Virus record (IMG/VR): IMGVR_UViG_3300043418_000114
Span: 124,001 to 188,000 of that record
Direction: 5' to 3' (one strand)
Length of the DNA stretch: 64,000 nucleotides
Numbering within the stretch: the stretch's first letter is position 1; every line of letters begins with the position of its first letter. This document shows, in pieces, positions 1 to 64,000 of this stretch. The notes below the pieces were generated by a model, which saw nothing but the letters and a program-made list of their open reading frames with translations, was not told the origin of the DNA and ran no database searches. The position numbers and the translations under genes are program-made.

Positions 1-2
1 CA

Positions 3-260
3 TTCTATAAGATCGTTATCAATAATCAAACTAAAGAGATTGCTGGTTGGGGATTCCCTCACGTTGAGCCATATCCTAACTTAGGTAATGACTTAACTAA
101 GTTCCGTGTTCCAGTTGCGACCCTAATGCAACAGGCCGGAGTTCAATATGCATTCCCACAAGGAGCAATCGAACTACAGCCTGGCAAAGAGTGGGCAGTT
201 GACTTTGGCGCACTCACTAAAGCAAAACGCACCAAATGTGGCGCGAATGCAGAAGATTAA
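3..260 (+). CDS. C-terminal fragment of a probable DNA/RNA non-specific endonuclease (5' truncated by window edge)
   Basis: Open frame FYKIVINNQTKEIAGWGFPHVEPYPNLGNDLTKFRVPV...AED* resembles the C-terminal half of NUC/EndoG-type nucleases; the catalytic His region is outside the window. Confidence 0.5.
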   Translation, partial: FYKIVINNQTKEIAGWGFPHVEPYPNLGNDLTKFRVPVATLMQQAGVQYAFPQGAIELQPGKEWAVDFGALTKAKRTKCGANAED

Positions 261-985
261 TTCTTAGTATAAACGAAGTACAATCTATCGTTGGCATCTT
301 TCTTGAAGGTGTCTAGCGTAAGATTGTACTTTTCAGCAAACTCATTCACGACTTCAAAACTCCAAGGGAAGATATCAACGTAGGGACCTGTCTTATGTGA
401 GATGCCTGGATTAGCACGTAGATAAAACTTGCCACCCTTCTTTAAGAGATTGACACAATGCTCAAATCGTGCTTCAATCTCATCCTTGCTATTAAAGTTA
501 ATTGATCCAAGAGCCAGAATTACATCATGTGATTCTGGTTTTACTTTATACTCAAGAATATCAACTTCATAGTCGGCTTGATTGTTATATGGGTCGATAC
601 CAATTAAGTTTTGAATGCGGCCCTTGAATGGGTGATAGCCACAGCCAACATCAAGTACCTTCTCTGGGTTTAGTTTGTTAACTTCATCAGCAAGCTCCCA
701 CCCTGTATGCTCATAGTCACCTGTGCGTGGCTTCCAAATCTCTCCAAAGAAGCGCAGGATATATCGTTCGCTCAAATCATCGACGATATCTTTCAATGTA
801 CCTACGTATTCGCATGGCAAGCTCAATTCGGCCTCTACAGCGTCTTTGAATTTGCGATAACGTGCAGGTGTCCATGGTAAGTCTTGCACAACGGTGTTTT
901 CGTCAATGGAAATCTTTGCATACTTTGGTAAATTAAACGCAAGTTTCAAATTTTCGCTAACTAGTTTAAAAATTTTAGTGTTCAT
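257..985 (-). CDS. Class I SAM-dependent methyltransferase with N-terminal acyl-carrier-protein-like domain
   Basis: VLDVGCG motif I, LIGID, DVILALGSINF, LLKKGGKFY; start moved to MNTKIF (985), downstream of a late promoter. Confidence 0.75.
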   Translation of the reverse strand: MNTKIFKLVSENLKLAFNLPKYAKISIDENTVVQDLPWTPARYRKFKDAVEAELSLPCEYVGTLKDIVDDLSERYILRFFGEIWKPRTGDYEHTGWELADEVNKLNPEKVLDVGCGYHPFKGRIQNLIGIDPYNNQADYEVDILEYKVKPESHDVILALGSINFNSKDEIEARFEHCVNLLKKGGKFYLRANPGISHKTGPYVDIFPWSFEVVNEFAEKYNLTLDTFKKDANDRLYFVYTKN

Positions 986-1024
986 AGTAATTTTTTCTAA
1001 AAAATATAAATTTCTTGGAAATTG

Positions 1025-1052
1025 TATAAATATTCTTGTCGTCATATTTATA
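1025..1052. promoter_or_regulatory. Divergent pair of T4-like late promoters
   Basis: TATAAATA on + at 1025-1032 and on - at 1052-1045, between divergent genes. Confidence 0.7.
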
Positions 1053-1064
1053 TTAGGAGGAACG

Positions 1065-2045
1065 ATGAAAAAACTTTTAGCAACACTCACACTAGTTATA
1101 TTACCTTTGTTCGCATTCGCATGGGAACCATCTAAGCCGGTGACTGTTATTGTGGGTAACACACCTGGAGCAGGCAACGAAATCGCATTTAGGAAACTAG
1201 CAGAGATTGTGCAGAAACAAAACCCAAAGTTTGTTTATGTCGTACAAAACATTCCAGGTGCTGATTCTGTGGTAGCAAATAATAAGGTACTAGATGCTCC
1301 GACTGACGGCTATACAATCAATTTGCCAAGTCATATGAGTTCATACGTGACTAATGATATTTGGGAAAAGAAAGTTAAAAAGTATCAATGGGATAGTTTC
1401 ATCGACGTACTTACAATGGGTAAGAGTCCTCTGGTATTGGTCGCTAGTACAAAAAGTAATGTTAACACGCCAATCGACTTCATTAGATATCTGCATACTT
1501 CTACAAAGCCGATTAATATCGCAGTAGGTGGTGGAGCACACAGAACAGCATATGAGTATTTGATGGAATCTGCACATGGTGACAAGAATCTAATCACCCA
1601 CGTGAAGTTCAATGGTCCGATGCCAGCAGTGTCGAGCGTAGCACAATATGATGGTAAGACGGGTACAGAGTTCGGTATCATACCAATTGCAGTTGCTCGT
1701 TCGTTGATTGATGCAGGTAAAGTTAAACCTATCGGATTCACTGGCACAAGACACATGCCGCAATACCCAGATGTTCCGTTATTGAACACAGTAGCACCTG
1801 GGATTAACGTGTATGCCGCATGGTCAATTCAACTGCCACCTAACACTAACAAAGAGATTGTAGATTGGTATCAAAAAGCATTTAGTACCGCAGTACGTAG
1901 TAAAGAATATGCAGAATGGTGCAAATTAAATGTAGTGTTCTATTCAGAAGACGAATTGACTCCGGTTGGTCTAAAGAAACACATGCAAGAATTACGCACA
2001 ACGTTCTTACCTGTACTAAGTAAGATAGACTTATCTAAGGAATAA
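1065..2045 (+). CDS. tctC: Bug/TctC tripartite tricarboxylate transporter substrate-binding protein
   Basis: Signal peptide, WEPSKPVTVIVGNTPGAG, VQNIPGA, APTDGYT, PQYPDVP; AGGAGG RBS before ATG 1065. Confidence 0.85.
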   Translation: MKKLLATLTLVILPLFAFAWEPSKPVTVIVGNTPGAGNEIAFRKLAEIVQKQNPKFVYVVQNIPGADSVVANNKVLDAPTDGYTINLPSHMSSYVTNDIWEKKVKKYQWDSFIDVLTMGKSPLVLVASTKSNVNTPIDFIRYLHTSTKPINIAVGGGAHRTAYEYLMESAHGDKNLITHVKFNGPMPAVSSVAQYDGKTGTEFGIIPIAVARSLIDAGKVKPIGFTGTRHMPQYPDVPLLNTVAPGINVYAAWSIQLPPNTNKEIVDWYQKAFSTAVRSKEYAEWCKLNVVFYSEDELTPVGLKKHMQELRTTFLPVLSKIDLSKE

Positions 2046-2047
2046 AA

Positions 2048-2674
2048 TTGAAGTATATCTTTGTAGCTGGTGCTCCAGGCAGTAAATGGAGCAGTGTCGT
2101 AAAGAACATTTATTATAGTCCTAGTATTGACCACAGTGATTATAGTGATGAACGTACTTACTATCACGATGCTAGTGGTGAAATGCAGTTAATGCATTTA
2201 GGTGCATATTTTGATCCAGGAATGGAATTCTCGTTACCAGAATCAATGTCAACACTTACAAAGGCGCAAGCAGAAGAAAGATTTGATGCACCATTTTCAG
2301 GCGAAGGTGTTCGCATCATCAAGAGTCACATCTTTTGTTATCAAGAGAATATCGAGTACTTACGTGAGTTGTGGCCTGAATGCCCAATCGTAACTGTGCT
2401 TAGACCTAATGACAGTTGTTTAGGATGGTGGGTACGATGTGGTCATTTCGACATTACATATCCCATCTACGAGCCTTACTACAAAGACTTAAAGACAATG
2501 GCTAAAATCATTGACAAGCAAAACTATGAACTTGAAGAATGTACGTTTAGAAACAAAGCAACCAGAGTTTACAACAACACTAGACTTGCAATGATTCTCG
2601 GCATCCAATCGCCACCTGATGAATATCGCCACAGCTACATTGACAATGATATCACAGTAAGCGTAATACTATGA
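2048..2674 (+). CDS. Sulfotransferase-fold / P-loop-like protein
   Basis: N-terminal IFVAGAPGSKWSS loop, IIKSH and PIVTVLR segments as in sulfotransferase-like proteins. Confidence 0.45.
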   Translation: MKYIFVAGAPGSKWSSVVKNIYYSPSIDHSDYSDERTYYHDASGEMQLMHLGAYFDPGMEFSLPESMSTLTKAQAEERFDAPFSGEGVRIIKSHIFCYQENIEYLRELWPECPIVTVLRPNDSCLGWWVRCGHFDITYPIYEPYYKDLKTMAKIIDKQNYELEECTFRNKATRVYNNTRLAMILGIQSPPDEYRHSYIDNDITVSVIL

Positions 2675-3303
2675 AACAAATGTTAATCATTACCGGGCCA
2701 CAAGGGTCTGGTAATCACGTTTTCAGCAAAATCTTTGCGTTACATAACGAAGTATATGGCTGGAAAGACTTACTTAATGAATATTGGATAGCACATGATT
2801 ATGAACCATTTAGTGATTGTTGGGATATGCCTAGCTTACTTAATAGCATTGACTGGACAAACATGGATAATTACGTCACTAGTATCAGTTGCCCATATGC
2901 AAACGAAGGAGTGGCTACAATCCCTCGGTACAAAGATTTCATCAGTGCATTAACTCAACTTGGTATCACTGTTAAAGTCTGTATCATTGGTAGAGACCAA
3001 ACTATCCTTAGACACCAGCAACAAAGAGTAAGAGATAGACACAGTTTACCTGATTTCGAAGGTGAACTAGAATTTTTAAATTCACTAGAGCCAATATATC
3101 TAAGTACAGAGTTGTTATATTTGTACAAAGACTATTATTTAAAGAGTTTGAGTAAAATCTTAGACTTCCCTATAGCATATGATGACCCTAGAGTGTTTGA
3201 AATATTGAAACAAGATGCAAACGAGAAATACTTTCAGAGTATTCCTCAACAAGAGTTAGACAAAACAGTCCGCAAAGTTAGCGGACTAAAGGAAAAAGAA
3301 TGA
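2671..3303 (+). CDS. Sulfotransferase-fold / P-loop-like protein
   Basis: LIITGPQGSGNH loop and VCIIGRD segment; ATGA-coupled to upstream gene. Confidence 0.45.
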   Translation: MKQMLIITGPQGSGNHVFSKIFALHNEVYGWKDLLNEYWIAHDYEPFSDCWDMPSLLNSIDWTNMDNYVTSISCPYANEGVATIPRYKDFISALTQLGITVKVCIIGRDQTILRHQQQRVRDRHSLPDFEGELEFLNSLEPIYLSTELLYLYKDYYLKSLSKILDFPIAYDDPRVFEILKQDANEKYFQSIPQQELDKTVRKVSGLKEKE

Positions 3304-3992
3304 TTAGTAACTGGGAAACAACAAAAGCAAAAAGCAAATATCACTTTGATAATTTTAAGAATGATCCAACCATGGACAAAGTTGAAGTATTAGGGCGAAT
3401 TACAGGCGACTGGTCGCATGAAGTACAGGATATTATTGCTAACAGCAAACCTGCAACTTGGGAAACACGTGGATACAAAGGCGAAGGTGTTATGCCACCA
3501 CGTGAAGATTTGATTGCAGAAGAATACGACTTAGAGAAAACTGGTTACGGAAAAGACCACCAGATAACACACTTAAACTGGAATGTTCCAGACAAGTTAA
3601 AAAAGATTACTGAAATGTTTGGTCTAGATGACTGCATGGAACGTATTCACGTGCAGATGCCAGGCGAAGTTTGGAATCTTCATATCGACAAACTAAACAA
3701 ATGGTGCCCAGAAGAACCATGGAAAGTAATGCGTGTTATGATTCACTTGACTGATTGGGAACAAGGTCACTTCTGGTCGTATGGCAATCACGTTCATACG
3801 CAATGGCATGCAGGTGATGTTACTACATTTGATTGGCAAAACTTGCCTCATTCTACTGCTAATGCAGGACATAATCCACGTGTTACGTTTCAGTTAACTG
3901 GTGTTGTAACACCCAAAACGCTTGATTTTCTTGCTAGGCTAAAACGGTTTAACACGATACAATTAGAGTACAAAAATGAGTCTTGGTTCTAA
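3300..3992 (+). CDS. 2OG-Fe(II) oxygenase (Asp/Asn beta-hydroxylase-like double-stranded beta-helix)
   Basis: HxD (LHIDK), distal His (PHSTAN) and Arg (PRVTFQ) in typical spacing. Confidence 0.7.
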   Translation: MISNWETTKAKSKYHFDNFKNDPTMDKVEVLGRITGDWSHEVQDIIANSKPATWETRGYKGEGVMPPREDLIAEEYDLEKTGYGKDHQITHLNWNVPDKLKKITEMFGLDDCMERIHVQMPGEVWNLHIDKLNKWCPEEPWKVMRVMIHLTDWEQGHFWSYGNHVHTQWHAGDVTTFDWQNLPHSTANAGHNPRVTFQLTGVVTPKTLDFLARLKRFNTIQLEYKNESWF

Positions 3993-4419
3993 ACGTATAT
4001 TAATCATGGGTCTTCCTGGTTCAGGTAAGACTACCCTAGCGGACGCACTGGAAGAACGGTTCAATTTACGTAACAAAAAGGTTATTAGGTTGAATGCTGA
4101 TAAGATACGTGAAGAATACGATGACTGGGATTTTACTACTGAGGGTAGATTGCGTCAAAGTAAGCGTATGTGTGAATTAGCTAGTAGAATCGAATGTGAC
4201 TATGTTATAGCTGATTTTGTGTGTCCACTTGTGGAAATGCGTAATAATTTTGCTCCAGACCATCTTATATGGATGGACACCATCAGATCCAGTGAATATG
4301 AAGACACTAATCAAATGTTTGTTCGACCAGAGAAGTGCACCTTCAGATTGATAGAAAAAGATGCTAAAAAATGGAGTGAGTACCTGGCGATAAATATAAT
4401 AAAGCTAGATAGCTTGTAA
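3976..4419 (+). CDS. Adenylyl-sulfate (APS) kinase-like protein
   Basis: Walker A GLPGSGKTT, LNADKIRE, DWDFTTEGRLRQ, VIADFVCP: CysC-like. Confidence 0.7.
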   Translation: MSLGSKRILIMGLPGSGKTTLADALEERFNLRNKKVIRLNADKIREEYDDWDFTTEGRLRQSKRMCELASRIECDYVIADFVCPLVEMRNNFAPDHLIWMDTIRSSEYEDTNQMFVRPEKCTFRLIEKDAKKWSEYLAINIIKLDSL

Positions 4420-4521
4420 GAACCCACCTTAGGGCCCGTTGTCGTAACGGTTAGAGCAATGCTCAGGCGTCCGCGCTAATGAACTGCACCGCGTAGTGTG
4501 CCCCGTATAAAGTAAGCGGGA
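4402..4521 (+). ncRNA. Candidate structured small RNA (no family assigned)
   Basis: 57 G+C in 4421-4520 by hand count; several stems; bracketed by ATAAATA at 4390 and 4524. Confidence 0.5.
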
Positions 4522-4534
4522 TGATAAATACATA

Positions 4535-5113
4535 ATGCGTTCCTATCAAATCATAAACGAGTCCCCTGCTACCGAATTGGCCAAGAAATTGCCATCTCTC
4601 CAAAAGCACGACTATGACACCATCGATACCCTGATGCGTAAAATCTCACAGCGTCATCGTATAACTGGTAAGCACTTACATGACTTGTTTGTTAAGCAAT
4701 ATGGAAAAACTCCAGATAACTGGATCAAAGACGATCTATCTGAAGGTGATTCTTCGGAATTAGACATTGATGCGGAAGTTCAGAAGTTTATCAAATGGGC
4801 CGCAAGACGCCTACATCTACAAACTACACCACATATTGAACTGAGCCAAGATACCAAAGACGCACAGGACAATCATCACACAGGACTACATCGTACTGAC
4901 ACTGGTGAAATCTGGATTTACGTAAAGAATCGCAATTTAGTTGATATCTTGCGTACTGTGTTTCATGAGTTGGTACATCATCGTCAAGGTGAGTTAAAGA
5001 TGATTAAGCCAGGTGATAGCTATCCTGGTAGTCCAATCGAAGCAATGGCAGACATGTTGGCTGGTAAATACATCAAGATTTACGGCGAACAAAACCATCA
5101 CATCTTCCAGTAA
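4535..5113 (+). CDS. Late protein with HExxH zinc-metallopeptidase-like motif
   Basis: RTVFHELVHHRQ; ATAAATA at 4524-4530; N-terminus MRSYQIINE. Confidence 0.55.
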   Translation: MRSYQIINESPATELAKKLPSLQKHDYDTIDTLMRKISQRHRITGKHLHDLFVKQYGKTPDNWIKDDLSEGDSSELDIDAEVQKFIKWAARRLHLQTTPHIELSQDTKDAQDNHHTGLHRTDTGEIWIYVKNRNLVDILRTVFHELVHHRQGELKMIKPGDSYPGSPIEAMADMLAGKYIKIYGEQNHHIFQ

Positions 5114-5162
5114 ACACTGGATCGATTCGTTCTGAATCGTTCACCAAAACTGAGTAAAAAAG

Positions 5163-5191
5163 TTGCATTCTTTGCAGGGTTGTTATATACT
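5163..5191 (+). promoter_or_regulatory. sigma70-type promoter of DsbA-like/polymerase operon
   Basis: TTGCAT-N17-TATACT. Confidence 0.6.
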
Positions 5192-5212
5192 AACTACTTA
5201 CAAGGAGAACTT

Positions 5213-5479
5213 ATGTCAGATTATAACCGCTCATTCAATGGCGATGCCAAAATTAAATTAACTCAATTGGTCAACGAAGGTATGACAGTCTTGCACGAGA
5301 TTGACACCCTTCAAGGCGGATTGAACGATACGATCAAGGCAGTCGCAGAAGAATTGGAAATCAAACCAGGCACTCTCAAGAAAGCAATCAAGATTGCACA
5401 CAAGGCAAGCCTGGGTCAAACAAATAAAGACCACGACGAATTGAACACTATTTTGGAAACTGTAGGTAAGACACTTTGA
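5213..5479 (+). CDS. T4 DsbA/GapR-like dsDNA-binding protein
   Basis: 88 aa helical protein, KAVAEELEIKPGTLKKAIKIAHK; AGGAG RBS before ATG 5213; directly upstream of the polymerase. Confidence 0.55.
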   Translation: MSDYNRSFNGDAKIKLTQLVNEGMTVLHEIDTLQGGLNDTIKAVAEELEIKPGTLKKAIKIAHKASLGQTNKDHDELNTILETVGKTL

Positions 5480-8184
5480 GCTACGTTGATGCCATTCATA
5501 GCAGGGATGAGGATCGCATCTACGTGGTAGAGCGTCAGTCAGATGGCCGACGCACCTACAATGAATTCCCTGCTAACTACGTTCTATACTACGACGATCC
5601 TAAAGGAAAGCAACGTAGCATCTTTAACACACCTGTATCTCGATTCAGTACCCGCAAGCGTAAAGAGTTTGAAACTGAAAAGAGAATTCACTCTAACAAG
5701 CAATTGTACGAGAGTGATGTTAACGTTGTGTTCCGTTGCCTAGCCGATAATTATTTAGGTGTTGATGCTCCAAAACTTCACACTTGCTTTTTCGACATTG
5801 AAGTAGACTTTGATCCTATCAAAGGGTTTAGTCCTACTAGTGATCCATTCAACCCTGTGACAGCTATCAGTTGTTATCTAGACTGGATGGACACTTGTTT
5901 CACGTTGGTTATTGCTCCAAAGCATATGACCAAAGAAACAGCAACTGAAATCATTGGTGAATTTGAGAATACAATCTTGTTTGACAACGAGAAGGACATG
6001 TTCGATGTGTTCTTTCAGTTAATCGAAGACGCCGACGTTCTAACAGGCTGGAACTCAGAAGGCTATGATATTCCATACATGGTCAATCGTGTTACACGTG
6101 TTATGTCTAAAGATGATACACGTAAATTCTGTTTGCTTGGACAACTTCCTAAGCCAAGAGAGTATGAACGTTTCGGTAAAGTCGAATTGACGTATGACTT
6201 AGTTGGTCGCATTCACCTAGACTATTTGCAACTCTACAAAAAGTATAACTATGAATCTCGTCATAGCTATAAGCTCGATGCCATCGGTGAGATGGAAGTC
6301 GGCGAGAACAAAACCCAATACGAGGGCACTCTTGATCAGTTATATAACAAAGACTTTAAAAAGTTTATTGAATATAACAGACAAGATACGATGTTGTTGG
6401 TTAAGATCCACAACAAATTGAAGTTCCTTGATCTAGCCAATGCGCTGGCTCATGAGAACACTGTATTGTTACCTACTGTAATGGGCTCCGTTGCCATGAT
6501 TGAAATGGCAATTTTAAACGAAGCTCATGAAAGAGGTTTAGTTGTTCCAGATAAAAAACGAAAGGTAGAAAATGCAGAAGACATTCAATCAGCGGCAGGT
6601 GCCTATGTTGCTACTCCCAAAAGGGGCCTCCACGAATGGGTTGGTGCAGTCGATATCAACTCACTCTACCCGTCAACGATCCGCGCTCTTAACATGGCAC
6701 CAGAGACCATCGTTGCACAAGTCAGACAAACACTTACCGATCAATACATGAGAGAACGCGGTGCCAAACTGGCCCGTGAAAAGAAGTATTACAAAGATGG
6801 TGACGATGACGTTACAGGCGCAATCTTGTGGGAAGGATTGTTTGGTGCTCTAGAGTACACAGCAATCATGAACCAAGAACGTGGTACTATCTTAACTGTA
6901 GACTACGAAGATGGTCGCAGTGTAGAAATGAGTGCCGCCGAGATTTGGAAGATGGTCTTTGATAGCCATAAGCCATGGATGTTAAGTGCAAACGGTACAA
7001 TTTTTACGTATGAGAAAGAGGGTGTAATTCCTGGTCTACTTACACGTTGGTATACTGAACGTAAATCAATTCAGAAACAGGCAAAAGAAGCGTATGGTAC
7101 TGATATGTATGAATACTATGACAAACGCCAGCTTGTTCGTAAGATTTTGCTTAACTCTGCATACGGCGCACTGTTGAATGAACATTGTCGTTTCTATGAT
7201 AAGCGCATTGGTCAATCAGTTACTCTATCTGGTCGTCAGATTGTTAAGCACATGATGAGTACAATCAATGAAACAGTTGAGGGTAAGTATACTCATGAAG
7301 GTGAAGCTATCGTTTATGGCGATACTGACTCATGTTACTTTAGTGCATATGCAACCTTAAAACCACAGATTGATGCGGGTGACTTAGAATGGAACAAAGA
7401 TATTTGTATTGGTCTCTATGACGGCATTGCTGATCAAGCTAACAATACTTTCCCTTCGTTCTTAGAGAAAGCGTTCCATGCTCCTCGCAAGAATGGTGAG
7501 ATCATCAAAGCTGGTCGTGAATTGATTGGTGATCGTAGTATCTTTATCACTAAGAAGCGTTATGCTATCAACATCTTTGACAAAGAAGGCAAGCGTAAAG
7601 ACAAAGACGGAGCATTGGGTGATATCAAAGCCATGGGTCTAGACTTGAAACGTGCAGATACTCCAAAGTATGTGCAAGAATTCTTGATGGATGTACTTGA
7701 AATGGTACTACAACGAGGCAAGGGTAGTGAAGAAGTCATTGAACGAGTGCGAGAATTTAAACGAGTTATGGTATCTCAAGATAGTTGGACAAAGGGTTCA
7801 CCTAAATCCGTTAACAACTTGACCAAGCATACACAAGCGTTTGAAAAGACTGGTACTTGTAAAGTGGGTCACGCACGTGCCGCTATTAACTGGAATTATT
7901 TGCGACGAGTCCATGGAGATAACTACTCTATGCAAATTGTAGACGGCATGAAGATTGTTGTTTGCAAACTCAAGCCAAATGCATTGGGTTTTAACTCAAT
8001 TGCATATCCAGTTGACGAACTCAGACTTCCAGAATGGTTTAAAGAATTGCCATTCGATGATGACGAGATGGAAAAGACACTGGTCGACGAAAAGATTGAT
8101 AACTTGTTAGGTGTTCTGAATTGGGACATTAAGAGTAATATCGACGTTAAATCGACATTCGCCGAATTGTTCTCATTCGGTTAA
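5476..8184 (+). CDS. Family B DNA polymerase (T4 gp43-like) with 3'-5' exonuclease
   Basis: FFDIEV, WNSEGYDIPY, YNRQD (Exo I-III); DINSLYPS, KILLNSAYG, YGDTDS. Confidence 0.97.
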   Translation: MSYVDAIHSRDEDRIYVVERQSDGRRTYNEFPANYVLYYDDPKGKQRSIFNTPVSRFSTRKRKEFETEKRIHSNKQLYESDVNVVFRCLADNYLGVDAPKLHTCFFDIEVDFDPIKGFSPTSDPFNPVTAISCYLDWMDTCFTLVIAPKHMTKETATEIIGEFENTILFDNEKDMFDVFFQLIEDADVLTGWNSEGYDIPYMVNRVTRVMSKDDTRKFCLLGQLPKPREYERFGKVELTYDLVGRIHLDYLQLYKKYNYESRHSYKLDAIGEMEVGENKTQYEGTLDQLYNKDFKKFIEYNRQDTMLLVKIHNKLKFLDLANALAHENTVLLPTVMGSVAMIEMAILNEAHERGLVVPDKKRKVENAEDIQSAAGAYVATPKRGLHEWVGAVDINSLYPSTIRALNMAPETIVAQVRQTLTDQYMRERGAKLAREKKYYKDGDDDVTGAILWEGLFGALEYTAIMNQERGTILTVDYEDGRSVEMSAAEIWKMVFDSHKPWMLSANGTIFTYEKEGVIPGLLTRWYTERKSIQKQAKEAYGTDMYEYYDKRQLVRKILLNSAYGALLNEHCRFYDKRIGQSVTLSGRQIVKHMMSTINETVEGKYTHEGEAIVYGDTDSCYFSAYATLKPQIDAGDLEWNKDICIGLYDGIADQANNTFPSFLEKAFHAPRKNGEIIKAGRELIGDRSIFITKKRYAINIFDKEGKRKDKDGALGDIKAMGLDLKRADTPKYVQEFLMDVLEMVLQRGKGSEEVIERVREFKRVMVSQDSWTKGSPKSVNNLTKHTQAFEKTGTCKVGHARAAINWNYLRRVHGDNYSMQIVDGMKIVVCKLKPNALGFNSIAYPVDELRLPEWFKELPFDDDEMEKTLVDEKIDNLLGVLNWDIKSNIDVKSTFAELFSFG

Positions 8185-8191
8185 ACTAGTG

Positions 8192-8220
8192 TTGACTTTC
8201 TTACTACATTTCAGCATAAT
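8192..8220 (+). promoter_or_regulatory. sigma70-type promoter
   Basis: TTGACT-N17-CATAAT upstream of the clamp-like gene. Confidence 0.6.
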
Positions 8221-8249
8221 ACATATATTAACTTCCACAAAGGATAAAA

Positions 8250-8981
8250 ATGAAAGATTATTTAAAAGATTTAATTGATCACACATACGGCCTAGGCTGT
8301 ATTGAGTTGATCAAAGTTACAGGCAGTGCCACAGAGACTCAGATTAATGCAATCGCAGAAGACAAGTCTGTTATTGTTAGCGGTGTTTTCAAGACACCAA
8401 TCACTGAGTTTGCCGGTGTATTTGGCATGCCAAACTTGAGCAAGTTGAAGACGATCATTGGTTTCGAAGACTATGATTCTAATGCTGTTATCAACGTTGT
8501 AACTAATAACGCCAGTGGCACAAACGTTCCAACTACGATTCACTTTGAGACTCAAGATAAGTCATTCGTCAACGACTATCGTTTAATGAGCCAAACAATT
8601 GTTGAAGAAAAGATTAAAGCAGTTGTGTTCAAAGGTGCATCCTGGAACGTTGAGTTTGAGCCTACCATCGCTGGTATCCAGCGTTTGAAGAAGCAAGCTA
8701 CTGCCAACAACGAAGAAAAGTATTTCACTACCAAGACAGATGGCAGTGACTTGAAGATTTACTTCGGTGATCCATCTACACACAGTGGTAACTTTGTGTT
8801 TCAACCAGGTGTTAGTGGCACACTAAGCAAGTCTTGGATGTGGCCAGTCAAAGAATTCATTAACATCATGGATCTAGTTGGCGACAAAACTGTTCGTATC
8901 ACAGATGCAGGTGCAACCTCTATCACTGTTGATTCAGGCATTGCAACCTATACATATCTATTGCCAGCACAAGCAAAATGA
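8250..8981 (+). CDS. Probable DNA polymerase sliding clamp (gp45-like)
   Basis: 243 aa two-domain alpha/beta pattern directly after PolB; size and position match gp45. Confidence 0.6.
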   Translation: MKDYLKDLIDHTYGLGCIELIKVTGSATETQINAIAEDKSVIVSGVFKTPITEFAGVFGMPNLSKLKTIIGFEDYDSNAVINVVTNNASGTNVPTTIHFETQDKSFVNDYRLMSQTIVEEKIKAVVFKGASWNVEFEPTIAGIQRLKKQATANNEEKYFTTKTDGSDLKIYFGDPSTHSGNFVFQPGVSGTLSKSWMWPVKEFINIMDLVGDKTVRITDAGATSITVDSGIATYTYLLPAQAK

Positions 8982-9361
8982 TCGACTACGTTTACGGCGG
9001 CGAGTTCATGACCGTGACTAGCAATAAGGGTTCAACTCCTTATATTAGCCCGTCCTCTCAGCCAATGACTGGAATGTTATCTTACGATAACTCCAGTCAG
9101 TCTATGAAAGTTTATGATGGTAATAGTTGGCAAACAGTTGGTGGTGGTACAGCTATGGTCAATCTGTCACCTGATGCCATCGAAACGCTCAAGTGGGCTA
9201 AAGAAAAGATGCGTCAAGAGCAAGAACTTAAAGCTCTTGCGGCAATCAATCCAACGATCAAGGATCTGGTGGATAGTATGACTGTCAGTGTTCGAGAATA
9301 TGAACATAAAATCGAAATGGTAAAAGCTCTGATTCAAAAAGAAGAAGTCACCGTTTCGTAA
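8978..9361 (+). CDS. Hypothetical protein (beta-rich N-terminus, coiled-coil C-terminus)
   Basis: 127 aa ORF ATGA-coupled to the clamp gene. Confidence 0.6.
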   Translation: MIDYVYGGEFMTVTSNKGSTPYISPSSQPMTGMLSYDNSSQSMKVYDGNSWQTVGGGTAMVNLSPDAIETLKWAKEKMRQEQELKALAAINPTIKDLVDSMTVSVREYEHKIEMVKALIQKEEVTVS

Positions 9362-9371
9362 CAAAGAATTC

Positions 9372-9424
9372 CAGAGAGATTGAAATCTCTCTGAGAATAT
9401 CAGATAATAATATCGTTATCTGAT
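9372..9424 (+). promoter_or_regulatory. Two tandem perfect inverted repeats overlapping a sigma70 promoter
   Basis: CAGAGAGAT-TGAA-ATCTCTCTG and ATCAGATAA-N8-TTATCTGAT; TTGAAA(9380)-N17-GATAAT(9403). Confidence 0.55.
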
Positions 9425-9474
9425 TAACATAAACTTTATTAACTACAACCCGCTGTTTAAAAGGAAATATTAAA

Positions 9475-9684
9475 ATGGCAAAATATCAAGTTCAACCCAA
9501 TGCAAAAGTTCGTCAGATTTTCGATGACCTCGAAAAGTATCTAACTTTCTGTCAAGATTTTGGCTACAAGTTCGACGAAGCTGATTTGTACAATCATCGA
9601 AGCTATGTCTTCCGTCAGTACAATAAATTTGCAACTGGTAAGGATGCGAAAGATCAATGGGCGGAGCTAATCGCGCGTTCATGA
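9475..9684 (+). CDS. Hypothetical protein
   Basis: 69 aa ORF with AAGGA RBS. Confidence 0.65.
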   Translation: MAKYQVQPNAKVRQIFDDLEKYLTFCQDFGYKFDEADLYNHRSYVFRQYNKFATGKDAKDQWAELIARS

Positions 9685-10442
9685 AAGTAGTTCTAGTCAC
9701 TGGTGGGTTCGACCCAATTCATAGTGGGCACATTGAATATTTCAAAGCCGCTAAACAACTCGGAGATAAATTAATTGTCGGGTTGAACAGTGACGCATGG
9801 TTGACCCGTAAAAAGGGTCAACCTTTTATGCCTTACTATGAACGAATGATGGTAGTTGGCAACCTATCTATGGTTGACGAGACTATCCAATACGACGATA
9901 GCGATGATTCAAGTATCAATGCTATCAAGCGTGTTAAACAAGATTATCCTGATGCTGAAATTATCTTTGCTAACGGCGGAGATAGAACTTCATACAACAT
10001 TCCAGAAATGTCAGTAACTGATGTAGAGTTTGTGTTCGGCGTCGGTGGAGAGAACAAAGCAAATAGTAGTAGCTGGATTCTACGGGAGTGGAAACAACCA
10101 AAGACTTCACGTACTTGGGGTTACTATCGTATTCTACATGATGTACCTGGTTGCAAGGTGAAAGAACTTACTGTAGAGCCTGGTCAAAGTTTGAGTATGC
10201 AACGCCATTTCAAACGTCATGAATTCTGGCATGTTACAGAAGGCAACTGCATCTTAGATATGCAACTGCCAAGTGGTTATGCATTGCCTCCAATGGATTT
10301 ATCGCAACATAGCCAGATACAAATTCCACAAGGTGATTGGCATCGACTAAGTAATCCCTATAGTGTCCCATGCAGAATCGTAGAGATTCAATATGGTGAT
10401 ATGTGTGTGGAAGAAGATATTGAACGTAAGAACAATTCATAA
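9681..10442 (+). CDS. Cytidylyltransferase-like (RfaE-type HxGH) fused to mannose-6-P-isomerase-type cupin
   Basis: TGGFDPIHSGH, LIVGLNSD, FANGGDR; C-terminal RTWGYY...PGQSLSMQRHFKRHEFW. Confidence 0.85.
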   Translation: MKVVLVTGGFDPIHSGHIEYFKAAKQLGDKLIVGLNSDAWLTRKKGQPFMPYYERMMVVGNLSMVDETIQYDDSDDSSINAIKRVKQDYPDAEIIFANGGDRTSYNIPEMSVTDVEFVFGVGGENKANSSSWILREWKQPKTSRTWGYYRILHDVPGCKVKELTVEPGQSLSMQRHFKRHEFWHVTEGNCILDMQLPSGYALPPMDLSQHSQIQIPQGDWHRLSNPYSVPCRIVEIQYGDMCVEEDIERKNNS

Positions 10443-10455
10443 CAGAGAAGTAATT

Positions 10456-10746
10456 ATGGCAACTAAGAAGATAAAACAAGATAGCATTACTTTAGAAATG
10501 CCTGGAACAATTGGCGGTGCAAAAGTTGTACTACCAAAAGAAAAGAAAACTAAACTAAAGAATGTAGACAGTGGTGGTTGGCCAAAGATTAATCAAGGCA
10601 CACACTTGACTGTAAAGACTTTTGAAGATGGTCGTACTGAACTAATTTGGGATGACGCACAACTCTTAAAAGAAGTCCAAGAAGCAATCGCATCAGTAAC
10701 AGTTACTGAGGCAAAACCAAAGCGTAAATCAAAGGAGAAAAAATGA
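10456..10746 (+). CDS. Hypothetical basic protein
   Basis: MATKKIKQ... ORF coupled to the next gene. Confidence 0.55.
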   Translation: MATKKIKQDSITLEMPGTIGGAKVVLPKEKKTKLKNVDSGGWPKINQGTHLTVKTFEDGRTELIWDDAQLLKEVQEAIASVTVTEAKPKRKSKEKK

Positions 10747-10937
10747 GCGCACATAACGAAATTAACACACATCTAGAAGCATACTTGGTAGAACATGAAA
10801 AGTTCGAGAAGGGCAACTCAGCCGCTGGTACTCGTGCCCGTAAAGCATTGGGTGAATTGGCTAAAGCAATCAAGGCTCGTCGTAATGAAATTACTGAGAC
10901 CAAGAATGCACGTGCCGCAGAAAAAGCAAAGGCTTAA
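10743..10937 (+). CDS. Histone H1-like Hc1-family nucleoid protein
   Basis: EKFEKGNSAAGTRARKALGELAK matches the Hc1 signature. Confidence 0.7.
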   Translation: MSAHNEINTHLEAYLVEHEKFEKGNSAAGTRARKALGELAKAIKARRNEITETKNARAAEKAKA

Positions 10938-10939
10938 TC

Positions 10940-11233
10940 ATGGCATTGACTCCAGCAAATGACCGCATCTTGGTCAAACCGCAGGAAGCAAAGACTAGAA
11001 CAGAATCGGGATTTTATATTCCTGATTCTGCTCAAGAAAAACTGCCACGTGGTACTGTATTCAAGGTAGGCAAAGGTCGTAGACTTGATGATGGTAGTTT
11101 TGCTTCACCTGAAGTCAAAGAGGGTGATGTAGTTATCTACACTCAAACAGGCCCTCAGAAGATTACAGTTGGTAATCAAGATTTCATCGTCATGAAAGAA
11201 GAAGATATTCTTTGCATCGTTGATGAAGAATAA
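10940..11233 (+). CDS. groES: Co-chaperonin GroES (Cpn10)
   Basis: LTPANDRILVK, TESGFYIP, VKEGDVVIY, KEEDILCIV. Confidence 0.92.
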   Translation: MALTPANDRILVKPQEAKTRTESGFYIPDSAQEKLPRGTVFKVGKGRRLDDGSFASPEVKEGDVVIYTQTGPQKITVGNQDFIVMKEEDILCIVDEE

Positions 11234-11239
11234 TTTATC

Positions 11240-11425
11240 ATGAAAGATATTCCAATTTGGCGTAAGGCCGTTTATACATTCTTTGCACCATTGTTCATTC
11301 TAGTATGGGTGATTTTTCATCCTAAACTTTTCTGGGCAGAAGCAAAGAGAACTTGGAACGAACCATCTGCATGTAATGGCAATTGTAATCAAGGACGTAA
11401 CTGTGACTGCAAAAACAAATCTTGA
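11240..11425 (+). CDS. Small membrane protein with Cys-rich tail
   Basis: One TM helix plus ACNGNCNQGRNCDC. Confidence 0.5.
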   Translation: MKDIPIWRKAVYTFFAPLFILVWVIFHPKLFWAEAKRTWNEPSACNGNCNQGRNCDCKNKS

Positions 11426-11429
11426 TTGG

Positions 11430-11702
11430 ATGAAAGAGGCGGCCGACAGGATCATGAATGATCCAGTGAAGCTCAAAGAGTTTATGCGTAGTGTAATAGG
11501 CCCTGAACAAAGAATTATCGAGGGACAAGAGAAAGAACATCTATTCACGATTTTCAATCTACTTGATCCTCTCGAAGAATCCAACAACCAACGTTCTTGG
11601 ACAACTGTATATGAACATGCAGGAAAAACGTACCACTACACTGTAGGTGATGGGTGGGATGAATTAGCAGAGATATTACCAGATGATTTTCAACAGGATT
11701 AA
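11430..11702 (+). CDS. Hypothetical protein
   Basis: MKEAADRIMNDP... fills the gap between neighbours. Confidence 0.55.
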   Translation: MKEAADRIMNDPVKLKEFMRSVIGPEQRIIEGQEKEHLFTIFNLLDPLEESNNQRSWTTVYEHAGKTYHYTVGDGWDELAEILPDDFQQD

Positions 11703-12147
11703 AGAATTAAAACAACAAGGTCTACGTATCGGTATCACCTTTTCGCAATTTGACTTGCTACATGCAGGTCATGTTGCTATGCTCAGTGAAGCAAAAAACC
11801 ATTGTGACTATCTTATCTGTGGACTGCAAAACAACGCTAGTTGGGATCGTCCTGAAAAGAATAGTCCTATTCAATCAATCGTCGAAAGACAAATCAGTTT
11901 AAGTGCAGTACGTTTTGTTGACGAGATTGTAGTCTACAACACTGAAAAAGACCTAGAAGATATCTTACTAACACTTCCAGTTGACGTTCGTATCTTGGGT
12001 GTAGAGTACATCGATAAAGAATTCACAGGTAAACAAATTTGCCTACAGCGTAATATTGAACTAGTATTCAATGGACGTGACCACAGTTTCAGTAGTTCAA
12101 GTCTACGTAAAAGAGTAGCAGAAGCACAAAATAAGGTACAACAATGA
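11683..12147 (+). CDS. Glycerol-3-phosphate cytidylyltransferase (TagD)-like
   Basis: GITFSQFDLLHAGH, YLICGLQ, VDEIVVY, RDHSFSSSSLRKR. Confidence 0.85.
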   Translation: MIFNRIKELKQQGLRIGITFSQFDLLHAGHVAMLSEAKNHCDYLICGLQNNASWDRPEKNSPIQSIVERQISLSAVRFVDEIVVYNTEKDLEDILLTLPVDVRILGVEYIDKEFTGKQICLQRNIELVFNGRDHSFSSSSLRKRVAEAQNKVQQ

Positions 12148-12446
12148 GTAATTTTTACGATTCATTCGCTAGTAGATACCGTGTCAAACACGTGCAAGTA
12201 AGTCGTGACCGTAGATATGAAACTATCAACTATGGTTATAATCAAACTGCTAGTTACTATGCTGACCGTGAAGAAATTATTGAAATGGAACTTACACGTA
12301 GTGGATTCGAAGATTTGGTCAAGGTAGACAAGGATCATGACAAGTTATGGCAAGACCAGCGCGATGAAGCATGGTTGCGTAAACAATACCCTGCACTCAA
12401 AGATGCATACGACAAATATCAAATGCTATTGGCATTATACAAATAA
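12144..12446 (+). CDS. Hypothetical protein
   Basis: 100 aa coupled ORF. Confidence 0.6.
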   Translation: MSNFYDSFASRYRVKHVQVSRDRRYETINYGYNQTASYYADREEIIEMELTRSGFEDLVKVDKDHDKLWQDQRDEAWLRKQYPALKDAYDKYQMLLALYK

Positions 12447-12457
12447 TAGGAAGTAAC

Positions 12458-13636
12458 ATGACAAAAACAGTAGCAGTTATCGGCGCAGGCATAGCTGGTC
12501 TTACAACTGCGTATTACCTTGTTAGAAAAGGTTATCGAGTTACCGTGTATGAGCAAGAGCGATACGCGGCCATGCGTACTAGCTTTGCCAACGGTGGACA
12601 AATGTCTGTTAGCAATAGCGAAGTATGGACAACCTGGAGCAACGTCAAAAAAGGCGTTAAGTGGCTATTCACCAAAGATGCACCTTTGCTCATTCGTCCA
12701 TGCTTTGACTGGAAGCAATGGAAATGGATCGCTAAATTTCTGTACTACACTGCCAAAGGTGACTACAAAGAGAATACAGCATGGACTGTTCGAGCTGGTC
12801 TAGAAGCCAGAGAACTGTACAAAGAAATCATGTTTGAAGAAGGCATTTCGTTTGATTACTTGGGAACAGGTATCGTACACTTCTACAAAGACAAACAGTA
12901 CTGGGACAATGCTCAAACTGTTAAACAGATTTACAACGACAATGGTTGTGAGTGGGATTTACTAACACCGATGCAAGTGAAAGCTCTTGATCCTGCACTA
13001 GAAAATATCGACAACATGATTGGTGGCACATTCACTCCAAGCGATAGTACAGGCGACATTCACAAATTCTGTATGAATCTAGCGTTAGTTCTAGAGAACA
13101 AATACGGCGTTGAATTCAAGTATGAATCAAACATTACTCGCAACTGGGGCATTGAAGCATTAGCTGATGTGTTCGATGCAGTAGTCATTGCCGCTGGTGT
13201 TGGTAGCACTGAATTAGCAGGGCAAATTGGTGACACGCTAGACGTATATCCAGTCAAGGGCTACTCTATCACAATCAACAATGTTGATCCTAAGTATTTG
13301 CCTAAAGTAAGTCTGTTAGACGATCAAGCCAAGATCGTGACAAGTACATTGGGCAATCGATTCCGTGTTGCTGGTACTGCTGAGTTGACTGGAGAGAACT
13401 ACGATATCACTAGAGATAGAGTTGAGCCATTGTTAGAATGGGTTCATACGAACTTTCCTAATATCAATACAAGCGACTACACCCAGTGGGCATGCTTACG
13501 TCCTATGACACCTAACATGATGCCTATCACCAAACAGAGTGACAGGAACAAGAAAGTGTTCTACAATACAGGACATGGTCATCTTGGTTGGACTCTGAGT
13601 CCATACACCTCTAAGACTGTAGCAGATTTAATCTAA
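12458..13636 (+). CDS. dadA: D-amino acid dehydrogenase (FAD-dependent)
   Basis: VIGAGIAG, TSFANGGQMS, YPVKGYS, RVAGTAE, WACLRPMTP, NTGHGHLGWT. Confidence 0.9.
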   Translation: MTKTVAVIGAGIAGLTTAYYLVRKGYRVTVYEQERYAAMRTSFANGGQMSVSNSEVWTTWSNVKKGVKWLFTKDAPLLIRPCFDWKQWKWIAKFLYYTAKGDYKENTAWTVRAGLEARELYKEIMFEEGISFDYLGTGIVHFYKDKQYWDNAQTVKQIYNDNGCEWDLLTPMQVKALDPALENIDNMIGGTFTPSDSTGDIHKFCMNLALVLENKYGVEFKYESNITRNWGIEALADVFDAVVIAAGVGSTELAGQIGDTLDVYPVKGYSITINNVDPKYLPKVSLLDDQAKIVTSTLGNRFRVAGTAELTGENYDITRDRVEPLLEWVHTNFPNINTSDYTQWACLRPMTPNMMPITKQSDRNKKVFYNTGHGHLGWTLSPYTSKTVADLI

Positions 13637-13637
13637 C

Positions 13638-13880
13638 ATGTCACAAATACACGCAGAGTACCAAGAAGTTTCTAGAGAAGAATATGAACGTAAGACCAGA
13701 GGATGGTCTTACAGGTTCAGTCTTTTGCCAAGACGATGCATGGAAACTGGAAAGCTATTGTGGATGAAACGTGCATATCGTGGCCGTAAGATTCGTCGGT
13801 ACGATATGGATTTATTCTTTCATGACAAGTGGATGTGCAGAGAAGAATTTGTTAAATTAAGATTATTGGAAAAAATATGA
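13638..13880 (+). CDS. Hypothetical protein
   Basis: 80 aa ORF in operon. Confidence 0.55.
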   Translation: MSQIHAEYQEVSREEYERKTRGWSYRFSLLPRRCMETGKLLWMKRAYRGRKIRRYDMDLFFHDKWMCREEFVKLRLLEKI

Positions 13881-14086
13881 GCGAACGAAATAATGACAAA
13901 GAATGGTTAGACAAAGTTATATTAGGATGCACAGTCTATAACGAAACACGAATTCATACAGATTTTCAAGAAGATGAAGTATTGAAATTCGTAGAGTGGC
14001 TACACAAGCAATACGGCATTGAGTACGTGAAGCCTAAGGCAACGCATCAAAATACTCCAGAACATAAAGCAAAGGGCAAGCAATGA
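13877..14086 (+). CDS. Hypothetical protein
   Basis: ATGA-coupled 69 aa ORF. Confidence 0.55.
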   Translation: MSERNNDKEWLDKVILGCTVYNETRIHTDFQEDEVLKFVEWLHKQYGIEYVKPKATHQNTPEHKAKGKQ

Positions 14087-14271
14087 GACAAGTGGTAATT
14101 ACACGTAAACAGTATGAAAAACTAAAAGAAGTTTTCGAAATGTACGATTTGGATAGAGTTATATACACCGAAGATTCAAGTAAAGGCGCAGGTATCGGTG
14201 CGGTCACTACCATCGAATTTGATCCTAGACAATCTATCAAGATGGATATCACTGACGTAGAGAGTTGGTAA
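14083..14271 (+). CDS. Hypothetical protein
   Basis: ATGA-coupled 62 aa ORF. Confidence 0.55.
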   Translation: MRQVVITRKQYEKLKEVFEMYDLDRVIYTEDSSKGAGIGAVTTIEFDPRQSIKMDITDVESW

Positions 14272-14432
14272 TGGAACTACGTTATTTGCGTACACGAGAA
14301 GTAGACGGCACTGTGCATCAGGTGTTACAGTATAGAACACAGATTCAAGTGCCTGACTATAGCACAGAAAAGCATATTCCTAAGGTAGTATGGACTGACT
14401 GGAAAGATGTGCCAGTAGTCGAGAGTAATTAA
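14271..14432 (+). CDS. Small hypothetical protein missed by the ORF track (53 aa)
   Basis: TAATG coupling; MELRYLRTREVDGTVHQVLQYR...WTDWKDVPVVESN*. Confidence 0.6.
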   Translation: MELRYLRTREVDGTVHQVLQYRTQIQVPDYSTEKHIPKVVWTDWKDVPVVESN

Positions 14433-14983
14433 AGGCTTTTGCCCCAGCGAGTATTAATAACGTTCCAGTTAATAATCTTCCACTGTTCTTTCAAGTATTT
14501 TTTCTTGTCAGAGCCATAATCTAATAGCCATGCATGTTCCCACCAGTCTACTAATAGTAGAATGTCACTGCGAACTTCATGGTTTTTTATGGTCTTGATT
14601 TTGCCATCAGTGGATAGATAGATCCAGCCGCTACCTTCTATCTTCATAGCTTCTTCTTGGAATTGCTCCTTGAAGTCATCCCATGAGTTATAATGCTTGT
14701 TGATAAAGCCAAGCATGGGACCATTTGGCTTGTTAACGTTTCGTACTTCACGAAACTGAGGGAATAACATGTTATGCAAGAATGCACCTGCATAGTTGAA
14801 ATCCCTATCACCTTCTTTGTTGTTGTAACGTTCAGCATAACCATGCGCTAACTTGCCATAGTGTAAGTCCAATGTCTCTTTAGACAGCACAGGACTTACA
14901 TCTTTTGGCTCGAAGTTTAGTTGAATGATTTCTATATCTTGAGGCTTGCTTTTAGCCTCAAGTAGCTGAATCAAGTCACGCAT
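14429..14983 (-). CDS. sod: Fe/Mn superoxide dismutase
   Basis: LHYGK, AFLHNM, GSGWIYL, DWWEHAW metal ligands. Confidence 0.9.
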   Translation of the reverse strand: MRDLIQLLEAKSKPQDIEIIQLNFEPKDVSPVLSKETLDLHYGKLAHGYAERYNNKEGDRDFNYAGAFLHNMLFPQFREVRNVNKPNGPMLGFINKHYNSWDDFKEQFQEEAMKIEGSGWIYLSTDGKIKTIKNHEVRSDILLLVDWWEHAWLLDYGSDKKKYLKEQWKIINWNVINTRWGKSL

Positions 14984-14984
14984 T

Positions 14985-16550
14985 TTAGTGTCTCAACAAT
15001 AGAGTACTTAGAACGTTTTGATCGTTCGCAGAGATATCGCCTTCACCTGGTGCAACAATGACGTTGTACTTCATGCCACCAACTTTAGGCTTGCGTGTAT
15101 ATTCATCATAAGATAGAATAGAGTTTGGTGCTAGACCATACTGTTTAGCTAGACGTTGTTTTAGTTCACCTAGCTTGTCTGGTTGAACTTGCCATTGACC
15201 TTCACCACCTTTGACTAGGTTGCCCTTTTGATCTTTAACCAACAAGTCTTGGAACAATTCATCAGGAACAATACGTGAGTTCTTTGTCTTTTCTAGACTT
15301 GGATCGCTAGCTTTGACTTGTTTCTCTTGTGATGTATGAGCGCCTTCACTCCAGTTGATAATGAAGTTAGCTGGCTTCTTAGCAAGTGCCGCATTAGCCA
15401 TCTTTGTGTAAGCATAGAACTTAACACCAGGATGCTTTTCAGCCATCTTTAGTGCCATGTCTAGATATTCTGGAGAGAAGAAATCACCAGCATCGTGCCA
15501 ACGAATTGTTACTTCATAACCACCCTTGTCGCCAAGTTTTTCTTCTTTGGTAATCTCTGCACTTAGTTGATTGAAGAAACCATCTGGATCATTCAATAGA
15601 TATGTCAAGATACGACCATCACTTTGCCAAGCATTCTTGAACTGAACTTTACCGCCCTTCATAGCGAAGCAATCTACTTTACATGAACCAGCACCTGGGC
15701 ATGTGTTCACAATGATTAGCTTGTCAGTTTGTTCGTCTACTGCAATACCAGTTAGTGCGGCGAAACCAACGTTAAAGAACTGTTCTAGTTCACCGTTGCT
15801 GTGCTTCATCTTCTCGTTCTGCTTTAGCAATGCCTTAGGGCGTTGCTTTAGTGTGGCTTTAACAGCATCTTCGCTGTATGTCTTGCCATCAGGACCCAAG
15901 TATTCAACAACACTAGAACGATGAATATAAGGCATCTTATACTTGTCCGTCTTTGTCTTACCAGAAACATACTTTTCAGCACCTGATTTTTTATCTAATT
16001 TAACTTGACCAGTTTTCTTATCAATGTCTGGAGTACCAACAATACGTTTCATGTAGTCTTGAAATTCATCACCGCCAAATTCACGACTTTGTGCTGGCAA
16101 TGCAGTAGCCTCATCTAAACCAGATAACTTACGAATTCTGGATAGATGTTCTTCGCTTTCCTTGAATGTTAAGCCTTCACCTGCTCTGGTTCTAACATAG
16201 CGAATAACTTGTTCTACCCATCCACTAACATCACTAGAACCGATTTCATCATCAGGACCCAAGTCAACCCAATCAGCAACTTCATCAATTGCATCCATGA
16301 TTGCCTGTGGGCCATATTTTGCCAACAATCCATGATGTTGATTTAAGATACGACGAGTGATTGCTTGAGATACCGGACTGTCTACACGACCTTCTGATAA
16401 TTCTTGCTCAACTTCTGCTTGTTCGCCTTCGGTTTCACCTGGCATATCGCCAGATTTAGCAACGAATTGCTGTGGTGTCATAATCTGGATGCCCGATGGT
16501 GCACCTGGCATTTTTGGCTCTGAGCCCTCTAGTAAATGTCTGATTTTCAT
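14985..16550 (-). CDS. GP88-like (radical-SAM-like Fe-S) protein with long acidic N-terminal extension
   Basis: NTCPGAGSCKVDCFA (Cx5Cx3C), IRWHDAGDFF, FYAYTK. Confidence 0.65.
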   Translation of the reverse strand: MKIRHLLEGSEPKMPGAPSGIQIMTPQQFVAKSGDMPGETEGEQAEVEQELSEGRVDSPVSQAITRRILNQHHGLLAKYGPQAIMDAIDEVADWVDLGPDDEIGSSDVSGWVEQVIRYVRTRAGEGLTFKESEEHLSRIRKLSGLDEATALPAQSREFGGDEFQDYMKRIVGTPDIDKKTGQVKLDKKSGAEKYVSGKTKTDKYKMPYIHRSSVVEYLGPDGKTYSEDAVKATLKQRPKALLKQNEKMKHSNGELEQFFNVGFAALTGIAVDEQTDKLIIVNTCPGAGSCKVDCFAMKGGKVQFKNAWQSDGRILTYLLNDPDGFFNQLSAEITKEEKLGDKGGYEVTIRWHDAGDFFSPEYLDMALKMAEKHPGVKFYAYTKMANAALAKKPANFIINWSEGAHTSQEKQVKASDPSLEKTKNSRIVPDELFQDLLVKDQKGNLVKGGEGQWQVQPDKLGELKQRLAKQYGLAPNSILSYDEYTRKPKVGGMKYNVIVAPGEGDISANDQNVLSTLLLRH

Positions 16551-16567
16551 ATTAATTCCGTATATAG

Positions 16568-16610
16568 TTGACTTTATTGCGTAACTGTGCTACACTTATC
16601 TATTATTTAT
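16568..16610. promoter_or_regulatory. Back-to-back sigma70 promoter (+, uvsE) and late promoter (-, GP88-like/SOD)
   Basis: TTGACT-N17-TACACT at 16568-16596; TATTTAT at 16604-16610. Confidence 0.65.
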
Positions 16611-16625
16611 CTCTTTGGACTCCAT

Positions 16626-17660
16626 ATGCACTCTTTTGACCTTACCACAAAACGCATCGGTTTTGCTTGTAAATTCGCTGAAATTAACAAGAAAGGCGAG
16701 ATTGCATCCGTCGATGGACTGAACACTGGTGGTACTACACTAGCTTGGGCAAGACGCAACAATCGCAGTACAGTAGAAGATAAGCTACTTGACGTTGCAA
16801 AAACCAACATTAACAACACTCATGCACTTATCAAGCGTGTGGCATCCCTGCCAGAGCCACTGCGTATGTTGCGTATCACTAGCGACATGCTGAGTCTCTA
16901 CACTCATCCAGAATTCAAAGATTTCTGGCAGTCTGCCGACATGCAATCCAGTCTAGAACGCTGGATGGCACCACTTGGTGAAACTGCACGTGCCAACAAT
17001 GTTCGTCTTTCATTTCACCCTGGACAATTCGTTGTTTTGGCAAGTGACAGCGACGATGTTCTAAATAACAGTATCGAAGAATTTGAATATCACGTGGACT
17101 TGGCCAAATGGATGGGCTACGGTAAGCAATTTCAAGATATCAAAATCAACGTACATATCGCAGGTCGTAAAGGCCCACAAGGCATCCGCGATGCGTACAA
17201 CCGTTTGTCGCCAGAAGCGAGAAACACACTCACACTAGAAAATGAGGAATACACACATGGACTATCTGACTGCCTATCACTATCTGACCTCTGTCCTACG
17301 GTCATGGACATTCACCACAATTGGATTCGTGAAGGGTCCTATATTGATCGCAATGACGATCTTGTTAAAAAGGTTATTGACAGTTGGCGCGGTGTTCGTC
17401 CTACTATGCACTATTCTGTTTCTCGGGAAGACGTACTTGGAGAACATCCCGGACACATCCTTCCCGATCATGGTGCGTTGATTCTTGAAGGCCACACAAA
17501 AGCAAAGCTCCGTGCCCACTCAGACTTTTACTGGAATGATGCAGTGAATGATTGGGCATTGACTTTCATGGACGGCTTTGATATCATGTGCGAATCAAAA
17601 GCTAAGAACCTTGCTAGCTATAAACTATACGAAAGAGCAAAACAAAATGGGATTATTTGA
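16626..17660 (+). CDS. uvsE: UV-damage endonuclease
   Basis: RIGFACK, LRITSD, RLSFHPGQF, INVH, TLENEE, MDIHH, MCESKAKN. Confidence 0.92.
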   Translation: MHSFDLTTKRIGFACKFAEINKKGEIASVDGLNTGGTTLAWARRNNRSTVEDKLLDVAKTNINNTHALIKRVASLPEPLRMLRITSDMLSLYTHPEFKDFWQSADMQSSLERWMAPLGETARANNVRLSFHPGQFVVLASDSDDVLNNSIEEFEYHVDLAKWMGYGKQFQDIKINVHIAGRKGPQGIRDAYNRLSPEARNTLTLENEEYTHGLSDCLSLSDLCPTVMDIHHNWIREGSYIDRNDDLVKKVIDSWRGVRPTMHYSVSREDVLGEHPGHILPDHGALILEGHTKAKLRAHSDFYWNDAVNDWALTFMDGFDIMCESKAKNLASYKLYERAKQNGII

Positions 17661-18072
17661 CAAACTATTCGGCAAAAAGCCAGAACCAGAAAAGGTAGAG
17701 GCTCCTAAGCCTGCACCTAAGCAAAAAGAAAAGAAAGTTCCTGAACTATCAGCCAAAGAAAAGGCAACTCAAGCGGGTGAGCCTTATGTTAATATCTTAA
17801 GCATGGAAGTTGATCCTAAAGATATTAATTCAGGTGCGTTTGAACTTGACTGGAACGACAAGTTTGTGTTAAACTTGATTCGTGCTGGGTTCAAGATTCG
17901 TGATGACGACACTGATAGTCAAATTGTTGACAGATGGTTTCAAACTGTATGCCGCAATGTGGCACTTGAACTCTATGAACAACAACAAGCTGATCCAGAT
18001 AATCGCTACAAGGCAGACCTACGCACGGTCAGTACAAAAGATATCGGTGATGGCAGAACAGAAGTAAGCTAA
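17647..18072 (+). CDS. Conserved-looking hypothetical protein
   Basis: MGLFDKLFGKK...FELDWNDKFV; coupled to the exonuclease. Confidence 0.65.
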   Translation: MGLFDKLFGKKPEPEKVEAPKPAPKQKEKKVPELSAKEKATQAGEPYVNILSMEVDPKDINSGAFELDWNDKFVLNLIRAGFKIRDDDTDSQIVDRWFQTVCRNVALELYEQQQADPDNRYKADLRTVSTKDIGDGRTEVS

Positions 18073-19073
18073 TGAAATACGCATTGATCGATACCGCAAA
18101 TACATTCTTCCGTGCCCGACACGTAGCGGCACGTGGTGCTGACACATGGGAAAAAGTTGGCATGGCAATTCACTTGACGATGGCCAGCGTCAATCAAATG
18201 GTACGCAAGTTTGGCATTGACCACGTTGTGTTCTGCTTAGAGGGTCGTAGCTGGCGCAAAGATGTTTATCCTCCATATAAGAAGAATCGTGTCGTTGATG
18301 AACAATCGACTACCGAAGCTGAGAAGGAAGAAAACGAAATGTTTTGGGAAACGTATGATGCGTTTACCACCTATCTCCGTGAGAAAACCAATTGCTCAGT
18401 GTTGCGTCAAGGTGAAGCAGAAGCGGATGATCTGATTGCCCGTTTCATTGCACTGCATCCAGATGATGAACACTTTATTATCAGTACAGATACGGACTAC
18501 GTACAACTGATTACACCAAAAGTCAAACAGTACAATGGCGTTACTGGTCAGTTGATCACACTCGAAGGCTACTTTGATGACAAAGATCGTCCTGTCAAAG
18601 ACAAAGTTACCAAAGAACCTAAACTATTGGGCGATCCACAATACTTGTTGTTCCTCAAGTGTATGCGCGGAGACACATCCGATAACGTATTCTCTGCATA
18701 TCCTGGGGTGCGTGAGAAAGGTTCTAGTAAGAAAGCTGGCATTATGGAAGCATATGCTGACAAAGACAAGCAAGGCTTTACCTGGAACAACATGATGCTC
18801 CAGCGTTGGGTCGATCACAATGGTGTTGAACACAAGGTTATCGACGACTATAAGCGTAACGTTATCTTGATTGACTTGACTGCACAACCTCAAGAAATTA
18901 AAGACAAGGTTGATCTTGAAATTATTCGAGGTGTTCGCACCGAGACTGTGCCTCAAGTTGGCATTCATCTGATGAAATTCTGTGGTAAATATGAACTTAA
19001 TAAAATCTCTGAAAATGTTGAAACTTATAGTAAGTGGCTTAATTCACCGTATAAAGGGATCCTACATGAGTGA
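18072..19073 (+). CDS. rnh: 5'-3' exonuclease / T4 RNase H-like (FEN family)
   Basis: LIDTAN, EADDLIA, STDTDYVQL, MRGDTSDNV. Confidence 0.88.
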   Translation: MKYALIDTANTFFRARHVAARGADTWEKVGMAIHLTMASVNQMVRKFGIDHVVFCLEGRSWRKDVYPPYKKNRVVDEQSTTEAEKEENEMFWETYDAFTTYLREKTNCSVLRQGEAEADDLIARFIALHPDDEHFIISTDTDYVQLITPKVKQYNGVTGQLITLEGYFDDKDRPVKDKVTKEPKLLGDPQYLLFLKCMRGDTSDNVFSAYPGVREKGSSKKAGIMEAYADKDKQGFTWNNMMLQRWVDHNGVEHKVIDDYKRNVILIDLTAQPQEIKDKVDLEIIRGVRTETVPQVGIHLMKFCGKYELNKISENVETYSKWLNSPYKGILHE

Positions 19074-19302
19074 TTTACTTGAAAAACAACTGTACATGGG
19101 CATCGTTGCTATACTGAAGGATGACAAAATATACTATCAGTCTAGTATTGGTAAGAAGGGCGAATACAATCACTTTAAAGAAGGTGGTCAGGAAGCTCTA
19201 CTAACCTATCTTGATTACATGGCTCCACTCATTATGAAGAATGAGCGTGATAAAGTTGACAAACGTGCCAAAGAAATGATGTGGGAAGAGTTGAAAAAAT
19301 GA
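19066..19302 (+). CDS. Hypothetical protein
   Basis: MSDLLEKQ... coupled ORF. Confidence 0.55.
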   Translation: MSDLLEKQLYMGIVAILKDDKIYYQSSIGKKGEYNHFKEGGQEALLTYLDYMAPLIMKNERDKVDKRAKEMMWEELKK

Positions 19303-19526
19303 CATTCACCCAACCTGAAAATCGTTTTAGAGAAATTCGTCCAGGCGATGATCACTTTATGATGACTGATGGTATCAAGCTGGTACCACGTGCTAGTCTC
19401 GAATTTAGTAGCGACTGTCCAAAAAAATATATTGACATTATTGCACGTTGTTACGAGAATGGATGGATCAAAACTGTTGCACATGTAAAGACAAAAGAAC
19501 TTTTCTGGGAAGTACTAGAACAATGA
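19299..19526 (+). CDS. Hypothetical protein
   Basis: ATGA-coupled. Confidence 0.55.
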   Translation: MTFTQPENRFREIRPGDDHFMMTDGIKLVPRASLEFSSDCPKKYIDIIARCYENGWIKTVAHVKTKELFWEVLEQ

Positions 19527-19669
19527 CACTCATTTTAGATGACTACAATCAAGTCTACGTATGGGTCGACGACAATGATCACGAACATGAACTAAGCCCA
19601 CGCTTTGATTATGAAGAAGATGCGAATCAGTGGTTTGAGCGCATCAAGCAAGAAGTGGTTGACAAATAA
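19523..19669 (+). CDS. Small acidic hypothetical protein
   Basis: ATGA-coupled, 48 aa. Confidence 0.5.
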   Translation: MTLILDDYNQVYVWVDDNDHEHELSPRFDYEEDANQWFERIKQEVVDK

Positions 19670-19687
19670 TCAGACCAGTGATACATT
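19659..19687 (+). promoter_or_regulatory. sigma70-type early promoter
   Basis: TTGACA-N17-TACATT. Confidence 0.55.
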
Positions 19688-19726
19688 AAAGTTTCTCGTT
19701 AATTAAACATTCTTTGAAAGGTATAT

Positions 19727-20053
19727 ATGTTTAAAGGTATTTTGGCAGGTGTTGGTGCGTTAGTTATTTTTCTAGCGTTTGTGTTTGGCATGAATCTTTT
19801 TGGTCTTGCTAGTTATAGTTTCTTTGCTCCGAAATACCGTGCAGTAGAGAATCAAGTGTTCAAAGAATCAGAACAGTATAATGACGGCATGATTCGTGAC
19901 TTGGAAAACTTGCAACTTGAATACATCAAAGCCGATGACGCAGGCAAACAAAGTCTCCGTGCTATCGTATTGCATCGTTTCTCTGTCTACCCAGTAGAAA
20001 AGATGCCACCAAATCTCCGTAACTTCTACGAACAACTGAAGGCAGGTAAGTAA
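19727..20053 (+). CDS. Membrane-anchored protein (N-terminal TM, helical soluble domain)
   Basis: Hydrophobic residues 4-32 followed by a charged helical region. Confidence 0.7.
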   Translation: MFKGILAGVGALVIFLAFVFGMNLFGLASYSFFAPKYRAVENQVFKESEQYNDGMIRDLENLQLEYIKADDAGKQSLRAIVLHRFSVYPVEKMPPNLRNFYEQLKAGK

Positions 20054-20055
20054 TC

Positions 20056-20538
20056 ATGAAAAAAATTCTCGCATTTATCGTTGTTGCATTCGCATTGACC
20101 GCATGTGACCAAGCTCCTACTAGCACTCAAATCGAGCGCCGAAAGCAAGAAGAAATGTCTATGCAGGCAGTGACTCAAGTTGGCATGCCAGCTATCACGA
20201 ACTTCGCTGAAAAGCGCATGATGAAGGACATTATGGAGTTGCGTGACCAGAACGTGGCTACTACTGTCTACATCACGGACATGAACGGCAAGTTGCACAA
20301 GGTCTGTAATGCAGTTGGATATGGCTTGCCGTATGCAACACAGTACACCAACCCAAGTCGTGTAGTTTACGACAGTGGTCACGGCAATGCAGTCATTCCA
20401 CAAGCTGATCCTAATGGTCTGTACAGCCCTGCAAGTGCAGATGGCACTTGGGTCTTGTGTGTTGCCAAAGATGGTAAAGCAAAGCCAGTGTTCATTGAGC
20501 CTCGTGTAATTGTTTCACCAATCCCTCTGGGAGAATAA
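20056..20538 (+). CDS. Lipoprotein, paralog 1
   Basis: Lipobox ALTA-C; VGMPAITNF.EKRMMKD; GYGLPYATQYT; ADPNGLY; SADGTWVLC. Confidence 0.75.
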   Translation: MKKILAFIVVAFALTACDQAPTSTQIERRKQEEMSMQAVTQVGMPAITNFAEKRMMKDIMELRDQNVATTVYITDMNGKLHKVCNAVGYGLPYATQYTNPSRVVYDSGHGNAVIPQADPNGLYSPASADGTWVLCVAKDGKAKPVFIEPRVIVSPIPLGE

Positions 20539-20539
20539 T

Positions 20540-20995
20540 ATGAAAAAGATTCTGCTTGCAGTGGCAGTACTTGCGGCAACCATGCTTACAGCATGTGGCC
20601 CGCAAACAGATACTCGTTCTAGTTGGCAAATTGAGCGTGACACGCAAGAACGTACTCTCAAGCAAATTGCACAGAGTGTTGGCATGCCAGCTATCACTAA
20701 CTTCTCCGAGAAGCGAATGATGAAAGATGTACTGGAGTTGCGTGACAAGATGAAGCCAACATACACATACTTGGTTGGAATGAACAACCAACTAACTTTG
20801 CTTTGCAACAGTCTTGGCTATGGCTTGCCCTATGCCACACAATACACTGATCCGAAGCTAGCTGATCCTAACGGACTGTATACTCCATCAAGCGCAGATG
20901 GTACGTGGGTGCTTTGTTTGAATCCCAAAACAAAACAAGCTGAACCACAGTACGTTGAGCCTCGTGTTATTGTGTCAACTTATCCTCTTAACTAA
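20540..20995 (+). CDS. Lipoprotein, paralog 2
   Basis: Lipobox MLTA-C; same conserved blocks as paralog 1. Confidence 0.75.
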   Translation: MKKILLAVAVLAATMLTACGPQTDTRSSWQIERDTQERTLKQIAQSVGMPAITNFSEKRMMKDVLELRDKMKPTYTYLVGMNNQLTLLCNSLGYGLPYATQYTDPKLADPNGLYTPSSADGTWVLCLNPKTKQAEPQYVEPRVIVSTYPLN

Positions 20996-21012
20996 TCCTC
21001 AAAGGAAATAAA

Positions 21013-21909
21013 ATGTTTTTAATCTCTATCGCCCTGTTGGTAGCAATCGTTGCTTCCATCGCACTGTATTTCGTTTCCCTCGTAAATCATGATCGAAACT
21101 CAAATCAACATGTAACGACATATCCCTTGCGTAAGTTGGCAATGTTGCCTTACTTGCTAGTTGTAGCTGTCATTGCGTTTGAATCATTCACTATTGTGCC
21201 ACCTGGTCACGTTGGTGTGCAAGTCACTCTAGGTAAAACAAACTTAGATAACGTATTGCCTGAAGGTGTTACCTTTGTTAACCCTATTTCTAGTGTTCGT
21301 AATGTGAACGTACAGTTGCAACGTGCAGAACTTGAGAATCAGAACGCAGGCACTACAGATATGCAACAAGTTCACACTGATATTGTGGTTAACTATCGAC
21401 TAACTGCTAATATGGTCCCGACTATCTATAAAGAGTTTGGTTTGAATGTAGCAGACAAAGTTCTTGGTCCAGCTATCAGCGAAGCATTTAAGACTGTAAC
21501 TGGTCAGTACACAAGCCAAGAATTGATTTCAAAGCGTGAAGAAGTTTCCGCTAAGATTCTTGAACGTTTGGCACATAAAGTTGCACCATTCGATATCACA
21601 GTCAGTAACATCAGTTTGGTGAACTTTGGCTTCTCTAAAATCTATCAAGATTCTATTGATGCTAAGATGGTTGCCACGCAAACTAAGTTGAAAGCTGAAC
21701 AGGATTTGCAACGCATTGAAATTGAAGCTAAGTCACGTATCGCACAAGCTGAAGGTGAAGCTAAAGCTATCTCGATTCAAGCACAAGCTATTCAAAGTAA
21801 CGGTGGCGCTCAGTACGTACAGTTGCAATGGATTGAAAAGTGGAATGGTGCTCTCCCAAGTACTGTAGTAGGTGCAGACAGTAAAACACTGATGAACATT
21901 GGCAAGTAA
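21013..21909 (+). CDS. SPFH/band-7 (prohibitin-like) membrane protein
   Basis: TIVPPGHVGV, EGVTFVNP, VNYRL, ELISKREEV, QAEGEAKA, WIEKWNGALP. Confidence 0.9.
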   Translation: MFLISIALLVAIVASIALYFVSLVNHDRNSNQHVTTYPLRKLAMLPYLLVVAVIAFESFTIVPPGHVGVQVTLGKTNLDNVLPEGVTFVNPISSVRNVNVQLQRAELENQNAGTTDMQQVHTDIVVNYRLTANMVPTIYKEFGLNVADKVLGPAISEAFKTVTGQYTSQELISKREEVSAKILERLAHKVAPFDITVSNISLVNFGFSKIYQDSIDAKMVATQTKLKAEQDLQRIEIEAKSRIAQAEGEAKAISIQAQAIQSNGGAQYVQLQWIEKWNGALPSTVVGADSKTLMNIGK

Positions 21910-21912
21910 TCT

Positions 21913-21951
21913 AAGAAAGCGGTTGACACGACGACCGCTTTCTTGTATACT
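21913..21951 (+). promoter_or_regulatory. 11-bp inverted repeat (possible terminator) enclosing the -35 box of a sigma70 promoter
   Basis: AAGAAAGCGGT-TGACACGACG-ACCGCTTTCTT; TTGACA(21923)-N17-TATACT(21946). Confidence 0.65.
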
Positions 21952-21981
21952 CAATCATCTTTTAACACACAGGAGTTTTCC

Positions 21982-23160
21982 ATGAAAAAGTTTATCGCAA
22001 TTCTCGTACTCGGTCTGGCAAGTATGTCAGCCTTTGCAGAAGCATCATTCGAACAGATCGAAGGTCTGATTCAACAAAAGAATTATGCCGCCGCGGCATC
22101 AGGTCTTGAAGGTATCATTCAAAACCATCCAAAATCAGCCAAAGCATTCTATGCAATGGCACAAGCTCAAGCTGGTCTCGGTAATCTTGAGAAGGCAAAC
22201 AAAGCACTCACTATTGCAACTGGGTTGAATCCTGCTCTTGACTTTGCTCCTGAAGGCTCAGTGCAAAAGCTCAAGCAAGCAATTACTCCTCAAGTAGCAA
22301 AGATTGAGGCAGTCGAGGAATCTCATGTGTATCGTAATATGCTGATTCTCTTGGGTCTAGGTGTGATTGGCTTCTCTATCTGGTTCGCTTATGGCCAGAT
22401 CAAGATTCAACGTGAAGAAGACGCTGAACGTCAAGCACGAGAGCAAGCAGATGCCGCAAAGCGTGAACAAGCCAGAGCAGAGCGTGACGCACGTTGGGAA
22501 AAAGAACGTGCTGAACTTGCTACTAAGATGGCCGCCGAACGTGCCGCAATTGAAGCAGAAGAAGCGGCATTGAAAGCACACAAGAACTATGGTCATGAAC
22601 GTTTCGACCCAGCTAATCCTGACAAGTTGAAATCAGTGAAGCAGTTCAAGGAAGAAAAACTTGCAGAAGAAATGGTAGCAAAAGCTCGTGCAGAGGCGGC
22701 AGAAGCCAAAGCTCGTGCAGAACGTGCGGAACTTGATGCGCGACTCGCCCGAAGCAATGCATCATCTGGCCCAGCATATGCTCAACCAACTCATACTACT
22801 GTTGTCAATAACTCCGGCAACGACATGTTGACTGGTATCATGATTGGCAACATGATGGGTGGTTCACATCACCATGACCATGACACCACAATCATTCGTG
22901 AGCGTGAAGTAGTTCGTGAAACTCCTCGTAGCACTCGTGATAGTTCGTGGGACGATACTCCTACTCCTAGCATTAGCACAAGTCGTAGCTCTAGCTGGGA
23001 TGACGCTCCAAGTTCTAGCTCGTCACGTTCTAGCTCTTGGGATGATGACAGTTCTAGTCGTAGTTCTAGCTCTAGTTCTTGGTCTAGCTCAAGCTCCAGT
23101 GATTCTAGCTCTAGCTGGTCTAGCAGTGACAGTTCTTCTAGCTCTAGTTCTTGGGATTAA
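21982..23160 (+). CDS. Exported TPR-domain membrane protein with coiled coil and Ser-rich tail
   Basis: Signal peptide, TPR-like helices (HPKSAKAFYAMAQA), second TM, Ala/Glu/Arg coiled coil, SSW(D) repeats. Confidence 0.7.
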   Translation: MKKFIAILVLGLASMSAFAEASFEQIEGLIQQKNYAAAASGLEGIIQNHPKSAKAFYAMAQAQAGLGNLEKANKALTIATGLNPALDFAPEGSVQKLKQAITPQVAKIEAVEESHVYRNMLILLGLGVIGFSIWFAYGQIKIQREEDAERQAREQADAAKREQARAERDARWEKERAELATKMAAERAAIEAEEAALKAHKNYGHERFDPANPDKLKSVKQFKEEKLAEEMVAKARAEAAEAKARAERAELDARLARSNASSGPAYAQPTHTTVVNNSGNDMLTGIMIGNMMGGSHHHDHDTTIIREREVVRETPRSTRDSSWDDTPTPSISTSRSSSWDDAPSSSSSRSSSWDDDSSSRSSSSSSWSSSSSSDSSSSWSSSDSSSSSSSWD

Positions 23161-23174
23161 TTTAAGGAAAAATC

Positions 23175-23675
23175 ATGATTGATTATTTGGCTATTTTCTT
23201 TGCAACATACTTTCTGACTTGGCCTGCACTGGTCGCATTGTGTGTATTTGGTATCTGGGCAGAACACGTTGAAGCTCGTGGCTTTGCAGTGTTCTGGGCA
23301 TTGGTAGCAGGTGTTTCGGCATTCTTCTACTTCAATGTTTCACTTGAATCTATTGCTATCAGTTCAATCGGTTATGTATGTTTTGGTATCGTATGGAGTT
23401 TCTATCGATACAAGCGATTCATTACTGCTAAAGTAGATTCAATCACTGAAATGAACTATCGCATTGAGCGACTTGAACAGTATCATCCAAGCAAGATGCT
23501 TGACACTATCACAGCATGGATCATTATCTGGCCATTTAGCTTGATTGAAAACTTGTGTGGTGATATCATTAACGGCATCGAGAATCTTGTGAAGACTGTT
23601 TTCAAGGGTGTCTACAATCGAATCTACAATGCCGCTATGGCAGACTTGATTCGCAAAGATGAAGGTGTACGATGA
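23175..23675 (+). CDS. Multi-pass membrane protein
   Basis: 3-4 hydrophobic segments. Confidence 0.65.
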   Translation: MIDYLAIFFATYFLTWPALVALCVFGIWAEHVEARGFAVFWALVAGVSAFFYFNVSLESIAISSIGYVCFGIVWSFYRYKRFITAKVDSITEMNYRIERLEQYHPSKMLDTITAWIIIWPFSLIENLCGDIINGIENLVKTVFKGVYNRIYNAAMADLIRKDEGVR

Positions 23676-23778
23676 TTGTTCTAGTTGAACTTTTGATGGC
23701 AGTTGGCATTGTTGCAATCGCTGGCTCACTGTTATACAGTGGCTATCGATTGGGCAAGTCTGACAAGGATGAAGAAAA

Positions 23779-24069
23779 ATGAACTTCTTGGAATGGATGG
23801 GATGGAAGAAAATGAATGACGATAATGTTGTAAAGTTTCCGTCTGTAGCACCAGTTGCACCTCCAATGCCGAGAGTCGAACCACCTAAAACAGTGAACAG
23901 AGAACACTATCGCATTGGTTATGATTATGAACGTGAAATGGCAACGTTGACATTGTTGGATAATTATAATCAAGCAGTTACCACATTGAGCATGAATCGT
24001 ACTGCCGCGGAACAGATGATTCGCATGTTACGTGCGGCATTCCCAGTTAAAGGAGAAAATGATGATTGA
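23779..24069 (+). CDS. Hypothetical protein
   Basis: 96 aa; DNVVKFP...Pro-rich. Confidence 0.55.
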   Translation: MNFLEWMGWKKMNDDNVVKFPSVAPVAPPMPRVEPPKTVNREHYRIGYDYEREMATLTLLDNYNQAVTTLSMNRTAAEQMIRMLRAAFPVKGENDD

Positions 24070-24427
24070 TGCAGTATTACTTTTATTGTTCTTGCTTTTT
24101 GTTAAGCACTGGTACATTGATTTTGTCAATCAAAACAATGTCGAAGTAGCAAGCAAAGGCATCTATGGTGACTTTCATGGCATAATGCACAGTACAAAGC
24201 AAGGCATAGGTACAGTCTTGTGCGTCTTGTTTGTGACTGGACCAGCATATCTGTTTTATGCACTTGTGTTGGGATTACTTGATTTCGTAATTCACTATCA
24301 CGTTGACTGGATCAAAATGAACTATGGCAATCGTGACATTCGCACTCCAGCATTCTGGAATCACTTAGGGCTAGATCAACTAGCACACTACACAACTTAT
24401 CTCGTTATCGCAAGGATGATCGTATGA
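24059..24427 (+). CDS. DUF3307-like membrane protein
   Basis: KHWYIDFVNQ, HYHVDW, GLDQLAH His-rich TM pattern. Confidence 0.7.
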   Translation: MMIDAVLLLLFLLFVKHWYIDFVNQNNVEVASKGIYGDFHGIMHSTKQGIGTVLCVLFVTGPAYLFYALVLGLLDFVIHYHVDWIKMNYGNRDIRTPAFWNHLGLDQLAHYTTYLVIARMIV

Positions 24428-24599
24428 ACGACTTTATGAGCAAATTTCGCCGTTGGTATCTAACATATTGGACTGAGATTACTTGGTTCATTATTGGTTG
24501 GCTAGCCATGGCATTGCTAGAGGCCATTGGCCGTCAGCAATGGACTACCGCATTGATCGATGCAGGTCTTATCTATATCAACTACGCAATGGCAAGACG

Positions 24600-24932
24600 A
24601 TGAAAAAGCCTGTTAAAAATCTACCTAACATGTTTCGTCCGAGTTCAAGTTCGAATAAAATCAATGTTATGAAGATGCGTTTAAAGTATGGGCGCACTGA
24701 CAACTACAACTGGCGCTCCAGGGTTGAGTGGTATCCAGTCGGGTTCAAGCTCAATCACAGAACCATCTTTAAACAATTTGGCAGACTTCACGGCCTAGCA
24801 TGTCACTCACCTGAGCCAATTGAAAAGCGTTGGCAAAACGCATACAATGCGTTTCAAGCAAAGCATTTTGGTGCATTCAAGGGCGCGAGTATGCGATATT
24901 TGAATAAGTGGTCGTGTCATAGTTGGCTATGA
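24600..24932 (+). CDS. Hypothetical basic protein
   Basis: Start at ATG 24600. Confidence 0.5.
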   Translation: MKKPVKNLPNMFRPSSSSNKINVMKMRLKYGRTDNYNWRSRVEWYPVGFKLNHRTIFKQFGRLHGLACHSPEPIEKRWQNAYNAFQAKHFGAFKGASMRYLNKWSCHSWL

Positions 24933-25144
24933 ATATTGAACATGAAAACACTGCCAGAGCGTTAAGAGACCAGCCATTGTTTGCAACAAGACAGTGGCGG
25001 TGTCGCTTTGGCATACACACATGGTTAATGTGGGGTAAGCCTGCCGCTAATAGGCGTGGTGCCTACGTGATGGTTGAGCAGTTCCGCACATGTGGATGTT
25101 GTGGACAAGCTGACAGAAAAGTATTATCTAAGGAGATAGGATAA
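24929..25144 (+). CDS. Small Cys-containing hypothetical protein
   Basis: WRCRFGIHTW...CGCCG. Confidence 0.5.
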   Translation: MNIEHENTARALRDQPLFATRQWRCRFGIHTWLMWGKPAANRRGAYVMVEQFRTCGCCGQADRKVLSKEIG

Positions 25145-25482
25145 TGTCCAATCTAGCAGAATATTTCGCAAAAAATAGATATCAAGCTAAATATAGTCTC
25201 GGCGATAGGATCATCGGTAAATGGAACAAGATACCCTTCGTCGGCACTGTCGGCAACGACACTTTAATTAGTGAGATAGAAGGTCCTAGAATCTCTGTTC
25301 ATCTTGATTTGCCAATTAAGTATGAAGATAAAGTGTTTAACTTTATAATCGTTAAGCACAAAGACGTTAAGAGATTACCGTTAATTGAAATAGAGGAAAC
25401 AAATGACAAAAGCACTAATCGCAAAGCCAGTAGTAAAGAACCAGTTCTGGATAGTGACAGACGGAAACGAAAAAGTAGGTAA
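25144..25482 (+). CDS. Hypothetical protein (SH3-like beta pattern)
   Basis: KYSLGDRIIGKWNKIPFVGTV. Confidence 0.5.
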   Translation: MSNLAEYFAKNRYQAKYSLGDRIIGKWNKIPFVGTVGNDTLISEIEGPRISVHLDLPIKYEDKVFNFIIVKHKDVKRLPLIEIEETNDKSTNRKASSKEPVLDSDRRKRKSR

Positions 25483-25864
25483 TGTAATTGCCGATGGCTC
25501 TGGGTTCGAAGTAAAGCTAAACGGAGGTATTGCTCACTTTAAGAATACCAATGCTATTACAAAGCAAACTCATATCGAATTTGAGCGCAATGTCAATGCT
25601 AAAGTAAAACAAGAAATTCCATTCAACGAGTTTCCTACTACCACTAAAGTATACAACAGTATGCTTGACATTAAGCGCAAACTCCATCTTTTTACTAAGA
25701 CTAGTAATAGTAAATGCTACTATGCGGCAGGTTGGTTCACGTTGACTCAATGTAACGAAACTACAGTGGAATTCTGTCCAAAGTATATTTTTATTCAGAG
25801 ATATGCATACCAAGGGCCATTTAAAACTAAAGAAGAAGCAGAGAATGCGCTAAATATACGATGA
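25403..25864 (+). CDS. Hypothetical protein
   Basis: 153 aa with GAGG RBS. Confidence 0.65.
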   Translation: MTKALIAKPVVKNQFWIVTDGNEKVGNVIADGSGFEVKLNGGIAHFKNTNAITKQTHIEFERNVNAKVKQEIPFNEFPTTTKVYNSMLDIKRKLHLFTKTSNSKCYYAAGWFTLTQCNETTVEFCPKYIFIQRYAYQGPFKTKEEAENALNIR

Positions 25865-26058
25865 TTCACATTAAACGATTCATTGATAAAGTATCATATA
25901 CTGAGTCCAAACAGAGCAAAGATTTGATTCTGCCAATGGCAGACGCACGTGGTTTACGTGACGAGTTAGCTAAACTATTAGCTGACTTACACAACACCAA
26001 TGAGTCACCGTCCAAAGAAGAGCCAATTGAAGTACAGATTGTAGGAGGCAAGTTCTAA
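25861..26058 (+). CDS. Hypothetical protein
   Basis: Coupled 65 aa ORF. Confidence 0.6.
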   Translation: MIHIKRFIDKVSYTESKQSKDLILPMADARGLRDELAKLLADLHNTNESPSKEEPIEVQIVGGKF

Positions 26059-26354
26059 TGAGCCGCACTCAACCTAAAGTCTTACTTGAATTGGTTGATA
26101 AGACCACATACAAATGTGATCAAATCGTCGAGGCCTCTGGTATTTGGGCTGTATTCTATGATGGGCAACCTATCAATTTAAAGTCTCAGCATTATCTTGA
26201 CAGCGAAGCGACACCAAAGTACAAGAAAACTAGTTTTAGTAATCCAGGTCACGCACGTAACCTATGCAGAAAGCTAAACAAGCAATTCAAAACTGACAAA
26301 TTTACTGTCGTGTTTATGAATAACGGTACAGTCGTGTACCCAGATGCACCCTAA
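26058..26354 (+). CDS. Hypothetical protein
   Basis: MSRTQPKVLLE...KYKKTSFSNPGHA. Confidence 0.65.
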   Translation: MSRTQPKVLLELVDKTTYKCDQIVEASGIWAVFYDGQPINLKSQHYLDSEATPKYKKTSFSNPGHARNLCRKLNKQFKTDKFTVVFMNNGTVVYPDAP

Positions 26355-26745
26355 CACTCACAAGTACAAAATCACGGAAGCTGTTCGCAAGCAACTTCCT
26401 AGTGATGACACCCCCATAGAAATCATCATCAAGGATTGGTGGTTTACTAAATCCAGTGAGAATCTTAGATTAACTGCGTATGGAGACCAGGCACTTCGAC
26501 ACGCTGAGATAGAGTACTTTGATGTGCCGATAAACATAACACAGGACAGGTGGTACGCATTCATTGTTGATTGTGGTAAAAAATTAAAGTGCCCATTTTA
26601 CATTGGCACTAATAAGAAACACTCAAGATTAGACGGCACCACTGGTGGACCATTCATCAGACTCTATGACAGCAAGATTGCCATGATGCTGACTCTTTAC
26701 GGTGACATTTATGGCTACCTCGACTCAATTAAAGTAAGAAAATAG
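26344..26745 (+). CDS. Hypothetical protein
   Basis: 133 aa ORF in operon. Confidence 0.55.
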   Translation: MHPNTHKYKITEAVRKQLPSDDTPIEIIIKDWWFTKSSENLRLTAYGDQALRHAEIEYFDVPINITQDRWYAFIVDCGKKLKCPFYIGTNKKHSRLDGTTGGPFIRLYDSKIAMMLTLYGDIYGYLDSIKVRK

Positions 26746-26805
26746 TCAACTGAATCCGTGGTTGAAGCGTTAAATATATGTACTTGTTTTTATAAGGAGA
26801 TAACC

Positions 26806-26991
26806 ATGAAACAATTATTCGCAATCGTATTAGCACTATTCGCATTCTCAACATTTGCCGCTGAGCCAGCAGTTGCCCCAGCAGGTGCACCAAAGCAAGA
26901 AATGAAGTTGGCCAAGAAGAAAGATCACTCAAAGGACAAGAAGGTGGACGCCACCAAAAGTCCCCAGAAAAGTAAAGCTGTTAAGAAGTAA
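26806..26991 (+). CDS. Small exported Lys/Ala-rich protein
   Basis: Signal peptide MKQLFAIVLALFAFSTFA then a basic low-complexity tail; AGGAG RBS. Confidence 0.65.
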   Translation: MKQLFAIVLALFAFSTFAAEPAVAPAGAPKQEMKLAKKKDHSKDKKVDATKSPQKSKAVKK

Positions 26992-27263
26992 TCCACATCA
27001 TAAATCAGTTCTCGTTATCGACGATGAAGATGACGAGATTGATGACGATGGACTAGCTACATTCTATCGTAGACCTAGACTGGTGAAGTATAACCCAGAT
27101 GAAGATTTGGAAGATTTGCCAGAACACATCACGCTTAGGCTAGCAGAGATTAGAGAGAAAGCTCTACAAAAATATCGTGATCAATGCTATAATACAGCAT
27201 AAATAAAGTAGTTAGAGTTCTACTTAAAAACTCAACTTAAACACACTTACACAGGAGAAAATT

Positions 27264-27557
27264 ATGTTTAATACATTCGCATTTCAAGGCGTGGACGCCA
27301 TTCAATCAGCCAAGAAACAATTCGTTTCTACATTCGTTCAAAACGAACAAATCAAAGAAGCTCTTAACGGTTTCATTGATGCTCAAGCATCATACACCAA
27401 AGAAGCTATCACTGCAGGTTCTGTAGCTGTTACTAAGGTAACTGAAACCTTCACTGACCGCACTCCATACGTTGAAGCAACTAAGAAAGTTTCTGACTTC
27501 TTAGCTCCATTCTTCCCAACAGCGGCATGTGCTACTCCAGCTAAGAAGGCTAAGTAA
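27264..27557 (+). CDS. Phasin-like protein
   Basis: 97 aa amphipathic Ala-rich helices (VDAIQSAKKQFVSTFV...FIDAQASYTKEA); ATAAATA at 27199; assignment by recalled resemblance only. Confidence 0.45.
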   Translation: MFNTFAFQGVDAIQSAKKQFVSTFVQNEQIKEALNGFIDAQASYTKEAITAGSVAVTKVTETFTDRTPYVEATKKVSDFLAPFFPTAACATPAKKAK

Positions 27558-27559
27558 TC

Positions 27560-27751
27560 ATGTTATCAGTTCTACTATCATTTTTAGTGTTAGCAGTCAT
27601 GGGCAGTATCGTGCCTATGATTGGACTACTAAGTGAAGGTACATCATACGGTTCGAAGTTAGAAGAATACATCACAAGTCGTAATCCAAAAGACACTGCC
27701 GATGTAGAGCGTTATACACGTGATTTTGATTCAAAGAAGAATTTTCTATGA
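27560..27751 (+). CDS. Small membrane-anchored protein
   Basis: TM then YGSKLEEYITSRNPKDTADVE. Confidence 0.6.
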   Translation: MLSVLLSFLVLAVMGSIVPMIGLLSEGTSYGSKLEEYITSRNPKDTADVERYTRDFDSKKNFL

Positions 27752-27831
27752 AGAAGTTTTTCCTAGCATTAATCGAAGCCATACAACTAGCACGTGACGC
27801 CCAAGCAAAAAGAATCGTTCGCGGATCATGA
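27748..27831 (+). CDS. 27-aa peptide
   Basis: ATGA-coupled at both ends: MKKFFLALIEAIQLARDAQAKRIVRGS. Confidence 0.45.
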   Translation: MKKFFLALIEAIQLARDAQAKRIVRGS

Positions 27832-28403
27832 TGCAAATTCACCACACTAACATATACAAGATTAGTGATTATAGTCGTCACTTGAAGGCGCTAACACCTG
27901 AGGATAAAGTCTCACGTTTTGGTTACCCTGCAAATGACTTCTCTATCGATCAAATGATTTTGAGTATGTGCTACAATCCTAGCGACCATGAACTATGGTA
28001 CGCACGTGATGATGGCGATAGAGTGGGCTGGGGACATATGGCAAAGAATCGTGATGGTTCTTGGGAACTAGCAGTTTCTGTTAACAAAGACTATCAACGT
28101 CAGGGCATTGGTAATATGCTTATTACTGAAATGCTCAGATGGGCTAAGTTTCACAAAATCAGTGAGGTGTATATGCACTGCATTGAAGATAACAAAGTCA
28201 TTCAACACTTAGCATCAAAAAACGAACTACAAACTAGAAGTCGTGGCGACGGTGAACGTACTGCCGCGATTGAAGTCCCTGAACCATCGTTCTTGGAAGC
28301 TAACACACAACTCTGGAAAGAGCAAAAAGAAATTTTCAACGAATTCAGTAAACTACGCAATCGCTTAACTCAATTATGGGCATTGCCAATGTTACCGAAA
28401 TAA
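27828..28403 (+). CDS. GNAT family acetyltransferase
   Basis: ELAVSVNKDYQRQGIG acetyl-CoA motif A; HLKALTPEDKVSRFG N-terminus. Confidence 0.85.
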   Translation: MMQIHHTNIYKISDYSRHLKALTPEDKVSRFGYPANDFSIDQMILSMCYNPSDHELWYARDDGDRVGWGHMAKNRDGSWELAVSVNKDYQRQGIGNMLITEMLRWAKFHKISEVYMHCIEDNKVIQHLASKNELQTRSRGDGERTAAIEVPEPSFLEANTQLWKEQKEIFNEFSKLRNRLTQLWALPMLPK

Positions 28404-28460
28404 TTGCATTACACAATGCAGTACAATAAACTTAACACACATTAACACAGGAGACAGAAA

Positions 28461-28733
28461 ATGTCACAATTCGAAGCACCAAAATTACCACAAGTTAAAT
28501 TCAACAAAAACGGCTATGAGATTCGCGCCGACGTTCTAGCAATGGCTAAGGAAGTAGTCATGCAAGACTATCAAGTTAAGATGCATGGTTGGGAAATCAC
28601 TGCTGGTCGTGATGAACGTACCGGTCAACTTACAACTACAGTAGCAATGCCAGAGTTTCCGGGCATGGACAAGATTCTAGAAGCCGCAGAAAAGATGTAT
28701 GTCTTCGTCAATCAAGGTTCTACACAAAAGTAA
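28461..28733 (+). CDS. Hypothetical protein
   Basis: KNGYEIRADVLAMAK...ILEAAEKMYVFV; strong RBS. Confidence 0.7.
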   Translation: MSQFEAPKLPQVKFNKNGYEIRADVLAMAKEVVMQDYQVKMHGWEITAGRDERTGQLTTTVAMPEFPGMDKILEAAEKMYVFVNQGSTQK

Positions 28734-28751
28734 TACTTTCTTACTAACAAC

Positions 28752-28775
28752 ATAGGCCCTATAGGGGCCTATTTC
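28752..28775 (+). terminator. Rho-independent terminator
   Basis: ATAGGCCC-TATAG-GGGCCTAT followed by a T-rich run. Confidence 0.7.
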
Positions 28776-28782
28776 ATTTTGG

Positions 28783-28811
28783 TTGACACTAAATGGGTTT
28801 GGACATATAAT
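28783..28811 (+). promoter_or_regulatory. Consensus sigma70 early promoter
   Basis: TTGACA-CTAAATGGGTTTGGACA-TATAAT. Confidence 0.8.
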
Positions 28812-28817
28812 GCAATC

Positions 28818-30101
28818 ATGAAAAAACTTATTATTCTCCTGTCTATCGTTTTAACTGCATGTGGCGGAGGTGGTGGCGGATCAGCCAGTACTGCAACTGC
28901 TCCAGTTAACCCATGTGTGTTGAAAACGTATAACTCTCAGCCTCTTCCTGAGTATGCAGGTGCTCATTCACTTCCTGCTCCGTCGAATTTGAAATTTGAT
29001 GCGTCGGTGCAACGTGCAATTGGATTGAAAGACTATTACCCAGGCGGCGAAAACAACGGCTGTGCATCTAACAAAGACTATGCTCGTCTGTTGTATCAGA
29101 AGACATTGGATCGACTGCAAACACTGAACATTGATGTTGTTGAAATCTACCAGTACGGACCAGTTGATGATTTCAATGCAACAACGTGGACTGCGGATAA
29201 ATCTAAATGGCAAATTCCAGAGAGTGAATTGATTTGGTTTATCAAAGAAGCAAATAGCAGAAACATCAAAGTGAGTTTGATCTGGCAACTGTGGGGCGTT
29301 GATTCCAAAGGCAACACCATTGATACCAGCATGTCTACATCCGAAGCCTACATGTTGAAGGTTCTTCGTGGCTGGCACAACATCATTGTTGATATGGCAA
29401 AGTTAGGTGGTAGCAATGGTCTAAACATGTTGACCATTGAGTGGAATGCGTTCTACTTTCCTGTGATGACTAATTATCCGGTGAGTGCAACGACCGAATT
29501 CGTAGCTATCGTGGATGATATTCGTCAATACTTTAATGGCAAGTTGTTCATGCAAGCATCGCCAATCTTCTTTGATGGCCGATTGCTCAACAAAGTAGAT
29601 GCAGTCATTGTGCCGCTGAACCCAGCGAACTGGACGCACGTAGATGACACAAACATGTCTGTTGGTCTACTCAAGAGTAGGTATGCAGATGATATTTTTG
29701 GTAAAGCACTTGCACTGTCGATTGCAACTGGTGTGAATGCATCTAGTATTCCTGTGATCTGGGACTTGAACATTCAGAGTCGTGACCGAGCATTAAGCGA
29801 TGGCTGGGTAGAAGATGGATTCTGCATCACACAGGTTGGCAGTTCACCAACGACCTTTTCTAACCCATCATGTATGCAAAAAAACTATGTAACTGATTTT
29901 AGTGTGCAGGCAAATGCAGTCGAGGCAGTGTTCCAAGCTATCAAAGAGCAAACATATGTAAAGACGTACGGCATTATTTTCAGCACTAGTTACTGGCTCA
30001 CTGACACCATGACACCTGGCGAAGAAGGCTTTCCTAATTTGTCACAAAGCATTCGTGGCAAGCCAGCAGAAACTATCGTGAAGAATTGGTTTAGTAAATA
30101 A
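28818..30101 (+). CDS. Lipoprotein with glycoside-hydrolase-like TIM barrel (GH113/clan-A-like)
   Basis: Lipobox LTA-C plus Gly linker; alternating beta/alpha pattern; LTIEWN candidate catalytic Glu. Confidence 0.5.
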   Translation: MKKLIILLSIVLTACGGGGGGSASTATAPVNPCVLKTYNSQPLPEYAGAHSLPAPSNLKFDASVQRAIGLKDYYPGGENNGCASNKDYARLLYQKTLDRLQTLNIDVVEIYQYGPVDDFNATTWTADKSKWQIPESELIWFIKEANSRNIKVSLIWQLWGVDSKGNTIDTSMSTSEAYMLKVLRGWHNIIVDMAKLGGSNGLNMLTIEWNAFYFPVMTNYPVSATTEFVAIVDDIRQYFNGKLFMQASPIFFDGRLLNKVDAVIVPLNPANWTHVDDTNMSVGLLKSRYADDIFGKALALSIATGVNASSIPVIWDLNIQSRDRALSDGWVEDGFCITQVGSSPTTFSNPSCMQKNYVTDFSVQANAVEAVFQAIKEQTYVKTYGIIFSTSYWLTDTMTPGEEGFPNLSQSIRGKPAETIVKNWFSK

Positions 30102-30104
30102 ACG

Positions 30105-30722
30105 ATGAAGTATAAAATCTTAGGTCGATTAGGTGGAAGTGGTCCATTCATTGCAACAGTCCTACAAAAGATGGGACTTGATGCTCAGTATGATCCTGTC
30201 AATAAGCCAGGTGACAATGATGTAGCTATTCTAGTTACATATCAATACGATATGTTTGCATGGGTGATGACTTCTCGCCATGTCGAAGACACCATATATC
30301 AATATAACTTGGGCAACCGTGAACGATTTGATGCGTGGATACAACACTATGTTGGCCCTGGTGATCCTCAAACGCTAGAAGAAATCTCAATGAGTGACTG
30401 GGCAGAACATGTGGTGCAAAGCTATAGACACATTGGTATGTATGCACCATTGAATGGAATCTTTGAAGATTTAGAATTGATCTGCAAAGATTCACTATGT
30501 GCAAAGCATGATTTGCCACTAGAATTGATTGTAGATAAACCAGAAGAAGCTATTAGTGTAATAGAAAAGATCACAGAAAAAACGATGGACAGTAATACTA
30601 AAGACTTCTTTTTATCTGAACTCAGCAAACAAAAGGCATTACTTTCAACATGGATGGAAGAATACGCTAAAGCAAAAGAAAAATCAACAGATAGTTATTT
30701 GTGGCTAAAACGGTTGACTTAG
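30105..30722 (+). CDS. Hypothetical protein (possibly sulfotransferase-like)
   Basis: 205 aa; weak resemblance only. Confidence 0.45.
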   Translation: MKYKILGRLGGSGPFIATVLQKMGLDAQYDPVNKPGDNDVAILVTYQYDMFAWVMTSRHVEDTIYQYNLGNRERFDAWIQHYVGPGDPQTLEEISMSDWAEHVVQSYRHIGMYAPLNGIFEDLELICKDSLCAKHDLPLELIVDKPEEAISVIEKITEKTMDSNTKDFFLSELSKQKALLSTWMEEYAKAKEKSTDSYLWLKRLT

Positions 30723-30742
30723 AATAATTTTGGGCATATAAT
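30714..30742 (+). promoter_or_regulatory. sigma70 early promoter
   Basis: TTGACT-N17-TATAAT. Confidence 0.75.
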
Positions 30743-30774
30743 ACACTCATTGTTCAACGCACCGGAGAAATCAA

Positions 30775-31041
30775 ATGGGTTACATCGTTTTTCATACTGC
30801 CGCACCTCACGCTGAAAAGCGTTATTTCAAGACTGCCGCAGGCGCGAAGCGTAGTGCAACTTGTTCTAATCGGAATGCCGGTACTAATGTGTACCAAGCA
30901 ATGGAAGAAACTTTCTTTGCTATCGTTCATCCTCGTGGCACCAAGACTGTAAAGAGTTTGATGACAGGTCAAAACGTTGAAATTCCGGAAGACACTCCTT
31001 GGTGTTGCAATCCTGCTAGCGAATCGTACTGGAGCATGTGA
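30775..31041 (+). CDS. Hypothetical early protein
   Basis: GGAG RBS; VKSLMTGQNVEIPEDTPWCCNPASESYWSM. Confidence 0.7.
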   Translation: MGYIVFHTAAPHAEKRYFKTAAGAKRSATCSNRNAGTNVYQAMEETFFAIVHPRGTKTVKSLMTGQNVEIPEDTPWCCNPASESYWSM

Positions 31042-31238
31042 TGAAAGTCTATCAACTGACCGCAAGACGAGCAGATGGTGGTATCACTGATTGGAACTAC
31101 AATCCAATCTATGCTACACTCGAAGGTGCTGAAAAGCAAAAAGAAATCGAATTCAATGCATACACCAAAGTCAACGGCGTGGTGATGTTTGAATGTCCCT
31201 ATATTTTTGAGATTAGAGAATTTGAGGTAAAAGAATGA
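31041..31238 (+). CDS. Hypothetical early protein
   Basis: Coupled ORF. Confidence 0.55.
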   Translation: MKVYQLTARRADGGITDWNYNPIYATLEGAEKQKEIEFNAYTKVNGVVMFECPYIFEIREFEVKE

Positions 31239-31459
31239 ACAACCGAATCAATGAACTCGCAGTCCAAGCTGGTGGAATCTGGCGTGGTGGCTATGTTGAA
31301 CAACCCAACGGTGATAGTGTCTACACAGACCAGAAGTTTGTTCACGGTGGAGACATGGATGTAGAACAATTCGCCCGACTGTTGGTGAAAGAATGTTGCG
31401 ATGTAGTTGATTACAACAATGCTCGGGCAATCGTTAATCATTTAGGAGTTGAAGAATGA
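31235..31459 (+). CDS. MNERIKEL-family cassette protein
   Basis: MNNRINELAVQA...EQFARLLVKEC...HLGVEE. Confidence 0.7.
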   Translation: MNNRINELAVQAGGIWRGGYVEQPNGDSVYTDQKFVHGGDMDVEQFARLLVKECCDVVDYNNARAIVNHLGVEE

Positions 31460-31659
31460 ACAAATACTTTCACATCGTTTATGTCCACCCCGTAGAGAAC
31501 GGTGAGCCCAACACTTACAAGGTTGTTCTTGAAAAAGAATTTACAACCAAACAGCAGGCAGACAAGTTCATTTTGTTGTTCAACACACCTGATATCAAAT
31601 TATATGTTGAGGCAGTCTATCTAGGCTGTGTCAACGATGAAACCGGAGAACTGGTATGA
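31456..31659 (+). CDS. Hypothetical early protein
   Basis: ATGA-coupled. Confidence 0.6.
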   Translation: MNKYFHIVYVHPVENGEPNTYKVVLEKEFTTKQQADKFILLFNTPDIKLYVEAVYLGCVNDETGELV

Positions 31660-31892
31660 ACGAACGAATTAAACAACTTGCTGAACAGGCTACGACTTAC
31701 ATTGAGCCAACATCAACAAGCGGTGAAGGTTGGATCTTTGACAAAGAAAAGTTCGCCGAGTTGATTGTCAAGGAATGTGCTAAAGTTATCGTGAACGGTG
31801 GTTATTGGTCGGGTGGTCCACTTGGTCCTAAGAGACAATGCACTCCGCCAGAGATTGCTCAAATGATTAAAGAATATTTTGGAGTTGAATGA
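31656..31892 (+). CDS. MNERIKEL-family cassette protein
   Basis: MNERIKQLAEQA...EKFAELIVKEC...EYFGVE. Confidence 0.75.
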   Translation: MNERIKQLAEQATTYIEPTSTSGEGWIFDKEKFAELIVKECAKVIVNGGYWSGGPLGPKRQCTPPEIAQMIKEYFGVE

Positions 31893-32098
31893 TGGACGAC
31901 TATAAACATTCAGTAAGTGTAATTCTTGTTGACAACATGAACCGATTACAACGAGGAGAAATCACTAAGCAACAATTACTGGCACTAGTCCACAGTCTAG
32001 AAGCGATTAGCATTGACGAAACGCAGAGCAATTTTTTCAAGTCGTATTATGAACTTTTGGATCAGGTTGAAAAACAACATTTCGGAGTTGAAGAATGA
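31889..32098 (+). CDS. Cassette protein sharing only the HFGVEE end
   Basis: Ends KQHFGVEE. Confidence 0.6.
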   Translation: MMDDYKHSVSVILVDNMNRLQRGEITKQQLLALVHSLEAISIDETQSNFFKSYYELLDQVEKQHFGVEE

Positions 32099-32277
32099 CA
32101 CGAGAACAAATGATGGCGTTGTTTGAAAAGTCCTGTGCTAACTGGGGATTTGATTTCACTAAAGATGATACAGGTCCTAATGGAGTAATCTATGCTTCAT
32201 ATGAAACCGGTGTGATGTTTGGCATGTTTGATATAGGCTTTGATACAGCAAAAGAACATTTTGGAGTTAAAGAATGA
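32095..32277 (+). CDS. Cassette protein sharing only the HFGVxE end
   Basis: Ends KEHFGVKE. Confidence 0.6.
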   Translation: MTREQMMALFEKSCANWGFDFTKDDTGPNGVIYASYETGVMFGMFDIGFDTAKEHFGVKE

Positions 32278-32540
32278 AAACAAATGACGAACTATTTGAT
32301 ATGGTGACAAAACTGGACCATCCTATGGCTCGTAAACTGAAAGAACTACGCATTGAGGCTTTCAAGTTGCCAACCACTAGTGATGCTGAAAAGTTTTTAT
32401 CAGAGTGGAAGAAGAACAACCCCGAAGAAGCAACAGCCATGCGTGAGTTTATCATGAGTATTGAAATTGAATATAAAGAAGGTCGCCGTGAAGTTAAATC
32501 ACAGTTAGGTTACAGTCGCATTGGATTGGGTAATGTATGA
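32274..32540 (+). CDS. Hypothetical early protein
   Basis: ATGA-coupled. Confidence 0.6.
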   Translation: MKTNDELFDMVTKLDHPMARKLKELRIEAFKLPTTSDAEKFLSEWKKNNPEEATAMREFIMSIEIEYKEGRREVKSQLGYSRIGLGNV

Positions 32541-32791
32541 ACAAACAACTAATATATGATCTTGCTGTAAAGCATAAGCATATTTGTGGTGAACTACCAT
32601 TGAATGTAGTTGAAGAACTCGCCCTTGTTGGATTGGAACTATTTGCTGAGGTAATTGTTCGGGAATGTATTAAGTCTATTCAATCAGACATGGATCGTGA
32701 GACAATGAACGGAACTATATCTTTAGCAAAACACGCAGGTATGGTATCAGCAAAAACGGTTATCAAAAAACACTTCGGAGTTGAAGAATGA
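32537..32791 (+). CDS. MNERIKEL-family cassette protein (divergent)
   Basis: ELFAEVIVREC...KKHFGVEE. Confidence 0.65.
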   Translation: MNKQLIYDLAVKHKHICGELPLNVVEELALVGLELFAEVIVRECIKSIQSDMDRETMNGTISLAKHAGMVSAKTVIKKHFGVEE

Positions 32792-32976
32792 CACGGTATT
32801 ATTTGAATCTAAAGTTTAACAACTTAGACAACAGTTTATATACTGATTATCAAGCTGTTATGCAGATTGAAATCATCACTGATGATATCAGTCACGCACA
32901 TTTGCTTGGTCAACGTTGGATGAAGGTCATGGACGCCGATGAATATCAACTGGTAAAAATGTACAAGGTATCGTAA
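32788..32976 (+). CDS. Hypothetical early protein
   Basis: ATGA-coupled. Confidence 0.55.
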   Translation: MTRYYLNLKFNNLDNSLYTDYQAVMQIEIITDDISHAHLLGQRWMKVMDADEYQLVKMYKVS

Positions 32977-33173
32977 TGGAACTGACGATTTCTATAGCCT
33001 TGATTGGTAAGAGTATGCTGTTCGCACTCTTATCGATGCTCTTGGTAATGTTCATTCTGTTTCCAATCAATGATCGCCCAACTAGTCGAGGGCAAGTTAT
33101 TGTTTGGATCATTAGTGAAGTGCTTCTACTCTCCGTGATCTTTGATTTTATTTCTTTTCGAATAGTTGCTTGA
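32976..33173 (+). CDS. Small two-TM membrane protein
   Basis: Two hydrophobic helices. Confidence 0.55.
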   Translation: MELTISIALIGKSMLFALLSMLLVMFILFPINDRPTSRGQVIVWIISEVLLLSVIFDFISFRIVA

Positions 33174-33198
33174 CAATAAATGGTTTTGGGTATATAAT
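33170..33198 (+). promoter_or_regulatory. Consensus sigma70 early promoter
   Basis: TTGACA-ATAAATGGTTTTGGGTA-TATAAT. Confidence 0.8.
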
Positions 33199-33229
33199 TC
33201 ATCCATTGTCAAACAAAACGGAGATTATC

Positions 33230-33472
33230 ATGAACAAAGCCAAAGTCACTAAAATTCTTGTTAACTGCAAAGATTTCAACGGTTACAAAAATTGCATCTT
33301 CATGATGAAGTCTGATGATTTCCGTCTGACTAACAGCTACATGGGCAATGTCATTGAGTTTGGCTACACAAAGATTGCTGATGGCAAATTCAACACAAAA
33401 GAACGTAAGTTTGTAACTGATGCTGGTGATACTTACAAAGTCTACCGCGATTGGTCAGCAGAAAAAATTTGA
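33230..33472 (+). CDS. Hypothetical early protein
   Basis: GGAG RBS before ATG 33230. Confidence 0.65.
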   Translation: MNKAKVTKILVNCKDFNGYKNCIFMMKSDDFRLTNSYMGNVIEFGYTKIADGKFNTKERKFVTDAGDTYKVYRDWSAEKI

Positions 33473-33479
33473 AAAATGG

Positions 33480-33508
33480 TTGACAGTAAATAATTTTGGA
33501 CATATAAT
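33480..33508 (+). promoter_or_regulatory. Consensus sigma70 early promoter
   Basis: TTGACA-GTAAATAATTTTGGACA-TATAAT. Confidence 0.8.
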
Positions 33509-33538
33509 ACAGTCATGTTTAATATACGGAGAATCAGA

Positions 33539-33742
33539 ATGTCACTCGAAGATGTAGCTCTTGGAATTGTCAACCCATCATTGCAAAATGGCGAAATGGC
33601 TGAATTCGATTATGGCACTTTGTTTTTGCACTGCACTGAAAAGACTAGTCGCAAAGTGTTCTCCGATCTGTTCATTGAATTCAACGGTAAAGTAAAAATC
33701 TCTACTGTTGGTTACGAATACGCAATTGACTTCACCGCTTAA
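33539..33742 (+). CDS. Hypothetical early protein
   Basis: GGAG RBS before ATG 33539. Confidence 0.6.
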   Translation: MSLEDVALGIVNPSLQNGEMAEFDYGTLFLHCTEKTSRKVFSDLFIEFNGKVKISTVGYEYAIDFTA

Positions 33743-33751
33743 GGAATAATC

Positions 33752-34528
33752 ATGCCAGGTTTTATTGACGTTTCTCATATGTCTAATGAAGATGTTCGTC
33801 GCATGGGTCATGCTGATGACTATGATGAAGAATACGTGCCTAGTAAACCATCGTATCCTACGTACACTCGTAGCACATACACTAACAAGCCTCGTGCTAC
33901 TCGCCAAGTTGTCAGCCACAAAGCTGATGATGTATGGTCTGCCTCATGTGCGGCATTCCGTATCAACGGTTCATATGTCAAAGTCGCTGTGGTTGATGAA
34001 CGTGGTCTTAAGACCAACCGTGCAATCATGGATGAACTCTTGCTGGATCCTACTAAGATCACCCAAGAAGATCGTGAACAAGGTGAAGCTGTTCGTCGTT
34101 ATTTTAAAAGCCAGACCTTTAAGATTCTTGAAGGCAGAGACTTGAGCCAGTTTATGCGTAGTGCAATGGAGATTGCAGAGAAGGATAACATCGCTTCGGC
34201 GTATGATATCGCTGTGATCACCAGCTTGCCTGCCACTTATGTTAATGCGGCTAAGCGTGATGGCGTCGATAGTCGTATCAAGTGGGCGCGTGGTGGCTAC
34301 ATTGGTGATGTAGGTCACAAAGTCGAAACTAAGATTGAAATCGTTAAGCGCCTGTGGTCTGAAAAGTATTCCACTTGGTATGTAACTGGTATCAATGAAC
34401 AAGATCAAGTTGTTTTCTTTTCTTTTAAGAAACAAGTTGAAATTGGTGATACAATGACTATCGAAGGCAAAGTCAAATCACAACGTGAAACTTCCACTCA
34501 ACTCTCTCATGTAAAGGTGAAATCATGA
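33752..34528 (+). CDS. Hypothetical protein with C-terminal OB-fold-like domain
   Basis: GGYIGDVGHKV...VEIGDTMTIEGKVKSQ...TQLSHVKV. Confidence 0.6.
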   Translation: MPGFIDVSHMSNEDVRRMGHADDYDEEYVPSKPSYPTYTRSTYTNKPRATRQVVSHKADDVWSASCAAFRINGSYVKVAVVDERGLKTNRAIMDELLLDPTKITQEDREQGEAVRRYFKSQTFKILEGRDLSQFMRSAMEIAEKDNIASAYDIAVITSLPATYVNAAKRDGVDSRIKWARGGYIGDVGHKVETKIEIVKRLWSEKYSTWYVTGINEQDQVVFFSFKKQVEIGDTMTIEGKVKSQRETSTQLSHVKVKS

Positions 34529-34649
34529 AAAACTTTATTCTTGGTACTATTTTTGGCATCGTCATTGCTACTGTCGGATTCGGTGGCATCGCAAAAATGC
34601 TTGACAACGGCATCGAGAAAACAAAAACAATCGCAGTGGAGAGCGCAAA

Positions 34650-34865
34650 ATGATCTTCACTAAAGAACAAATTGCACAAGCACTTGATGCACTGCCAAAA
34701 GAAAATCGCCCAGTGATGACTGCGATCATTGGTCAACTTCAGGCTAAACTGTTCGAACTCAAGCACGAAGTAAGCACCGATCCAATTAACAAGCCATTTG
34801 AATTGAATCCAAAGTTTGTTGCCAAGTGTGACGAAATCGGTCGTAGCCGTCGTCAATTTCAATAA
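34650..34865 (+). CDS. Hypothetical protein
   Basis: 71 aa with GGAG RBS. Confidence 0.6.
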   Translation: MIFTKEQIAQALDALPKENRPVMTAIIGQLQAKLFELKHEVSTDPINKPFELNPKFVAKCDEIGRSRRQFQ

Positions 34866-34873
34866 GGAGTTGA

Positions 34874-35116
34874 ATGATGAACGAACACACAAAACTACTT
34901 ATTATGAAGGCAGGTGGAATCATTTGTTCCACAGAAGCCACTGGTCACATTGACAAAATTGATTACTTACACTTTGATGCGGAAAAGTTCGCCGAGTTGC
35001 TTGTTAAGGAATGTGCGACCATAGACTTCACTGAAAAATCTAAAGGTAACTTCAATGCCCTGCAAACTAATTGGATTAGTAATATCATCATTGAACACTT
35101 TGAGGACGAAGAATGA
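34874..35116 (+). CDS. MNERIKEL-family cassette protein
   Basis: EKFAELLVKEC...IEHFEDEE. Confidence 0.7.
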   Translation: MMNEHTKLLIMKAGGIICSTEATGHIDKIDYLHFDAEKFAELLVKECATIDFTEKSKGNFNALQTNWISNIIIEHFEDEE

Positions 35117-35475
35117 GAACACTTAATAAAACAGGCTTGCTAATTTGTTTAGCATTGGTGTCTGCATCGGCCTTGCTTACTGGTTGCAATGAAAATCGTG
35201 ACCGAACAGTGGGCAACGTTGAATACGAAATCAAAGCTGATGGATGTGTTGTCAAAGCTATTGACAACCCCAAAGGTCCTAACTTCTTCATTGCTAAGTG
35301 CCCAGCGGCTAGCGAAACAACTACTTACCAATACCAACAGGGTAAGACTACACGACCACTGGCAACAGTAGTCACAAGTGACGACCTCCGCAATCAATTA
35401 GCTGAGGTTGAAGCAAAAGAAAAAGCCCTGTCTAAATTGACAGAAACAGAAAAGAAACTTCTAGGAGTACAATGA
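35113..35475 (+). CDS. Lipoprotein
   Basis: Lipobox LLTG-C. Confidence 0.65.
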   Translation: MRTLNKTGLLICLALVSASALLTGCNENRDRTVGNVEYEIKADGCVVKAIDNPKGPNFFIAKCPAASETTTYQYQQGKTTRPLATVVTSDDLRNQLAEVEAKEKALSKLTETEKKLLGVQ

Positions 35476-35635
35476 TGGAAATCAAATGGTTTATGATTGC
35501 AATGTCAGTGATGTTCGGTGGTGGCATGGCTGCCGCTGGTATTGGTGAATATCAAAAAGGTCAGTGTAAGATTGCTTACGTGCAGTCGAACAAGACTGCC
35601 GAAGAAATCAATCGAATCTGTAAGTGAAGTGAATC

Positions 35636-36079
35636 ATGGGTCTAGATATGTACGCATACGTTGGTCGTGCTGGACAACGTGAGGAATACTGGGACCAGTA
35701 TGGTGAAGATATTTCCGAGGATAAAAAAGTAAGTAAGCCTCAAGAACTTGCCTACTGGCGTAAACATCCCAATCTTCATGGTTGGATGGAACGACTTTGG
35801 TTGAGAAAGAATGGGTACGCACTTTCAGAAGATCAGCAGTTCATCGAAGGCAAGCAAGCGCCAGACTTCAACGGGGTTGAACTTGAATTGACCTTTGACG
35901 ATATTCTTGCACTTGAGCGTGATATCAATAATGGTAAGATGGCAAAGTTGGGTACTACTGGTTTCTTCTTTGGTAATCCTAGCGATGACCACTACAAAGA
36001 ATATGACCTTAAGTTTTGCATTGATGCTAAGGCAGAATTGTTCCTTGGTCGTAAAGTTTTCTACAATTCAAGTTGGTAG
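35636..36079 (+). CDS. Phage hypothetical protein (MGLDMY...YWRKHPNLHGWM type)
   Basis: Recurrent phage motif; ends FYNSSW. Confidence 0.75.
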   Translation: MGLDMYAYVGRAGQREEYWDQYGEDISEDKKVSKPQELAYWRKHPNLHGWMERLWLRKNGYALSEDQQFIEGKQAPDFNGVELELTFDDILALERDINNGKMAKLGTTGFFFGNPSDDHYKEYDLKFCIDAKAELFLGRKVFYNSSW

Positions 36080-36106
36080 CAACTAAATACGCTACACAGG
36101 TGCGGC

Positions 36107-36313
36107 ATGCTTAAAAATATAATAATCACAATTCTCGGTCTTTTCATTGTAGTCTTTTGGCTAAAAGAAGAACCAGAGGACATGGTGAGTGATGATCCAA
36201 ATGATGTTACAATTGAATACAAATGTAACGAACTGGATACGTATGAAAGTGTGCCTGTCGAAGTCATCGAAGAATGCAAGAGTCGTGGCTTTGCTGTGCG
36301 CGATACTATTTGA
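36107..36313 (+). CDS. Small membrane protein
   Basis: N-terminal TM and two Cys. Confidence 0.6.
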   Translation: MLKNIIITILGLFIVVFWLKEEPEDMVSDDPNDVTIEYKCNELDTYESVPVEVIEECKSRGFAVRDTI

Positions 36314-36338
36314 CATACAACCATCAATCTGATATAAT
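36310..36338 (+). promoter_or_regulatory. Consensus sigma70 promoter of the ligase
   Basis: TTGACA-N17-TATAAT. Confidence 0.75.
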
Positions 36339-36362
36339 CTATCAATTGATTAGGAGAAACTA

Positions 36363-37712
36363 ATGTCCGCATCGTGGATTCAAAAACTGAATGAGTCTGA
36401 TAGTCGTCTTCACAAAGAGGACGTACTGCAACAAGCACTCGAAGCCGCTACGCTCGGTAGCACAAATTCAATTACTTTCTTGAGCTATCTCAAGTCATGT
36501 TATAACCCATTCTTGACTTTTGGTGTCAAGCAGATTCCTGACACTGTTGGCATCACTGGTGCTGATAATCCCTGGAGTGAATTCAATCAACTCATGATCG
36601 ATCTTGGTCAACGCAAGTTGACTGGACACGCCGCACGTGATGCGATTCTAGAACTGTCAGAGCGTTTTGATTCGGAAGAATGGAACACATTCCTTGCTCC
36701 GGTACTGCGCCGCGACATGCGTTGTGGTATCAGCGAGAAGACTATCAACAAAATCTGTAAAAAGACTGACTACGAAATCCCCGTGTTTGGTTGCCAACTA
36801 GCAACTAACTCGGAAGGTCGTCCTGAAATGAAGGGTATCAAACGACTTGAGCCTAAGTTGGATGGTGTTCGTGCCCTGTTCATGGTCATTCCAAGTGACG
36901 ACGGTGAAGTGACTACAATCTGTTTCAGTCGCAATGGCAAACAGTTTGATAACTTTACTCACATTGAAGATCAACTTCGTACTAACTTCATTAACATTGT
37001 TAATGCATGTAACGGCACTGATCAAGGTCGTGGACTAGTTCATGGCTTTGTTATGGATGGCGAAGTGATCGGCAATACATTCCAAGAATTGATGCGCCAA
37101 GCTCGTCGCAAGAGTGACGTACAAGCTGATGATAGCGTATTCAATATCTTTGATATCGTACCACTAGCTGACTTCCGTCGTGGCTACTGGAATGCTCAAC
37201 TTGAAAAGCGTATCAAGCTCCTCGAAGCTATGCGTACGGTGGTCGACGACATGCCTAACGTTGAACTGTTGCCTCATTTGATGGTCGACTTGAGCACCGC
37301 AGAAGGCCAAGATCAATTGCATCGTTATGCTGTAGATCAAGTCAATGCTGGATTTGAAGGCATCATGATTAAAGAAATGCAATCCCCATATCAGTGCAAG
37401 CGTAGTACTGATTGGATGAAATGGAAGCCTACTATCACTGTTGACCTTGAAGTCATTGGCGTTGAAGAAGGTACTGGTCGTAACGTTGGTCGTCTTGGTG
37501 CACTTGTATGTGCAGGCATTGATGATGGCAAAGAGATTTTCGTAAACGTTGGTAGTGGTCTCAGTGATGCAGACCGAGATGAATTCTGGGCCAATCGTAA
37601 TGTAGTTATTGGTCGCACTGTTGAAATTTTATGTGATGTGATTACACAAAACCAAGATGGTACTTACAGCCTGCGTTTCCCTCGCTTTGTTCGCTTCCGT
37701 GATGACAAGTGA
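36363..37712 (+). CDS. lig: ATP-dependent DNA ligase
   Basis: EPKLDGVR (motif I), VMDGEV, FNIFD, FEGIMIK, WMKWK, SLRFPRF. Confidence 0.95.
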   Translation: MSASWIQKLNESDSRLHKEDVLQQALEAATLGSTNSITFLSYLKSCYNPFLTFGVKQIPDTVGITGADNPWSEFNQLMIDLGQRKLTGHAARDAILELSERFDSEEWNTFLAPVLRRDMRCGISEKTINKICKKTDYEIPVFGCQLATNSEGRPEMKGIKRLEPKLDGVRALFMVIPSDDGEVTTICFSRNGKQFDNFTHIEDQLRTNFINIVNACNGTDQGRGLVHGFVMDGEVIGNTFQELMRQARRKSDVQADDSVFNIFDIVPLADFRRGYWNAQLEKRIKLLEAMRTVVDDMPNVELLPHLMVDLSTAEGQDQLHRYAVDQVNAGFEGIMIKEMQSPYQCKRSTDWMKWKPTITVDLEVIGVEEGTGRNVGRLGALVCAGIDDGKEIFVNVGSGLSDADRDEFWANRNVVIGRTVEILCDVITQNQDGTYSLRFPRFVRFRDDK

Positions 37713-38026
37713 TGTTATACGTTGAATATAAATGGGCCAAACGCCCAGGACGCATGGGAATATTCCACAAGAGCAAACGAGTTGGCGTTAGGTCTAAGTT
37801 TGTTCGTGGAAGTCAACCAGGTCTAGCGCGTTGGAAGATTGCCAATCTAACAGACGAATACAAACCGCATGAATTCTTTGCTATTCTGAGTTTTGATAAT
37901 CTCAGTAATTGGGTTGAGAATAGTCCGCAGTGTAATCCAAGACTACAAGCGGCCTACAATAAACATAGATTCATACGTGGCAATATTGCACATCGTTATA
38001 TTAGACGACTGAGTGGTGAAGAATGA
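37709..38026 (+). CDS. Hypothetical protein
   Basis: Coupled to the ligase stop. Confidence 0.45.
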   Translation: MMLYVEYKWAKRPGRMGIFHKSKRVGVRSKFVRGSQPGLARWKIANLTDEYKPHEFFAILSFDNLSNWVENSPQCNPRLQAAYNKHRFIRGNIAHRYIRRLSGEE

Positions 38027-38144
38027 CATTAACTAAGATTGAATTAAACAAGGACAATCGCATGTTGCGTATTGGCTTTGGTAAGAATGACGGCAACTGG
38101 TTTGCCCGTGTTGACTTGTGGTGTGTGGGATTTAGGATCATACA

Positions 38145-38381
38145 ATGAACGAACGAATTAAAGAACTTGCTGAACAGGCTTATGAACAACAGCCGCTGAT
38201 GATTGCTAATCCCGAAACATTTGAAATTGAACATAAGATTGGCAACGGTGGAGTTCCTATATATCATAAAGTGTTTAACCAAGAAAAGTTCGCCGAGTTA
38301 ATTGTTCGGGAATGTATTGCTCAATGTAATGATGGTGATAGTCGGTGGTTTATCGCACAACATTTTGGAATTGAAGAATGA
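38145..38381 (+). CDS. MNERIKEL-family cassette protein
   Basis: MNERIKELAEQA...EKFAELIVREC...QHFGIEE. Confidence 0.75.
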   Translation: MNERIKELAEQAYEQQPLMIANPETFEIEHKIGNGGVPIYHKVFNQEKFAELIVRECIAQCNDGDSRWFIAQHFGIEE

Positions 38382-38725
38382 ACGAACGAATTAAAGAACT
38401 AGTAAGACTAGTCCAATCCCTTAAAGATAGATTTTTTGTCAAGCGACCTGTAGATATACTACTAGGTGAGTATTGGGCACAATTAGAAGAATTGTGGAAA
38501 AGTGAACTTATTAATCTGCCCAGGTGTGCCCCGGGTAAACTGTATTACGCCAGTGATATCATAAAATTTATAGAACAAGATGTGGCACCAAAATATGGAT
38601 TTAAATTAATCCGTAAACCAAATGAAACCCACAATGGGTTGTTGAAGGATATACCCTGTTACTGGATTAGATTCAATGACCCCAAGAAGGTAACAAGATT
38701 TACAACAGAGTTCGGAGTTGAATGA
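38378..38725 (+). CDS. Chimeric cassette protein (family termini, unrelated core)
   Basis: Begins MNERIKEL and ends EFGVE but lacks EKFAEL/EC. Confidence 0.65.
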   Translation: MNERIKELVRLVQSLKDRFFVKRPVDILLGEYWAQLEELWKSELINLPRCAPGKLYYASDIIKFIEQDVAPKYGFKLIRKPNETHNGLLKDIPCYWIRFNDPKKVTRFTTEFGVE

Positions 38726-38931
38726 TGAACGAGCAAACAAGAATTAAGTATTCGTATGTTTCTATTTTACCAGAAGAAATGTCACCATATTCATCTGCGG
38801 TTAGAATAAGTCACAAGGATTCTACTGTTAAAGAATTGTTAGATCAGTTGTGTGTGAATAGTCAGATCAAAGATGAAAATGGTAAAATTGTGAGCAGTAT
38901 TTTCGATATCAATTACGAGGTTATTGAATGA
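38722..38931 (+). CDS. Hypothetical protein
   Basis: ATGA-coupled. Confidence 0.55.
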   Translation: MMNEQTRIKYSYVSILPEEMSPYSSAVRISHKDSTVKELLDQLCVNSQIKDENGKIVSSIFDINYEVIE

Positions 38932-39185
38932 ACGAACGAATTAAAGAACTTGCTGAACAGGCTGGCTGTGGCTATTTGTATGATTATTCAGCAGACGGAC
39001 ATGCAATGGTTTGTAATGTAAATGACATTGAAAAGTTTGCCGAGTTGCTTGTCAAGGAATGTGCTATGCTTGTCGAGGGATTTATACTTGATCAAGAGGT
39101 AGCTCTTGACGAATATGTTGAATATGAAGCAAGTAGTGTACTTCGAGAACACTTTGAAATAAACAGTGAAAGTAAATCTACATGA
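38928..39185 (+). CDS. MNERIKEL-family cassette protein
   Basis: MNERIKELAEQA...EKFAELLVKEC...REHFEI. Confidence 0.75.
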   Translation: MNERIKELAEQAGCGYLYDYSADGHAMVCNVNDIEKFAELLVKECAMLVEGFILDQEVALDEYVEYEASSVLREHFEINSESKST

Positions 39186-39379
39186 AAGAATCAGTAAGCC
39201 GTGAAGAACTCTCTGAAATTATCAACCGAGAGTTATTGGCATTTGTCGGGCATCCTAATACCGAAAAGACTAGACAAGCCATCTTTGAAATGATATTATC
39301 TTTAGTTAATAGGTTTCCTGAGAAAATTGATTTGATTCAAGAAATCATACAAGAAGGAATGAAGAATGAATCCACATGA
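39182..39379 (+). CDS. Hypothetical protein
   Basis: Coupled ORF. Confidence 0.5.
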   Translation: MKESVSREELSEIINRELLAFVGHPNTEKTRQAIFEMILSLVNRFPEKIDLIQEIIQEGMKNEST

Positions 39380-39572
39380 TTTAGAGGGCAAGAAATATAT
39401 ATTTGAAGATGGTGCTGAAATATTCATTAAGCACGTAAAAGACGTTGATGCTGAACGCGGTACACTTCAGGTAACATATCTTGTCACAACTAGTCCTAGA
39501 AGCATACCTAGACAACTCATACTACCATGGCAAGAGTTTCAGGAGCACTATGGACACTTGTTTAAAGAATAA
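39366..39572 (+). CDS. Hypothetical protein
   Basis: 68 aa with AGGA RBS. Confidence 0.55.
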   Translation: MNPHDLEGKKYIFEDGAEIFIKHVKDVDAERGTLQVTYLVTTSPRSIPRQLILPWQEFQEHYGHLFKE

Positions 39573-39579
39573 ATATTAG

Positions 39580-41289
39580 ATGTATAAAAAAATCATAAAT
39601 TTACCAAATCTAACTCTATTGGTCGCACTGTGTTTGAGTACAGTAGCGGCCTATTATAGTATTATTGGTTTAACTGCAATTTTTGCAGGGGCAGTTATTC
39701 CAGTTATTATCATGGGTAGTATGCTCGAAGTGGCAAAGATTACTACCACTGTATGGCTACGCAAATACTGGAATCGTGCTGGCTGGGTCATCAAGATGTA
39801 CCTTGTTCCTGCTGTTATTGCATTGGCTCTACTCACTTCGATGGGTATCTTTGGATTCTTGTCTAAAGCTCACTTAGATCAAAACATTGGATCTGGTGAT
39901 GTACAAGCAAAAGTAGCATTGCTTGATGAAAAGATCAACATTCAACGTGACAACATTAAAGCTAGCAAAGCGGCACTAGCACAAATGGATACCCAAGTCA
40001 ATGATATCATGACTAAGGGTGATAGCGAACGCAGTGTTGAACGTTCCGTTATGATTCGCAAGCAACAAGCCAAAGAACGTGCTAGCTTGATGAAAGATAT
40101 TGAAGTTGCCAATAAAGAGATTCAAGCTCTTAATGCAGAACGTGCGCCTATTGCAAGTGAACTCCGCAAAGTAGAAGCCGAAGTTGGCCCTATCAAGTAT
40201 ATTGCCGCCTTAATTTATGGTGACAATGCAGATCAAAACATGCTAGAGTCTGCCGTTCGTTGGGTTATCATTCTGTTAGTTGTTGTATTCGACCCACTTG
40301 CCATTGCACTTGTATTAGCTGGCAATCAAAGTAAAGAATGGAACGATGACGAACCTGAATACGAACCTGATAATGGTCCTATTAATGAAGAAGCACTGGC
40401 ATTATTACGTGCCAAAGTAGAACAAGATTTACCAACTGGTGAATTAATCACAAAGTCAGAATTGTTTCCTGATCCAGAAGAAGGTAACAAACTTATTGAT
40501 GAACTCGAAAAAGAAGTACCAGAAGTTGTTCTTCCAAATGAACCAATGCAGTTTGTTGATTTTGGTGAGCATCCAAAAGACTACGATGAAAATCAAGTTG
40601 AAGAACCTGTGGTTGAAGAAGAAAAATCTATTCTTGAACAACATCCATACTTGTTGAATGGGTTTGATCACTTCTCTAATACTACGCCAATTGTTCATAA
40701 GCCAGAGCCAAAGAAAGTTGACTTCACTCAAGGCAGATATGAAGTTAGCGATCCAGTCATGAGCTATAATATTGTCTTGCCAGAGCCAGCGATTGAACCA
40801 GCTCCAATGCCAGAGCCAACAAGTGAAGTGTTCGATAGACCAGGTGACTATATTGTTCCAGAAGACACTTCGGAACTTATTACACCAGAAGTCAAACAAC
40901 AATTTGTCGAAGAAGAAGATGGCTACGTGATCTATGACGGATTGCACATGAGTAAAGATGCCTTAAAAGGAATGCATCCAGAGTTGTTCACATTGAAAGC
41001 TGATGAAGGTCGACCAATTAAAACTAACTTTGGTATTGGTTTCCCATCACAAGCTGATAAAGGTGATATCTTTGTTCGTGTTGATATGCTACCAAATCGT
41101 GTGTACAAATTTGATGGACACGGCAAGTGGATAGAAGTCAACAAAGAAATCACTGACACATATCTACACAATCAAAAATATCTACAACACCTTGTCAACA
41201 TGATTGAACGTGGTCAATATGATGTAGAATTGCTTTCTGAAAATGAGAAGGCTGAGATTGAAGAATATCTACGCAAGCAAAATGGTTGA
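39580..41289 (+). CDS. Late multi-TM coiled-coil protein with acidic Pro-rich linker
   Basis: ATAAATA at 39569; three N-terminal TMs, long heptad region, fourth TM, Glu/Pro-rich linker, small C-terminal domain. Confidence 0.75.
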   Translation: MYKKIINLPNLTLLVALCLSTVAAYYSIIGLTAIFAGAVIPVIIMGSMLEVAKITTTVWLRKYWNRAGWVIKMYLVPAVIALALLTSMGIFGFLSKAHLDQNIGSGDVQAKVALLDEKINIQRDNIKASKAALAQMDTQVNDIMTKGDSERSVERSVMIRKQQAKERASLMKDIEVANKEIQALNAERAPIASELRKVEAEVGPIKYIAALIYGDNADQNMLESAVRWVIILLVVVFDPLAIALVLAGNQSKEWNDDEPEYEPDNGPINEEALALLRAKVEQDLPTGELITKSELFPDPEEGNKLIDELEKEVPEVVLPNEPMQFVDFGEHPKDYDENQVEEPVVEEEKSILEQHPYLLNGFDHFSNTTPIVHKPEPKKVDFTQGRYEVSDPVMSYNIVLPEPAIEPAPMPEPTSEVFDRPGDYIVPEDTSELITPEVKQQFVEEEDGYVIYDGLHMSKDALKGMHPELFTLKADEGRPIKTNFGIGFPSQADKGDIFVRVDMLPNRVYKFDGHGKWIEVNKEITDTYLHNQKYLQHLVNMIERGQYDVELLSENEKAEIEEYLRKQNG

Positions 41290-41314
41290 CAGTAAATCAC
41301 TTTGGTGATACACT
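41286..41314 (+). promoter_or_regulatory. sigma70 promoter
   Basis: TTGACA-GTAAATCACTTTGGTGA-TACACT. Confidence 0.7.
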
Positions 41315-41343
41315 GCAATCATTCTTAACTAACGGAGTAATCC

Positions 41344-41976
41344 ATGAAATTTAAACTCTTTGCAATTGCCGCAGTTACGGCGTTAATGACTGGCTGTGGC
41401 ACAACCAAGCTAACTGAGGATCCTATTCGCAGTCAGAAACTGTCCACTACTTTCGTTAACGAAAGCATCAAGCTGGAAACTGATTGCAAGTGGTACACTA
41501 TCAACAAAAGCGAGTGCAACATTGTTTCAATTGAATCTACTGGCGTAGCTACTACAAACGGTAACACTGAAAGCAATCGTCGTGTTGCCTTGATTCGTGC
41601 TGGTGACCGCGCACGTGCCGCCGTCCGCCACTTCATTCAAGAAGATGTGTCAAGCTCTCGTGTTAACCAGACGATTGCCAAGAACGTAGAGAAGGCAAAT
41701 GATCGCCTCAAGTCTAAGATGGACGGTGTTGATCCAGTTTCTATGAGCGACGATGAAGCCTCCAAAGATACTAACTGGTCAATTCGTGAAAATGCAAACA
41801 ATACTGCATATAGCTTGACTGAAACCATTCGTGTCAATGCCGCTGGTATCTTGAAGGGTTTCAAAGTTATCAAACAAGAAATGGTCGGACCTCAAGAAGT
41901 CGCTGTTACTATTCGCTGGGACCTCGAATCTGAGCGTATGTCCAACCAACTGCGTCGAAAGTTTGACGGACGATGA
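41344..41976 (+). CDS. Lipoprotein (LPP20-like)
   Basis: Lipobox LMTG-C; STGVA...RRVALIRAGDRARAAV. Confidence 0.6.
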   Translation: MKFKLFAIAAVTALMTGCGTTKLTEDPIRSQKLSTTFVNESIKLETDCKWYTINKSECNIVSIESTGVATTNGNTESNRRVALIRAGDRARAAVRHFIQEDVSSSRVNQTIAKNVEKANDRLKSKMDGVDPVSMSDDEASKDTNWSIRENANNTAYSLTETIRVNAAGILKGFKVIKQEMVGPQEVAVTIRWDLESERMSNQLRRKFDGR

Positions 41977-42977
41977 AATACATTCTAGCGATAGTTGTCT
42001 TACTACTCGCTGGATGTGCCACCACTACCAAGTCTGAATTCATTCGTACTACGGGTGAAGGCAACACGTTCGAGCAAGCCAAACTGGCTGCCTTTCGTGA
42101 AGCTATTCAGACTAAAGTAGGTGCCGTCGTCCTCAGTGAGCGTTTACACAACATTGAAAAAACAGTCCAGGACGATATCACCGTTCATAGCTCTGGCTAT
42201 GTAGATGACTATAAAGTTATCAATACGACAAACATCAGCGGCACATATCGTGTCACCGTAGATGTATTGGTAGCTGAAAGTAAGTTAGCTAATCAAATCC
42301 TAACAACCGCAAAAGCAGAAAAAGATTTTGCAGGTGACCGAGCAACTAATGCCTATTCTACATACATGAATCAAGCAAACGATGCAGACAAAATTGTTGC
42401 ACGAGTGCTTAGTGGATATCCACGACATGCTTTCATCCTTGAACAAGGCCCATATGTGATTGGTGTAGATCAGTATCGATCTGGTAAAATCGTGCTACCA
42501 TTCAAAGTTCGATGGAGTAAAGACTATCTGACCGCAGTGGATGAAATTGTTCATCGATATGAAGACAAGCGTGGCGTTGTTGACAAGATCATGTACAAAC
42601 CAATGAACATTGTTGAATTTCATTCTAAAAATGATAACTACTTCGGCAAGAATTCAAAATATGAGATTGTTGATCAAAGACTGCTAAATACCATTGTCAA
42701 TAGCGTTTATGGCGCAAATGAAATGCGTATTCGTACCGATGTGTATGACGGCAATCACAATTCCATGTATACTACGTGCGTAGTGCCGTGGTGGCGTAAT
42801 TACGGCAAACAATTCTTTTCATCGGACACGTATAACAATATTCTGTTTGATGGCAATCTGGAGCGTAGTGGTGAGTTAACTCTTCCAGTGACTAATGCCA
42901 ATTTACAGATGTACGCTAGAGCCGTGTCTATTGAGTTGTCAATTGTGGCAGTAAAAGATTGTCCACGAGAGCGTTAA
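41973..42977 (+). CDS. Lipoprotein with LPP20/FlgT-N-like domain
   Basis: Lipobox LLAG-C; TGEGNTFEQAKLAAFREAIQ...SSGYVDDYKVI. Confidence 0.6.
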   Translation: MKYILAIVVLLLAGCATTTKSEFIRTTGEGNTFEQAKLAAFREAIQTKVGAVVLSERLHNIEKTVQDDITVHSSGYVDDYKVINTTNISGTYRVTVDVLVAESKLANQILTTAKAEKDFAGDRATNAYSTYMNQANDADKIVARVLSGYPRHAFILEQGPYVIGVDQYRSGKIVLPFKVRWSKDYLTAVDEIVHRYEDKRGVVDKIMYKPMNIVEFHSKNDNYFGKNSKYEIVDQRLLNTIVNSVYGANEMRIRTDVYDGNHNSMYTTCVVPWWRNYGKQFFSSDTYNNILFDGNLERSGELTLPVTNANLQMYARAVSIELSIVAVKDCPRER

Positions 42978-42990
42978 GATAAATTAATAT

Positions 42991-44193
42991 ATGAGTACTG
43001 AAAACAAACTGAACCATTGCTCCTTTTGTGGCAATCATAAAGATGTAGTTAAAAAATTGATCGTTGGCGATGACGTTGCTATCTGTAGCGACTGTATTGA
43101 CCTGTGTACTCAATTAATTGTTGATGACGGCACGGTAGAGGACAATTCTATCAAGACCAATGATCAATATGATCCTGCCTTAATTAAGACTTACTTGGAT
43201 CAACACGTTATTGGCCAAGATAGTGCTAAAATGGTACTATCGGTGGCTATCGCAAATCACTATAAGCGAATCACTCATCCACCTAAAGATTTAGATATCT
43301 CGAAGGGCAACGTTCTTATCGTAGGTCCCACTGGCAGTGGTAAAACATTGCTTGCGAAAACCGTAGCGAAATACCTTAACGTTCCATTTGTAGTGGCTGA
43401 TGCAACTAGCTTAACCGAAGCTGGCTATGTAGGTGATGACGTTGAATCAATGATCAGTATGCTAGTTGCTAATGCAAACGGCGATACTAAACTAGCAGAG
43501 CGCGGAATCGTGTTTGTTGATGAAATCGACAAGATTGCACGTAAGGGTGAGTCTACCAGCTTAACCAGGGACGTTTCAGGCGAAGGTGTACAACAAGCAC
43601 TATTGAAACTAGTCGAAGGTACTGTGTGTCGTGTTCCTGCACAGGGTGGTCGTAAGCACCCAGGTGGAGATATGCTAGAAGTCAACACCAAGAACATCCT
43701 GTTCATTGCTGGTGGCGCATTCGTTGGCTTGAAAGACGTTATCGAGCGTAGAACTAACGGCGGTGGCATTGGATTCGGAGCAACTGTAAAGAAATCCCAA
43801 CAAGAAAGCAATTTAGGTGAAGTCACTCCTGATGACTTGACTAAGTTCGGCATGATTCCTGAGTTTATCGGTCGATTCACTACTACTGTCGCTATTGAGA
43901 CACTAACAAAAGACGAACTTAAGCGTGTTCTTCTTGAGGTCAAAAACAACTATATCGCCCAGTATCAGTATCTGTTCTCCATTGACGGCATTGAGTTGGT
44001 ATTGGAGGATTCAGCACTGGATCAGATCGTAGATAATTGCGTCAAACTCAAGACTGGCGCACGTGGCTTGCACACTGAGATTGAACGTGCCCTAATGCCA
44101 CACATGTTTAACACTGGTAAATATCGTCAAAACAAGATTAAAAAGATAAATATTAATCAGGAGTTAATTTTAAACCCAAAACCAATTGTATGA
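42991..44193 (+). CDS. clpX: ATP-dependent Clp protease ATP-binding subunit
   Basis: CSFC/CSDC zinc finger, GPTGSGKT, FVDEIDK, RDVSGEGVQQALLK, RKH and IGF loops. Confidence 0.97.
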   Translation: MSTENKLNHCSFCGNHKDVVKKLIVGDDVAICSDCIDLCTQLIVDDGTVEDNSIKTNDQYDPALIKTYLDQHVIGQDSAKMVLSVAIANHYKRITHPPKDLDISKGNVLIVGPTGSGKTLLAKTVAKYLNVPFVVADATSLTEAGYVGDDVESMISMLVANANGDTKLAERGIVFVDEIDKIARKGESTSLTRDVSGEGVQQALLKLVEGTVCRVPAQGGRKHPGGDMLEVNTKNILFIAGGAFVGLKDVIERRTNGGGIGFGATVKKSQQESNLGEVTPDDLTKFGMIPEFIGRFTTTVAIETLTKDELKRVLLEVKNNYIAQYQYLFSIDGIELVLEDSALDQIVDNCVKLKTGARGLHTEIERALMPHMFNTGKYRQNKIKKININQELILNPKPIV

Positions 44194-44408
44194 GAAAAGG
44201 CAGACGAGTAATTGTTAATGATGGCAACGTTGAAAAGGCGTTGCGTAAATTTAAAAAGAAGATCGCGGATCAGGACCTGCTACAGGAAGTTCGTGATCGT
44301 GGACAGTTTGTTAAACCTACAATTAAGCGTAAGTTAGCTAAGAGCCAGGCTAAACGTAGATGGCAAAAGTACTTGCGTGATCAGAGTTTGCCTAAGAAAC
44401 TCTATTAA
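44190..44408 (+). CDS. rpsU: Ribosomal protein bS21
   Basis: VNDGNVEKALRKFKKKI...LLQEVRDR..FVKPTIKRK. Confidence 0.9.
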   Translation: MRKGRRVIVNDGNVEKALRKFKKKIADQDLLQEVRDRGQFVKPTIKRKLAKSQAKRRWQKYLRDQSLPKKLY

Positions 44409-44445
44409 ACCAAAATATTAGAATTTTTTGCGTATTTTTAGTTAA

Positions 44446-44517
44446 ATAAATACGACAGTAGATGCCGATGGTCGGGTCTACTACATGTCATAACTTGCTT
44501 ATTAAAGGAGAAAACAA
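44446..44517 (+). promoter_or_regulatory. Late promoter plus ROSE-like structured leader of hsp20
   Basis: ATAAATA at 44446; hairpin 44458-44481; CUUGCUU pairs with AAGGAG with a bulged G. Confidence 0.6.
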
Positions 44518-44955
44518 ATGACAAAAACTTTATCCCTTCGTTCCCTCGACATTCCGTCAATCCACAAATTTGGTATCGGCTTCGATAACATGTTTGATGA
44601 ATTAATGCGAATGAATGCTCAACAATCCCTTAACTATCCTCCATACAACATTCTCAAGAATACCGATGATTCATTCGATATTCAAGTGGCTGTTTCTGGC
44701 TTTAGTGAAGGTGAGATTGAGGTCAATCTTGACAATCGAGTATTGACTATCAAGGGTCAGAAGGCGGAAGATGTAGTTGCTGAATATCTGCATAAAGGTA
44801 TCAGTACACGTGATTTCGTGCGTGAGTTCACTCTAGCCGAACACGTTGAGGTAATCAATGCCTCACAAAAAGATGGTATTTTGACTATTCAACTAGAACG
44901 CATCGTTCCAGAAGAAAAGAAACCGAAAAATATCCAGATATCTTATTCTAAATAA
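44518..44955 (+). CDS. hsp20: Small heat shock protein (Hsp20/IbpA-like)
   Basis: IGFDNMF, NYPPYNI, AVSGF, YLHKGIS.R.F, DGILTI.LER.VPEEKKP. Confidence 0.95.
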
Positions 44956-45623
44956 GAATTGCATTTTTCAAAATGCCATCGTCGCATTCCTGGGGTAGCT
45001 CCAGATTTGCCACAATGCGGACAGGTAATCATGATTGAATTAGGATTAACATTCTTTTGAAAATTATGATTACCTTCTCGAACTAGCTCACGCGCCCGTA
45101 CTGATTCTTGGTTATATGTTCGACCACTTGATCTGATTCCAATACTAATATTTTTTCGATGTTGATCCGTCTTGAATCCTTTATAATTATCTTTGTTGGA
45201 TTTAGGGCCTTGTAATTTTCGGATAAACTCTGGATTTTTAACTTTCGCTTGATTTGCTAATTTAATTTTATTTGCATGATCTACTGATTTTGGACCTCTG
45301 AGTTTTTCTCTCGTTTCCAATGAATGCTTATGGCCAGTAGTTCCCTCTCCACCATCGGTTTGATTTCTTAGTATACCTGTCATGTTGTCCTTGCGACCAT
45401 ACCATCTTATCATGCGTCTTTCCAACGCAAAAGCTCCAATTTCAGATAGTGATTGTTCCATGATGATAATTCTACATTCATCTACTGGCAAATTTATGCA
45501 ATGATTTTTGTGCCATGCCCTACCATTAAATCCCTTTCCGATATAGTACGGCGTACCATCGTCGCGCAAATATGCGTAAACATAGAACCCAATCGGTGGA
45601 TTCTTTTTTGAATAAATAGTCAT
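44943..45623 (-). mobile_element. Free-standing GIY-YIG-like homing endonuclease gene with NUMOD-type repeats
   Basis: [45 protein letters not shown]-terminal CPHCG; antisense insertion with its own late promoter. Confidence 0.8.
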
Positions 45624-45646
45624 GCTGATTGCTCCTTGAAAGCGTT

Positions 45647-45694
45647 AGAGTAGTCGGAGAGGTTAGAGACTCGCGGACTACACTTTTATTTATA
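45647..45694 (-). promoter_or_regulatory. Late promoter and leader hairpin of the endonuclease gene
   Basis: TATAAATA (45694-45687) then a GTAGTC...GACTAC stem upstream of an AGGAG RBS. Confidence 0.6.
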
Positions 45695-45703
45695 CCAAAC
45701 CAA

Positions 45704-45764
45704 TTGATATTACTTAATTTAGTGATATAATTAACGAGAGTAGTCGAAAGGCTACTCACTTTTT
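45704..45764 (+). promoter_or_regulatory. sigma70 promoter with GNRA leader hairpin before clpS
   Basis: TTGATA-N16-TATAAT; GAGTAGTC-GAAA-GGCTACTC then ACTTTTT. Confidence 0.55.
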
Positions 45765-45783
45765 AAATTTAACCGTAAAGATT

Positions 45784-46092
45784 ATGCCTACCAAAACTGA
45801 TACAAAAATTAAAATCAAACCCAACGTTGCTCTACAAGAACCACCGTTGTTTAAGATCATTTATATCAACGATGACGTAACGAGCATGGAGTTTGTTGTG
45901 TCTAGTTTGATTGACTACTTCAATTACACCGAAGATACAGCCGAGAATATCACCATGGATATTCACAATCAAGGTAGTGCAGTTGTCGCTATTTTACCTT
46001 ACGAGATTGCCGAACAAAAAGGCATCGAGGTAACTCTTGACGCACGTAGTCAAGGATATCCACTTCAAGTCAAAGTGGAAGCTGAGGCTTAA
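45784..46092 (+). CDS. clpS: N-degron adaptor ClpS
   Basis: PPLFKIIYINDDVTSMEFV, DIHNQGSAVV, YEIAEQK, GYPL. Confidence 0.92.
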   Translation: MPTKTDTKIKIKPNVALQEPPLFKIIYINDDVTSMEFVVSSLIDYFNYTEDTAENITMDIHNQGSAVVAILPYEIAEQKGIEVTLDARSQGYPLQVKVEAEA

Positions 46093-46781
46093 ACCTCTAT
46101 TCTTTTTGCCCAATAAGGGCTCTTATCATAACAAGCGTTATTAATGTAGTTGATGCCATTTAAATTGGTGTCAACTACTTTTTTATATGTGCCGTACACC
46201 CAGTGATTGATCTTGTGTTCAGTATCTGCTTCTAATGCTATCTTCAATGGCAGATGACCATTCACGAAACTTGGCGCTTCGCCAAAATATAGCTTTTCAT
46301 CTGGCACACTATTCGATACTACAATAATATTCTTAACATCTAAGTGTTTTTGTAGTCTTTCGATTGTACTCTTGAGGTAAATAATATCCTCATGGCGTAA
46401 TTCTTCGACTTTTAAATCAGTGACCATGTCACTTGGTAACGTGTTGCCGTACCATCCATTTGCTCCTGCAATCGCAATCCCATCGATAATGACGACATGA
46501 TGATGCAGTAGAGCCAAGTTACGTATACTACTACATAGCTTGTGTATTTCTTTGGTTCTAGTATCAACGTCAGCTACACCATCATATTCCAGTGAACCGA
46601 GGGAATAGAACACTCCTTGATAAAACTTACTCAAATGAGATAGGGTTTGATGTATGGTTTTCAAGTCAGGACTAATATTACCAGCGATTATGCAATATAA
46701 ACTAGTCGCCTTGCCTTCCCAATTTAAACTTGCACCTGGTGCAAGATTTAAATCGCTAATTACATCAAACCCAATCTTCAT
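46089..46781 (-). CDS. Calcineurin-like metallophosphoesterase homolog with degenerate metal ligands
   Basis: SDLNL / AGNI / LGSLEY / VSNSVP / YGTYK in place of DLH / GD / GNHE / GHH / GHTH. Confidence 0.65.
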   Translation of the reverse strand: MKIGFDVISDLNLAPGASLNWEGKATSLYCIIAGNISPDLKTIHQTLSHLSKFYQGVFYSLGSLEYDGVADVDTRTKEIHKLCSSIRNLALLHHHVVIIDGIAIAGANGWYGNTLPSDMVTDLKVEELRHEDIIYLKSTIERLQKHLDVKNIIVVSNSVPDEKLYFGEAPSFVNGHLPLKIALEADTEHKINHWVYGTYKKVVDTNLNGINYINNACYDKSPYWAKRIEV

Positions 46782-47110
46782 TATTTTGCTACGCGAATTT
46801 TAGCTTTTTTGACTACGGCTTTAGTAGCCTTAGCTTTAGCTGGTTGCTTCGCCGAAGCGGGTTGCTTCTTTGTAGCTTGCTTCTCAGCAGGGGCTTTCTT
46901 GGCACGTGCTTTCTTTGGGGCGGCAACTGGTACCTCAACTGCAGGTGCAGGTTGAACTACTGGTTTTACTTCCTCAACGACAGGTGTTTCTACCTTGTAC
47001 GCGGCTACCGGTGCCTCAACAACAGACTCAACTTCTTGTTTACGTTTGCTGATGAAATACACTAGTGCACCGATGACTACGATGCCAATTGCAATGTCTA
47101 ATGGACTCAT
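46781..47110 (-). CDS. Membrane-anchored Lys/Ala/Pro-rich protein
   Basis: N-terminal TM plus histone-like tail; AGGAG RBS. Confidence 0.7.
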   Translation of the reverse strand: MSPLDIAIGIVVIGALVYFISKRKQEVESVVEAPVAAYKVETPVVEEVKPVVQPAPAVEVPVAAPKKARAKKAPAEKQATKKQPASAKQPAKAKATKAVVKKAKIRVAK

Positions 47111-47243
47111 TTTTATCTCCTAAACATATATTTACTATTGGACATTTACTACTAATTTTTTGTCTAAAAGTAAACCAAAAGATTTGATATGTGATAGTTG
47201 ATTTTTATATACTACATATCTCAATTAATTATTAAGGAGTATT

Positions 47244-47834
47244 ATGAGTCTAGTCCCTATCGTCATCGAACAAACATCTAAGGGTGAACGTAGTTATGAC
47301 ATTTACAGCCGTCTACTGAAAGATCGTGTTATTTTGCTTGAAGGTGAAGTCCATGATCAAATGGCAAACCTTATCGTTGCTCAACTACTCTTTTTAGAAA
47401 GCGAAGACCCTGGCAAAGATATCAACATGTATATCAACTCTCCAGGTGGCAGTGTCACCGCTGGCATGGCAATCTATGACACCATGCAATTCATTAAGCC
47501 AGATATCCATACTATCGTGATGGGTCAAGCGTGTTCGATGGGTTCATTGCTAGCACAAGCTGGAAGCCCTGGCAAGCGTTTCATGTTGCCTAATGCTCGT
47601 CATATGATTCACCAACCATCCGGTGGTGCTCGTGGCATGCAATCGGATATCGAAATCTCCTACAAAGAAATCACTTACTTGAAAAAGCGTTTGACTGAAA
47701 TCTACGTCAAACACAACTCCGCTGGTAAGACATACGAAGAATTCGAACGTGACATGGATCGTGATAAGTTCATGAGCGCAGACGAAGCATTAGCTTATGG
47801 TCTAATCGATCAAGTGTTGGAGAAACGTCCTTGA
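47244..47834 (+). CDS. clpP: ATP-dependent Clp protease proteolytic subunit
   Basis: [27 protein letters not shown] (Ser), MIHQP (His), DRD (Asp). Confidence 0.97.
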
Positions 47835-48502
47835 TTAAGTATACACCAGTTCCAGTATCAGAACACGAATCTATTTTAGGTAAGAATTTTAAAACTAAGT
47901 TTGCGGCAGAAATGTGTGCGTATTACGCACCATTTCAAAACAAAAAGCGAGCCATTCAAGTAGCAAAAGAAACCTGGGAATATGCAGTGTCTGACAGTAT
48001 CCCTAAAGCATCATGGGTTGGTGCAGGCAACTACGTAGCAGACGTTAGGGCGCCGACAGCCGACTTAGATGTTAAGGGTCTAAGCATCAAGAGCATCACT
48101 AATAAGCAAAGCTCAGAGGCAAGTGTGTTGCAAAACAACAAACAAGAAAACGATGGTTTCGGTAAGTTGTTTGAAAGCAAGGACTACAAATCCCTCAAAA
48201 CTATGTTTGTCGATCCGATTGATGAAAAGATCAAAGATACTAATAATCTACATCTTTTAGCTATCGTCAGGGAAACTTCTACTAAGAAAGTTTACTACTC
48301 ATTGTTGAAAGTTACTAAGTCCAACTTAAATAACAAACAATTTTTAGACCGAATGGTGGTCGATGGTAAACGCAGTATATCACTTCCTATGATTGATCCG
48401 CAATTCGGTTACACTTATCTTTATATCGCCAAGCGACGAATTGAGATTAGACTGAACTGCGAAGGCATGAAAGACTACTTAGTTTATTCACACTCTTATT
48501 AA
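47831..48502 (+). CDS. Hypothetical protein, possibly a PD-(D/E)xK nuclease
   Basis: KETWEY...VADV...LDVKGLS spacing. Confidence 0.35.
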
Positions 48503-48505
48503 TGG

Positions 48506-48533
48506 TTGACAATGGATTACTCCAGTGTATAAT
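48506..48533 (+). promoter_or_regulatory. sigma70 promoter
   Basis: TTGACA-N16-TATAAT. Confidence 0.7.
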
Positions 48534-48723
48534 GTACAAACATTCACAACTGGAGTAATTCCATGAAGTCTTTCATTCTCGGTCTTGTTGTTGTTCTCGG
48601 TGCTCTTGGTGGCATTGAATCTAGCATCAACACTATTCCCATGATTCAATCATTTGGCATTGCAATCGTCGGTCTCGCCATCATGTTGATCGGTGTCAGT
48701 AATCTCCAGTCAGGCAACTAATC

Positions 48724-48924
48724 ATGTATACTCTTGTACTATTAGCAAACATGACACTTCTTGGTACATATGCCAACATGGCATCATGTCAGAATGCGAT
48801 GCATGAAATCTATGCAGTCAAAATGAATCCTCATGGCAAGCGTTTACCAGAAGTAGACGAAGCAATCAAGGCGCGGATGCAGTACTCAAAAGATTATGTG
48901 TGTTTGCCTGTATCAAAAGATTGA
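48724..48924 (+). CDS. Small hypothetical protein
   Basis: 66 aa with a Cys pair. Confidence 0.5.
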   Translation: MYTLVLLANMTLLGTYANMASCQNAMHEIYAVKMNPHGKRLPEVDEAIKARMQYSKDYVCLPVSKD

Positions 48925-48969
48925 CAACAAATGGGTTTGGGTATATAATTCATTCATTGTTTAACACAC
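48921..48969 (+). promoter_or_regulatory. Early promoter cassette, copy A
   Basis: TTGACA-N17-TATAATTCATTCATTGTTTAACACAC. Confidence 0.8.
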
Positions 48970-48981
48970 CAGGAGATTCAG

Positions 48982-49230
48982 ATGCAAATCACCCGCTTCA
49001 ACAAAGATGAAAAGTTTCGTGTCATTATCAGTGGCATTTCTTTTTACGCAACTGCGAGTGAAATTCGAAATGGTGTAGGTGACACAGCAAAGCCTAATGC
49101 GGCAATTCAAAAATGTCTTGATGCACTTGAGTTCATTCGATCGGGTCAAGGCATTGCAGATCAATGCACGACAGGCCTTGCTGGCACATGGGAAGGCTTC
49201 AACGTTCAACTCGACAAACACGTTCGATAA
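48982..49230 (+). CDS. Hypothetical early protein
   Basis: AGGAG RBS. Confidence 0.65.
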   Translation: MQITRFNKDEKFRVIISGISFYATASEIRNGVGDTAKPNAAIQKCLDALEFIRSGQGIADQCTTGLAGTWEGFNVQLDKHVR

Positions 49231-49241
49231 GGAGTACTACC

Positions 49242-49445
49242 ATGGGTTATAAAATTCTCCGTGAGCGTGATGCTAAGTGGCAACCTCGCAAAGGTCTTGA
49301 AGGTCCTTTCTTCTATCCCAATGGTCAAGTCTTGTACTACGATCCTAAAGAAGGAATGTACTGGGACCCGACAACTGACTTTTTCGTTGAGTACGAACAA
49401 GTTCAGGAATTGCAAAATATGTTTTTGGAAGTTTTGAAAAAATGA
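49242..49445 (+). CDS. Hypothetical early protein
   Basis: RKGLEGPFFYPNGQVLYYDPKEGMYWDP; AGGAG RBS. Confidence 0.7.
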   Translation: MGYKILRERDAKWQPRKGLEGPFFYPNGQVLYYDPKEGMYWDPTTDFFVEYEQVQELQNMFLEVLKK

Positions 49446-49747
49446 AAATCATTCTAGCTCTCGTTATTGCACTCGCCGTAGGCACATGTTATGCCAAGGG
49501 AGGCGGAGGCGGTGGTGGTCATGGAGGTGGTGGCGGCCATGGTGGCGGCCATGCTAGCTCCAGTGGTCACTCGTCATCGTCTGGTGGCCATTCAACTTCT
49601 ACTGCAAAGAGTGGATCGACCAGTGGTGCTCATGAATCTGCACCAGCAAAGTCAACAAGTACTACTTCATCTACATGGTTTCCTTGGTGGAGTCGTGGCG
49701 GCTCTAGTTCGACCCAATGCGACAAGAATAAAGATAAAAACTGTTGA
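49442..49747 (+). CDS. Exported Gly/Ser/His-rich protein
   Basis: Signal peptide plus low-complexity body and a terminal Cys pair. Confidence 0.6.
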   Translation: MKIILALVIALAVGTCYAKGGGGGGGHGGGGGHGGGHASSSGHSSSSGGHSTSTAKSGSTSGAHESAPAKSTSTTSSTWFPWWSRGGSSSTQCDKNKDKNC

Positions 49748-49792
49748 CAATAAATCACAATGGATGTATAATTCATTCATTGTTTAACACAC
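49744..49792 (+). promoter_or_regulatory. Early promoter cassette, copy B
   Basis: TTGACA-N17, then 26 nt identical to copy A. Confidence 0.8.
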
Positions 49793-49802
49793 GGATTTCA
49801 AA

Positions 49803-50288
49803 ATGGGAACACGTTCTACTATCGCAATCGAGCATTCTAACGGTGCCATCGAACAGGTGTATTGTAATTGGGATGGCTATCTTTCCAACAACGGCAAGAT
49901 TTTGCTGAATCATTACATGGATCCTGAAAAGGTGCGTGAACTGATCAACTTAGGTTATCTGGCTAGCTTGCGTGAAGATATTGGCGTAAAGCATCCATTT
50001 GATAATCCTCACCAATACAATACAGTTGAATGGGAAGCACATCGTGAACAATATGGTAAGATGTGTACATTTTACGGTCGTGATCGAGGCGAAGATGGTC
50101 ATAATGCTTTGTATTTCAAAGACTATGACACATTCTTAGCAGATGGCATGAGTGAAGAATACGACTACATCTTACGTAATGACAGTGTGTGGTATGTTAA
50201 TCAAGGCGAAGGTTTTGAGCCATTGATGGAAGCATATATCGAAGTATTGCGACAAGAGCATGAAGAATCGATATCGGTTGTAGAATGA
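49803..50288 (+). CDS. Phage hypothetical protein (MGTRS...YCNWDGY type)
   Basis: Recurrent phage motif. Confidence 0.75.
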   Translation: MGTRSTIAIEHSNGAIEQVYCNWDGYLSNNGKILLNHYMDPEKVRELINLGYLASLREDIGVKHPFDNPHQYNTVEWEAHREQYGKMCTFYGRDRGEDGHNALYFKDYDTFLADGMSEEYDYILRNDSVWYVNQGEGFEPLMEAYIEVLRQEHEESISVVE

Positions 50289-50650
50289 AGTACTACCAGG
50301 AAACTACTGATTGGGGCAGTGACACTGCCTTGAATCATATATACTACCTGAACAAAGAAAAGTCATTCATGGTAGGATATATCAAGAATGGCGAGACAGA
50401 ACTATTTAAGTTCAAGAAGCCAATCAGAATTGATTCACGTGGTCGGCAGTTTAAAGTATTAAACATGAAGGGTGAACCTGATTCTGTTTACTTCGGTAAG
50501 AAAGAAGATGATACACCCAAGAATGCCATCGAAGTCGAAGGATCAAATGGCAAAAAGTATTACGTGAGTGAATTGGGTGCTAAGTATATATGTACTTGCC
50601 CTGGATTTACGTTTAGACATACGTGTAAACATATTGAGGTGATGAAATGA
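50285..50650 (+). CDS. SWIM zinc-finger protein
   Basis: YICTCPGFTFRHTCKHI (CxC...CxH). Confidence 0.75.
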   Translation: MKYYQETTDWGSDTALNHIYYLNKEKSFMVGYIKNGETELFKFKKPIRIDSRGRQFKVLNMKGEPDSVYFGKKEDDTPKNAIEVEGSNGKKYYVSELGAKYICTCPGFTFRHTCKHIEVMK

Positions 50651-50871
50651 AATATATTCCATTATTTGTTATTGTAACATTTTGTGGTATTGCCGGTCTT
50701 ATTGGATCGACTATCGTTATGACGTTCAGCAAGATCGAAACAAGATATAACTGTGAGTTAGCAGAAATTAGTCCTGACTTTCCAATCAAGGCAAAGCAGG
50801 AATGCAGAGAATTAAGGATAAAAAATGAAAAAGGAACTATTCAAGGAGATAGCACTACAAGCGGGCGGTAG
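50647..50871 (+). CDS. Small membrane protein
   Basis: TM plus C..EISPDFP....C. Confidence 0.55.
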   Translation: MKYIPLFVIVTFCGIAGLIGSTIVMTFSKIETRYNCELAEISPDFPIKAKQECRELRIKNEKGTIQGDSTTSGR

Positions 50872-51052
50872 TCATTATCCAGGTGTTGGTGGTGAAACGT
50901 TAGAGCGTTTCGCCGATTTGCTTTTGCAGGAAGTGATCAAGGCAGTAGAATCTACCCCAAGACATTGTGCATACACCACCTATGATTTGGGTGTAGTTGA
51001 ATGCACTATCGAGAAAACAATCAACACAATCAAAGAACGATTCGAGGTATAA
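50825..51052 (+). CDS. Distant MNERIKEL-family member
   Basis: KEIALQAGG...ERFADLLLQEV...IKERFEV. Confidence 0.6.
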   Translation: MKKELFKEIALQAGGSHYPGVGGETLERFADLLLQEVIKAVESTPRHCAYTTYDLGVVECTIEKTINTIKERFEV

Positions 51053-51053
51053 A

Positions 51054-51902
51054 ATGAAAATTGCAGTATGCAGTGACCTACATTTGGAGTTTCAAGACAT
51101 TAATCTCAAGAACACCGAGGGTGCTGAGGTTCTTATCTTGTCTGGTGATATCATGGTCGCTGATTATATGCACGATCATCCAAGCCCAGATCCATACACT
51201 CCAGGTGGCATGCGTGAGTACGGCCACAAGATGTTAATGAGTATCAGATTTCGTGACTTCCTTAAACGTGTAAGTTTTGAGTTCCCTCATGTTATCTACG
51301 TTGCTGGCAATCATGAGTTCTATCATGGTAAATGGAAAGGTAGCCTAGACGACTTGCGTTTTCAATGCGGTCAGTTACCAAACGTTTACTTCCTAGAGAA
51401 TGATATCAAGACGATTGGCGAACATACGTTCATTGGTTGTACTCTATGGACTGATTGTAACAATGGTGATCCGTTGACACTGCATTGTCTCAGTGACATG
51501 ATGAACGACTTCCGTATCATTCGCAATGATGAAGCTGGGTATACCAAACTGCGACCTGCTCATACATTGAGCCGTCACGTTAAGAGCAAACAGTACATCA
51601 AGAATATCATTCAAGGTATGCATGATGAAAAGTTTGTGGTTGTTGGTCACCATGCACCTAGCAAATTGAGTACACACGAACGTTACCAACATGCTGTCCA
51701 TTCTACAATGAACGGTGGCTATAGTAGTGACTTGAGTGAATTCATTATGGATCATCCTCAGATCAAACTCTGGACTCATGGACATACGCATGACCCATTT
51801 GATTATGTGATCGGTGAGACTCGCATTGTTTGCAATCCTCGTGGCTATGGTGGACATGATCCTCAAGCAGATTTGTTTGAGTTGAAGTTTTTGGATATCT
51901 AA
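51054..51902 (+). CDS. Calcineurin-like metallophosphoesterase (intact)
   Basis: SDLHL, SGDI, AGNHEFY, GHHAP, HGHTH, CNPRGY. Confidence 0.9.
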   Translation: MKIAVCSDLHLEFQDINLKNTEGAEVLILSGDIMVADYMHDHPSPDPYTPGGMREYGHKMLMSIRFRDFLKRVSFEFPHVIYVAGNHEFYHGKWKGSLDDLRFQCGQLPNVYFLENDIKTIGEHTFIGCTLWTDCNNGDPLTLHCLSDMMNDFRIIRNDEAGYTKLRPAHTLSRHVKSKQYIKNIIQGMHDEKFVVVGHHAPSKLSTHERYQHAVHSTMNGGYSSDLSEFIMDHPQIKLWTHGHTHDPFDYVIGETRIVCNPRGYGGHDPQADLFELKFLDI

Positions 51903-51992
51903 ATGCGTTCAGGTGTCCAAAACGTATTGTTAAGTGAAAAGTATTATCGTATAATCTATGTACGTTGTGAGAACAACGATATACATAAGGAA

Positions 51993-52256
51993 ATGAAAAT
52001 GAACGTAACTCAACAAACACGTGTCTTAGAGGCACTTAAGGCTGGCGAAGCATTGACTGCAAAACAAATCTCTGCACGTTTTGGTGCAAAGAATCCAACT
52101 GCAACCATTAGCAACATTCGCTATGAAGGCTATGCAGTTTATGCAAACCAACACACCGATACCAAAGGTCGTGTTACTACCAAGTATCGTCTTGGTAAAC
52201 CAAGTCGCGCACTTGTAGCCGCAGGTTACAAAGCAATGGCTCTTGGTCTAGTCTAA
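51993..52256 (+). CDS. Winged HTH-like DNA-binding protein
   Basis: RVLEALKAGEALTAKQISARFGAKNPTATISNIR; AAGGA RBS; own promoter and terminator. Confidence 0.6.
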   Translation: MKMNVTQQTRVLEALKAGEALTAKQISARFGAKNPTATISNIRYEGYAVYANQHTDTKGRVTTKYRLGKPSRALVAAGYKAMALGLV

Positions 52257-52278
52257 TCTCGGGAGAGATAAGCAATCA

Positions 52279-52300
52279 GAAGGCTCCTCACGGAGCCTTC
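52279..52300 (+). terminator. Stem-loop, probable terminator
   Basis: GAAGGCTCC-TCAC-GGAGCCTTC. Confidence 0.65.
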
Positions 52301-52359
52301 TCCACTTGCAAATGATTCAAAGCTGTGCTATAATTAGTCATAACTAATAGGAGTGTTAC

Positions 52360-52848
52360 ATGGGTTTTTTGCATAATTTGATGGTTAAACTTGATCGATA
52401 CAAACTTGTGCCCGATCGCACGACTGGTGAAGATTATCTTCATCGTTATTACTTGTTTCTCAAGGATCGAAAACATTTCCCATTCAACGTAACACTGCAC
52501 AAGATCGTGCGTAGTGATGAACCAGTGATGCATGATCATCCATGGTCATATCTGACTATCGTACTAAAGGGTGGCTACTGGGAACACACTCCTGTCTTTA
52601 ACTACGAAGGCAAAAAGATTGCAGAGTTCCAACACTGGCGAGGCCCAGGCTCTATCATTAAGCGTAGTGCTAATGAATATCACTGGCTTGAGCTTGATCC
52701 AGAAATTGGCCCTGCAACTACCCTGTTCTTTATGGGGTCACAGAAGCGTGAGTGGGGTTTCTTGAAAGATAATAAATGGTTCCAGTGGAAAGATTATTTG
52801 TCATCTAAGCAAGCCACTGTTAACAAAGAAGAAAAGAAAATTGCGTAA
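52360..52848 (+). CDS. Cupin-fold protein
   Basis: LHKIVRSD..MHDHPW..LKGGYWEH...YHWLEL; promoter TTGCAA-N17-TATAAT at 52306-52334. Confidence 0.7.
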   Translation: MGFLHNLMVKLDRYKLVPDRTTGEDYLHRYYLFLKDRKHFPFNVTLHKIVRSDEPVMHDHPWSYLTIVLKGGYWEHTPVFNYEGKKIAEFQHWRGPGSIIKRSANEYHWLELDPEIGPATTLFFMGSQKREWGFLKDNKWFQWKDYLSSKQATVNKEEKKIA

Positions 52849-52856
52849 GGTTCTAT

Positions 52857-53345
52857 ATGAAAAGAGAGAATTTTAAGCAATTTGTAGAAACTGATTTGTT
52901 CATCGATGCTAGTACCAACAAACCTGTTGTTTTAAACACACGACGATACAATCATCTTGGGAATCCATTATGCATCGAAGAAGGCTGTAATCATACAGCC
53001 CATAATCAAGGCAAAGATCATGGTGGATTTCAGCTAAGATGCAAACATCATTTAGGACGATTGGGTAAAAAAAGCTACAAGAGTCACAAATTAGTTGTAC
53101 CATATTGCGAGAATATTGATTCCAGACTTGGATTTATTTGCACAACAACAATCGTAGATTCATGTATGTTAGGCGTAGATCATATCAATGAGAATCATAA
53201 AGATCCTAGGGCAGAAAATTTGCAAACACTCTGTGCTGGTTGTCATGCATACAAAACAAAACATTTTCGAGGACTGGGCGAAGATGCTATCCTGCAACGA
53301 CTGCAGGAAAATATACAAGTCTACATCGATAGCAAAGGAAAATAA
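52857..53345 (+). CDS. HNH endonuclease
   Basis: VDHINENHKDPRAENLQTLCAGCHAYKT; N-terminal Cys/His cluster. Confidence 0.8.
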   Translation: MKRENFKQFVETDLFIDASTNKPVVLNTRRYNHLGNPLCIEEGCNHTAHNQGKDHGGFQLRCKHHLGRLGKKSYKSHKLVVPYCENIDSRLGFICTTTIVDSCMLGVDHINENHKDPRAENLQTLCAGCHAYKTKHFRGLGEDAILQRLQENIQVYIDSKGK

Positions 53346-53346
53346 A

Positions 53347-53634
53347 ATGAGTGGTGGACACTTCCAATACAAGCAATACGAATTTGGCTATATAGCTGAT
53401 GAAGTTGAACAATTGATTATCACCAATGGTAGTCAAGAGAAGGATCAGTGGGGTTACAATAAACATTGTGAATTCACGCCGGAAACTATCGAAGAATTCA
53501 AACGTGGCCTAGAAATCATGCGACAAGCACAAATCTATGCACAACGTATAGATTGGTTAGTTTCTGGTGATGATGGCGAGGATAGCTTCCATAAACGACT
53601 AAAAACCGACTTAGAACAGTTAAAACAACCATAA
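53347..53634 (+). CDS. Hypothetical protein (MSGGHF type)
   Basis: RIDWLVSGDDGEDSF. Confidence 0.65.
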   Translation: MSGGHFQYKQYEFGYIADEVEQLIITNGSQEKDQWGYNKHCEFTPETIEEFKRGLEIMRQAQIYAQRIDWLVSGDDGEDSFHKRLKTDLEQLKQP

Positions 53635-53649
53635 CTTTATAAATAAATC

Positions 53650-54012
53650 ATGCTCGAACTATTAATATTGGCTTTTGTATTCTATTGTGGATTCATTATC
53701 GGTGAGCATATCATGGCGTGGAAACTCCGTGATATCTTGGTTGAAGCCGCTAAAAAAGAGGGTATTGAAGTCACAGAAGACTACAAAATCAAAGACACAA
53801 GCAAGCCAAAAGTCTCTAAACTCTATGTTGAGAAAGAACAAGACACATTGTATTTGTATGACCACGAAGAAAAAGAATTCGTATGCCAGGCAAAATCAAT
53901 GGAAGAGCTAGCTAAATTGGCACTCCAGTACAAAAAAATCAAGTATGCCGCGGTGATCGACGGCGAACAGACATTTATGTTTGTTGATGGAGCAGTTAAA
54001 CAACACCTATGA
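53650..54012 (+). CDS. Membrane-anchored late protein
   Basis: TATAAATA at 53638; N-terminal TM. Confidence 0.65.
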   Translation: MLELLILAFVFYCGFIIGEHIMAWKLRDILVEAAKKEGIEVTEDYKIKDTSKPKVSKLYVEKEQDTLYLYDHEEKEFVCQAKSMEELAKLALQYKKIKYAAVIDGEQTFMFVDGAVKQHL

Positions 54013-54548
54013 AAACTAAAATTGGTAAGTTTCCTAAAGTAGGAGACAATCGCAAGATCGATATTCAAATTGAAAAATTTGACACCTGGTCTTTAGATCA
54101 CACCCTTGCACTAATCATTTACCCTGCGTTGATTCAGTTAAAAGAAACAAAGCATGGTGTACCAAATGAATTTGTCAACGATGTTGGTGGTGAAGACTTT
54201 AGAGAACAAGATAGTTTTGACTTCTACAAAGAATCACACAACGAAGCATTTGACATTGCGTGTAAGCGTTGGGATGAAGTTCTCGATAAAATGATTTGGT
54301 CATTCGAGCAACTTTTAAAAGACGACTACGATAGCAAGTATCATCATGGCAAGTCTGAGTATGACTTTGTGGAGAGTGGTACACTATATCCAAATCCCAT
54401 TTCTGGCAAGATGGAAGCAACCTATCAAATGGTTGACAAAGATCCATCGAGTCATTGGTACGATCATGTTGGGCATCGTTTACACGAAGACCGTATACAA
54501 GAAGGTCTAGAGTTGTTTGGTAAGTATTATCGTAATTTATGGGATTGA
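54009..54548 (+). CDS. Hypothetical protein
   Basis: DTWSLDHTLA...WDEVLDKMIWSF...EGLELFGKYY. Confidence 0.7.
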   Translation: MKTKIGKFPKVGDNRKIDIQIEKFDTWSLDHTLALIIYPALIQLKETKHGVPNEFVNDVGGEDFREQDSFDFYKESHNEAFDIACKRWDEVLDKMIWSFEQLLKDDYDSKYHHGKSEYDFVESGTLYPNPISGKMEATYQMVDKDPSSHWYDHVGHRLHEDRIQEGLELFGKYYRNLWD

Positions 54549-54549
54549 T

Positions 54550-54798
54550 ATGAATAGTTTTGAATCGATGATTGCTACCATCAAAGGTATCGAGAACTGG
54601 AATATGAGTAAGCAAAAGAAAACTATTACAAAAGCAGAGTATGAATTATTCTGTAAAGAATATGTTTTTGAGCAGATAAAAGGAATCAGTTTTGGACAGG
54701 CCTTTTGTAAAAGATTTAACATCGAAGATCATCTTATAAATAATGTCAGTAATGACACAGCCAAATTTCACATCGAAGCATTAGGATATATTAAGTGA
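54550..54798 (+). CDS. Hypothetical protein
   Basis: SFGQAFCKRF. Confidence 0.55.
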   Translation: MNSFESMIATIKGIENWNMSKQKKTITKAEYELFCKEYVFEQIKGISFGQAFCKRFNIEDHLINNVSNDTAKFHIEALGYIK

Positions 54799-55328
54799 AG
54801 CAAAAATACATAGACTATTACATGGACGTTGCAGAACGTACCGGTAAACTCAGCCACGCGATTCGCAGACAAGTGGGAGCCGTGATCGTCAAAGACAATC
54901 GCATTCTGTCATATGGCTACAATGGCATGCCAACTGGTTGGGACAACGAATGCGAGTACAAAGACTACATGAGTGGCGATGCTGGCGGTTGGCTCAATCC
55001 TGATGAAATTCAAGAACGTTGGCCAATCGTAGAGTATGATCCTTCGGTGCAAAGCAACAGACGATATCGTTTGGTAACCAAAGATGAAGTCTTACATGCA
55101 GAAAGCAACGCAATCGCTAAAGTGTCTGGTTCTACTGAGTCAAGTGAAGATGCTACACTATTTGTAACAACTGCACCTTGCATTCACTGTGCTAAGATGA
55201 TTTTTCAATCTGGCATCAGAAGCGTGTTCTACCGTGAAGCCTATCGAGATACGGCTGGAGTAGATTTCTTAACCAAAGGTGGAGTTAGTGTCACCCAATA
55301 CACAGCACAAGACAATAATAGTAATTGA
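54795..55328 (+). CDS. Deoxycytidylate deaminase
   Basis: VGAVIVKD, GYNG, HAESNAI, PCIHC zinc motif. Confidence 0.92.
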   Translation: MKQKYIDYYMDVAERTGKLSHAIRRQVGAVIVKDNRILSYGYNGMPTGWDNECEYKDYMSGDAGGWLNPDEIQERWPIVEYDPSVQSNRRYRLVTKDEVLHAESNAIAKVSGSTESSEDATLFVTTAPCIHCAKMIFQSGIRSVFYREAYRDTAGVDFLTKGGVSVTQYTAQDNNSN

Positions 55329-55488
55329 TTTTGGAGGTCTGAGACCAATCGCCAGTTGGTGCGAACGCAATTGCATCGGAGACTGGGGCTGGTCGCAGAT
55401 AGAGCCTGCTGGCGAAGATGCAGGTGTGTATGAGTTTTACTTTGAGGAAGAAAAAGATAAAGTTGCCTTTATCTTATGGAAGACATGA
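55279..55488 (+). CDS. Hypothetical protein
   Basis: WCERNCIGDW...FEEEKDKVAFIL. Confidence 0.55.
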   Translation: MELVSPNTQHKTIIVIDFGGLRPIASWCERNCIGDWGWSQIEPAGEDAGVYEFYFEEEKDKVAFILWKT

Positions 55489-55757
55489 AATACTTTACAT
55501 TTAAACGTGAATCAAATGATTTTGATGATATACTAAAAGACACTATCATCAAGAAACTGTTCTCTATGAAACTTCAATGGAGAAATCACTTGATGGTAGG
55601 TATCAGTGAAGCTGGCAACGATGGCACATTTAGCTACATTACACTGAAATACGGCGATGATATGGTAACTGATATTGTCCCAGATCGTTCACCTGTTATA
55701 TACGTAGATTACTTGCCAAAGGGCAACGAAAACTACAAGGGCTCAGTATCTAAGTGA
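55485..55757 (+). CDS. Hypothetical protein
   Basis: Coupled ORF. Confidence 0.55.
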   Translation: MKYFTFKRESNDFDDILKDTIIKKLFSMKLQWRNHLMVGISEAGNDGTFSYITLKYGDDMVTDIVPDRSPVIYVDYLPKGNENYKGSVSK

Positions 55758-56492
55758 TATTAGGCGGGCTTCTGGAATACGAGTATGAGTATTCTTGCTA
55801 CCTAATAGAACGACTGTTCTAATTCCATTCTTGGTTGGTAACATCATCACGATGCATCCACCACTGCGATTAATAAATCCTGTCTTACTTACAACGAATG
55901 ATTGTAATCCAACGATGGGATTTGTGTTGTGAAATACTAGTTTAGATTTCTTAACAGGAACAACAATCAACGACTTGTTACTAGCTTGTACGATTGTTGA
56001 ATAAGAGCTTGCCGCTTGTACCATTTTAATCAAATCTTCTGCCGTACTGACATTCATCACAGATAATCCAGTTGGCTCGGCAAATTTCGTGTTAGGCATC
56101 TCTAGTGCGTATGCTTTTGAATTCATAGCATGTATACATGCAGAGAACCCGCCAGGATAATACTCACAGAGCAACCTAGCCGCTTTGTTGTCAGACTTAA
56201 CTATCGCCAAATCAATCAACGTTTGTCGTGTTTGTTCTTGGTTGTAGAGCTTTGTAGGAATAGTCTCGTCAAGCGGCTGGTTTGCATCCATGACAATCAT
56301 TACCGTCATTAATTTAGTGATGCTGGCGATAGAACGGACGGCTGTAGTATTGATGCCGTCTATTATTTTTCCTGATTCGTCAGCCACCAACCATGACTTA
56401 GCGGTAATCACTGGTTCATGTTGAACTTTGGCATTGCCCACCAGCGAAGTGAACAAAGCCGTGATCAACACGGTCTTTTTCAAAAAGTTCAT
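55743..56492 (-). CDS. pbpG: D-alanyl-D-alanine endopeptidase/carboxypeptidase (peptidase S11, PBP7-like)
   Basis: Signal peptide; ASITK (SxxK), SDN, KTG; EPTGLS..NVSTAEDL. Confidence 0.88.
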   Translation of the reverse strand: MNFLKKTVLITALFTSLVGNAKVQHEPVITAKSWLVADESGKIIDGINTTAVRSIASITKLMTVMIVMDANQPLDETIPTKLYNQEQTRQTLIDLAIVKSDNKAARLLCEYYPGGFSACIHAMNSKAYALEMPNTKFAEPTGLSVMNVSTAEDLIKMVQAASSYSTIVQASNKSLIVVPVKKSKLVFHNTNPIVGLQSFVVSKTGFINRSGGCIVMMLPTKNGIRTVVLLGSKNTHTRIPEARLISLRY

Positions 56493-56498
56493 TTGATT

Positions 56499-56533
56499 AT
56501 TGTATCATAGATATGCATTAGATTCAATGCATA
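56499..56533 (-). promoter_or_regulatory. sigma70 promoter of the PBP7-like gene with an 8-bp inverted repeat around -35
   Basis: TTGAAT-N17-TACAAT on -; TATGCATT-N6-AATGCATA at 56512-56533. Confidence 0.6.
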
Positions 56534-56538
56534 CGGTG

Positions 56539-56560
56539 AAAAGCCCCCGAAGGGGCTTTT
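56539..56560 (-). terminator. Rho-independent terminator (UUCG tetraloop)
   Basis: AAAAGCCCC-TTCG-GGGGCTTTT on the - strand after the DUF4337-like gene. Confidence 0.85.
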
Positions 56561-56561
56561 A

Positions 56562-57107
56562 TTAGAACCAGAGCCAGATGCCCTGACTTAACAGTAATAC
56601 ACCTATAACAGCAACCACTTCGCTGATTTTGTACATTTTGTTGTTGACTGCTAGAATAGAAGCTGATAACAACACAATAGCTAATTGGAATGCCATGCTT
56701 GCGAACGTTAGCCATGGAGAGTGCTTTGCCGCATCGTCACGTGCCTTTTCAAATGCCTGTGCTTTTGCCAACAACTCTTTCTTGCCTTCGCCTTTTTCTG
56801 GATCACTTTCGTAACGAGCAATCTTAGCATCTAACTTTTCAGCCTTTGCTTTGTCACCACGGGCAACATAGTCGTCACGCTGACCTTCTGCAATAGCTTG
56901 CTTGATAGATTTAGACTGAAAGAAAGCGTATGTATCAGTTGCTTTCAGGGTATTCTTCAATATTGCACCACTATAAGTGTTTGCAAAGTATGTAGTGATT
57001 GCCATGAACAATGCCATGATAACGATTACTAAGCCCGCTTTGTCTTTGATTTGTGCTTCACGCTCGGAACGTGATAATGGTTTGGTTTCTTGTTTTAGTT
57101 CTGCCAT
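56562..57107 (-). CDS. DUF4337-like membrane protein
   Basis: KATDTYAFFQSKSIK, RYESDP, AFQLAIVLLSASIL; ATAAATA at 57126-57120. Confidence 0.7.
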   Translation of the reverse strand: MAELKQETKPLSRSEREAQIKDKAGLVIVIMALFMAITTYFANTYSGAILKNTLKATDTYAFFQSKSIKQAIAEGQRDDYVARGDKAKAEKLDAKIARYESDPEKGEGKKELLAKAQAFEKARDDAAKHSPWLTFASMAFQLAIVLLSASILAVNNKMYKISEVVAVIGVLLLSQGIWLWF

Positions 57108-57126
57108 TTTTTTCTCCTATATTTAT

Positions 57127-57300
57127 TTAGTGTAAGTGCTTTGCGTACCACTTGAGGAAAACATATAATATTCCTAAAGATACTGCAAATAACATGAAAA
57201 AGAACGAATTGACTATGAGCATGGATACTAGAGTTCCCTGTTCAAGTAGCCACCACCATAGATAATCGTATTGTTCTTTGATTTCTTTAAATATTTTCAT
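57127..57300 (-). CDS. Small membrane protein
   Basis: MKIFKEIKEQYDYLWWW... one long TM. Confidence 0.5.
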   Translation of the reverse strand: MKIFKEIKEQYDYLWWWLLEQGTLVSMLIVNSFFFMLFAVSLGILYVFLKWYAKHLH

Positions 57301-57301
57301 C

Positions 57302-58084
57302 TTATCTTCCAACGTACTTTTTAGGTAGTGCTTCAAGTTTGCGTTGTTCTTCTGTTTTTGGTATCCAATCGTCTCCATACTGTGGATACTTTCGAATTCT
57401 GTCTTCTACTACCATTGCCAATGCAAGTCCTATACCTGCGGCTAACATTACTGCACCTATTCCCCAGGCTGCCTCTACCCAGATCGTTTCAATGCGTTTC
57501 TTTCGCTTCATGGATCTGATATGCTGATTCTTCATTTGTTGTTGAATCAACACACGCTGGGTAGCACCCATCTTCTGCATCATTGCCTCAACCTCAGTGT
57601 AGAGCGCACCCAACTCAGGAGGACTTTGATATACCATTAACTCTCTCAAGTCAACACTCATTTGTTCTAGTTGCTTACGCATTAAAACACGCTGGAGGGC
57701 ACGTTTGCCCAGGGATGCATCACCCGTATAAACTTCTGTTTCCGCTCGGCGCTCCTCTTCCTCGAAGACGGCCATGCACTTATAGAAGTTATCGTAGTAT
57801 GTGCCTAAGTGATCACCGATTTCTTGGTAGATGCCTTGATGTGCGCCTTCATTGGCTTTCTTGTTGAGTTCTCTGACACGTTCCTTTTCTTCTAAGAACT
57901 GTCGCTTTTGCTCATTGGTTGCTGGTTTCTCAGGTGGATGTAGCTTATGAAACTGGTCGTCTAAATCTTTAAGAACTTCCTTGACTTCGCCAGCCGCACC
58001 TTTAATGTCCTTGTATAGTTTGCACCCAGCTTTGACTGCCGAAACAGCCCCATTGGCTAGAGCAAAGAGCGTTAGCGGATCCAT
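57302..58084 (-). CDS. Helical late protein with C-terminal TM
   Basis: MDPLTLFALANGAVSAVKAG...; TATAAATA at 58127-58120. Confidence 0.7.
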   Translation of the reverse strand: MDPLTLFALANGAVSAVKAGCKLYKDIKGAAGEVKEVLKDLDDQFHKLHPPEKPATNEQKRQFLEEKERVRELNKKANEGAHQGIYQEIGDHLGTYYDNFYKCMAVFEEEERRAETEVYTGDASLGKRALQRVLMRKQLEQMSVDLRELMVYQSPPELGALYTEVEAMMQKMGATQRVLIQQQMKNQHIRSMKRKKRIETIWVEAAWGIGAVMLAAGIGLALAMVVEDRIRKYPQYGDDWIPKTEEQRKLEALPKKYVGR

Positions 58085-58211
58085 CCCAACAAAATCCTTT
58101 ATTTATTATAGTTATCATCTATTTATAAAAAAGTTAGACTTTTTTGATTGGATTATTTGATAAATATCAATGTCAACATCTTAGACAATAACAATAATAA
58201 TAAAGGAATAG

Positions 58212-59246
58212 ATGATGAAGAAGACAATTTTGGCGCTGGCCATGATGGCTGGCCTCGGCGCGTATGCCCAAACCTCTCCTACCCTAATCAATCAGGGAAC
58301 CTACGATAGCAAGACTTTGGTAGATACTAATAGCACTTCCAATAGTGCTAGTTCAGTTACTACCAACAACACAAGTGTGAGTACCAGTACAAACACAAGT
58401 GCTAGTACGGTAAATAGCACTAGTGTAAACACGAACAACAACGTGAACAGTGGTACAATTACGTATAACAACAATAACGTATCCAGTGGCTCATTGACTA
58501 ACATAAATCAGAATACCAATAACGGTACGATGACTTATAACAACAATAATGCCATGAGTGGTTCAGTGACGTATAACAATAACAACGTGCAGTCTGGCAC
58601 ATTGACGAATAACAACAATAACGTCAATACCACTACAGCAACCACGGTTAATACAAACAACAACATTAACTCAGGAACACAAACGTTCAACAATAACAAC
58701 GTCAGTACCGCAGTTAATACCAATAACAACGTCAACACTGGCACCATGACGTACAACAATAACAATGCTAGTACCAGTTCTAACACCAACGTGAATCAGA
58801 ACAATAATAATAGTACTAGCACTGCTACAAACGTCAATCAGAATATTCAAAGCGGTTCGTTAACTAACAACAATAACAACGTTAGTAAGATTGACCAGAC
58901 ACTACATCAGCCACCTCCAACAGCTATCGCTCCAGCGATGATGAGCATGGGCACTGATTTGTGCGTTACCGGTGTTAGTGGCGCAACACAAACTCAAATC
59001 TTTGGCTTGAGCTTTGGCTCTACCATGCGTGATGCGAACTGTGAACGACTAAAGCTATCAAAGACTTTATTCGACATGGGCATGAAGGTGGCGGCAGTTG
59101 CCACAATGTGTCAAGATCGCCGTATCTGGGATGCTATGATGCAAGCTGGCACACCTTGCCCATATGAAGGCAAGATTGGTGAGCAAGCACGTGAAGCATG
59201 GGAAGCAAACCCTAAAAAGATTCCTACTATCGGCTTGAAAGAGTAA
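58212..59246 (+). CDS. Exported Asn/Thr-rich repeat protein with Cys-containing C-terminal domain
   Basis: Signal peptide; 12-aa repeats SGTITYNNNNVS; PPTAIAP...DLC...NCERLKLS...MCQD...GTPCP; ATAAATA at 58160. Confidence 0.8.
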   Translation: MMKKTILALAMMAGLGAYAQTSPTLINQGTYDSKTLVDTNSTSNSASSVTTNNTSVSTSTNTSASTVNSTSVNTNNNVNSGTITYNNNNVSSGSLTNINQNTNNGTMTYNNNNAMSGSVTYNNNNVQSGTLTNNNNNVNTTTATTVNTNNNINSGTQTFNNNNVSTAVNTNNNVNTGTMTYNNNNASTSSNTNVNQNNNNSTSTATNVNQNIQSGSLTNNNNNVSKIDQTLHQPPPTAIAPAMMSMGTDLCVTGVSGATQTQIFGLSFGSTMRDANCERLKLSKTLFDMGMKVAAVATMCQDRRIWDAMMQAGTPCPYEGKIGEQAREAWEANPKKIPTIGLKE

Positions 59247-59247
59247 G

Positions 59248-61134
59248 ATGAAGGGACTAGTACTCGGCTTGATGTTATTGAGCAATTCAGTTTTTGCTCA
59301 ATACATACAAAACGTGGGTATGATTGATGGTGCTACTGGTAACTTAGTATACACCTCTGTCAATCCACCACCTCCTGGCGCCGATCCAGTTACTTGGTCT
59401 GGCTTTACGGGCACAACTTCAACTGGTGGCGGATACAGCGGCGGCTATATGCCAGGATACAATTCAACCACTGGCACCTTCATGTTTGGTTATAGTAGAG
59501 GAACTATAGCGTATTCGACTCCAGTTAACTATGCATTAGCAATGGCCGGTACAAATATTCAGGTGAATGGGTTTAAGTATTCTTGGGAGTATATTAACCA
59601 AGACTACAGCAGAGGAACACTTAGTGGTAATATTAACTTGACTAGCAACACTGGTCAAGTATTGCAGAACTACAACTATAATATGCCACAGACAACTGCT
59701 GGCTGGACAACAATGAGTGGCATAGAAAACTTCAACACTCAGTATGCCGCATCATCATTGGGCCGTCTAAATGTCAGTTTCACTGGCAAAGATGATAGAT
59801 TCTGGGCTGGTTACTATGGTCCACAAATTAGAGATATCGATGTGAAGTTGTTATATAGCGTTGCACCTCCTCCTGTGCCAACGGACTTTCTAAAGTGGGT
59901 TCCTCTTACAAATGAAAACGGAGAGTTCACACTTACTAAGCCAGGTGTGGTTCGCTACGGTGCTAATGATGTGTATGTTTATCATGAATTTCAAGCTGGC
60001 ACGTATAGCTGTACTAACAGTGCTTGGGGCATTGATCCACTTAGTGGTGTTGGCAAATCTTGTTCACTAGGCACAAACACATCCACAACAACTACTCCCA
60101 CAGTTACTAAGACTACCACAACTGATACTTACACTAGTGGTGTGACATTGTTGGAACCAGTAACAACTGCATCGACACCTACTACCACAACGGTAGCAAC
60201 ACCGACAGTAGATTCTACATCCTTGCCAACTAGTTCCGCACCACAAACAAGTGTGATTAGTGCGGTTGTTTCTGCACCAGCACCGACTACTTCAACGAGT
60301 ACAACGACTGCAAGTACCTCAACCATATCGAGTACACAGAGTTCAAAAGAATCAAGTGGGTCAAGTGGTTCAACTAGTTTGGCACTAAGCATTATCAGTA
60401 AGAACAATGAACGTGATGCCGCTGGATCAGCAGTTGCACAATCAGCAATGGCACAAGCACAACAGGCGGCAACTCAAGCACAACAGGATGCCGCTAATGT
60501 AGCATCAAACGCAGTGTCAAACAGCGTGAGTGCTAACGCAGTGTCAATTGGTGGTCAGCAATCAACTGGTAATGGAATCAGAGCTACATCAAGTGGTAGT
60601 TCATCTGTATTGGCGTCGAACGCTTCCTTGTCTATTGGCACAACAGGAACTGCACAGCAACTAGTAATATCACAACAGCCTGGCACTACTTCTGTTATTA
60701 ACACAACAACACAAAGCGCAACTGCACAGACAGCATCCGCATATACACAGCAGAACGTTAGCACGACAATGCAAACGCAAGAGACTTACGTGTTGGTTCA
60801 ACCTAATACACTAACTGACAGAACAAACCCACTGACCGATATCGTTGAGGGTAAACAATCCGTTCCTCAAAGTAATTCAGTGGGAATGACAGGCCCTGCA
60901 GTGAATAAAAATGCACAGGACAATGACATTGCAGGTGGCGTATCTATCAACAAAATGGCTACTGCGCCTAATGGATACGGAGACTACTTAAACTTTACTA
61001 TGCGTGATGTTGCATTCTACGCACCAAAGGAAGTTTACAAGAATCAACGTAACGTTGATAACCAACGTGCATTGCGTACACTAACCAGTGACAGCAAGCA
61101 CAGAGAAATGGTGGAGATGCAATATGCTAAATGA
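59248..61134 (+). CDS. Exported multidomain protein with lectin-like Cys domain and Thr/Ser-rich stalk
   Basis: Signal peptide; VRYGA...CTNSAWGIDPLSGVGKSC; long T/S/A/Q low-complexity region. Confidence 0.75.
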   Translation: MKGLVLGLMLLSNSVFAQYIQNVGMIDGATGNLVYTSVNPPPPGADPVTWSGFTGTTSTGGGYSGGYMPGYNSTTGTFMFGYSRGTIAYSTPVNYALAMAGTNIQVNGFKYSWEYINQDYSRGTLSGNINLTSNTGQVLQNYNYNMPQTTAGWTTMSGIENFNTQYAASSLGRLNVSFTGKDDRFWAGYYGPQIRDIDVKLLYSVAPPPVPTDFLKWVPLTNENGEFTLTKPGVVRYGANDVYVYHEFQAGTYSCTNSAWGIDPLSGVGKSCSLGTNTSTTTTPTVTKTTTTDTYTSGVTLLEPVTTASTPTTTTVATPTVDSTSLPTSSAPQTSVISAVVSAPAPTTSTSTTTASTSTISSTQSSKESSGSSGSTSLALSIISKNNERDAAGSAVAQSAMAQAQQAATQAQQDAANVASNAVSNSVSANAVSIGGQQSTGNGIRATSSGSSSVLASNASLSIGTTGTAQQLVISQQPGTTSVINTTTQSATAQTASAYTQQNVSTTMQTQETYVLVQPNTLTDRTNPLTDIVEGKQSVPQSNSVGMTGPAVNKNAQDNDIAGGVSINKMATAPNGYGDYLNFTMRDVAFYAPKEVYKNQRNVDNQRALRTLTSDSKHREMVEMQYAK

Positions 61135-61266
61135 GATTATTAATTGGAATACAACTGCAATGATTATCGTCGCAGTGTTGAGTATACATGCCGGAATCAA
61201 ACTAATAAACCGAATGTTTGAAAACCTAGGCAAGAAAAAGAATTCATTATTTTAAAGGAAGTGAAT

Positions 61267-61833
61267 ATGTCAGAAGAAATTAAAGACTTAAACAGTCAAG
61301 TCGATAAACTAGAGGAAGCCGCTAAGAAGTATGCGAGTAAAGATACAGTCATTAGCATTGGTGGTTATGAGTTTACGCCAGCAAAGTTAATGGTTGCATT
61401 CACAATTGTGTCTTCAACTCTCGGCGGGCTTTATGGATGTTTTGAGGTCTACAAAGACTACACAAGCATGAAAAAACACATCGCGGAATACGTTGCACCT
61501 GATCTATCTGTATTTGATAAACGTTTAGCCGTTATCGAAGAAAATAGCCAGAAGTCAACTGACTACACCCGTGATATCAAAAACGATTTAAAGAACGATA
61601 TCCGTCGTTTGGAAGGAGTAGTTGAGAATGTAGAACGTAGTCAAAAACAAACTGCTAGAGAAACGGATGTTGCAGTGCGTGAAGTTCAAACCGAAGTGCG
61701 TAATACAACTCGCAGTGTCGAACAGGAACTACGTAAGAACACCCGTGAGATGGAACAGTCAGTAAAGAACATACAAAGAGAAGTTGACCAAAAAATCAAA
61801 CAGGCTATTGACAATCCACTAGCAAACAAGTAA
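61267..61833 (+). CDS. TM plus coiled-coil protein
   Basis: Single TM, then heptad repeats ending AIDNPLANK. Confidence 0.7.
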   Translation: MSEEIKDLNSQVDKLEEAAKKYASKDTVISIGGYEFTPAKLMVAFTIVSSTLGGLYGCFEVYKDYTSMKKHIAEYVAPDLSVFDKRLAVIEENSQKSTDYTRDIKNDLKNDIRRLEGVVENVERSQKQTARETDVAVREVQTEVRNTTRSVEQELRKNTREMEQSVKNIQREVDQKIKQAIDNPLANK

Positions 61834-61842
61834 AATGATTGA

Positions 61843-62403
61843 ATGAAAATCACAGAACTTGAAAAGAAAATGCCCCATCTGTATCTTGATATGGATGGGG
61901 TTCAAGCTGACTTCTTTGGTGCATGGGCTGACAAGCATAACGTTAGTCACTGGAGAGCTATCCAGGACAAAGAAGGTGAAATCGAAGAACTGGCAAACAG
62001 TACACCAGAACAAGTCTACGATTTCTTCCGCAAGCTAAAACCACTACCAGGTGGACAACTAATTATCAATTGGTTGAAAGAAAACAAAATCCCCTTTACC
62101 GTACTGAGTGCTCCTCTACGGGGCCCATACGCCGATGTTAGTAAGCAAGCCAAACGTGATTGGTTAGATGAACATAATCCAGGTACTAGCGAAGATGCTA
62201 TCTTTACTAGCGGCAAGCAAAAGTACGCAGTGACAGATGGTGTTGCTAATGTACTAGTTGACGATTTTGGACCCTATATCCAAAAATGGACAGATGCTGG
62301 CGGCATACCCGTCAAGCATGAGGATGAATCAGAAGTTGCAAGTGCCGCTGAGGACACTATTGAGAAACTAGAAAAGATTTATTCTCCTTATCTAAAACGA
62401 TAA
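61843..62403 (+). CDS. HAD-family 5'(3')-deoxyribonucleotidase-like protein
   Basis: YLDMDGV.ADF, VLSAP, LVDDF. Confidence 0.8.
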   Translation: MKITELEKKMPHLYLDMDGVQADFFGAWADKHNVSHWRAIQDKEGEIEELANSTPEQVYDFFRKLKPLPGGQLIINWLKENKIPFTVLSAPLRGPYADVSKQAKRDWLDEHNPGTSEDAIFTSGKQKYAVTDGVANVLVDDFGPYIQKWTDAGGIPVKHEDESEVASAAEDTIEKLEKIYSPYLKR

Positions 62404-62410
62404 GTAGTAG

Positions 62411-62596
62411 ATGACTGCTCCAGGACAAAACCAAACACGTTACGAAGTTATAACACAAGAAGATCCAGAAACTGGTGATCTTCTTATGCCTATTCCACCT
62501 GAACTATTGAAAAGTCTGGGATGGAAAGAAGGCGACGAAATAGAATTCGGCATCGACGACTCTGGTAATTATATTCTAAAACGAGTTGATAAATGA
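62411..62596 (+). CDS. AbrB/SpoVT-like swapped-hairpin DNA-binding protein
   Basis: LLMPIPPELLKSLGWKEGDEIEF. Confidence 0.7.
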   Translation: MTAPGQNQTRYEVITQEDPETGDLLMPIPPELLKSLGWKEGDEIEFGIDDSGNYILKRVDK

Positions 62597-63000
62597 GCGA
62601 ATACGACATAGATTTATCGGACATGGCTTACACAACACTAACATCACCTAATTCAAGTTTAGTCCGGGGTGCAACTGGAACAACAGCAACAAACAACGTA
62701 TACACAGTAGCAGGATCAAACGGGTCAAGTGCCATGTGGTCTGATACTGTTACTATATCTGCGGCACCCCACCCATCACTTGCAGTAAAAGGTGATGCCA
62801 CGTTTGAAGGCGATGTTAAAATCAATGGCAAGTCAATCGGTGACTCACTTGAGCGTATTGAAGAACGACTAGCTATCTTACGTCCTAACGAAGAACTAGA
62901 AGAAAAGTGGGAAAACTTACGTGGCTTACGTAAGATGTATATGGACCTCGAAGCTGAGATTATTGAGAAAGAAAAGATGTGGGGTATACTCAAAAAGTGA
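62593..63000 (+). CDS. Hypothetical protein
   Basis: Thr-rich N-terminus, LAVKGDATFEGDVKING, coiled coil. Confidence 0.65.
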   Translation: MSEYDIDLSDMAYTTLTSPNSSLVRGATGTTATNNVYTVAGSNGSSAMWSDTVTISAAPHPSLAVKGDATFEGDVKINGKSIGDSLERIEERLAILRPNEELEEKWENLRGLRKMYMDLEAEIIEKEKMWGILKK

Positions 63001-63003
63001 TAC

Positions 63004-63031
63004 TTGACAATTAACTAAATTCCAATATAAT
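63004..63031 (+). promoter_or_regulatory. sigma70 promoter
   Basis: TTGACA-N16-TATAAT. Confidence 0.7.
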
Positions 63032-63061
63032 AGCGCATATATCAACTATGTCCAAACAGCC

Positions 63062-63457
63062 ATGACAATGCATCTCGCACATCCCTCCCTTTCCATGGGT
63101 GGCAAGCGCAAAGGCAAAAAGAAATTTCGCAATGCAGACGAAGCACGTAAAGCACGTGAGCTTGATGCTGAGTGGGAACAAAAGCAAAAAGAGTGGGCTA
63201 AACTCAGTCCACTTGCTAACAAAAAAACAACATTCAAGCCTGCACCTTCCCTGAGTCCGCAGATTCCTGCAGGCCGTGATACAACTCGTCACATCAAGAG
63301 TCTAGACACTGGTCACACTGGTGCAATCGCTAGTAAACAAATCCCACAGTACACTGGCACTAAGATCATCGGCATTGGCACCCTGCACAAATCAAATGCT
63401 GTGCCTATTTTCAGTGATGAAGAAGCGGTTGAAATTTCAAGGATGCGCCGTGGCTAA
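63062..63457 (+). CDS. Basic hypothetical protein
   Basis: YTGTKIIGIGTLHKSNAVPIF...EISRMRR. Confidence 0.7.
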   Translation: MTMHLAHPSLSMGGKRKGKKKFRNADEARKARELDAEWEQKQKEWAKLSPLANKKTTFKPAPSLSPQIPAGRDTTRHIKSLDTGHTGAIASKQIPQYTGTKIIGIGTLHKSNAVPIFSDEEAVEISRMRRG

Positions 63458-63701
63458 TTTCTATTTTGAGATTGCTGACTGCATGATAGACAAAGTTGGC
63501 GGCAAGTATTACATGACCAGTAAGTCAATCACTAGTAATCTTGCCGGAAAATCTCAACGACTATTAGAGTATAGCGATAGGGCTTGGTGCGAAAAAGAAG
63601 GCGCAGTCTGGTTTATTAAACACCGCATGGATCCAACTGCCGAAGTTGACTTGAAGGAATTCATGTGGATCAAACTTAGTGCGGAGGATGTACGTGGTTA
63701 A
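63450..63701 (+). CDS. Hypothetical protein, tandem paralog 1
   Basis: GTG start; DRAW.EKEG.V..IK...LKEFMWIKL. Confidence 0.55.
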   Translation: MANFYFEIADCMIDKVGGKYYMTSKSITSNLAGKSQRLLEYSDRAWCEKEGAVWFIKHRMDPTAEVDLKEFMWIKLSAEDVRG

Positions 63702-63981
63702 TCAAAAAACTCCAGCAATGGTCAATCAATACTATTGTGAGTTAGAGCATGGCTATCAGAGCATTGAAGCTGGCATCTATACTTTCAACAAAGGCCAAGG
63801 CACAAGACACCCTGCTAGTAAATTGCGATATATAGATATTGCTGATAGAGTTTGGAAAGAAAACGAAGTTGGCGTATTTGTAATAAAAAATACTCACAAG
63901 AGCGTAGGTATACCAAACAAACTCGCAGGTGACGAGTTGAAAGAGTTTATGTGGATTAAACTCAAAGCACAAGATATTTAA
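63688..63981 (+). CDS. Hypothetical protein, tandem paralog 2
   Basis: DRVW.ENE.GV..IK...LKEFMWIKL. Confidence 0.55.
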   Translation: MYVVNQKTPAMVNQYYCELEHGYQSIEAGIYTFNKGQGTRHPASKLRYIDIADRVWKENEVGVFVIKNTHKSVGIPNKLAGDELKEFMWIKLKAQDI

Positions 63982-64000
63982 GGAGCGTAAAGCAAAACAC

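Follow-up and report, generated by a model that had tools for sequence, protein, structure and literature searches.

An uncultured 364-kb freshwater jumbo phage carries arrays of very small, probably early genes that belong to a very large, unnamed family, and the two variable halves of these genes are reshuffled almost freely by recombination at three short conserved DNA blocks, giving a natural mix-and-match generator of protein variants. We put the probability of this reading at about 0.8. The region studied lies in a window of 64,000 nucleotides of the phage genome (IMG/VR record IMGVR_UViG_3300043418_000114, positions 124,001 to 188,000). The original prediction, made from the sequence of this window alone, was that ORFs sharing conserved ends form an integrase-free, homology-driven system that swaps payloads and variable loops while keeping translational coupling intact. 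Both the observation and the homology-driven shuffling are supported by our analysis.

We first looked at the family ORFs of the window (Table 1). Six ORFs between 31235 and 39185, all on the + strand, share MNERIKELAEQA / EKFAELIV(K/R)EC / HFGVEE. A profile HMM built from these ORFs scored them at E = 1e-22 to 6e-37, and scored the distant ORF 50825 at 2.5e-4, improving to 9e-12 after one iteration. A search for DNA repeats recovered the start repeat (38144-38180 is identical to 38927-38963 over 37 nt, and 31655-31691 matches at 95%) as well as the central and junction repeats. The junction 21-mer CATTTYGGAGTTGAAGAATGA occurs 5 times with at most 1 mismatch (31439, 32078, 32257, 32771 and 38361), against 0.01 expected from shuffles, and the 26-nt start motif occurs 4 times against 0.00 expected. 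The shorter variant ..GGAGTTGAATGATG lies at 31877, 38711 and 34863. Three further ORFs (31889, 32095 and 38378) had been described as sharing only the termini of the family; they are real but not equivalent, since the first two carry only the C-block whereas 38378 carries 23 nt of the N-block plus a C-block variant. None of them reached significance against the family HMM (E of about 0.8 or worse for 38378 and 31889, and 32095 was not listed at all).

Table 1. Features of the arrays and their surroundings (window coordinates). L and P numbers denote compared sequences.
Position	Strand	Feature	Remarks
30714..30742	+	Sigma-70-type promoter (11 of 12)	Member of a conserved ~44-nt promoter repeat; likely early promoter of the first array
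31038..31238	+	Non-family ORF (66 aa)	Last codons (..EFEVKE, stop) resemble the C-block; stop overlaps the start of 31235
31235..31459	+	Family gene, diverged copy	Central block 31364-31396; N-block, V1 and central block recur at 90% DNA identity in hybrid contig L087
31456..31659	+	Non-family ORF (67 aa)	Between two family genes, 4-nt overlaps at both ends
31656..31892	+	Family gene	Central block 31746-31778; AF2 model pLDDT 83.5; V1 recurs at 94% with unrelated V2 in P0049 and P0070
31889..32098	+	ORF (69 aa), unrelated core	Only the family C-block (..QHFGVEE, stop); junction 21-mer exact at 32078-32098
32095..32277	+	ORF (60 aa)	C-block (..EHFGVKE) and at most a faint central-block remnant; either truncated or chimeric
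32274..32540	+	ORF (88 aa)	Ends in a second conserved 3' block (..LGYSRIGLGNV, stop), carried in other phages on ORFs with unrelated cores, usually just upstream of a family gene
32537..32791	+	Family gene	Central block 32636-32668; V2 recurs at 87-100% with unrelated V1 in P0016, P0003 and P0033
33170..33198	+	Perfect sigma-70 consensus promoter (12 of 12)	Same conserved promoter repeat
33480..33508	+	Perfect sigma-70 consensus promoter (12 of 12)	Same conserved promoter repeat
34874..35116	+	Family gene	Central block 34982-35014; V2 recurs at 96% with unrelated V1 in P0004
36310		Perfect promoter	
36363..37712	+	ATP-dependent DNA ligase	Conserved backbone gene used as synteny anchor; not part of the family
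38145..38381	+	Family gene	N-block 38145-38180, central block 38283-38315, C-block and junction 38361-38381; AF2 model pLDDT 90.7; V1 pairs with at least 4 different V2 elsewhere, V2 recurs at 100% with unrelated V1
38378..38725	+	Chimeric ORF (115 aa)	23 nt of the family N-block plus about 40 nt, fused to an unrelated core, ending ..EFGVE; core homologue P0122 lacks the N-block
38722..38931	+	ORF (69 aa)	Degenerate block-like ends (MMNEQTRIK.., ..NYEVIE); replaced by a different gene in the 93%-identical relative L088
38928..39185	+	Family gene	N-block 38928-38963 identical to 38145-38180; central block 39030-39062; C-terminus departs from the consensus
50825..51052	+	Distant family member	V1 recurs at 85% with unrelated V2 in L083

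Each gene of this family, whose products are about 75 residues long, is composed of an N-block (about 36 nt), a first variable module V1 (1-43 codons), a central block (about 33 nt), a second variable module V2 (0-50 codons) and a C-block (about 21 nt). In the AF2 models the N-block encodes helix 1, V1 forms a beta-hairpin or small sheet, the central block is the start of helix 2 and the C-block is the end of helix 3; the two models have the same three predicted helices with V1 as beta structure. The C-block also provides the translation signals of the next gene, with GGAG lying 7-8 nt before an ATG that overlaps the TGA as ATGA. Two abutting family genes are therefore joined by about 53 nt of conserved DNA.

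On one point the original prediction, which described a cassette array, had to be corrected, as the array is not a local peculiarity. The complete genome holds 15 copies in about five clusters, 8 of them outside the window, and the same three blocks are the consensus of a metagenomic family with more than 7,900 homologues in a search that was saturated. We found 356 copies in 80 viral contigs, usually 2-15 per locus in same-strand arrays with 4-nt overlaps, and 1 to 13 copies in five other large viral records. No known family could be assigned: Pfam and PHROGs gave nothing above the cut-off, there was no GenBank-phage match, the best hit of a PDB profile search was a designed repeat protein (E = 0.017), Foldseek against PDB gave no hit at 1e-3 or better, a wide VIA-align search reached at best Z = 3.7, and BFVD and the ESM Atlas returned only uncharacterised viral proteins.

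We then asked whether V1 and V2 are inherited together. Comparison of 318 genes showed that the two modules are in linkage equilibrium, with no correlation between V1 and V2 identity (r = 0.003) and a median identity of the partner module of 0.23, equal to background. Fifty-nine gene pairs have V1 at 80% identity or more with V2 under 30%, 53 pairs show the reverse, and only 5 pairs are alike in both. Moreover, 38 of 39 recurrent V1 clusters and 44 of 46 recurrent V2 clusters have more than one partner. Breakpoints are sharp and lie inside the blocks, and linkage across the gene junction is also broken. The unit exchanged is mainly the half-gene module, and not only the whole gene between junctions.

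The window's own genes are mosaics (Table 1), and hybrids of two of them exist elsewhere: contig L087 joins the N-block and V1 of 31235 to the V2 and C-block of 32537, with the crossover in the central block. Similarly, L010|1436 carries V1 of one paralogue and V2 of another paralogue in the same contig. The original prediction would have been contradicted if relatives had identical order and content between junctions. This was not the case, since L088, a contig 93% identical in DNA to window 38144-38732, has different genes on both sides, with the change falling exactly at the start of the N-block and just after the C-block junction. Two syntenic relatives, whose ligase is 80-82% identical at the protein level, carry 3 and 6 family genes between the same anchor genes where this genome has 2 plus a chimera, and no module is shared with them. 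The module also resembles a distant phage, L004, more than the compared backbone segment does (91% against 64%). Payload fusion was shown for 38378, as a homologue of its core lacks the N-block. Occasional illegitimate joins of this kind probably also gave rise to 31889 and 32095, but their chimeric origin is not demonstrated, since their cores have no homologues in the 80 viral loci compared and the large protein database was searched only for 38378.

These data contradict the view that the family arose by old tandem duplications followed by vertical divergence, with blocks conserved only as protein core and ribosome-binding site. In favor of that view, the blocks coincide with the three helices of the AF2 models, GGAG and the ATGA overlap explain part of the C-block, and shared modules are under purifying selection (pN/pS of about 0.16) with substantial synonymous divergence. 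However, one module can be 100% identical while the other is unalignable and of different length, the neighbors of the array differ in a 93%-identical relative, and rare codons are fixed at synonymous sites, so that this explanation is very unlikely unless the contigs concerned proved to be misassembled. The synonymous divergence nevertheless indicates that many modules are old and conserved, and exchange need not be frequent on short time scales. Recent tandem amplification is not supported either: the 15 copies in this genome share no V1 or V2 module with one another (the best being 0.40), and sharing within a contig is rare (6-7 of 884 pairs) and involves a single module only.

All comparative data come from metagenome assemblies, and without raw reads ongoing recombination inside a population is not shown. 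Assemblers might jump between paralogues at the repeated blocks, and Logan k = 31 contigs do break at the blocks. We consider it highly improbable that the mosaics are such artefacts. The same arrays were assembled at 100% identity over 4.2 kb from four samples, the contig with the intragenomic hybrid was assembled at 99.9% from two samples, and the hybrid L087 and L085, another of the compared sequences, come from k141 assemblies whose word length exceeds every block. The window genome is a closed record with direct terminal repeats. In addition, the pair 38145 and 38378 recurs in an independent JGI contig, and the core of 38378 and the downstream ORF 38722 recur in run X5. In favor of the shuffling itself, contig depth spikes exactly on the blocks in three independent freshwater metagenomes, with heterogeneous sequence starting at the block edges.

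Codons inside the blocks are near-fixed and many are rare. The share of the favored codon against its background share is 87% against 11% for CGA, 70% against 15% for CTT, 80% against 17% for GCC, 82% against 28% for TTG and 91% against 19% for GGA. Such conservation would suit a recognition site for a dedicated enzyme, and a 364-kb genome has many unannotated genes. Profile searches of the complete genome, however, gave no match to RVT_1, Phage_integrase or Resolvase, whereas a UvsX-like recombinase was found (E = 5e-66). Variants differ by whole unalignable segments of different length and not by adenine-directed point changes, all repeats are direct and not inverted, and the family occurs in contigs from 4 kb up to more than 350 kb with very different backbones. 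A diversity-generating retroelement, an integron- or shufflon-like recombinase or a block-cutting nuclease is thus improbable. We infer that the exchanges are made by general recombination, using the UvsX-like recombinase and possibly host functions, with no site-specific enzyme involved, and that constant exchange together with protein and ribosome-binding constraints, which alone explain part of the block conservation, keeps the blocks homogeneous down to synonymous sites.

Alternatively, the blocks could be conserved mainly for an RNA-level or translational role (coupling, start-region accessibility or a regulatory RNA target), recombination being an unselected by-product. The C-block is demonstrably the SD, stop and start signal of the next gene, unrelated ORFs in L085 also end in ..GVEE followed by a stop, and the N-block is A-rich, as start regions usually are. 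In contrast, RNA folds of two junctions and two central blocks gave no structure signal (z-scores from -0.26 to +0.43), and the central block, which is mid-gene with no obvious translational role, fixes rare codons (GCC, GAG, TTG). This explanation, which we regard as doubtful but not negligible, concerns conservation only and does not dispute the shuffling itself.

The closest known systems are the PeSL mobile regulatory cassettes in the hyperplastic regions of T4-type phages (Arbiol et al. 2010, PMC2839356; Comeau et al. 2014, PMC4122927). There too, short conserved repeats in early, non-essential, ORFan-rich regions carry expression signals (SD and start) and serve as substrates for homologous recombination that inserts, deletes and replaces small genes between close relatives without a site-specific recombinase. 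PeSLs, however, are intergenic promoter plus stem-loop elements, whereas here the repeats are in-frame coding sequence of one protein family, contain neither promoter nor stem-loop, and include a third, mid-gene block, so that exchange also operates below the gene level. Perfect sigma-70 promoters, part of a conserved ~44-nt repeat, lie in and beside the arrays, and we infer that the genes are early genes read from sigma-70-type promoters.

The gp38 adhesins of T-even phages (Trojet et al. 2011, PMC3157838) likewise alternate a conserved structural framework with independently interchangeable hypervariable segments, separated by conserved glycine-rich motifs, a modular design proposed to ease swapping of specificity determinants. 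This is an analogy, as there is no sequence or fold relation to gp38, which is a single-copy virion protein with a known role in receptor binding and four variable segments; here a multi-copy array encodes non-structural proteins of unknown role with two variable modules, and the terminal blocks double as inter-cistronic junctions. Polymorphic toxin systems (PMC3482391) and, it would seem, cassette-based antigenic variation also combine a constant frame with a pool of variable cassettes recombined by general homologous recombination at conserved flanks, with unrelated payloads attached to a constant end. They appear to rely on one expressed locus plus silent donor cassettes, whereas here every copy looks expressible and translationally coupled, and exchange is seen across phage lineages and not shown as programmed switching within a clone. 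Diversity-generating retroelements also diversify a variable region of a phage-encoded scaffold protein, but no template/variable repeat pair is present here and shared modules differ mostly at synonymous sites. Integron cassettes similarly form arrays of small promoterless genes separated by a recurring junction, but the junction found here is direct coding sequence with no fold signal, unlike an imperfect inverted attC-like site, and exchange also occurs inside genes.

There is no functional evidence for the proteins. That they form a fixed helical scaffold displaying two independently variable surfaces for binding host or rival targets is only a weak guess, and the host-takeover or anti-defence role suggested in the original prediction is not shown, nor is it shown that this is a selected system rather than a by-product of short conserved coding blocks. 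A more speculative possibility, which we consider unlikely, is that the blocks are maintained as recombination signals in their own right. The family would then be an evolved, enzyme-free combinatorial diversity generator drawing on a shared pool of hundreds of V1 and V2 modules circulating among freshwater phages of unrelated backbones, from which each phage would assemble a personalised repertoire of early host-targeting (for example counter-defence) binders, as a phage counterpart of antigenic-variation cassette systems.

Recombination at short conserved sequences is an accepted route of phage mosaicism, documented mostly between genes (PeSLs, lambdoid boundary sequences) or in single tail-fibre genes. 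Here it operates inside a family of about 75-aa proteins with thousands of members, and is so effective that two halves separated by a 33-nt conserved block are in linkage equilibrium, while the same blocks preserve reading frame and translational coupling. Clustering such proteins by whole-length identity will scatter one family into hundreds of singletons. The family offers a clean natural system for measuring how little homology phage recombination needs, an explanation for a large block of viral 'dark matter' ORFs in freshwater metagenomes, and a ready-made natural library, one scaffold times hundreds of V1 and hundreds of V2 modules, for testing whether such early-gene arrays are counter-defence or host-takeover repertoires.

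The region examined belongs to a single 364,247-bp IMG/VR virus record with direct terminal repeats, rated 100% complete, with a GC content of about 0.40. The runs that hold the region are freshwater metagenomes, and the record is that of an uncultured jumbo phage. We first checked the repeated gene organization. The six ORFs named in the original prediction (31235, 31656, 32537, 34874, 38145 and 38928) indeed share the three motifs, and an HMM built from them scored them at E = 1e-22 to 6e-37, whereas the more distant ORF 50825 was scored at 2.5e-4, improving to 9e-12 after one iteration. A search for repeats recovered the start repeat, which is exact between 38145 and 38928, as well as the central repeat and the junction repeats. 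The junction 21-mer occurs 5 times with at most 1 mismatch (0.01 expected) and the 26-nt start motif 4 times (0 expected). In addition, GGAG lies 7-8 nt before an ATG that overlaps the upstream TGA as ATGA. Of the three ORFs predicted to share only the termini, 31889 and 32095 carry only the C-terminal block, while 38378 carries 23 nt of the start block and a C-block variant; none of them matches the family HMM. The observation is thus confirmed.

We then asked whether this organization was a local device, and found instead that it is a family trait. The same HMM detected 15 copies in the genome, at about 44 kb (2 copies), 155-163 kb (6 copies, those under study), 175 kb (1 copy) and 206-216 kb (6 copies, on the minus strand). 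Interestingly, one paralogue, g215266, has a 1-nt insertion inside the C-block (CATTTTCGGAGTTGAGGAATGA), so the protein ends ..HFRS; the junction DNA survives although its reading frame is lost. A profile search of 5.8 billion proteins returned 7,901 hits at E of 1e-3 or better among the 8,000 candidates scored, so the search was saturated, and all hits are unnamed and without Pfam domains. The consensus of 125 of them is again MNERIKELAEQA .. EKFAELIVREC .. IKEHFGVEE. In IMG/VR, 80 loci from contigs of 4 kb to 354 kb hold 356 copies, usually 2-15 per locus, in same-strand arrays with 4-nt overlaps (up to 15 copies in 5 kb), and five other large viral records hold 1 to 13 copies each. In contrast, megablast of the 8.4-kb region and tblastn with two family members, even at E = 1, found nothing among 50,697 GenBank phage records, and the family therefore seems absent from cultured phages. 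Pfam and PHROGs scans of ten ORFs gave only sub-threshold noise, the PDB profile search, Foldseek against PDB and the VIA-align wide search gave no credible match, and BFVD and the ESM Atlas returned only uncharacterised viral proteins. Of two scans of representative bacterial and archaeal genomes (185,579 genomes), the first found none and the second only six short contigs, binned into freshwater MAGs of unrelated phyla (Bacteroidetes, Alcaligenaceae, Rhodoferax, Aquiluna, Sediminibacterium and Gracilibacteria). These are probably phage contigs swept into bins and give no host signal. The motif strings occur in no paper, and keyword searches of the literature found nothing on this family.

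By HMM columns, each gene reads N-block (codons 1-12), V1 (1-43 residues), central block (11 codons), V2 (0-50 residues) and C-block. Two AlphaFold models, of 31656 (pLDDT 83.5) and 38145 (pLDDT 90.7), agree: in both, helix 1 is the N-block, V1 is a beta-hairpin or small sheet, helix 2 starts at the central block, V2 is the end of helix 2 plus a loop, and helix 3 ends in the C-block. The predicted structure is thus a constant scaffold with two variable inserts. We next looked at the conservation of the blocks as DNA. In 318 distinct genes, the columns that keep the consensus residue use one codon far more often than long ORFs of the same contigs do (see the codon table below). GGA-G is the Shine-Dalgarno of the next gene, which explains part of the C-block, but the N-block and the central block have no such obvious reason. 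RNA structure as the reason for this conservation was rejected, since RNA folding of two junctions and two central blocks gave no signal (z between -0.26 and +0.43).

Codon use at conserved block positions compared with long ORFs of the same contigs
Codon	Share in block	Background share
Arg CGA	87%	11%
Leu CTT	70%	15%
Ala GCC	80%	17%
Glu GAG	83%	26%
Leu TTG	82%	28%
Gly GGA	91%	19%
Val GTT	89%	40%

The decisive result is that the modules reassort. Among 48,205 gene pairs, 59 have V1 at 80% identity or more with V2 under 30%, 53 show the reverse and only 5 are alike in both. After clustering at 70%, 38 of 39 recurrent V1 types occur with more than one V2 type, and 44 of 46 recurrent V2 types with more than one V1 type. 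The correlation between V1 and V2 identity is 0.003; when V1 is 80% identical or more, the median V2 identity is 0.23, equal to background. Linkage across the gene junction, from V2 of one gene to V1 of the next, is broken as well (5 of 6 and 6 of 7). Breakpoints are sharp. In two viral contigs, L021 and L035, the genes L021|8285 and L035|8375 are identical from the N-block through V1 to the middle of the central block, bar one base, and unrelated thereafter, whereas L021|8001 and L035|8375 are unrelated in V1 and about 95% identical from the central block to the end. As the two L021 genes are neighbours, the L035 gene is what unequal crossing-over at the central block would produce. In all module-sharing pairs, similarity ends within or at the edge of the block.

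The genes under study are themselves mosaics. Gene 38145 matches contig L004 at 91% DNA identity over N-block, V1 and central block (172 nt) and then not at all, while the one other segment of the window that aligns with that contig (18072-18904) is 64% identical. The V1 of 38145 is found with at least four different V2, and its V2 recurs at 100% with an unrelated V1. The same pattern holds for 31235, 31656, 32537, 34874, 38928 and 50825, and for four copies outside the window. A 745-nt contig from a k141 assembly encodes a hybrid, the first part of which is 90% identical to window 31231-31396 and the second part 83% identical to 32629-32791; the two overlap in the central block. A 1,237-nt JGI contig is 93% identical to window 38144-38732, which covers 38145 and 38378, but has different genes on both sides, and the change falls at the N-block start and just after the junction. 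Two syntenic relatives (ligase 80-82% identical) carry 3 and 6 family genes between the ligase and the 569-aa gene, against 2 plus a chimera here, and share no module. One of them lacks the whole segment with the first array; in the syntenic relative L061 the missing segment, of about 5 kb, comprises a 440-aa lipoprotein-like ORF, a 205-aa ORF and the first family array, and lies between two conserved genes, so it is a large indel in a hyperplastic region. The data therefore do not bear out the alternative against which the original prediction was set, namely that relatives have identical order and content between junctions.

Coordinates of the features in the window, the genome and the compared contigs
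Feature	Sequence	Coordinates	Strand	Corresponding segments or remarks
Start repeat, first copy	window	38144-38180		identical to 38927-38963
Start repeat, second copy	window	38927-38963		identical to 38144-38180
Promoter, 11-of-12 sigma-70 match at 30714	window	30707-30750
Promoter, perfect sigma-70 consensus at 33170	window	33163-33206
Promoter, perfect sigma-70 consensus at 33480	window	33473-33516
Promoter, perfect sigma-70 consensus at 36310	window	36310-36338
ORF with second conserved 3' block	window	32274-32540		L058:1746-2054, L003:10431-10742, L077:7693-8004, L031:8567-8749 (different phages)
Segment lacking in syntenic relative L061	window	28779-33500		compared with L061:5412-7041
Small lipoprotein-like ORF	window	35113-35475
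Small lipoprotein-like ORF	L085	1447-1659
ATP-dependent ligase	window	36363-37712
UvsX-like recombinase	genome	26608-27681		L084:1417-2490
C-block with 1-nt insertion, g215266	genome	215259-215284	minus	L002:13259-13284
Same-contig hybrid array, first, second and third genes	L010	1436-1648, 3456-3674, 4014-4250		same array in L011

We also studied the payloads found between family ends. ORF 38378 has two homologues. One (91%) keeps the N-block, whereas the other (58%, 89 aa) starts at what is residue 22 of 38378, so it lacks the N-block, and ends in a canonical ..KQHFGVEE. ORF 38378 is thus a fusion of the family start to an unrelated core. For 31889 and 32095, no homologue of the cores was found among the 80 loci. 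Other phages carry unrelated ORFs with family ends, some of them membrane proteins or lipoproteins. Small lipoprotein-like ORFs (signal peptide with a Cys) sit inside the arrays, and the one in contig L085 ends in a C-block-like ..YFKVRE; the arrays therefore also carry envelope-directed small proteins. Junction-sharing is not limited to the HFGVEE block, since a second conserved 3'-terminal coding block (..KSKLGYSRIGLGNV, stop) is shared by ORFs with unrelated cores in different phages and usually lies immediately upstream of a family gene.

As to the mechanism, no reverse transcriptase, tyrosine recombinase or serine recombinase was found in the complete genome, in agreement with the integrase-free character originally proposed. 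The genome does encode a UvsX-like recombinase (RecA domain; phrog_97 at E = 5e-66) which, together with the ATP-dependent ligase, suggests T4-style recombination-dependent replication in this jumbo phage. All repeats are direct. We infer general homologous recombination between blocks of 21-53 nt, both within a genome and between co-infecting phages. A same-contig hybrid was observed in contig L010, where the first gene, L010|1436, carries the V1 of the third gene (94%) and the V2 of the second (100%). Because the blocks are in frame and carry the coupling signals, every product is expressible. Repeated exchange would also homogenise the blocks and, together with protein and ribosome-binding constraints, can explain the synonymous-site conservation. 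Shared modules show pN/pS of about 0.16 and sizeable synonymous divergence; the module pool is therefore old and conserved, not hypermutated, although this sample is biased, since pairs were chosen by amino-acid identity, and the value is used only qualitatively.

The possibility that the mosaics are assembly artefacts was considered. Identical arrays were assembled from four samples (100% over 4.2 kb), the contig with the intragenomic hybrid was assembled from two samples (99.9%), and the k141 assemblies use words longer than any block. In three independent freshwater metagenomes (runs X3, X4 and X5, analysed as Logan contigs over window 33401-39400), contig depth is in the hundreds exactly on the conserved blocks and mostly tens or less on much of the flanking sequence, and heterogeneous sequence begins at the block edges (38145, 38316-7, 38400, 38926-8, 38964-5 and 35014-6). 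These joints are other family members aligning to the blocks, not proven recombinants, and contigs do not inform on recombination within a population. The blocks are among the most abundant viral words in those samples.

Most of the promoters listed in the table belong to a set of 29 near-perfect sigma-70 promoters in the genome, many sharing a conserved extended sequence of about 44 nt. This set clusters in the same regions as the family arrays (29-44 kb, 152-160 kb, 172-174 kb, and 195-219 kb on the minus strand), and early transcription by host polymerase is only inferred. These promoters look like the promoter part of T4-type PeSL cassettes and could themselves mediate gene shuffling. PeSL-mediated modular shuffling in T4-type phages (PMC2839356, PMC4122927) is the closest concept, with the same kind of region, the same reliance on general recombination and the same outcome between relatives. 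However, the defining promoter and stem-loop are absent from the blocks described here, which are coding sequence, and exchange reaches inside the gene. The framework/hypervariable design resembles that of gp38 adhesins (PMC3157838) by analogy only, and DGR, integron, shufflon and recent tandem amplification each fail a defining feature.

Altogether, these data confirm the observation and support the homology-driven mechanism of the original prediction. While a role of the proteins as variable binders of host or rival targets is only a guess, the genes belong to a very large, undescribed family of mosaic phage proteins, inferred to be early, in which recombination-driven modular shuffling extends to exchange inside the gene.

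What the first reader, a model, noticed from the sequence alone, without database searches (positions are those of the whole stretch)
42991..47834. Complete phage proteostasis hub: ClpX, bS21, Hsp20, ClpS and ClpP within 5 kb
Seen: all catalytic and docking motifs are intact (ClpX IGF and RKH loops, ClpP Ser-His-Asp, ClpS NDDxT/H pocket). Known: ClpXP is self-sufficient, whereas ClpS delivers N-degron substrates to ClpA, which is not in the window. Inference: the phage runs a private ClpXP and redirects host ClpAP, so it may selectively destroy host regulators or defence proteins.
Basis: partly seen in the sequence, partly recalled or inferred. Interest (0 to 1): 0.6.

Follow-up and report, generated by a model that had tools for sequence, protein, structure and literature searches.

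The report
Jumbo-phage Clp protease and chaperone genes
A 364-kb uncultivated phage carries intact copies of the bacterial protein-degradation genes ClpX, ClpP and ClpS next to a small heat-shock protein and ribosomal protein bS21, and it also has its own ClpA elsewhere, so it looks self-sufficient rather than a hijacker of the host's ClpA; gene sets like this are already known in related giant phages.

Summary
Window 42991-47834 encodes canonical ClpX, bS21, an IbpA-like small Hsp, ClpS and ClpP, with every checked motif intact. Three unmentioned minus-strand genes lie between them.

The window is part of a complete 364,247-bp phage with a T4-type capsid. More than 500 IMG/VR contigs carry a ClpX relative. 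The best 80 (72-80% identity), plus 5 metagenome loci, were inspected. All that reach far enough keep the order ClpX-(bS21)-Hsp20-ClpS-...-ClpP, and the genes are under strong purifying selection.

ClpA is missing from the window but present in the phage, 57 kb upstream, next to a DnaJ-like gene. Five large relatives also have it. A complex model places phage ClpS on the phage ClpA N-domain (0.84, best control 0.00).

The phage also carries:
- a two-piece tmRNA whose tag ends in ALAA, the classic ClpX degron;
- a GroES.

It lacks SmpB, SspB, DnaK, GroEL and Lon.

The best reading is a phage-borne ClpXP plus ClpAPS protein quality-control set. Its substrates are unknown.

Similar gene sets are published for Atu_ph07-like phages, and bS21 near Hsp20 and Clp genes has been reported. 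This is a new member of a known kind.

The parts
42991..44193 (+). ClpX, the AAA+ unfoldase (400 aa). It has the Cys4 zinc-finger N-domain, Walker A/B, GYVG pore loop, RKH loop, IGF ClpP-docking loop and sensor-2 GARGL.
   Evidence: The motifs are kept in 67 distinct clade sequences: [I/M]GF 67/67, RKH 66/67.
44190..44408 (+). Ribosomal protein bS21 (72 aa). Its start overlaps the ClpX stop (ATGA), which suggests translational coupling.
   Evidence: The same 4-nt overlap is seen in L008, L009, L010 and L011. bS21 is absent in about 12 of 85 related loci.
44518..44955 (+). Small heat-shock protein (Hsp20/IbpA-like, 145 aa) with an alpha-crystallin domain and a C-terminal I-x-I motif (IQI).
   Evidence: I-x-I is present in 56/56 distinct clade sequences.
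44943..45623 (-). Free-standing homing-endonuclease-like ORF (226 aa). It is an insertion specific to this phage and not part of the module.
   Evidence: PHROG hits to homing and intron-like endonucleases. Absent from all 85 related loci. The insertion spans about 44956-45696 and is followed by a second copy of the last ~30 nt of hsp20.
45704..45757 (+). Promoter-like site (TTGATA-16-TATAAT, 45704-45731) followed by a hairpin plus T-run (45738-45757), between hsp20 and clpS. The hairpin is conserved in relative L008.
   Evidence: These are consensus matches only; the number of promoter-like sites in the region is not above shuffled expectation.
45784..46092 (+). ClpS, the N-degron adaptor (102 aa). 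It keeps the pocket residues N-D-x-x-T-x-M and His, the ClpA-contact stretch YEIAEQK, and a ~20-residue N-terminal extension.
   Evidence: Complex model with the phage ClpA N-domain: 0.84 against a best control of 0.00.
46089..46781 (-). Conserved 230-aa protein with a calcineurin-like phosphoesterase fold. Its role is unknown. It always sits tail-to-tail with clpS.
   Evidence: No Pfam, NCBIfam or PHROG hit. Atlas: own viral cluster of 1,496 members, neighbouring Metallophos clusters, TM 0.83-0.94. Present in every related locus that reaches it.
46781..47110 (-). 109-aa ORF with a hydrophobic N-terminal stretch read as a membrane anchor, and a Lys/Ala/Pro-rich tail. Function unknown.
   Evidence: A short ORF of 94-144 aa holds this position in relatives, but the sequence diverges quickly.
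47244..47834 (+). ClpP, the proteolytic subunit (196 aa), with the Ser-His-Asp triad and no propeptide. A promoter-like site lies at 47184-47213.
   Evidence: It is the only ClpP-family gene in the genome. GQACSMG is kept in 50/50 and HQP in 50/50 distinct clade sequences.
47831..48502 (+). 223-aa ORF that overlaps the ClpP stop by 4 nt. It may be a restriction-endonuclease-like protein. It is variable and found only in the closest relatives.
   Evidence: The Atlas result is a feature-based lead only.
39580..42977 (+). Three upstream same-strand genes: a 569-aa ORF read as a membrane protein, and two ORFs read as lipoproteins (210 and 334 aa, each with a Cys-containing signal sequence). The last ends 13 nt before clpX, so they may be co-transcribed with it.
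   Evidence: No family hits for the 569-aa and 334-aa ORFs. Syntenic in most relatives.
10940..11233 (+). GroES (Cpn10) co-chaperonin, 97 aa. It lies elsewhere in the window, and the genome has no GroEL.
   Evidence: Among six large genomes only this phage has a clear copy.

Best explanation
The interval is the core of a phage-borne protein quality-control set.

Shown by sequence:
- The phage encodes canonical ClpX and ClpP, that is ClpXP. It also encodes ClpS and, 57 kb upstream and outside the window, its own ClpA. Together these make ClpAPS on the single phage ClpP.
- In the same block lie a small Hsp and ribosomal protein bS21, which is translationally coupled to ClpX.
- Elsewhere in the genome are a zinc-finger-less DnaJ-like co-chaperone whose end overlaps the clpA start, a GroES, and a two-piece tmRNA. 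The tmRNA tag, ANDSVFALAA, ends in the LAA-type degron that ClpX reads.

Inferred mechanism:
- During a long, protein-heavy infection the phage supplies its own degradation machines while host gene expression decays.
- Ribosomes stalled on broken mRNAs are rescued by the phage tmRNA, which needs host SmpB and alanyl-tRNA synthetase.
- The tagged fragments are degraded by phage ClpXP or ClpAP.
- ClpS steers ClpAP towards N-degron substrates.
- The small Hsp holds aggregation-prone proteins.
- DnaJ and GroES recruit host DnaK and GroEL.

Which proteins are degraded, phage or host, is not known.
For: - Gene identities and motifs.
- Own ClpA with an IGF docking loop, next to DnaJ. Both are conserved, together with a downstream 240-aa gene, in five large relatives at about 80% ClpA identity.
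- ClpS on the ClpA N-domain: ipSAE 0.84, best of 3 controls 0.00. In calibration the mark was reached by 51 of 78 solved complexes and 2 of 108 mismatched pairs. The runs agree in at least 85% of contacts and the partner pLDDT is at least 86. ClpS contacts are residues 69-81, including E74, E77 and Q78; K79 is conserved in this stretch but is not among the confident contacts.
- tmRNA_permuted RF04321: 113.7 bits against a gathering score of 47. It is above the gathering score in all five relatives; ARAGORN read a tag in four of them, ending in LAA or IAA.
- Module order is kept in all related loci that extend far enough. More than 500 IMG/VR contigs, and hundreds of metagenome proteins at 75-97% identity, carry a ClpX relative.
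- Purifying selection: dN/dS 0.02-0.09 against the closest relative. Functional residues are invariant across 50-67 distinct sequences.
- A separate T4 gp21-type prohead protease sits next to the capsid gene, so ClpP is not needed for head maturation.
- SmpB, SspB, Hsp70, GroEL and Lon are absent, so the co-chaperones and tmRNA must use host partners.
- Published context: host clpP and clpX transcripts fall during phage infection while ssrA persists (PMC13478754).
Against: - There is no expression, activity or substrate evidence.
- The complex model may score high from memory of the solved E. coli ClpS-ClpA complex. It cannot tell phage ClpA from host ClpA as the partner.
- The whole neighbourhood is syntenic, so the conserved order may reflect vertical inheritance rather than selection for linkage.
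- In the related cultured phage Phosso the same genes are dispersed.
- bS21 is missing in about 12 of 85 loci, and GroES in most of the large relatives. These two are accessory.
- The tmRNA-ClpX link is not obligate across jumbo phages. Atu_ph07 has ClpX but no tmRNA, and the phage G tag ends in QVA.
Confidence: 0.6

Rival explanations
1. The phage runs a private ClpXP and uses ClpS to redirect the host's ClpAP, so that host regulators or defence proteins are selectively destroyed.
For: - ClpS keeps the ClpA-contact residues and the N-degron pocket, so it could also bind a proteobacterial host ClpA.
- The idea is published for phages that carry ClpS alone (PMC7824862).
- No substrate data exclude host targets.
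Against: - The phage has its own full-length ClpA with a ClpP-docking loop. It is conserved in all five large relatives.
- Phage ClpS models onto it with ipSAE 0.84 against 0.00.
- No L/F-transferase or other degron-creating enzyme was found in six genomes.
- Nothing points to particular host targets.
Confidence: 0.15
2. A virion-assembly role. ClpP acts as, or assists, the head-maturation protease, and ClpX and ClpA act as unfoldases or translocases for proteins packed into the large capsid.
For: - Many ClpP-family proteins in phages are prohead proteases; the top PHROG hits are 'head maturation protease'.
- Iyer et al. suggest translocase or assembly roles for phage ClpA and ClpX.
Against: - The ClpP scores as cellular ClpP (318 bits). 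It falls below the cut-off of the ClpP-related head-maturation model (102 against 120).
- The genome has a separate gp21-type prohead protease beside the capsid gene, 117 kb away.
- The block lies among replication, repair and accessory genes, not structural genes.
Confidence: 0.1
3. A counter-defence against attacks on translation. Together with 45 tRNAs, the tmRNA and the Clp proteases keep ribosomes running and clear truncated products when host nucleases cut tRNAs or mRNAs during abortive-infection responses.
For: - One genome combines 45 tRNA genes, a tmRNA with a ClpX-type tag, bS21 and ClpXP/ClpAP.
- The tmRNA and ClpA are conserved in all five large relatives.
Against: This is inference only. 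Large tRNA sets, tmRNA and bS21 are common in huge phages and are usually explained by codon use or translation takeover. No defence system or host is known for this clade.
Confidence: 0.15

Closest known systems
Bacterial ClpXP and ClpAPS proteases (E. coli type)
   Same: The best solved matches are E. coli ClpX (400 bits), E. coli ClpA (599 bits, collinear) and bacterial ClpP chains at 262-264 bits, E. coli among them. The best ClpS match is 4yjm 'ClpS 2' (59.7 bits), with the E. coli-type ClpS chains close behind at 55 bits. All catalytic, pore, docking and degron-pocket motifs are kept.
   Different: - The genes are phage-encoded.
- ClpP has no propeptide.
- ClpS and ClpA fall below the NCBIfam equivalog cut-offs (75 against 149; 786 against 993).
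- The gene arrangement differs. From general knowledge, E. coli has clpP-clpX and clpS-clpA pairs. Here clpX, clpS and clpP share one block with bS21 and an sHsp, and clpA is paired with a dnaJ-like gene.
- There is no SspB.
Clp gene sets of Atu_ph07-like jumbo phages (Agrobacterium phage Atu_ph07, Sinorhizobium phages AP-J-162 and Phosso)
   Same: - Capsid protein 65.9% identical to Phosso's, so the same capsid supergroup.
- These phages are annotated with ClpX, ClpA, ClpP, ClpS, Hsp20, DnaJ and bS21. In Atu_ph07, DnaJ is gp293 next to ClpA gp292. AP-J-162 also has a tmRNA.
- Identity to Phosso: ClpP 70.7%, ClpX 50.5%, ClpA 41.9%.
   Different: In Phosso the four Clp genes are tens to hundreds of kb apart (at 30, 126, 381 and 398 kb), not clustered. 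Atu_ph07 also has ClpB and lacks a tmRNA. The hosts are alphaproteobacteria; the host here is unknown.
Other phages with Clp genes: PA5oct-like Pseudomonas phages and Vibrio phage 2.275.O (closest capsids), and Bacillus phage G
   Same: - Capsid protein about 66% identical to PA5oct-like phages and to Vibrio phage 2.275.O.
- PA5oct-like phages carry ClpA and ClpS. Vibrio phage 2.275.O carries ClpA.
- Bacillus phage G carries adjacent ClpP and ClpX.
   Different: Identities are low (ClpS 34%, ClpA about 40%). No full-length ClpX match was listed for the PA5oct-like phages. None of these shows the ClpX-bS21-Hsp20-ClpS-ClpP block.
bS21-encoding freshwater phages and the survey of bS21 neighbourhoods (Chen et al. 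2022, PMC9723584)
   Same: These phages carry bS21 together with chaperones and a Clp protease. In public phage genomes Hsp20 (n=127) and two Clp protease families (n=50 and 47) were counted within ten genes of bS21. That is the same co-location as here.
   Different: In their curated phages, whose predicted hosts are Bacteroidetes, bS21 sits among late structural genes. Here it is coupled to clpX, far from the capsid genes.
Phage co-chaperonins that take over host GroEL (T4 gp31 type)
   Same: A co-chaperone without its chaperone. This phage has GroES and a J-domain protein but no GroEL or Hsp70, so it must work through host partners. The comparison with T4 gp31 rests on general knowledge.
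   Different: Here the co-chaperonin is a regular Cpn10-family GroES (90.6 bits), and it is found in only one of six large genomes of the clade.

Membership tests
ClpX | N-terminal Cys4 zinc-binding domain | tested here: met
   PF06689 46.7 bits, residues 9-44. CxxC...CxxC is present in 67/67 distinct clade sequences.
ClpX | A single AAA+ module with Walker A/B, GYVG pore loop, RKH loop, IGF ClpP-docking loop and sensor-2 Arg | tested here: met
   Alignment to E. coli ClpX 8e91. Clade conservation.
ClpX | Score above the curated equivalog cut-offs | tested here: met
   NF003745 512.3 against 359; TIGR00382 479 against 370.75.
ClpX | Hexameric ATP-dependent unfoldase that activates ClpP | not testable with these tools
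   Needs biochemistry.
ClpP (cellular type) | Ser-His-Asp catalytic triad in the ClpP fold | tested here: met
   Alignment to solved ClpP chains. GQACSMG 50/50 and HQP 50/50 distinct clade sequences.
ClpP (cellular type) | Score above the curated cut-off | tested here: inconclusive
   Subfamily model PRK00277: 318.1 against 249, passes. Equivalog TIGR00493: 303.6 against 308.6, just below.
ClpP (cellular type) | Distinct from ClpP-related phage head-maturation proteases | tested here: met
   NF045542 102.3, below its cut-off of 120. A separate gp21-type protease (PF03420, 95.5 bits) lies beside the capsid gene.
ClpS | ClpS fold and domain | tested here: met
   PF02617 86.9 against 23. The NCBIfam equivalog models all fall below cut-off (best 75.4 against 149), so it is a divergent member.
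ClpS | N-degron pocket residues (E. coli N34, D35, T38, M40 and H66; numbering from general knowledge) | tested here: met
   NDDVTSM and IHNQG in the window. N-D-x-x-T-x-[M/L/I] and the His are invariant in 56 distinct clade sequences; the third position varies D/N/E/T.
ClpS | Binds the ClpA N-domain | tested here: inconclusive
   Model only: ipSAE 0.84, best control 0.00; 51 of 78 solved pairs and 2 of 108 mismatches reach the mark. A like complex has been solved, so the pass shows likeness, not binding. The contact stretch E-I-A-E-Q-[K/R] is kept in 55/56 sequences.
ClpA | N-domain plus two AAA+ modules, without the ClpB middle domain, and with a ClpP-docking IG[LF] loop | tested here: met
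   754 aa, collinear with E. coli ClpA 1ksf over residues 5-727 (598.6 bits; ClpB 479.5 bits). The loop reads QIGFGS. Pfam finds Clp_N, AAA, AAA_lid_9, AAA_2 and D2-small.
ClpA | Score above the equivalog cut-off | tested here: not met
   TIGR02639 786 bits against 993. It has the ClpA architecture but is a divergent member.
Small heat-shock protein (Hsp20/alpha-crystallin) | Alpha-crystallin domain and a C-terminal I-x-I motif | tested here: met
   PF00011 69.2 against 20.8. The C-terminus contains IQI, and I-x-I is present in 56/56 clade sequences. The IbpA equivalog is not reached (114 against 212).
Ribosomal protein bS21 | Family model above cut-off | tested here: met
   TIGR00030 54.8 against 28.95; PF01165 52.1 against 27. 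Incorporation into ribosomes was not tested.
Two-piece (permuted) tmRNA | Covariance-model match above the gathering score, and a tag reading frame that ends in stop codons | tested here: met
   RF04321 113.7 bits against 47, at C1:362011-362432. The tag ANDSVFALAA is followed by stops. Five relatives score 90-148 bits.
Two-piece (permuted) tmRNA | Partner protein SmpB | tested here: not met
   No SmpB in this phage or in five relatives. Function would depend on host SmpB.

The most novel reading that the evidence does not exclude
The clade carries a nearly closed tag-and-destroy circuit of its own. A phage two-piece tmRNA writes an LAA-type degron, which phage ClpXP and ClpAP read. bS21 is co-translated with ClpX. 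The circuit would work alongside or instead of the host system, to keep translation going when host defences cut mRNAs or tRNAs. It might also make the phage proteases orthogonal to host adaptors and regulators.
Probability: 0.2. Interest if true: 0.65.

Novelty: new member of a known kind. Interest (0 to 1): 0.35.

Why it matters
Phage-encoded Clp proteases have been annotated in several giant phages, but none of the papers found here tests their function. This clade is very common in environmental metagenomes: more than 500 IMG/VR contigs carry a ClpX relative. It keeps both ATPases, the adaptor, the peptidase and a matching tmRNA under strong constraint. That makes it a good system for asking what a virus gains from bringing its own degradation machinery. 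The practical gain from this check is a correction: the phage does not need host ClpA.

Tried and rejected
- Megablast of the interval against 50,697 phage records found nothing. The phage has no close cultured relative.
No read or expression evidence was obtained and read laying was not used.
- Promoter-like sites in 39000-49500 are not more frequent than in shuffles (24 against 29 ± 4.8). Operon boundaries therefore rest only on spacing, on overlapping start and stop codons, and on one conserved hairpin.
- The scan of 185,579 species genomes with ClpX returned only cellular ClpX at 57% identity or less, from many phyla. The scan depends on exact 8-residue patterns, so it gave neither a host nor a reliable origin.
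- Sought in the genome and not found: SmpB, SspB, Hsp70, GroEL, Lon, a second ClpP, ClpB and L/F-transferase.
- The idea that the genes are recent, decaying host captures is rejected. All frames are intact, dN/dS is 0.02-0.09, and the motifs are invariant.
- No gene trees were built. The bacterial sample available was too biased to root them.
- The host could not be determined. The 10-residue AND...ALAA tag and the two-piece tmRNA form only hint at a proteobacterium.

Full report
WHAT IS THERE

- ClpX, 42991-44193 (400 aa): NF003745 512 bits against a cut-off of 359.
- bS21, 44190-44408 (72 aa): TIGR00030 54.8 against 28.95.
- An Hsp20/IbpA-like small heat-shock protein, 44518-44955 (145 aa).
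- ClpS, 45784-46092 (102 aa): PF02617 86.9 bits.
- ClpP, 47244-47834 (196 aa): PRK00277 318 against 249.

- ClpX has the Cys4 zinc finger, Walker A/B, the GYVG pore loop, RKH, IGF and the GARGL sensor.
- ClpP has the Ser-His-Asp triad. It begins where the mature E. coli protein begins, so it has no propeptide.
- ClpS has the NDDVTSM and His pocket residues.

The ClpX stop and the bS21 start overlap as ATGA.

- A 226-aa homing-endonuclease-like gene (44943-45623; PHROG hits).
- A conserved 230-aa protein with a calcineurin-like phosphoesterase fold (46089-46781).
- A 109-aa Lys/Ala-rich ORF whose hydrophobic N-terminus looks like a membrane anchor (46781-47110).

WHERE IT SITS

The window is bases 124001-188000 of a single 364,247-bp IMG/VR virus record. 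The record has direct terminal repeats, an estimated completeness of 100% and 41% G+C.

It is a phage of the T4-capsid supergroup.
- It has a Gp23-family major capsid protein (330 bits).
- That protein is about 66% identical to those of Vibrio phage 2.275.O, the PA5oct-like Pseudomonas phages and Sinorhizobium phage Phosso, and about 63-64% identical to the 350-380-kb E. coli jumbo phages.
- A gp21-type prohead protease lies next to the capsid gene.

No cultured phage is close at the DNA level.

THE KEY CORRECTION

ClpA is indeed absent from the window, but the phage has one.
- At C1:107775-110039, 57 kb upstream of clpX and 14 kb outside the window, lies a 754-aa gene.
- Its best solved match is E. 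coli ClpA: 599 bits, collinear over residues 5-727.
- It has the N-domain, both AAA+ modules and no ClpB middle domain. Its ClpP-docking loop reads IGF.
- Its start overlaps the end of a 269-aa DnaJ-like gene that has a J domain and a C-terminal domain but no zinc finger.

A complex model of phage ClpS with residues 1-150 of phage ClpA gave ipSAE 0.84.
- The best of 3 controls scored 0.00.
- In calibration the mark was reached by 51 of 78 solved complexes and 2 of 108 mismatched pairs.
- The runs agree in at least 85% of contacts, and the partner pLDDT is at least 86.
- The ClpS contacts fall on residues 69-81, the YEIAEQK stretch. From general knowledge this corresponds to the E. coli ClpS residues that touch ClpA.
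- A like complex has been solved, so the pass shows likeness. It does not prove that this copy binds, and it does not say which ClpA is bound.

REST OF THE PROTEOSTASIS INVENTORY

- ARAGORN and Rfam find a two-piece (permuted) tmRNA at C1:362011-362432: RF04321, 113.7 bits against a gathering score of 47. Its tag reads ANDSVFALAA. From general knowledge, a C-terminal LAA is the signal that ClpX reads on ssrA-tagged proteins.
- The window also encodes a GroES at 10940-11233.
- Not found in the genome: SmpB, SspB, Hsp70, GroEL, Lon, a second ClpP, ClpB and L/F-transferase.

So the phage brings complete Clp proteases, but only the co-chaperone halves of the DnaK and GroEL systems, and a tmRNA without its protein partner.

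CONSERVATION

The ClpX has hundreds of relatives at 75-97% identity in metagenomes. Several lie on contigs of 345-361 kb. More than 500 IMG/VR contigs encode a relative.

Eighty-five related loci were inspected: the 80 best IMG/VR matches (72-80% identity) and 5 metagenome loci.
- The order ClpX-(bS21)-Hsp20-ClpS-[230-aa gene, opposite strand]-...-ClpP is kept wherever the contig reaches far enough.
- bS21 is missing in about 12 loci.
- Variable insertions, including a SprT-like gene and a ~510-aa gene, sit before clpP in many loci.
- The upstream membrane-protein and lipoprotein-like genes are mostly syntenic as well. Conserved order alone therefore does not prove functional linkage.

Five large relatives (264-525 kb) were searched further.
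- All carry ClpA at about 80% identity, with the DnaJ-like gene upstream.
- All carry a permuted tmRNA above the gathering score.
- ARAGORN read a tag in four of the five: ANDELYSLAA, ANDELFALAA, ANDSQFSIAA and ANDSQFALAA.

Against the closest relative the genes show dN/dS of 0.02-0.09. dS is partly saturated.

The functional residues are invariant over 50-67 distinct sequences:
- [I/M]GF, GYVG and Walker A/B in ClpX;
- the triad in ClpP;
- N-D-x-x-T-x-M, the His and E-x-x-E-x-[K/R] in ClpS.

These are working genes, not decaying captures.

THE ENDONUCLEASE INSERTION

The 226-aa endonuclease-like ORF is absent from all 85 relatives. The insertion spans about 44956-45696. It is followed by a second copy of the last ~30 nt of hsp20. 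After that come a promoter-like site and a hairpin with a T-run that is conserved in the closest relative, just before clpS. It is a mobile insertion and not part of the module.

HOW IT MOST LIKELY WORKS

Shown by sequence: the phage can make ClpXP and ClpAPS around one ClpP, a small Hsp, a J-protein, GroES, bS21 and a tmRNA with a ClpX-type tag.

Inferred: during a long infection that produces a very large virion, host clpP and clpX messages decay. This has been seen for other phages (PMC13478754). The phage keeps protein quality control running with its own machines.
- tmRNA, using host SmpB, frees stalled ribosomes and tags the fragments.
- ClpXP and ClpAP remove the tagged fragments.
- ClpS shifts ClpAP towards N-degron substrates.
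- The sHsp buffers aggregation.
- DnaJ and GroES recruit host DnaK and GroEL.

Regulated proteolysis of particular phage or host proteins is possible. Nothing here identifies targets.

RIVALS

It is not excluded as an additional activity.
- A virion-maturation role is weakened by the separate gp21-type protease, by the cellular-type score of ClpP (below the cut-off of the ClpP-related head-protease model), and by the non-structural neighbourhood. ClpP and ClpX were, however, found in phage G virions.
- A counter-defence role, keeping translation alive when host nucleases cut tRNA or mRNA, fits the 45 tRNAs plus tmRNA. It is pure inference.

COMPARISON WITH WHAT IS KNOWN

- The Atu_ph07 paper lists ClpX, ClpA, ClpB, ClpP, ClpS and a DnaJ adjacent to ClpA, and notes that ClpA is conserved in Rak2-like phages (PMC6102473).
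- AP-J-162 has six Clp genes, Hsp20, DnaJ, S21 and a tmRNA (PMC11242549).
- Phosso has all four Clp genes, but they are dispersed.
- Iyer et al. record ClpP, ClpS, ClpA, ClpX and SprT-like peptidases in jumbo phages, and propose that phage ClpS feeds host ClpAP (PMC7824862).
- Chen et al. counted Hsp20 (n=127) and two Clp protease families (n=50 and 47) within ten genes of bS21 in public phage genomes (PMC9723584).

The kind is therefore known, and even the co-location has been noted. New here are three things: the compact, conserved block in a very abundant uncultivated clade; the conserved pairing of that block with an own ClpA-DnaJ pair; and a two-piece tmRNA with an LAA-type tag.

LIMITS

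- There are no expression or read data.
- The host is unknown.
- No gene trees were built.
- No alternative genetic code was needed for any gene discussed.

Noticed in passing
window 44943-45623 (-), insertion about 44956-45696: A homing-endonuclease-like ORF is inserted between hsp20 and clpS in this phage only (0 of 85 related loci). It overlaps the hsp20 stop by 13 nt and is followed by a duplicated copy of the last ~30 nt of hsp20.
   Followed up: yes
window 10940-11233 (+): A GroES (Cpn10, 90.6 bits) with no GroEL in the genome. Among six large genomes of the clade only this one has a clear copy.
   Followed up: partly
genome C1:363408-363479 (outside the window; L004:5409-5480): A tRNA with anticodon CUA, an amber-suppressor type that ARAGORN calls 'Pyl', lies 1 kb from the tmRNA. 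TAG ends only 13 of 294 long ORFs, against 171 for TAA and 110 for TGA.
   Followed up: partly
genome C1:227532-227606 (outside the window): Within the 45-gene tRNA array, ARAGORN reports one tRNA of undetermined identity with a four-base anticodon (tttc).
   Followed up: no
genome C1:362011-362432 (L004:4012-4433): The tmRNA gene of this phage is about 130-170 nt longer than in five relatives (422 nt against 251-295 nt). The extra sequence lies in the intervening segment between the two pieces.
   Followed up: no
L076 / G005 (IMGVR_UViG_3300027749_002876, 524,565 bp): This relative has two ClpA copies, at 858-3029 and 188874-191039, and is about 1.5 times the usual genome size of the clade. 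It may be a concatemer or a misassembly.
   Followed up: no
window 39580-42977 (+): A 569-aa ORF read as a membrane protein, and two ORFs with Cys-containing signal sequences read as lipoproteins (210 and 334 aa), run directly into clpX with a 13-nt gap. They are syntenic in most relatives. The 569-aa and 334-aa ORFs have no family hits.
   Followed up: partly
window 47831-48502 (+): A 223-aa ORF overlaps the clpP stop by 4 nt. Language-model features resemble SmaI, ThaI or HinP1I-type restriction endonucleases. It is present only in the nearest relatives.
   Followed up: partly
L009:9472-11513, L010:9384-11420: In many relatives a SprT-like metallopeptidase gene and a ~510-aa gene lie between the Lys/Ala-rich ORF and clpP. 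Both are absent from the window phage.
   Followed up: no
window 48506-48533 and 48921-48949 (+): Two perfect 12/12 sigma-70 consensus promoter matches lie just downstream of the block.
   Followed up: no

What the first reader, a model, noticed from the sequence alone, without database searches (positions are those of the whole stretch)
46089..46781. Pseudo-phosphoesterase: most metal-ligand positions replaced across all five motifs in an intact ORF
Seen: against the intact paralog at 51054 (SDLHL, SGDI, GNHEF, GHHAP, HGHTH), this 230-aa protein reads SDLNL, AGNI, GSLEY, SNSVP, YGTYK with spacing preserved and no frameshift or stop. It sits in the Clp cluster, coupled to a membrane-anchored basic protein. 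Inference: a selected catalytically dead fold, which could act as a nucleotide-signal sponge (cyclic oligonucleotides), decoy or protease adaptor.
Basis: partly seen in the sequence, partly recalled or inferred. Interest (0 to 1): 0.6.

Follow-up and report, generated by a model that had tools for sequence, protein, structure and literature searches.

The report
Dead phosphoesterase paired with ClpX-tether protein
A giant freshwater phage keeps, under strong selection, a phosphoesterase-shaped protein that has lost its metal-binding active site, and in the same lineage it gained a small membrane-anchored partner whose tail looks like the peptide that the adaptor SspB uses to dock onto the ClpX protease motor, so the pair probably works with the phage's own protein-degradation machinery rather than as an enzyme.

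Summary
ORF 46089-46781(-) folds as a calcineurin-like metallophosphoesterase (AF2 pLDDT 88; Z 20.4 to PptH). It keeps only 1 of the 8 canonical catalytic positions, the motif-I Asp.

It is not decaying. There are more than 1100 intact homologue clusters, dN/dS is 0.07-0.12, and identical contigs occur in an independent metatranscriptome.

The useful comparator is not the window's distant paralog. It is the positional orthologs in sister jumbo phages, which sit in the same slot convergent with ClpS and keep 7 of 8 positions. The dead forms nest inside them.

All 59 unique short dead forms, and none of 95 other forms, have an upstream, tightly coupled small gene. It encodes:
- a TM or MinD-MTS-like N-terminus;
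- an invariant PYKV motif;
- a disordered Lys/Ala/Pro tail;
- a conserved C-terminus, K-P-K-Φ-(S/T/R)-Φ-A-K-COOH. Here it reads KIRVAK, and KIRVVK in close kin. It resembles the E. coli SspB ClpX-binding peptide RPALRVVK-COOH.

The phage encodes ClpX (with the zinc-finger N-domain), ClpP, ClpS and a ClpA-like protein, but no SspB.

Best reading: a two-piece, membrane-tethered ClpX-docking module with the dead fold as its folded head. Binding is inferred, not shown. The nucleotide-sponge idea is disfavoured because the old pocket is unconstrained.

The parts
46089..46781 (-). Catalytically dead metallophosphoesterase-fold protein, 230 aa (P0001)
   Evidence: ORF. AF2 pLDDT 88. Fold matches. Keeps 1 of 8 canonical positions. 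dN/dS 0.07-0.12.
46743..46757 (-). Degenerate motif I, SDLNL (canonical D-x-H). Asp10 is kept; His is replaced by Asn (Tyr in some kin).
   Evidence: D10 is conserved in 42 of 44 dead representatives.
46674..46685 (-). Degenerate motif II, AGNI (canonical G-D). The bridging Asp is replaced by Asn35.
   Evidence: N35 is conserved in 37 of 44 dead representatives.
46584..46598 (-). Degenerate motif III, GSLEY (canonical G-N-H-E). Asn is replaced by Ser and His by Leu.
   Evidence: Position 63 is among the most variable in the dead clade, rank 197 of 230.
46302..46316 (-). Degenerate motif IV, SNSVP (canonical H). His is replaced by Asn157.
46182..46196 (-). Degenerate motif V, YGTYK (canonical G-H-x-H). 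The two His are replaced by Thr198 and Lys200.
46781..47110 (-). Partner gene, 109 aa: membrane anchor, PYKV motif, disordered Pro/Ala/Val/Glu linker, Lys/Ala-rich tail, XB-like C-terminus
   Evidence: ORF. Alignment A3. Present upstream of 59 of 59 unique short dead forms and none of 95 other forms. dN/dS 0.16-0.47.
47045..47098 (-). N-terminal hydrophobic segment of the partner (DIAIGIVVIGALVYFISK), a predicted TM anchor. In about half of the homologues it is replaced by a MinD-MTS-like amphipathic FLK(K/R)LFG.
   Evidence: The MinD MTS is KGFLKRLFGG (PMC5471200). No TM predictor was run; membrane targeting is inferred from the sequence.
46979..46999 (-). Invariant short linear motif YKVETPV of the partner (family consensus A-P-Y-K-V-[E/P/D])
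   Evidence: K39, V40 and E41 are invariant in A3. The motif is present in 53 of 55 partners scored. Its role is unknown; I propose it is the docking site for the dead fold.
46784..46810 (-). SspB-XB-like extreme C-terminus of the partner, KKAKIRVAK-COOH
   Evidence: The C-terminal pattern Φ-x-Φ-[AVT]-K holds in 63 of 74 unique partners. The pattern [KR][PA].[ILMV].[VI][AV]K$ occurs in 43 of 61 partners, 1 of 2134 genome frames and 0.0005 of shuffled tails. E. coli SspB ends RGGRPALRVVK (PMC3983244, PMC8808172).
46779..46783 (-). TAATG stop/start overlap between the partner and the dead phosphoesterase (translational coupling)
   Evidence: In homologues the gap runs from an overlap to 15 nt.
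47111..47243 (.). Divergent intergenic region between the partner operon (-) and ClpP (+). It holds a sigma70-like site for ClpP at 47184-47213.
   Evidence: RNA-library contigs stop at 47101 and resume at 47233, while DNA contigs run through.
45784..46092 (+). Phage ClpS, convergent with the dead phosphoesterase gene and overlapping it by 4 nt
   Evidence: Pfam ClpS 7.7e-25. The same arrangement is seen in every locus examined.
46146..46178 (+). Terminator-like hairpin for the ClpS transcript, lying inside the 3' end of the dead phosphoesterase ORF
   Evidence: 13-bp stem with a T tract. This is a consensus match only.
47244..47834 (+). Phage ClpP
   Evidence: ORF. Pfam CLP_protease is called on the orthologous genes.
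42991..44193 (+). Phage ClpX. Zinc-finger N-domain at 43015-43122; RKH at residue 221; IGF at residue 260.
   Evidence: Pfam zf-C4_ClpX 2.9e-12 and AAA_2 5e-32. The N-domain matches E. coli ClpX ZBD entries 2ds5/2ds6/2ds8 at 3.8e-10. Motif positions.
51054..51902 (+). It is a distant superfamily member, not part of the module.
   Evidence: Pfam Metallophos 7e-9 and PHROG 1649 4e-47. BLASTP to the dead form gives 23% identity, E 1e-3.

Best explanation
**Shown.** The 230-aa ORF is a metallophosphoesterase-fold protein that has lost the dinuclear metal site, keeping 1 of 8 canonical positions. It is nevertheless kept by purifying selection in a large clade of uncultured freshwater Rak2-like jumbo phages. 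It arose in place. The same genomic slot, convergent with clpS in the block clpX-rpsU-hsp20-clpS, holds a 262-aa ortholog with all seven metal ligands in sister phages, and the dead forms nest within these. The short dead form always comes with a new upstream gene that abuts or overlaps it (TAATG here).

**Inferred.**
- The partner is held at the inner membrane by a TM helix or a MinD-MTS-like amphipathic helix.
- It carries the dead fold, probably through its invariant PYKV motif.
- Through a long disordered linker it presents a C-terminal peptide, K-P-K-Φ-(S/T/R)-Φ-A-K-COOH. This mimics the SspB XB peptide (R-P-A-L-R-V-V-K-COOH) and docks on the zinc-finger N-domain of ClpX, either the phage's own or the host's.

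The pair would then be a split, membrane-anchored counterpart of SspB, whose layout is a folded head, a flexible leash and an XB tail. It would either deliver whatever the dead fold binds to ClpXP, or occupy and relocalise ClpX N-domains. Which of the two applies is open.

The confidence given (0.5) is for the whole statement including the inferred ClpX link; for the shown part alone (a selected, ligand-less metallophosphoesterase fold that arose in place and is paired with the new partner gene) I would put it near 0.9.
For: **Fold and loss of ligands:**

**Selection and expression:**
- 1106 intact homologue clusters.
- dN/dS 0.07-0.12, against 0.01-0.03 for ClpS and ClpP.
- Identical contigs in a metatranscriptome from another sample and study. 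Coverage breaks at intergenic regions and depth differs by gene.

**Origin in place:**
- 91 unique ligand-retaining orthologs occupy the same position next to ClpS.
- In the tree, the dead clade sits inside the ClpS-adjacent clade (SH-aLRT 98) and the short dead clade has support 99.

**Partner:**
- Found at 59 of 59 short dead forms and 0 of 95 other forms.
- MinD MTS likeness.
- XB likeness. E. coli SspB ends RGGRPALRVVK. That peptide binds the ClpX N-domain (PMC3983244; PMC9963277).
- The shared 8-residue pattern occurs in 43 of 61 partners, 1 of 2134 frames of this genome, and 0.0005 of composition-matched shuffles.

**Clp machinery in the phage:**
- ClpX has the zinc finger, RKH and IGF motifs.
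- The phage also has ClpP, ClpS and a ClpA-like protein, but no SspB.

**Complex prediction, dead fold against partner residues 24-109: weak support only.**
- ipSAE 0.33; best of 3 controls 0.00.
- The mark was reached by 58 of 80 solved complexes and 2 of 110 mismatched pairs.
- At 0.60 or under, it was reached by only 7 of those 80 and by both mismatches that passed.
- The runs agree in at least 0% of their contacts, and the partner's pLDDT is at least 36.
Against: - No binding was measured or convincingly predicted.
- The XB resemblance was noticed after the fact. It is a short motif inside a lysine-rich tail. The exact R at position -4 and V at -2 occur only in the window's subclade; most partners read KISIAK or KMTVAK.
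- Alpha-proteobacterial SspB tails are different (VVSLDxFRKK), so no single XB consensus exists, and the host is unknown.
- Two long dead forms lack the partner, so the dead fold can be kept without it.
- The co-occurrence of partner and short dead form is one evolutionary event, not repeated association.
- The gene pair lies on the strand opposite the clp genes. Synteny among related phages is expected by descent.
- The RNA evidence comes from contigs only, so it gives neither strand nor transcript ends.
Confidence: 0.5

Rival explanations
1. A membrane-associated scaffold unrelated to Clp. The dead fold and its polycationic partner form a complex at the inner membrane with some other role, such as tethering DNA or RNA through the histone-H1-like Lys/Ala tail, superinfection exclusion, or organising the envelope. 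The XB likeness is then coincidental.
For: - The partner has membrane-targeting N-termini of two kinds and a long basic low-complexity tail.
- The pair is transcribed from the strand opposite the clp genes.
- Most partners lack the exact LRVVK-type residues.
- Dead-fold precedents such as VPS29 act as rigid scaffolds for peptide motifs (PMC3101248).
Against: - The extreme C-terminal octapeptide is the best-conserved part of a fast-evolving tail. It shares five of eight positions with SspB in the family consensus, and seven of eight in the KIRVVK variants of the window's close relatives.
- The module sits inside the phage's only ClpX/ClpS/ClpP cluster.
Confidence: 0.25
2. Still an enzyme, with changed chemistry. 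The fold would use one hard metal (Mg/Ca) or none, through Asp10, Asn35, Glu65 and new residues. The precedent is the metallophosphoesterase fold repurposed in the lasso-peptide epimerase MslH.
For: - D10, N35 and E65 are conserved across the dead clade.
- In the near clade the replacements are polar (N, N, S, N, T).
- MslH appears among the fold matches, Z 11.2.
Against: - Across 44 dead representatives, the motif III, IV and V positions take G, A, P, S, K and L freely.
- The conserved N-x-R-G-R segment and a cap helix are deleted.
- No new invariant polar cluster appears across the whole dead clade.
Confidence: 0.1
3. A nucleotide-signal sponge or decoy. The dead pocket would sequester cyclic oligonucleotide or other immune signals without cleaving them.
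For: - Jumbo phages carry several phosphodiesterase families proposed to counter nucleotide signalling (PMC7824862).
- A dead hydrolase that still binds its substrate is a known route to a sponge.
Against: - The former pocket is not under specific constraint.
- Candidate phosphate-binding Arg residues and cap elements are lost.
- The ancestral substrate is unknown.
- The protein is coupled to a membrane tether, and there are no multiple copies or oligomer signals.
- No similarity to known sponge folds was seen.
Confidence: 0.05
4. A decaying pseudogene or annotation artefact.
For: No Pfam hit. Catalytic residues are lost.
Against: - The ORF is intact in more than 1100 clusters, with conserved length.
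- dN/dS is about 0.1 with synonymous sites near saturation.
- The fold is predicted with confidence.
- It is present in an RNA library.
Confidence: 0.01

Closest known systems
SspB (ClpXP specificity-enhancing adaptor of proteobacteria)
   Same: The layout of the two-gene module as a whole is the same: a folded head, a long disordered leash, and a short extreme C-terminal peptide with a basic-P-x-Φ-x-V-(V/A)-K-COOH pattern. E. coli SspB ends RPALRVVK. The partner ends KAKIRVAK here, KIRVVK in close kin and KPKISIAK in the majority. That SspB peptide binds the ClpX zinc-finger N-domain (PMC3983244, PMC9963277), and the phage ClpX has such a domain.
   Different: - No sequence or fold homology to the SspB substrate-binding domain. 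PF04386 is absent from the phage.
- Head and leash are two polypeptides.
- The leash is membrane-anchored.
- Binding to ClpX is untested.
VPS29 (retromer) and other inactive metallophosphoesterase-fold proteins: DNA polymerase alpha/delta/epsilon B subunits, Plasmodium GAP50
   Same: The fold is the same, enzymatic function is lost, and the protein is kept as a rigid interaction scaffold. VPS29 is described as not an active metallophosphatase but a scaffold for accessory proteins (PMC3101248). All of these appear among the structural matches: GAP50 Z 13.9, VPS29 Z 8.6, Pol delta B subunit Z 8.6.
   Different: - Independent origin, in a phage.
- Much closer in structure to active enzymes (PptH Z 20.4) than to those scaffolds.
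- Here the ligand-complete orthologs still exist in sister genomes, and the steps of decay can be seen.
PptH (Rv2795c) phosphopantetheinyl hydrolase, MPPED2, Rv0805, TT1561
   Same: These are the best structural matches, over the whole chain: Z 20.4, 16.6, 16.4 and 17.6. Foldseek gives E 3e-8 for 6unc.
   Different: Only 12-15% identity. They are active dinuclear enzymes. No functional inference for the ancestral substrate is justified.
MinD C-terminal membrane-targeting sequence (KGFLKRLFGG)
   Same: About half of the partners start with M-x-(D/K/E)-F-(L/I)-K-(K/R/N/S)-L-(F/L)-G. This is nearly the MinD amphipathic helix (PMC5471200).
   Different: It sits at the N-terminus rather than the C-terminus. 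In the window's own partner a TM helix takes its place.

Membership tests
Calcineurin-like metallophosphoesterase superfamily (fold-level homology) | Four-layer alpha/beta/beta/alpha sandwich fold shared with solved members | tested here: met
   AF2 pLDDT 88. Foldseek has 110 PDB matches at E<=1e-3, all listed ones metallophosphoesterases. VIA-align Z 20.4 to 6unc over 221 residues.
Calcineurin-like metallophosphoesterase superfamily (fold-level homology) | Sequence homology traceable to members that pass the curated family model | tested here: met
   The query itself has no Pfam hit. The profile search reaches relatives with 8 of 8 positions that pass PF00149. hhalign to the 7-of-8 orthologs gives probability 100%, E 5e-58.
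Active metallophosphoesterase (enzyme) | Five motifs D-x-H / G-D / G-N-H-(D/E) / H / G-H-x-H supplying seven metal ligands plus the catalytic His | tested here: not met
   The pattern is D-N-N-S-L-N-T-K, so 1 of 8 positions is retained. All 120 closest homologues listed retain at most 2 of the 8.
Active metallophosphoesterase (enzyme) | Metal binding and phosphoester hydrolysis | not testable with these tools
   Needs ICP-MS and activity assays.
Pseudoenzyme (selected inactive homologue of an enzyme) | Homologous to an enzyme family, catalytic residues lost, yet under purifying selection and expressed | tested here: met
   Homology as above. dN/dS 0.07-0.12. 1106 clusters. RNA-library contigs with gene-wise coverage (no strand information).
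SspB-type tethering adaptor of ClpXP (applies to the partner plus dead-fold module) | Extreme C-terminal XB peptide preceded by a disordered linker | tested here: inconclusive
   The motif K-P-K-Φ-(S/T/R)-Φ-A-K-COOH is conserved in 63 of 74 partners. It resembles RPALRVVK-COOH and is rare in the background. This is a resemblance of a short motif only. Alpha-type SspB tails differ.
SspB-type tethering adaptor of ClpXP (applies to the partner plus dead-fold module) | Homology to the SspB substrate-binding domain (PF04386) | tested here: not met
   No PF04386 match anywhere in the 364-kb phage genome. The dead fold is a metallophosphoesterase fold. The module is therefore not a member of the SspB family; at most it is an analogue.
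SspB-type tethering adaptor of ClpXP (applies to the partner plus dead-fold module) | [quoted passage not shown] | not tested
   The single complex-prediction job went to the dead-fold/partner pair. This needs peptide binding and ClpXP assays.
Phage nucleotide-signal sponge | A conserved ligand pocket retained without catalysis | tested here: not met
   The former ligand positions of motifs III-V rank 108-213 of 230 in conservation across 44 dead representatives. The N-x-R-G-R segment and the cap helix are lost.
Phage nucleotide-signal sponge | Binding of cyclic nucleotides and protection from CBASS, Thoeris or Pycsar | not testable with these tools
   Needs binding screens and infection assays.

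The most novel reading that the evidence does not exclude
A phage-invented, split and membrane-anchored ClpXP adaptor. An enzyme fold stripped of its metal site would serve as the cargo-recognition head. A separately encoded disordered leash, with a MinD-like or TM anchor, would copy the SspB XB peptide to plug the head into the phage's own ClpX. This would give the phage a programmable, membrane-localised degradation or sequestration device. It would be the first adaptor built on a metallophosphoesterase fold and the first phage mimic of the XB tether.
Probability: 0.3. Interest if true: 0.8.

Novelty: new variant of a known kind. Interest (0 to 1): 0.6.

Why it matters
Three reasons.

1. **A clean natural series of pseudoenzyme birth.** The same genomic slot in related jumbo phages holds a ligand-complete form, partly decayed forms, a long dead form, and a short dead form with a new partner. 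The order of events can therefore be studied: ligand loss, then loop deletions and partner gain.

2. **A concrete, cheap hypothesis for why some jumbo phages carry their own ClpX, ClpP and ClpS.** Comparative surveys have noted these genes without a mechanism (PMC6102473, PMC7824862). The hypothesis is a phage-encoded tether with an SspB-like ClpX-binding tail. A synthetic peptide and a purified ClpX N-domain would test it.

3. **A new type of adaptor, if confirmed.** ClpX N-domain docking peptides would be shown to be copied by viruses, and a dead-enzyme head on a membrane-anchored leash would be added to the small list of known bacterial protease adaptors. That would bear on phage takeover of host proteostasis and on engineered targeted-degradation tools.

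Tried and rejected
- **Cultured phages.** blastn and tblastn of the locus and protein against 50,697 phage records found nothing. The 7-of-8 ortholog finds only 22-25% identical annotated metallophosphoesterases in Rak2/GAP32-like phages. No cultured phage carries this gene, so the family is known from metagenomes only.
- **Family libraries.** Pfam and NCBIfam gave no hit for the dead form. A PDB sequence-profile search gave only noise.
- **Partner gene.** No hit in Pfam or PHROGs. The word search found only 8 relatives because the protein is low-complexity and evolves fast. Homologues were recovered by position instead.
- **Distant 8-of-8 relatives.** Their contexts are unrelated: a bacterial contig and a giant-virus-like contig. 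They say nothing about the ancestral substrate. I did not transfer PptH's function.
- **Complex prediction of the dead fold with the partner.** Weak support only (numbers in the For line). I do not count it as showing binding.
- **Regulator of the intact metallophosphoesterase at 51054.** Considered, but the two are only distant superfamily relatives and there is no evidence for pairing. Not pursued.
- **Second ORF ending LRVVK.** It lies outside the window (G000 211279-211542, minus strand) and was checked as a possible second XB carrier. The ending is kept only in its closest relatives, so it is not used as evidence.
- **Natural XB variation.**
  - The genome scan with E. coli SspB returned only Enterobacterales, all [A/S]LRVVK.
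  - The phylum-wide family search returned mostly alpha-type tails, VVSLDxFRKK.
  - XB peptides are therefore not uniform, and the host's type is unknown.
- **Length limits of the searches.** The word search sees only proteins 0.55-1.75 times the query length. The unrestricted representative search showed fragments and one 490-aa RING-finger fusion among the 8-of-8 relatives, but no fusions of the dead form.
Full report
**1. What the window is**

The window is bases 124001-188000 of a 364,247-bp viral record with direct terminal repeats, rated complete. Its family-B DNA polymerase is 44-48% identical to those of Sinorhizobium phage Phosso, Agrobacterium phage Atu_ph07, Xanthomonas phage XaC1 and Klebsiella phage RaK2. 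It is therefore an uncultured Rak2-like jumbo phage. The runs that hold its DNA are mostly freshwater metagenomes.

**2. The observation**

ORF 46089-46781(-) encodes 230 aa with SDLNL, AGNI, GSLEY, SNSVP and YGTYK at the five motif positions, as reported. Pfam and NCBIfam see nothing, and PHROG 1649 (metallo-phosphoesterase) matches at only 1.2e-3.

Three lines show the homology is real:
- An AF2 model built on 34 homologues has pLDDT 88 and pTM 0.88. It matches solved metallophosphoesterases over its whole length. Foldseek gives 6unc (PptH) at E 3e-8, followed by Dbr1, MPPED2, Rv0805 and Mre11. VIA-align gives Z 20.4 to 6unc, with rmsd 3.4 over 221 residues. Viral models give the same answer.
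- A profile search of 1.8 billion representatives found 577 relatives at E<=1e-3. These form a continuous series out to proteins that carry all canonical motifs and pass Pfam Metallophos.
- hhalign against the nearest ligand-retaining group gives probability 100% and E 5e-58 over 230 columns. It aligns DLN with DLH, GN with GD, GSLEY with GN(D/E)EH, SNSVP with THTVP, and YGTYK with FGHYH.

Of the eight canonical positions, only the motif-I Asp remains.

**3. It is selected and present in RNA**

The word search found 1106 clusters at 90% identity. All are 229-234 aa, and they lie on contigs up to 364 kb. The ESM Atlas cluster has 1496 members, 99% viral.

| Gene | Pairwise dN/dS against five orthologs |
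|---|---|
| Dead phosphoesterase | 0.07-0.12 |
| ClpS, ClpP | 0.01-0.03 (closest pairs) |
| Upstream small gene | 0.16-0.47 |

Synonymous sites are near saturation (dS about 1-2).

A freshwater metatranscriptome from another sample and study holds contigs identical to the window, and they fall into gene-shaped blocks:

| Contig | Genes covered | Depth |
|---|---|---|
| 44453-44901 | HSP20 | 284 |
| 45680-47101 | ClpS, dead phosphoesterase, partner | 42 |
| 47233-48230 | ClpP and the next gene | 17 |

There is no coverage over the 47102-47232 intergenic region, although DNA contigs cross it. The ClpP block starts about 10-15 nt downstream of where the sigma70-like site at 47184-47213 would place a start. 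This pattern fits RNA rather than carried-over DNA. Contigs give neither strand nor transcript ends.

**4. Where it came from**

In every locus examined the gene is convergent with clpS at the end of a clpX-rpsU(S21)-hsp20-clpS block.

In sister phages (ClpS 55-70% identical) the same slot holds a protein of about 262 aa reading D-H / D / N-(D/E) / H / H-H. All seven metal ligands are there; only the catalytic His of motif III is replaced, with a His two residues later. I counted 91 unique sequences of this kind.

Other states also exist:
- Partly decayed forms, such as DHNNAHHT, DYDDLHHH and DHDNDHHP.
- Long dead forms of 254-271 aa, such as L172 and L214.

A maximum-likelihood tree of 124 sequences (quick search, LG+G4, rooted on an 8-of-8 relative) gives these placements:
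- All ClpS-adjacent forms fall in one clade (SH-aLRT 98), among canonical 8-of-8 relatives.
- The main group of dead forms lies inside it (84).
- The short dead forms are a well-supported subclade (99).

The root is assumed, not inferred. Loss rather than gain is the only plausible direction for seven coordinated ligands.

Relative to the 262-aa form, the short form has lost 17, 8 and 6 residues. The 17-residue deletion removes a helix (122-133) that is confidently predicted in the ortholog model (pLDDT 93.9). The 6-residue deletion removes the N-x-R-G-R segment conserved in the metal-retaining relatives.

**5. Is the old pocket still used?**

Within the window's near clade (63-86% identity) the replacement residues are invariant. 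That clade is conserved everywhere, however.

Across 44 representatives of the whole dead clade the picture differs:
- The motif III Asn, motif IV His and both motif V His positions take P/S/A/G/K, N/G/S and G/S/T. They rank 197, 108, 141 and 213 of 230 in conservation.
- Only D10 and N35 stay conserved.
- The residues that stay conserved are mostly shared with the active relatives: D6, S9, W21, Y54, N108, W110, D132, Y135, Q144, D186, K190, W194, N215, Y223.

This argues for a preserved framework or surface, and against a preserved ligand pocket. It is the main reason I rate the sponge idea low.

**6. The partner gene**

Directly upstream on the same strand, overlapping by TAATG, lies a 109-aa ORF (46781-47110).

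| Form of the phosphoesterase gene | Unique sequences with a homologous upstream gene |
|---|---|
| Short dead | 59 of 59 (overlap to 15-nt gap) |
| Ligand-retaining | 0 of 91 |
| Partial | 0 of 2 |
| Long dead | 0 of 2 |

In the forms without it, the neighbouring gene is on the other strand. This is one event on the tree, so it is an association by descent and not a statistical one.

The partner evolves fast but keeps a fixed plan:
- **N-terminus.** Either a hydrophobic TM-like helix (25 of 55) or an amphipathic M-x-(D/K/E)-F-(L/I)-K-(K/R/N/S)-L-(F/L)-G (29 of 55). The latter is almost the E. coli MinD membrane-targeting sequence KGFLKRLFGG (PMC5471200). Two interchangeable membrane devices make membrane localisation a fairly safe inference.
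- **Motif.** A nearly invariant A-P-Y-K-V-(E/P/D).
- **Linker.** Rich in Pro, Ala, Val and Glu.
- **Tail.** (K-A-P-A)n.
- **Extreme C-terminus.** By position from the end: K (58 of 74), P (54), K (52), I/M/V/L (65), S/T/R (60), V/I (67), A/V (65), K (70).

**7. The SspB likeness**

E. coli SspB, translated here from the K-12 record, ends RGGRPALRVVK. That peptide (XB) binds the ClpX N-domain and competes with N-domain-dependent substrates (PMC3983244; PMC8808172). SspB itself is a native domain followed by a disordered region that ends in this short ClpX-binding segment (PMC9963277).

The partner ends KKAKIRVAK in the window, KIRVVK, RIRVVK or NLRVVK in several relatives, and KPKISIAK or KPKMTVAK in most.

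| Set tested | Matches to [KR][PA].[ILMV].[VI][AV]K$ (a pattern SspB satisfies) |
|---|---|
| Partners | 43 of 61 |
| Stop-to-stop frames >=50 aa in this phage genome | 1 of 2134 |
| Composition-matched shuffled tails | 0.0005 |

The phage ClpX (42991-44193) has:
- the C4 zinc finger (Pfam 2.9e-12);
- an N-domain that aligns to the E. coli ZBD structures 2ds5/2ds6/2ds8 (E 3.8e-10);
- RKH and IGF motifs.

The phage also has ClpP, ClpS and a 758-aa ClpA-like protein, but no SspB.

Caveats:
- The likeness was noticed after the fact.
- It is a short motif.
- Alpha-type SspB tails read VVSLDxFRKK.
- The host is unknown.

**8. Does the dead fold bind the partner?**

Coupled translation and joint origin suggest so.

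The one complex prediction (dead fold against partner residues 24-109) gave weak support:
- ipSAE 0.33; best of three controls 0.00.
- The mark was reached by 58 of 80 solved complexes and 2 of 110 mismatches.
- At 0.60 or under, it was reached by only 7 of those 80 and by both mismatches that passed.
- The runs agreed in at least 0% of contacts, and the partner's pLDDT was at least 36.

I treat this as compatible, not as evidence. Two long dead forms exist without a partner, so the dead fold has some value on its own.

**9. Verdict**

*Shown:*
- a selected metallophosphoesterase-fold protein without its metal site, present in an RNA library;
- its origin in place from a ligand-complete ortholog;
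- its invariable pairing, in the short form, with a new membrane-targeted disordered protein that carries three conserved short motifs.

*Inferred:* the partner's tail docks ClpX the way SspB's does. The pair would act as a split, membrane-anchored adaptor or as a sequestering device for ClpX(P).

Its protease-adaptor option gains specific, testable support, though through the partner. Its sponge option loses ground.

The kind (an inactive metallophosphoesterase fold used as a scaffold) is known from VPS29 (PMC3101248), the polymerase B subunits and GAP50. The phage setting, the visible series of decay, and the SspB-like tether are new.

Noticed in passing
window 44943-45623 (-): A 226-aa ORF lies between hsp20 and clpS. 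From its sequence I take it for a GIY-YIG-type homing endonuclease, but Pfam gave no significant hit. It is absent from L001-L003, L007-L009 and the IMG/VR loci checked (hsp20 lies within ~100 nt of clpS there); L006 is cut off inside the gene beyond clpS. In the probable source sample, a low-depth contig joins 44928 to 45738, skipping 809 bases with 39 other letters between them. The metatranscriptome shows a loose end at 44928. This looks like a presence/absence polymorphism of a mobile endonuclease gene.
   Followed up: partly
window 42991-44955 and 45784-47834; G000:C1:107787-109949: The phage carries a full Clp set: ClpX with zinc finger, ClpS, ClpP and a 758-aa ClpA-like protein (786 bits, below the ClpA equivalog cut-off). 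It also carries ribosomal protein S21 and an HSP20. The HSP20 contig is by far the deepest in the RNA library, at 284 against 3-42 for its neighbours.
   Followed up: partly
G000:C1:211279-211542 (-), outside the window (L253:380-643): An 87-aa Cys/His-rich ORF ends in TTLRVVK, the exact SspB-type LRVVK. Among 8 homologues the ending is kept only in the closest three (LRVVK, LRRVK, LKVVK). It could be a second ClpX-docking tail or chance.
   Followed up: partly
loci L001 5061-5627, L002 5078-5584, L003 1863-2369: In several relatives a SprT-like gene (weak Pfam hit) and a 368-505-aa gene sit between the partner gene and clpP. The window has only a 133-bp intergenic region there.
   Followed up: no
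window 46089-46178: clpS and the dead phosphoesterase gene converge and overlap by 4 nt. A terminator-like hairpin for the clpS strand (46146-46178) lies inside the 3' end of the opposite ORF, so the two transcripts probably overlap antisense. The RNA contig 45680-47101 also extends 58 nt upstream of the predicted clpS start.
   Followed up: no
window 41344-41976 (+) and 41973-42977 (+): Two adjacent ORFs just upstream of clpX have lipoprotein-like signal peptides (…LMTGCG, …LLAGCAT). The first has a sub-threshold DUF7096 match and the second has none. Loci with long dead forms (L172, L214) carry other lipoprotein-like genes near the phosphoesterase slot.
   Followed up: no
window 49442-49747 (+): A 101-aa ORF with a signal-peptide-like start, followed by Gly/His and Ser/Thr low-complexity runs (…GGGGGGGHGGGGGHGGGH…).
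   Followed up: no
window 55743-56492 (-): A phage-encoded D-alanyl-D-alanine carboxypeptidase (Peptidase_S11, 1.2e-35) with a signal-like N-terminus.
   Followed up: no
protein P0260 (490 aa): One canonical 8-of-8 relative is fused to an N-terminal RING finger (weak Pfam hits). Another, P0248, lies on a TARA contig with ankyrin-repeat and T5orf172 genes. The best BFVD fold matches are giant-virus metallophosphatases. The active relatives of this family thus seem common in large DNA viruses of eukaryotes too.
   Followed up: no
G000:C1:297631-298170 (-): A third metallophosphoesterase-domain ORF (355-aa open frame, Pfam 2.9e-7) lies elsewhere in the phage genome. It may be the SbcD/Mre11-type nuclease, but I did not examine it.
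   Followed up: no
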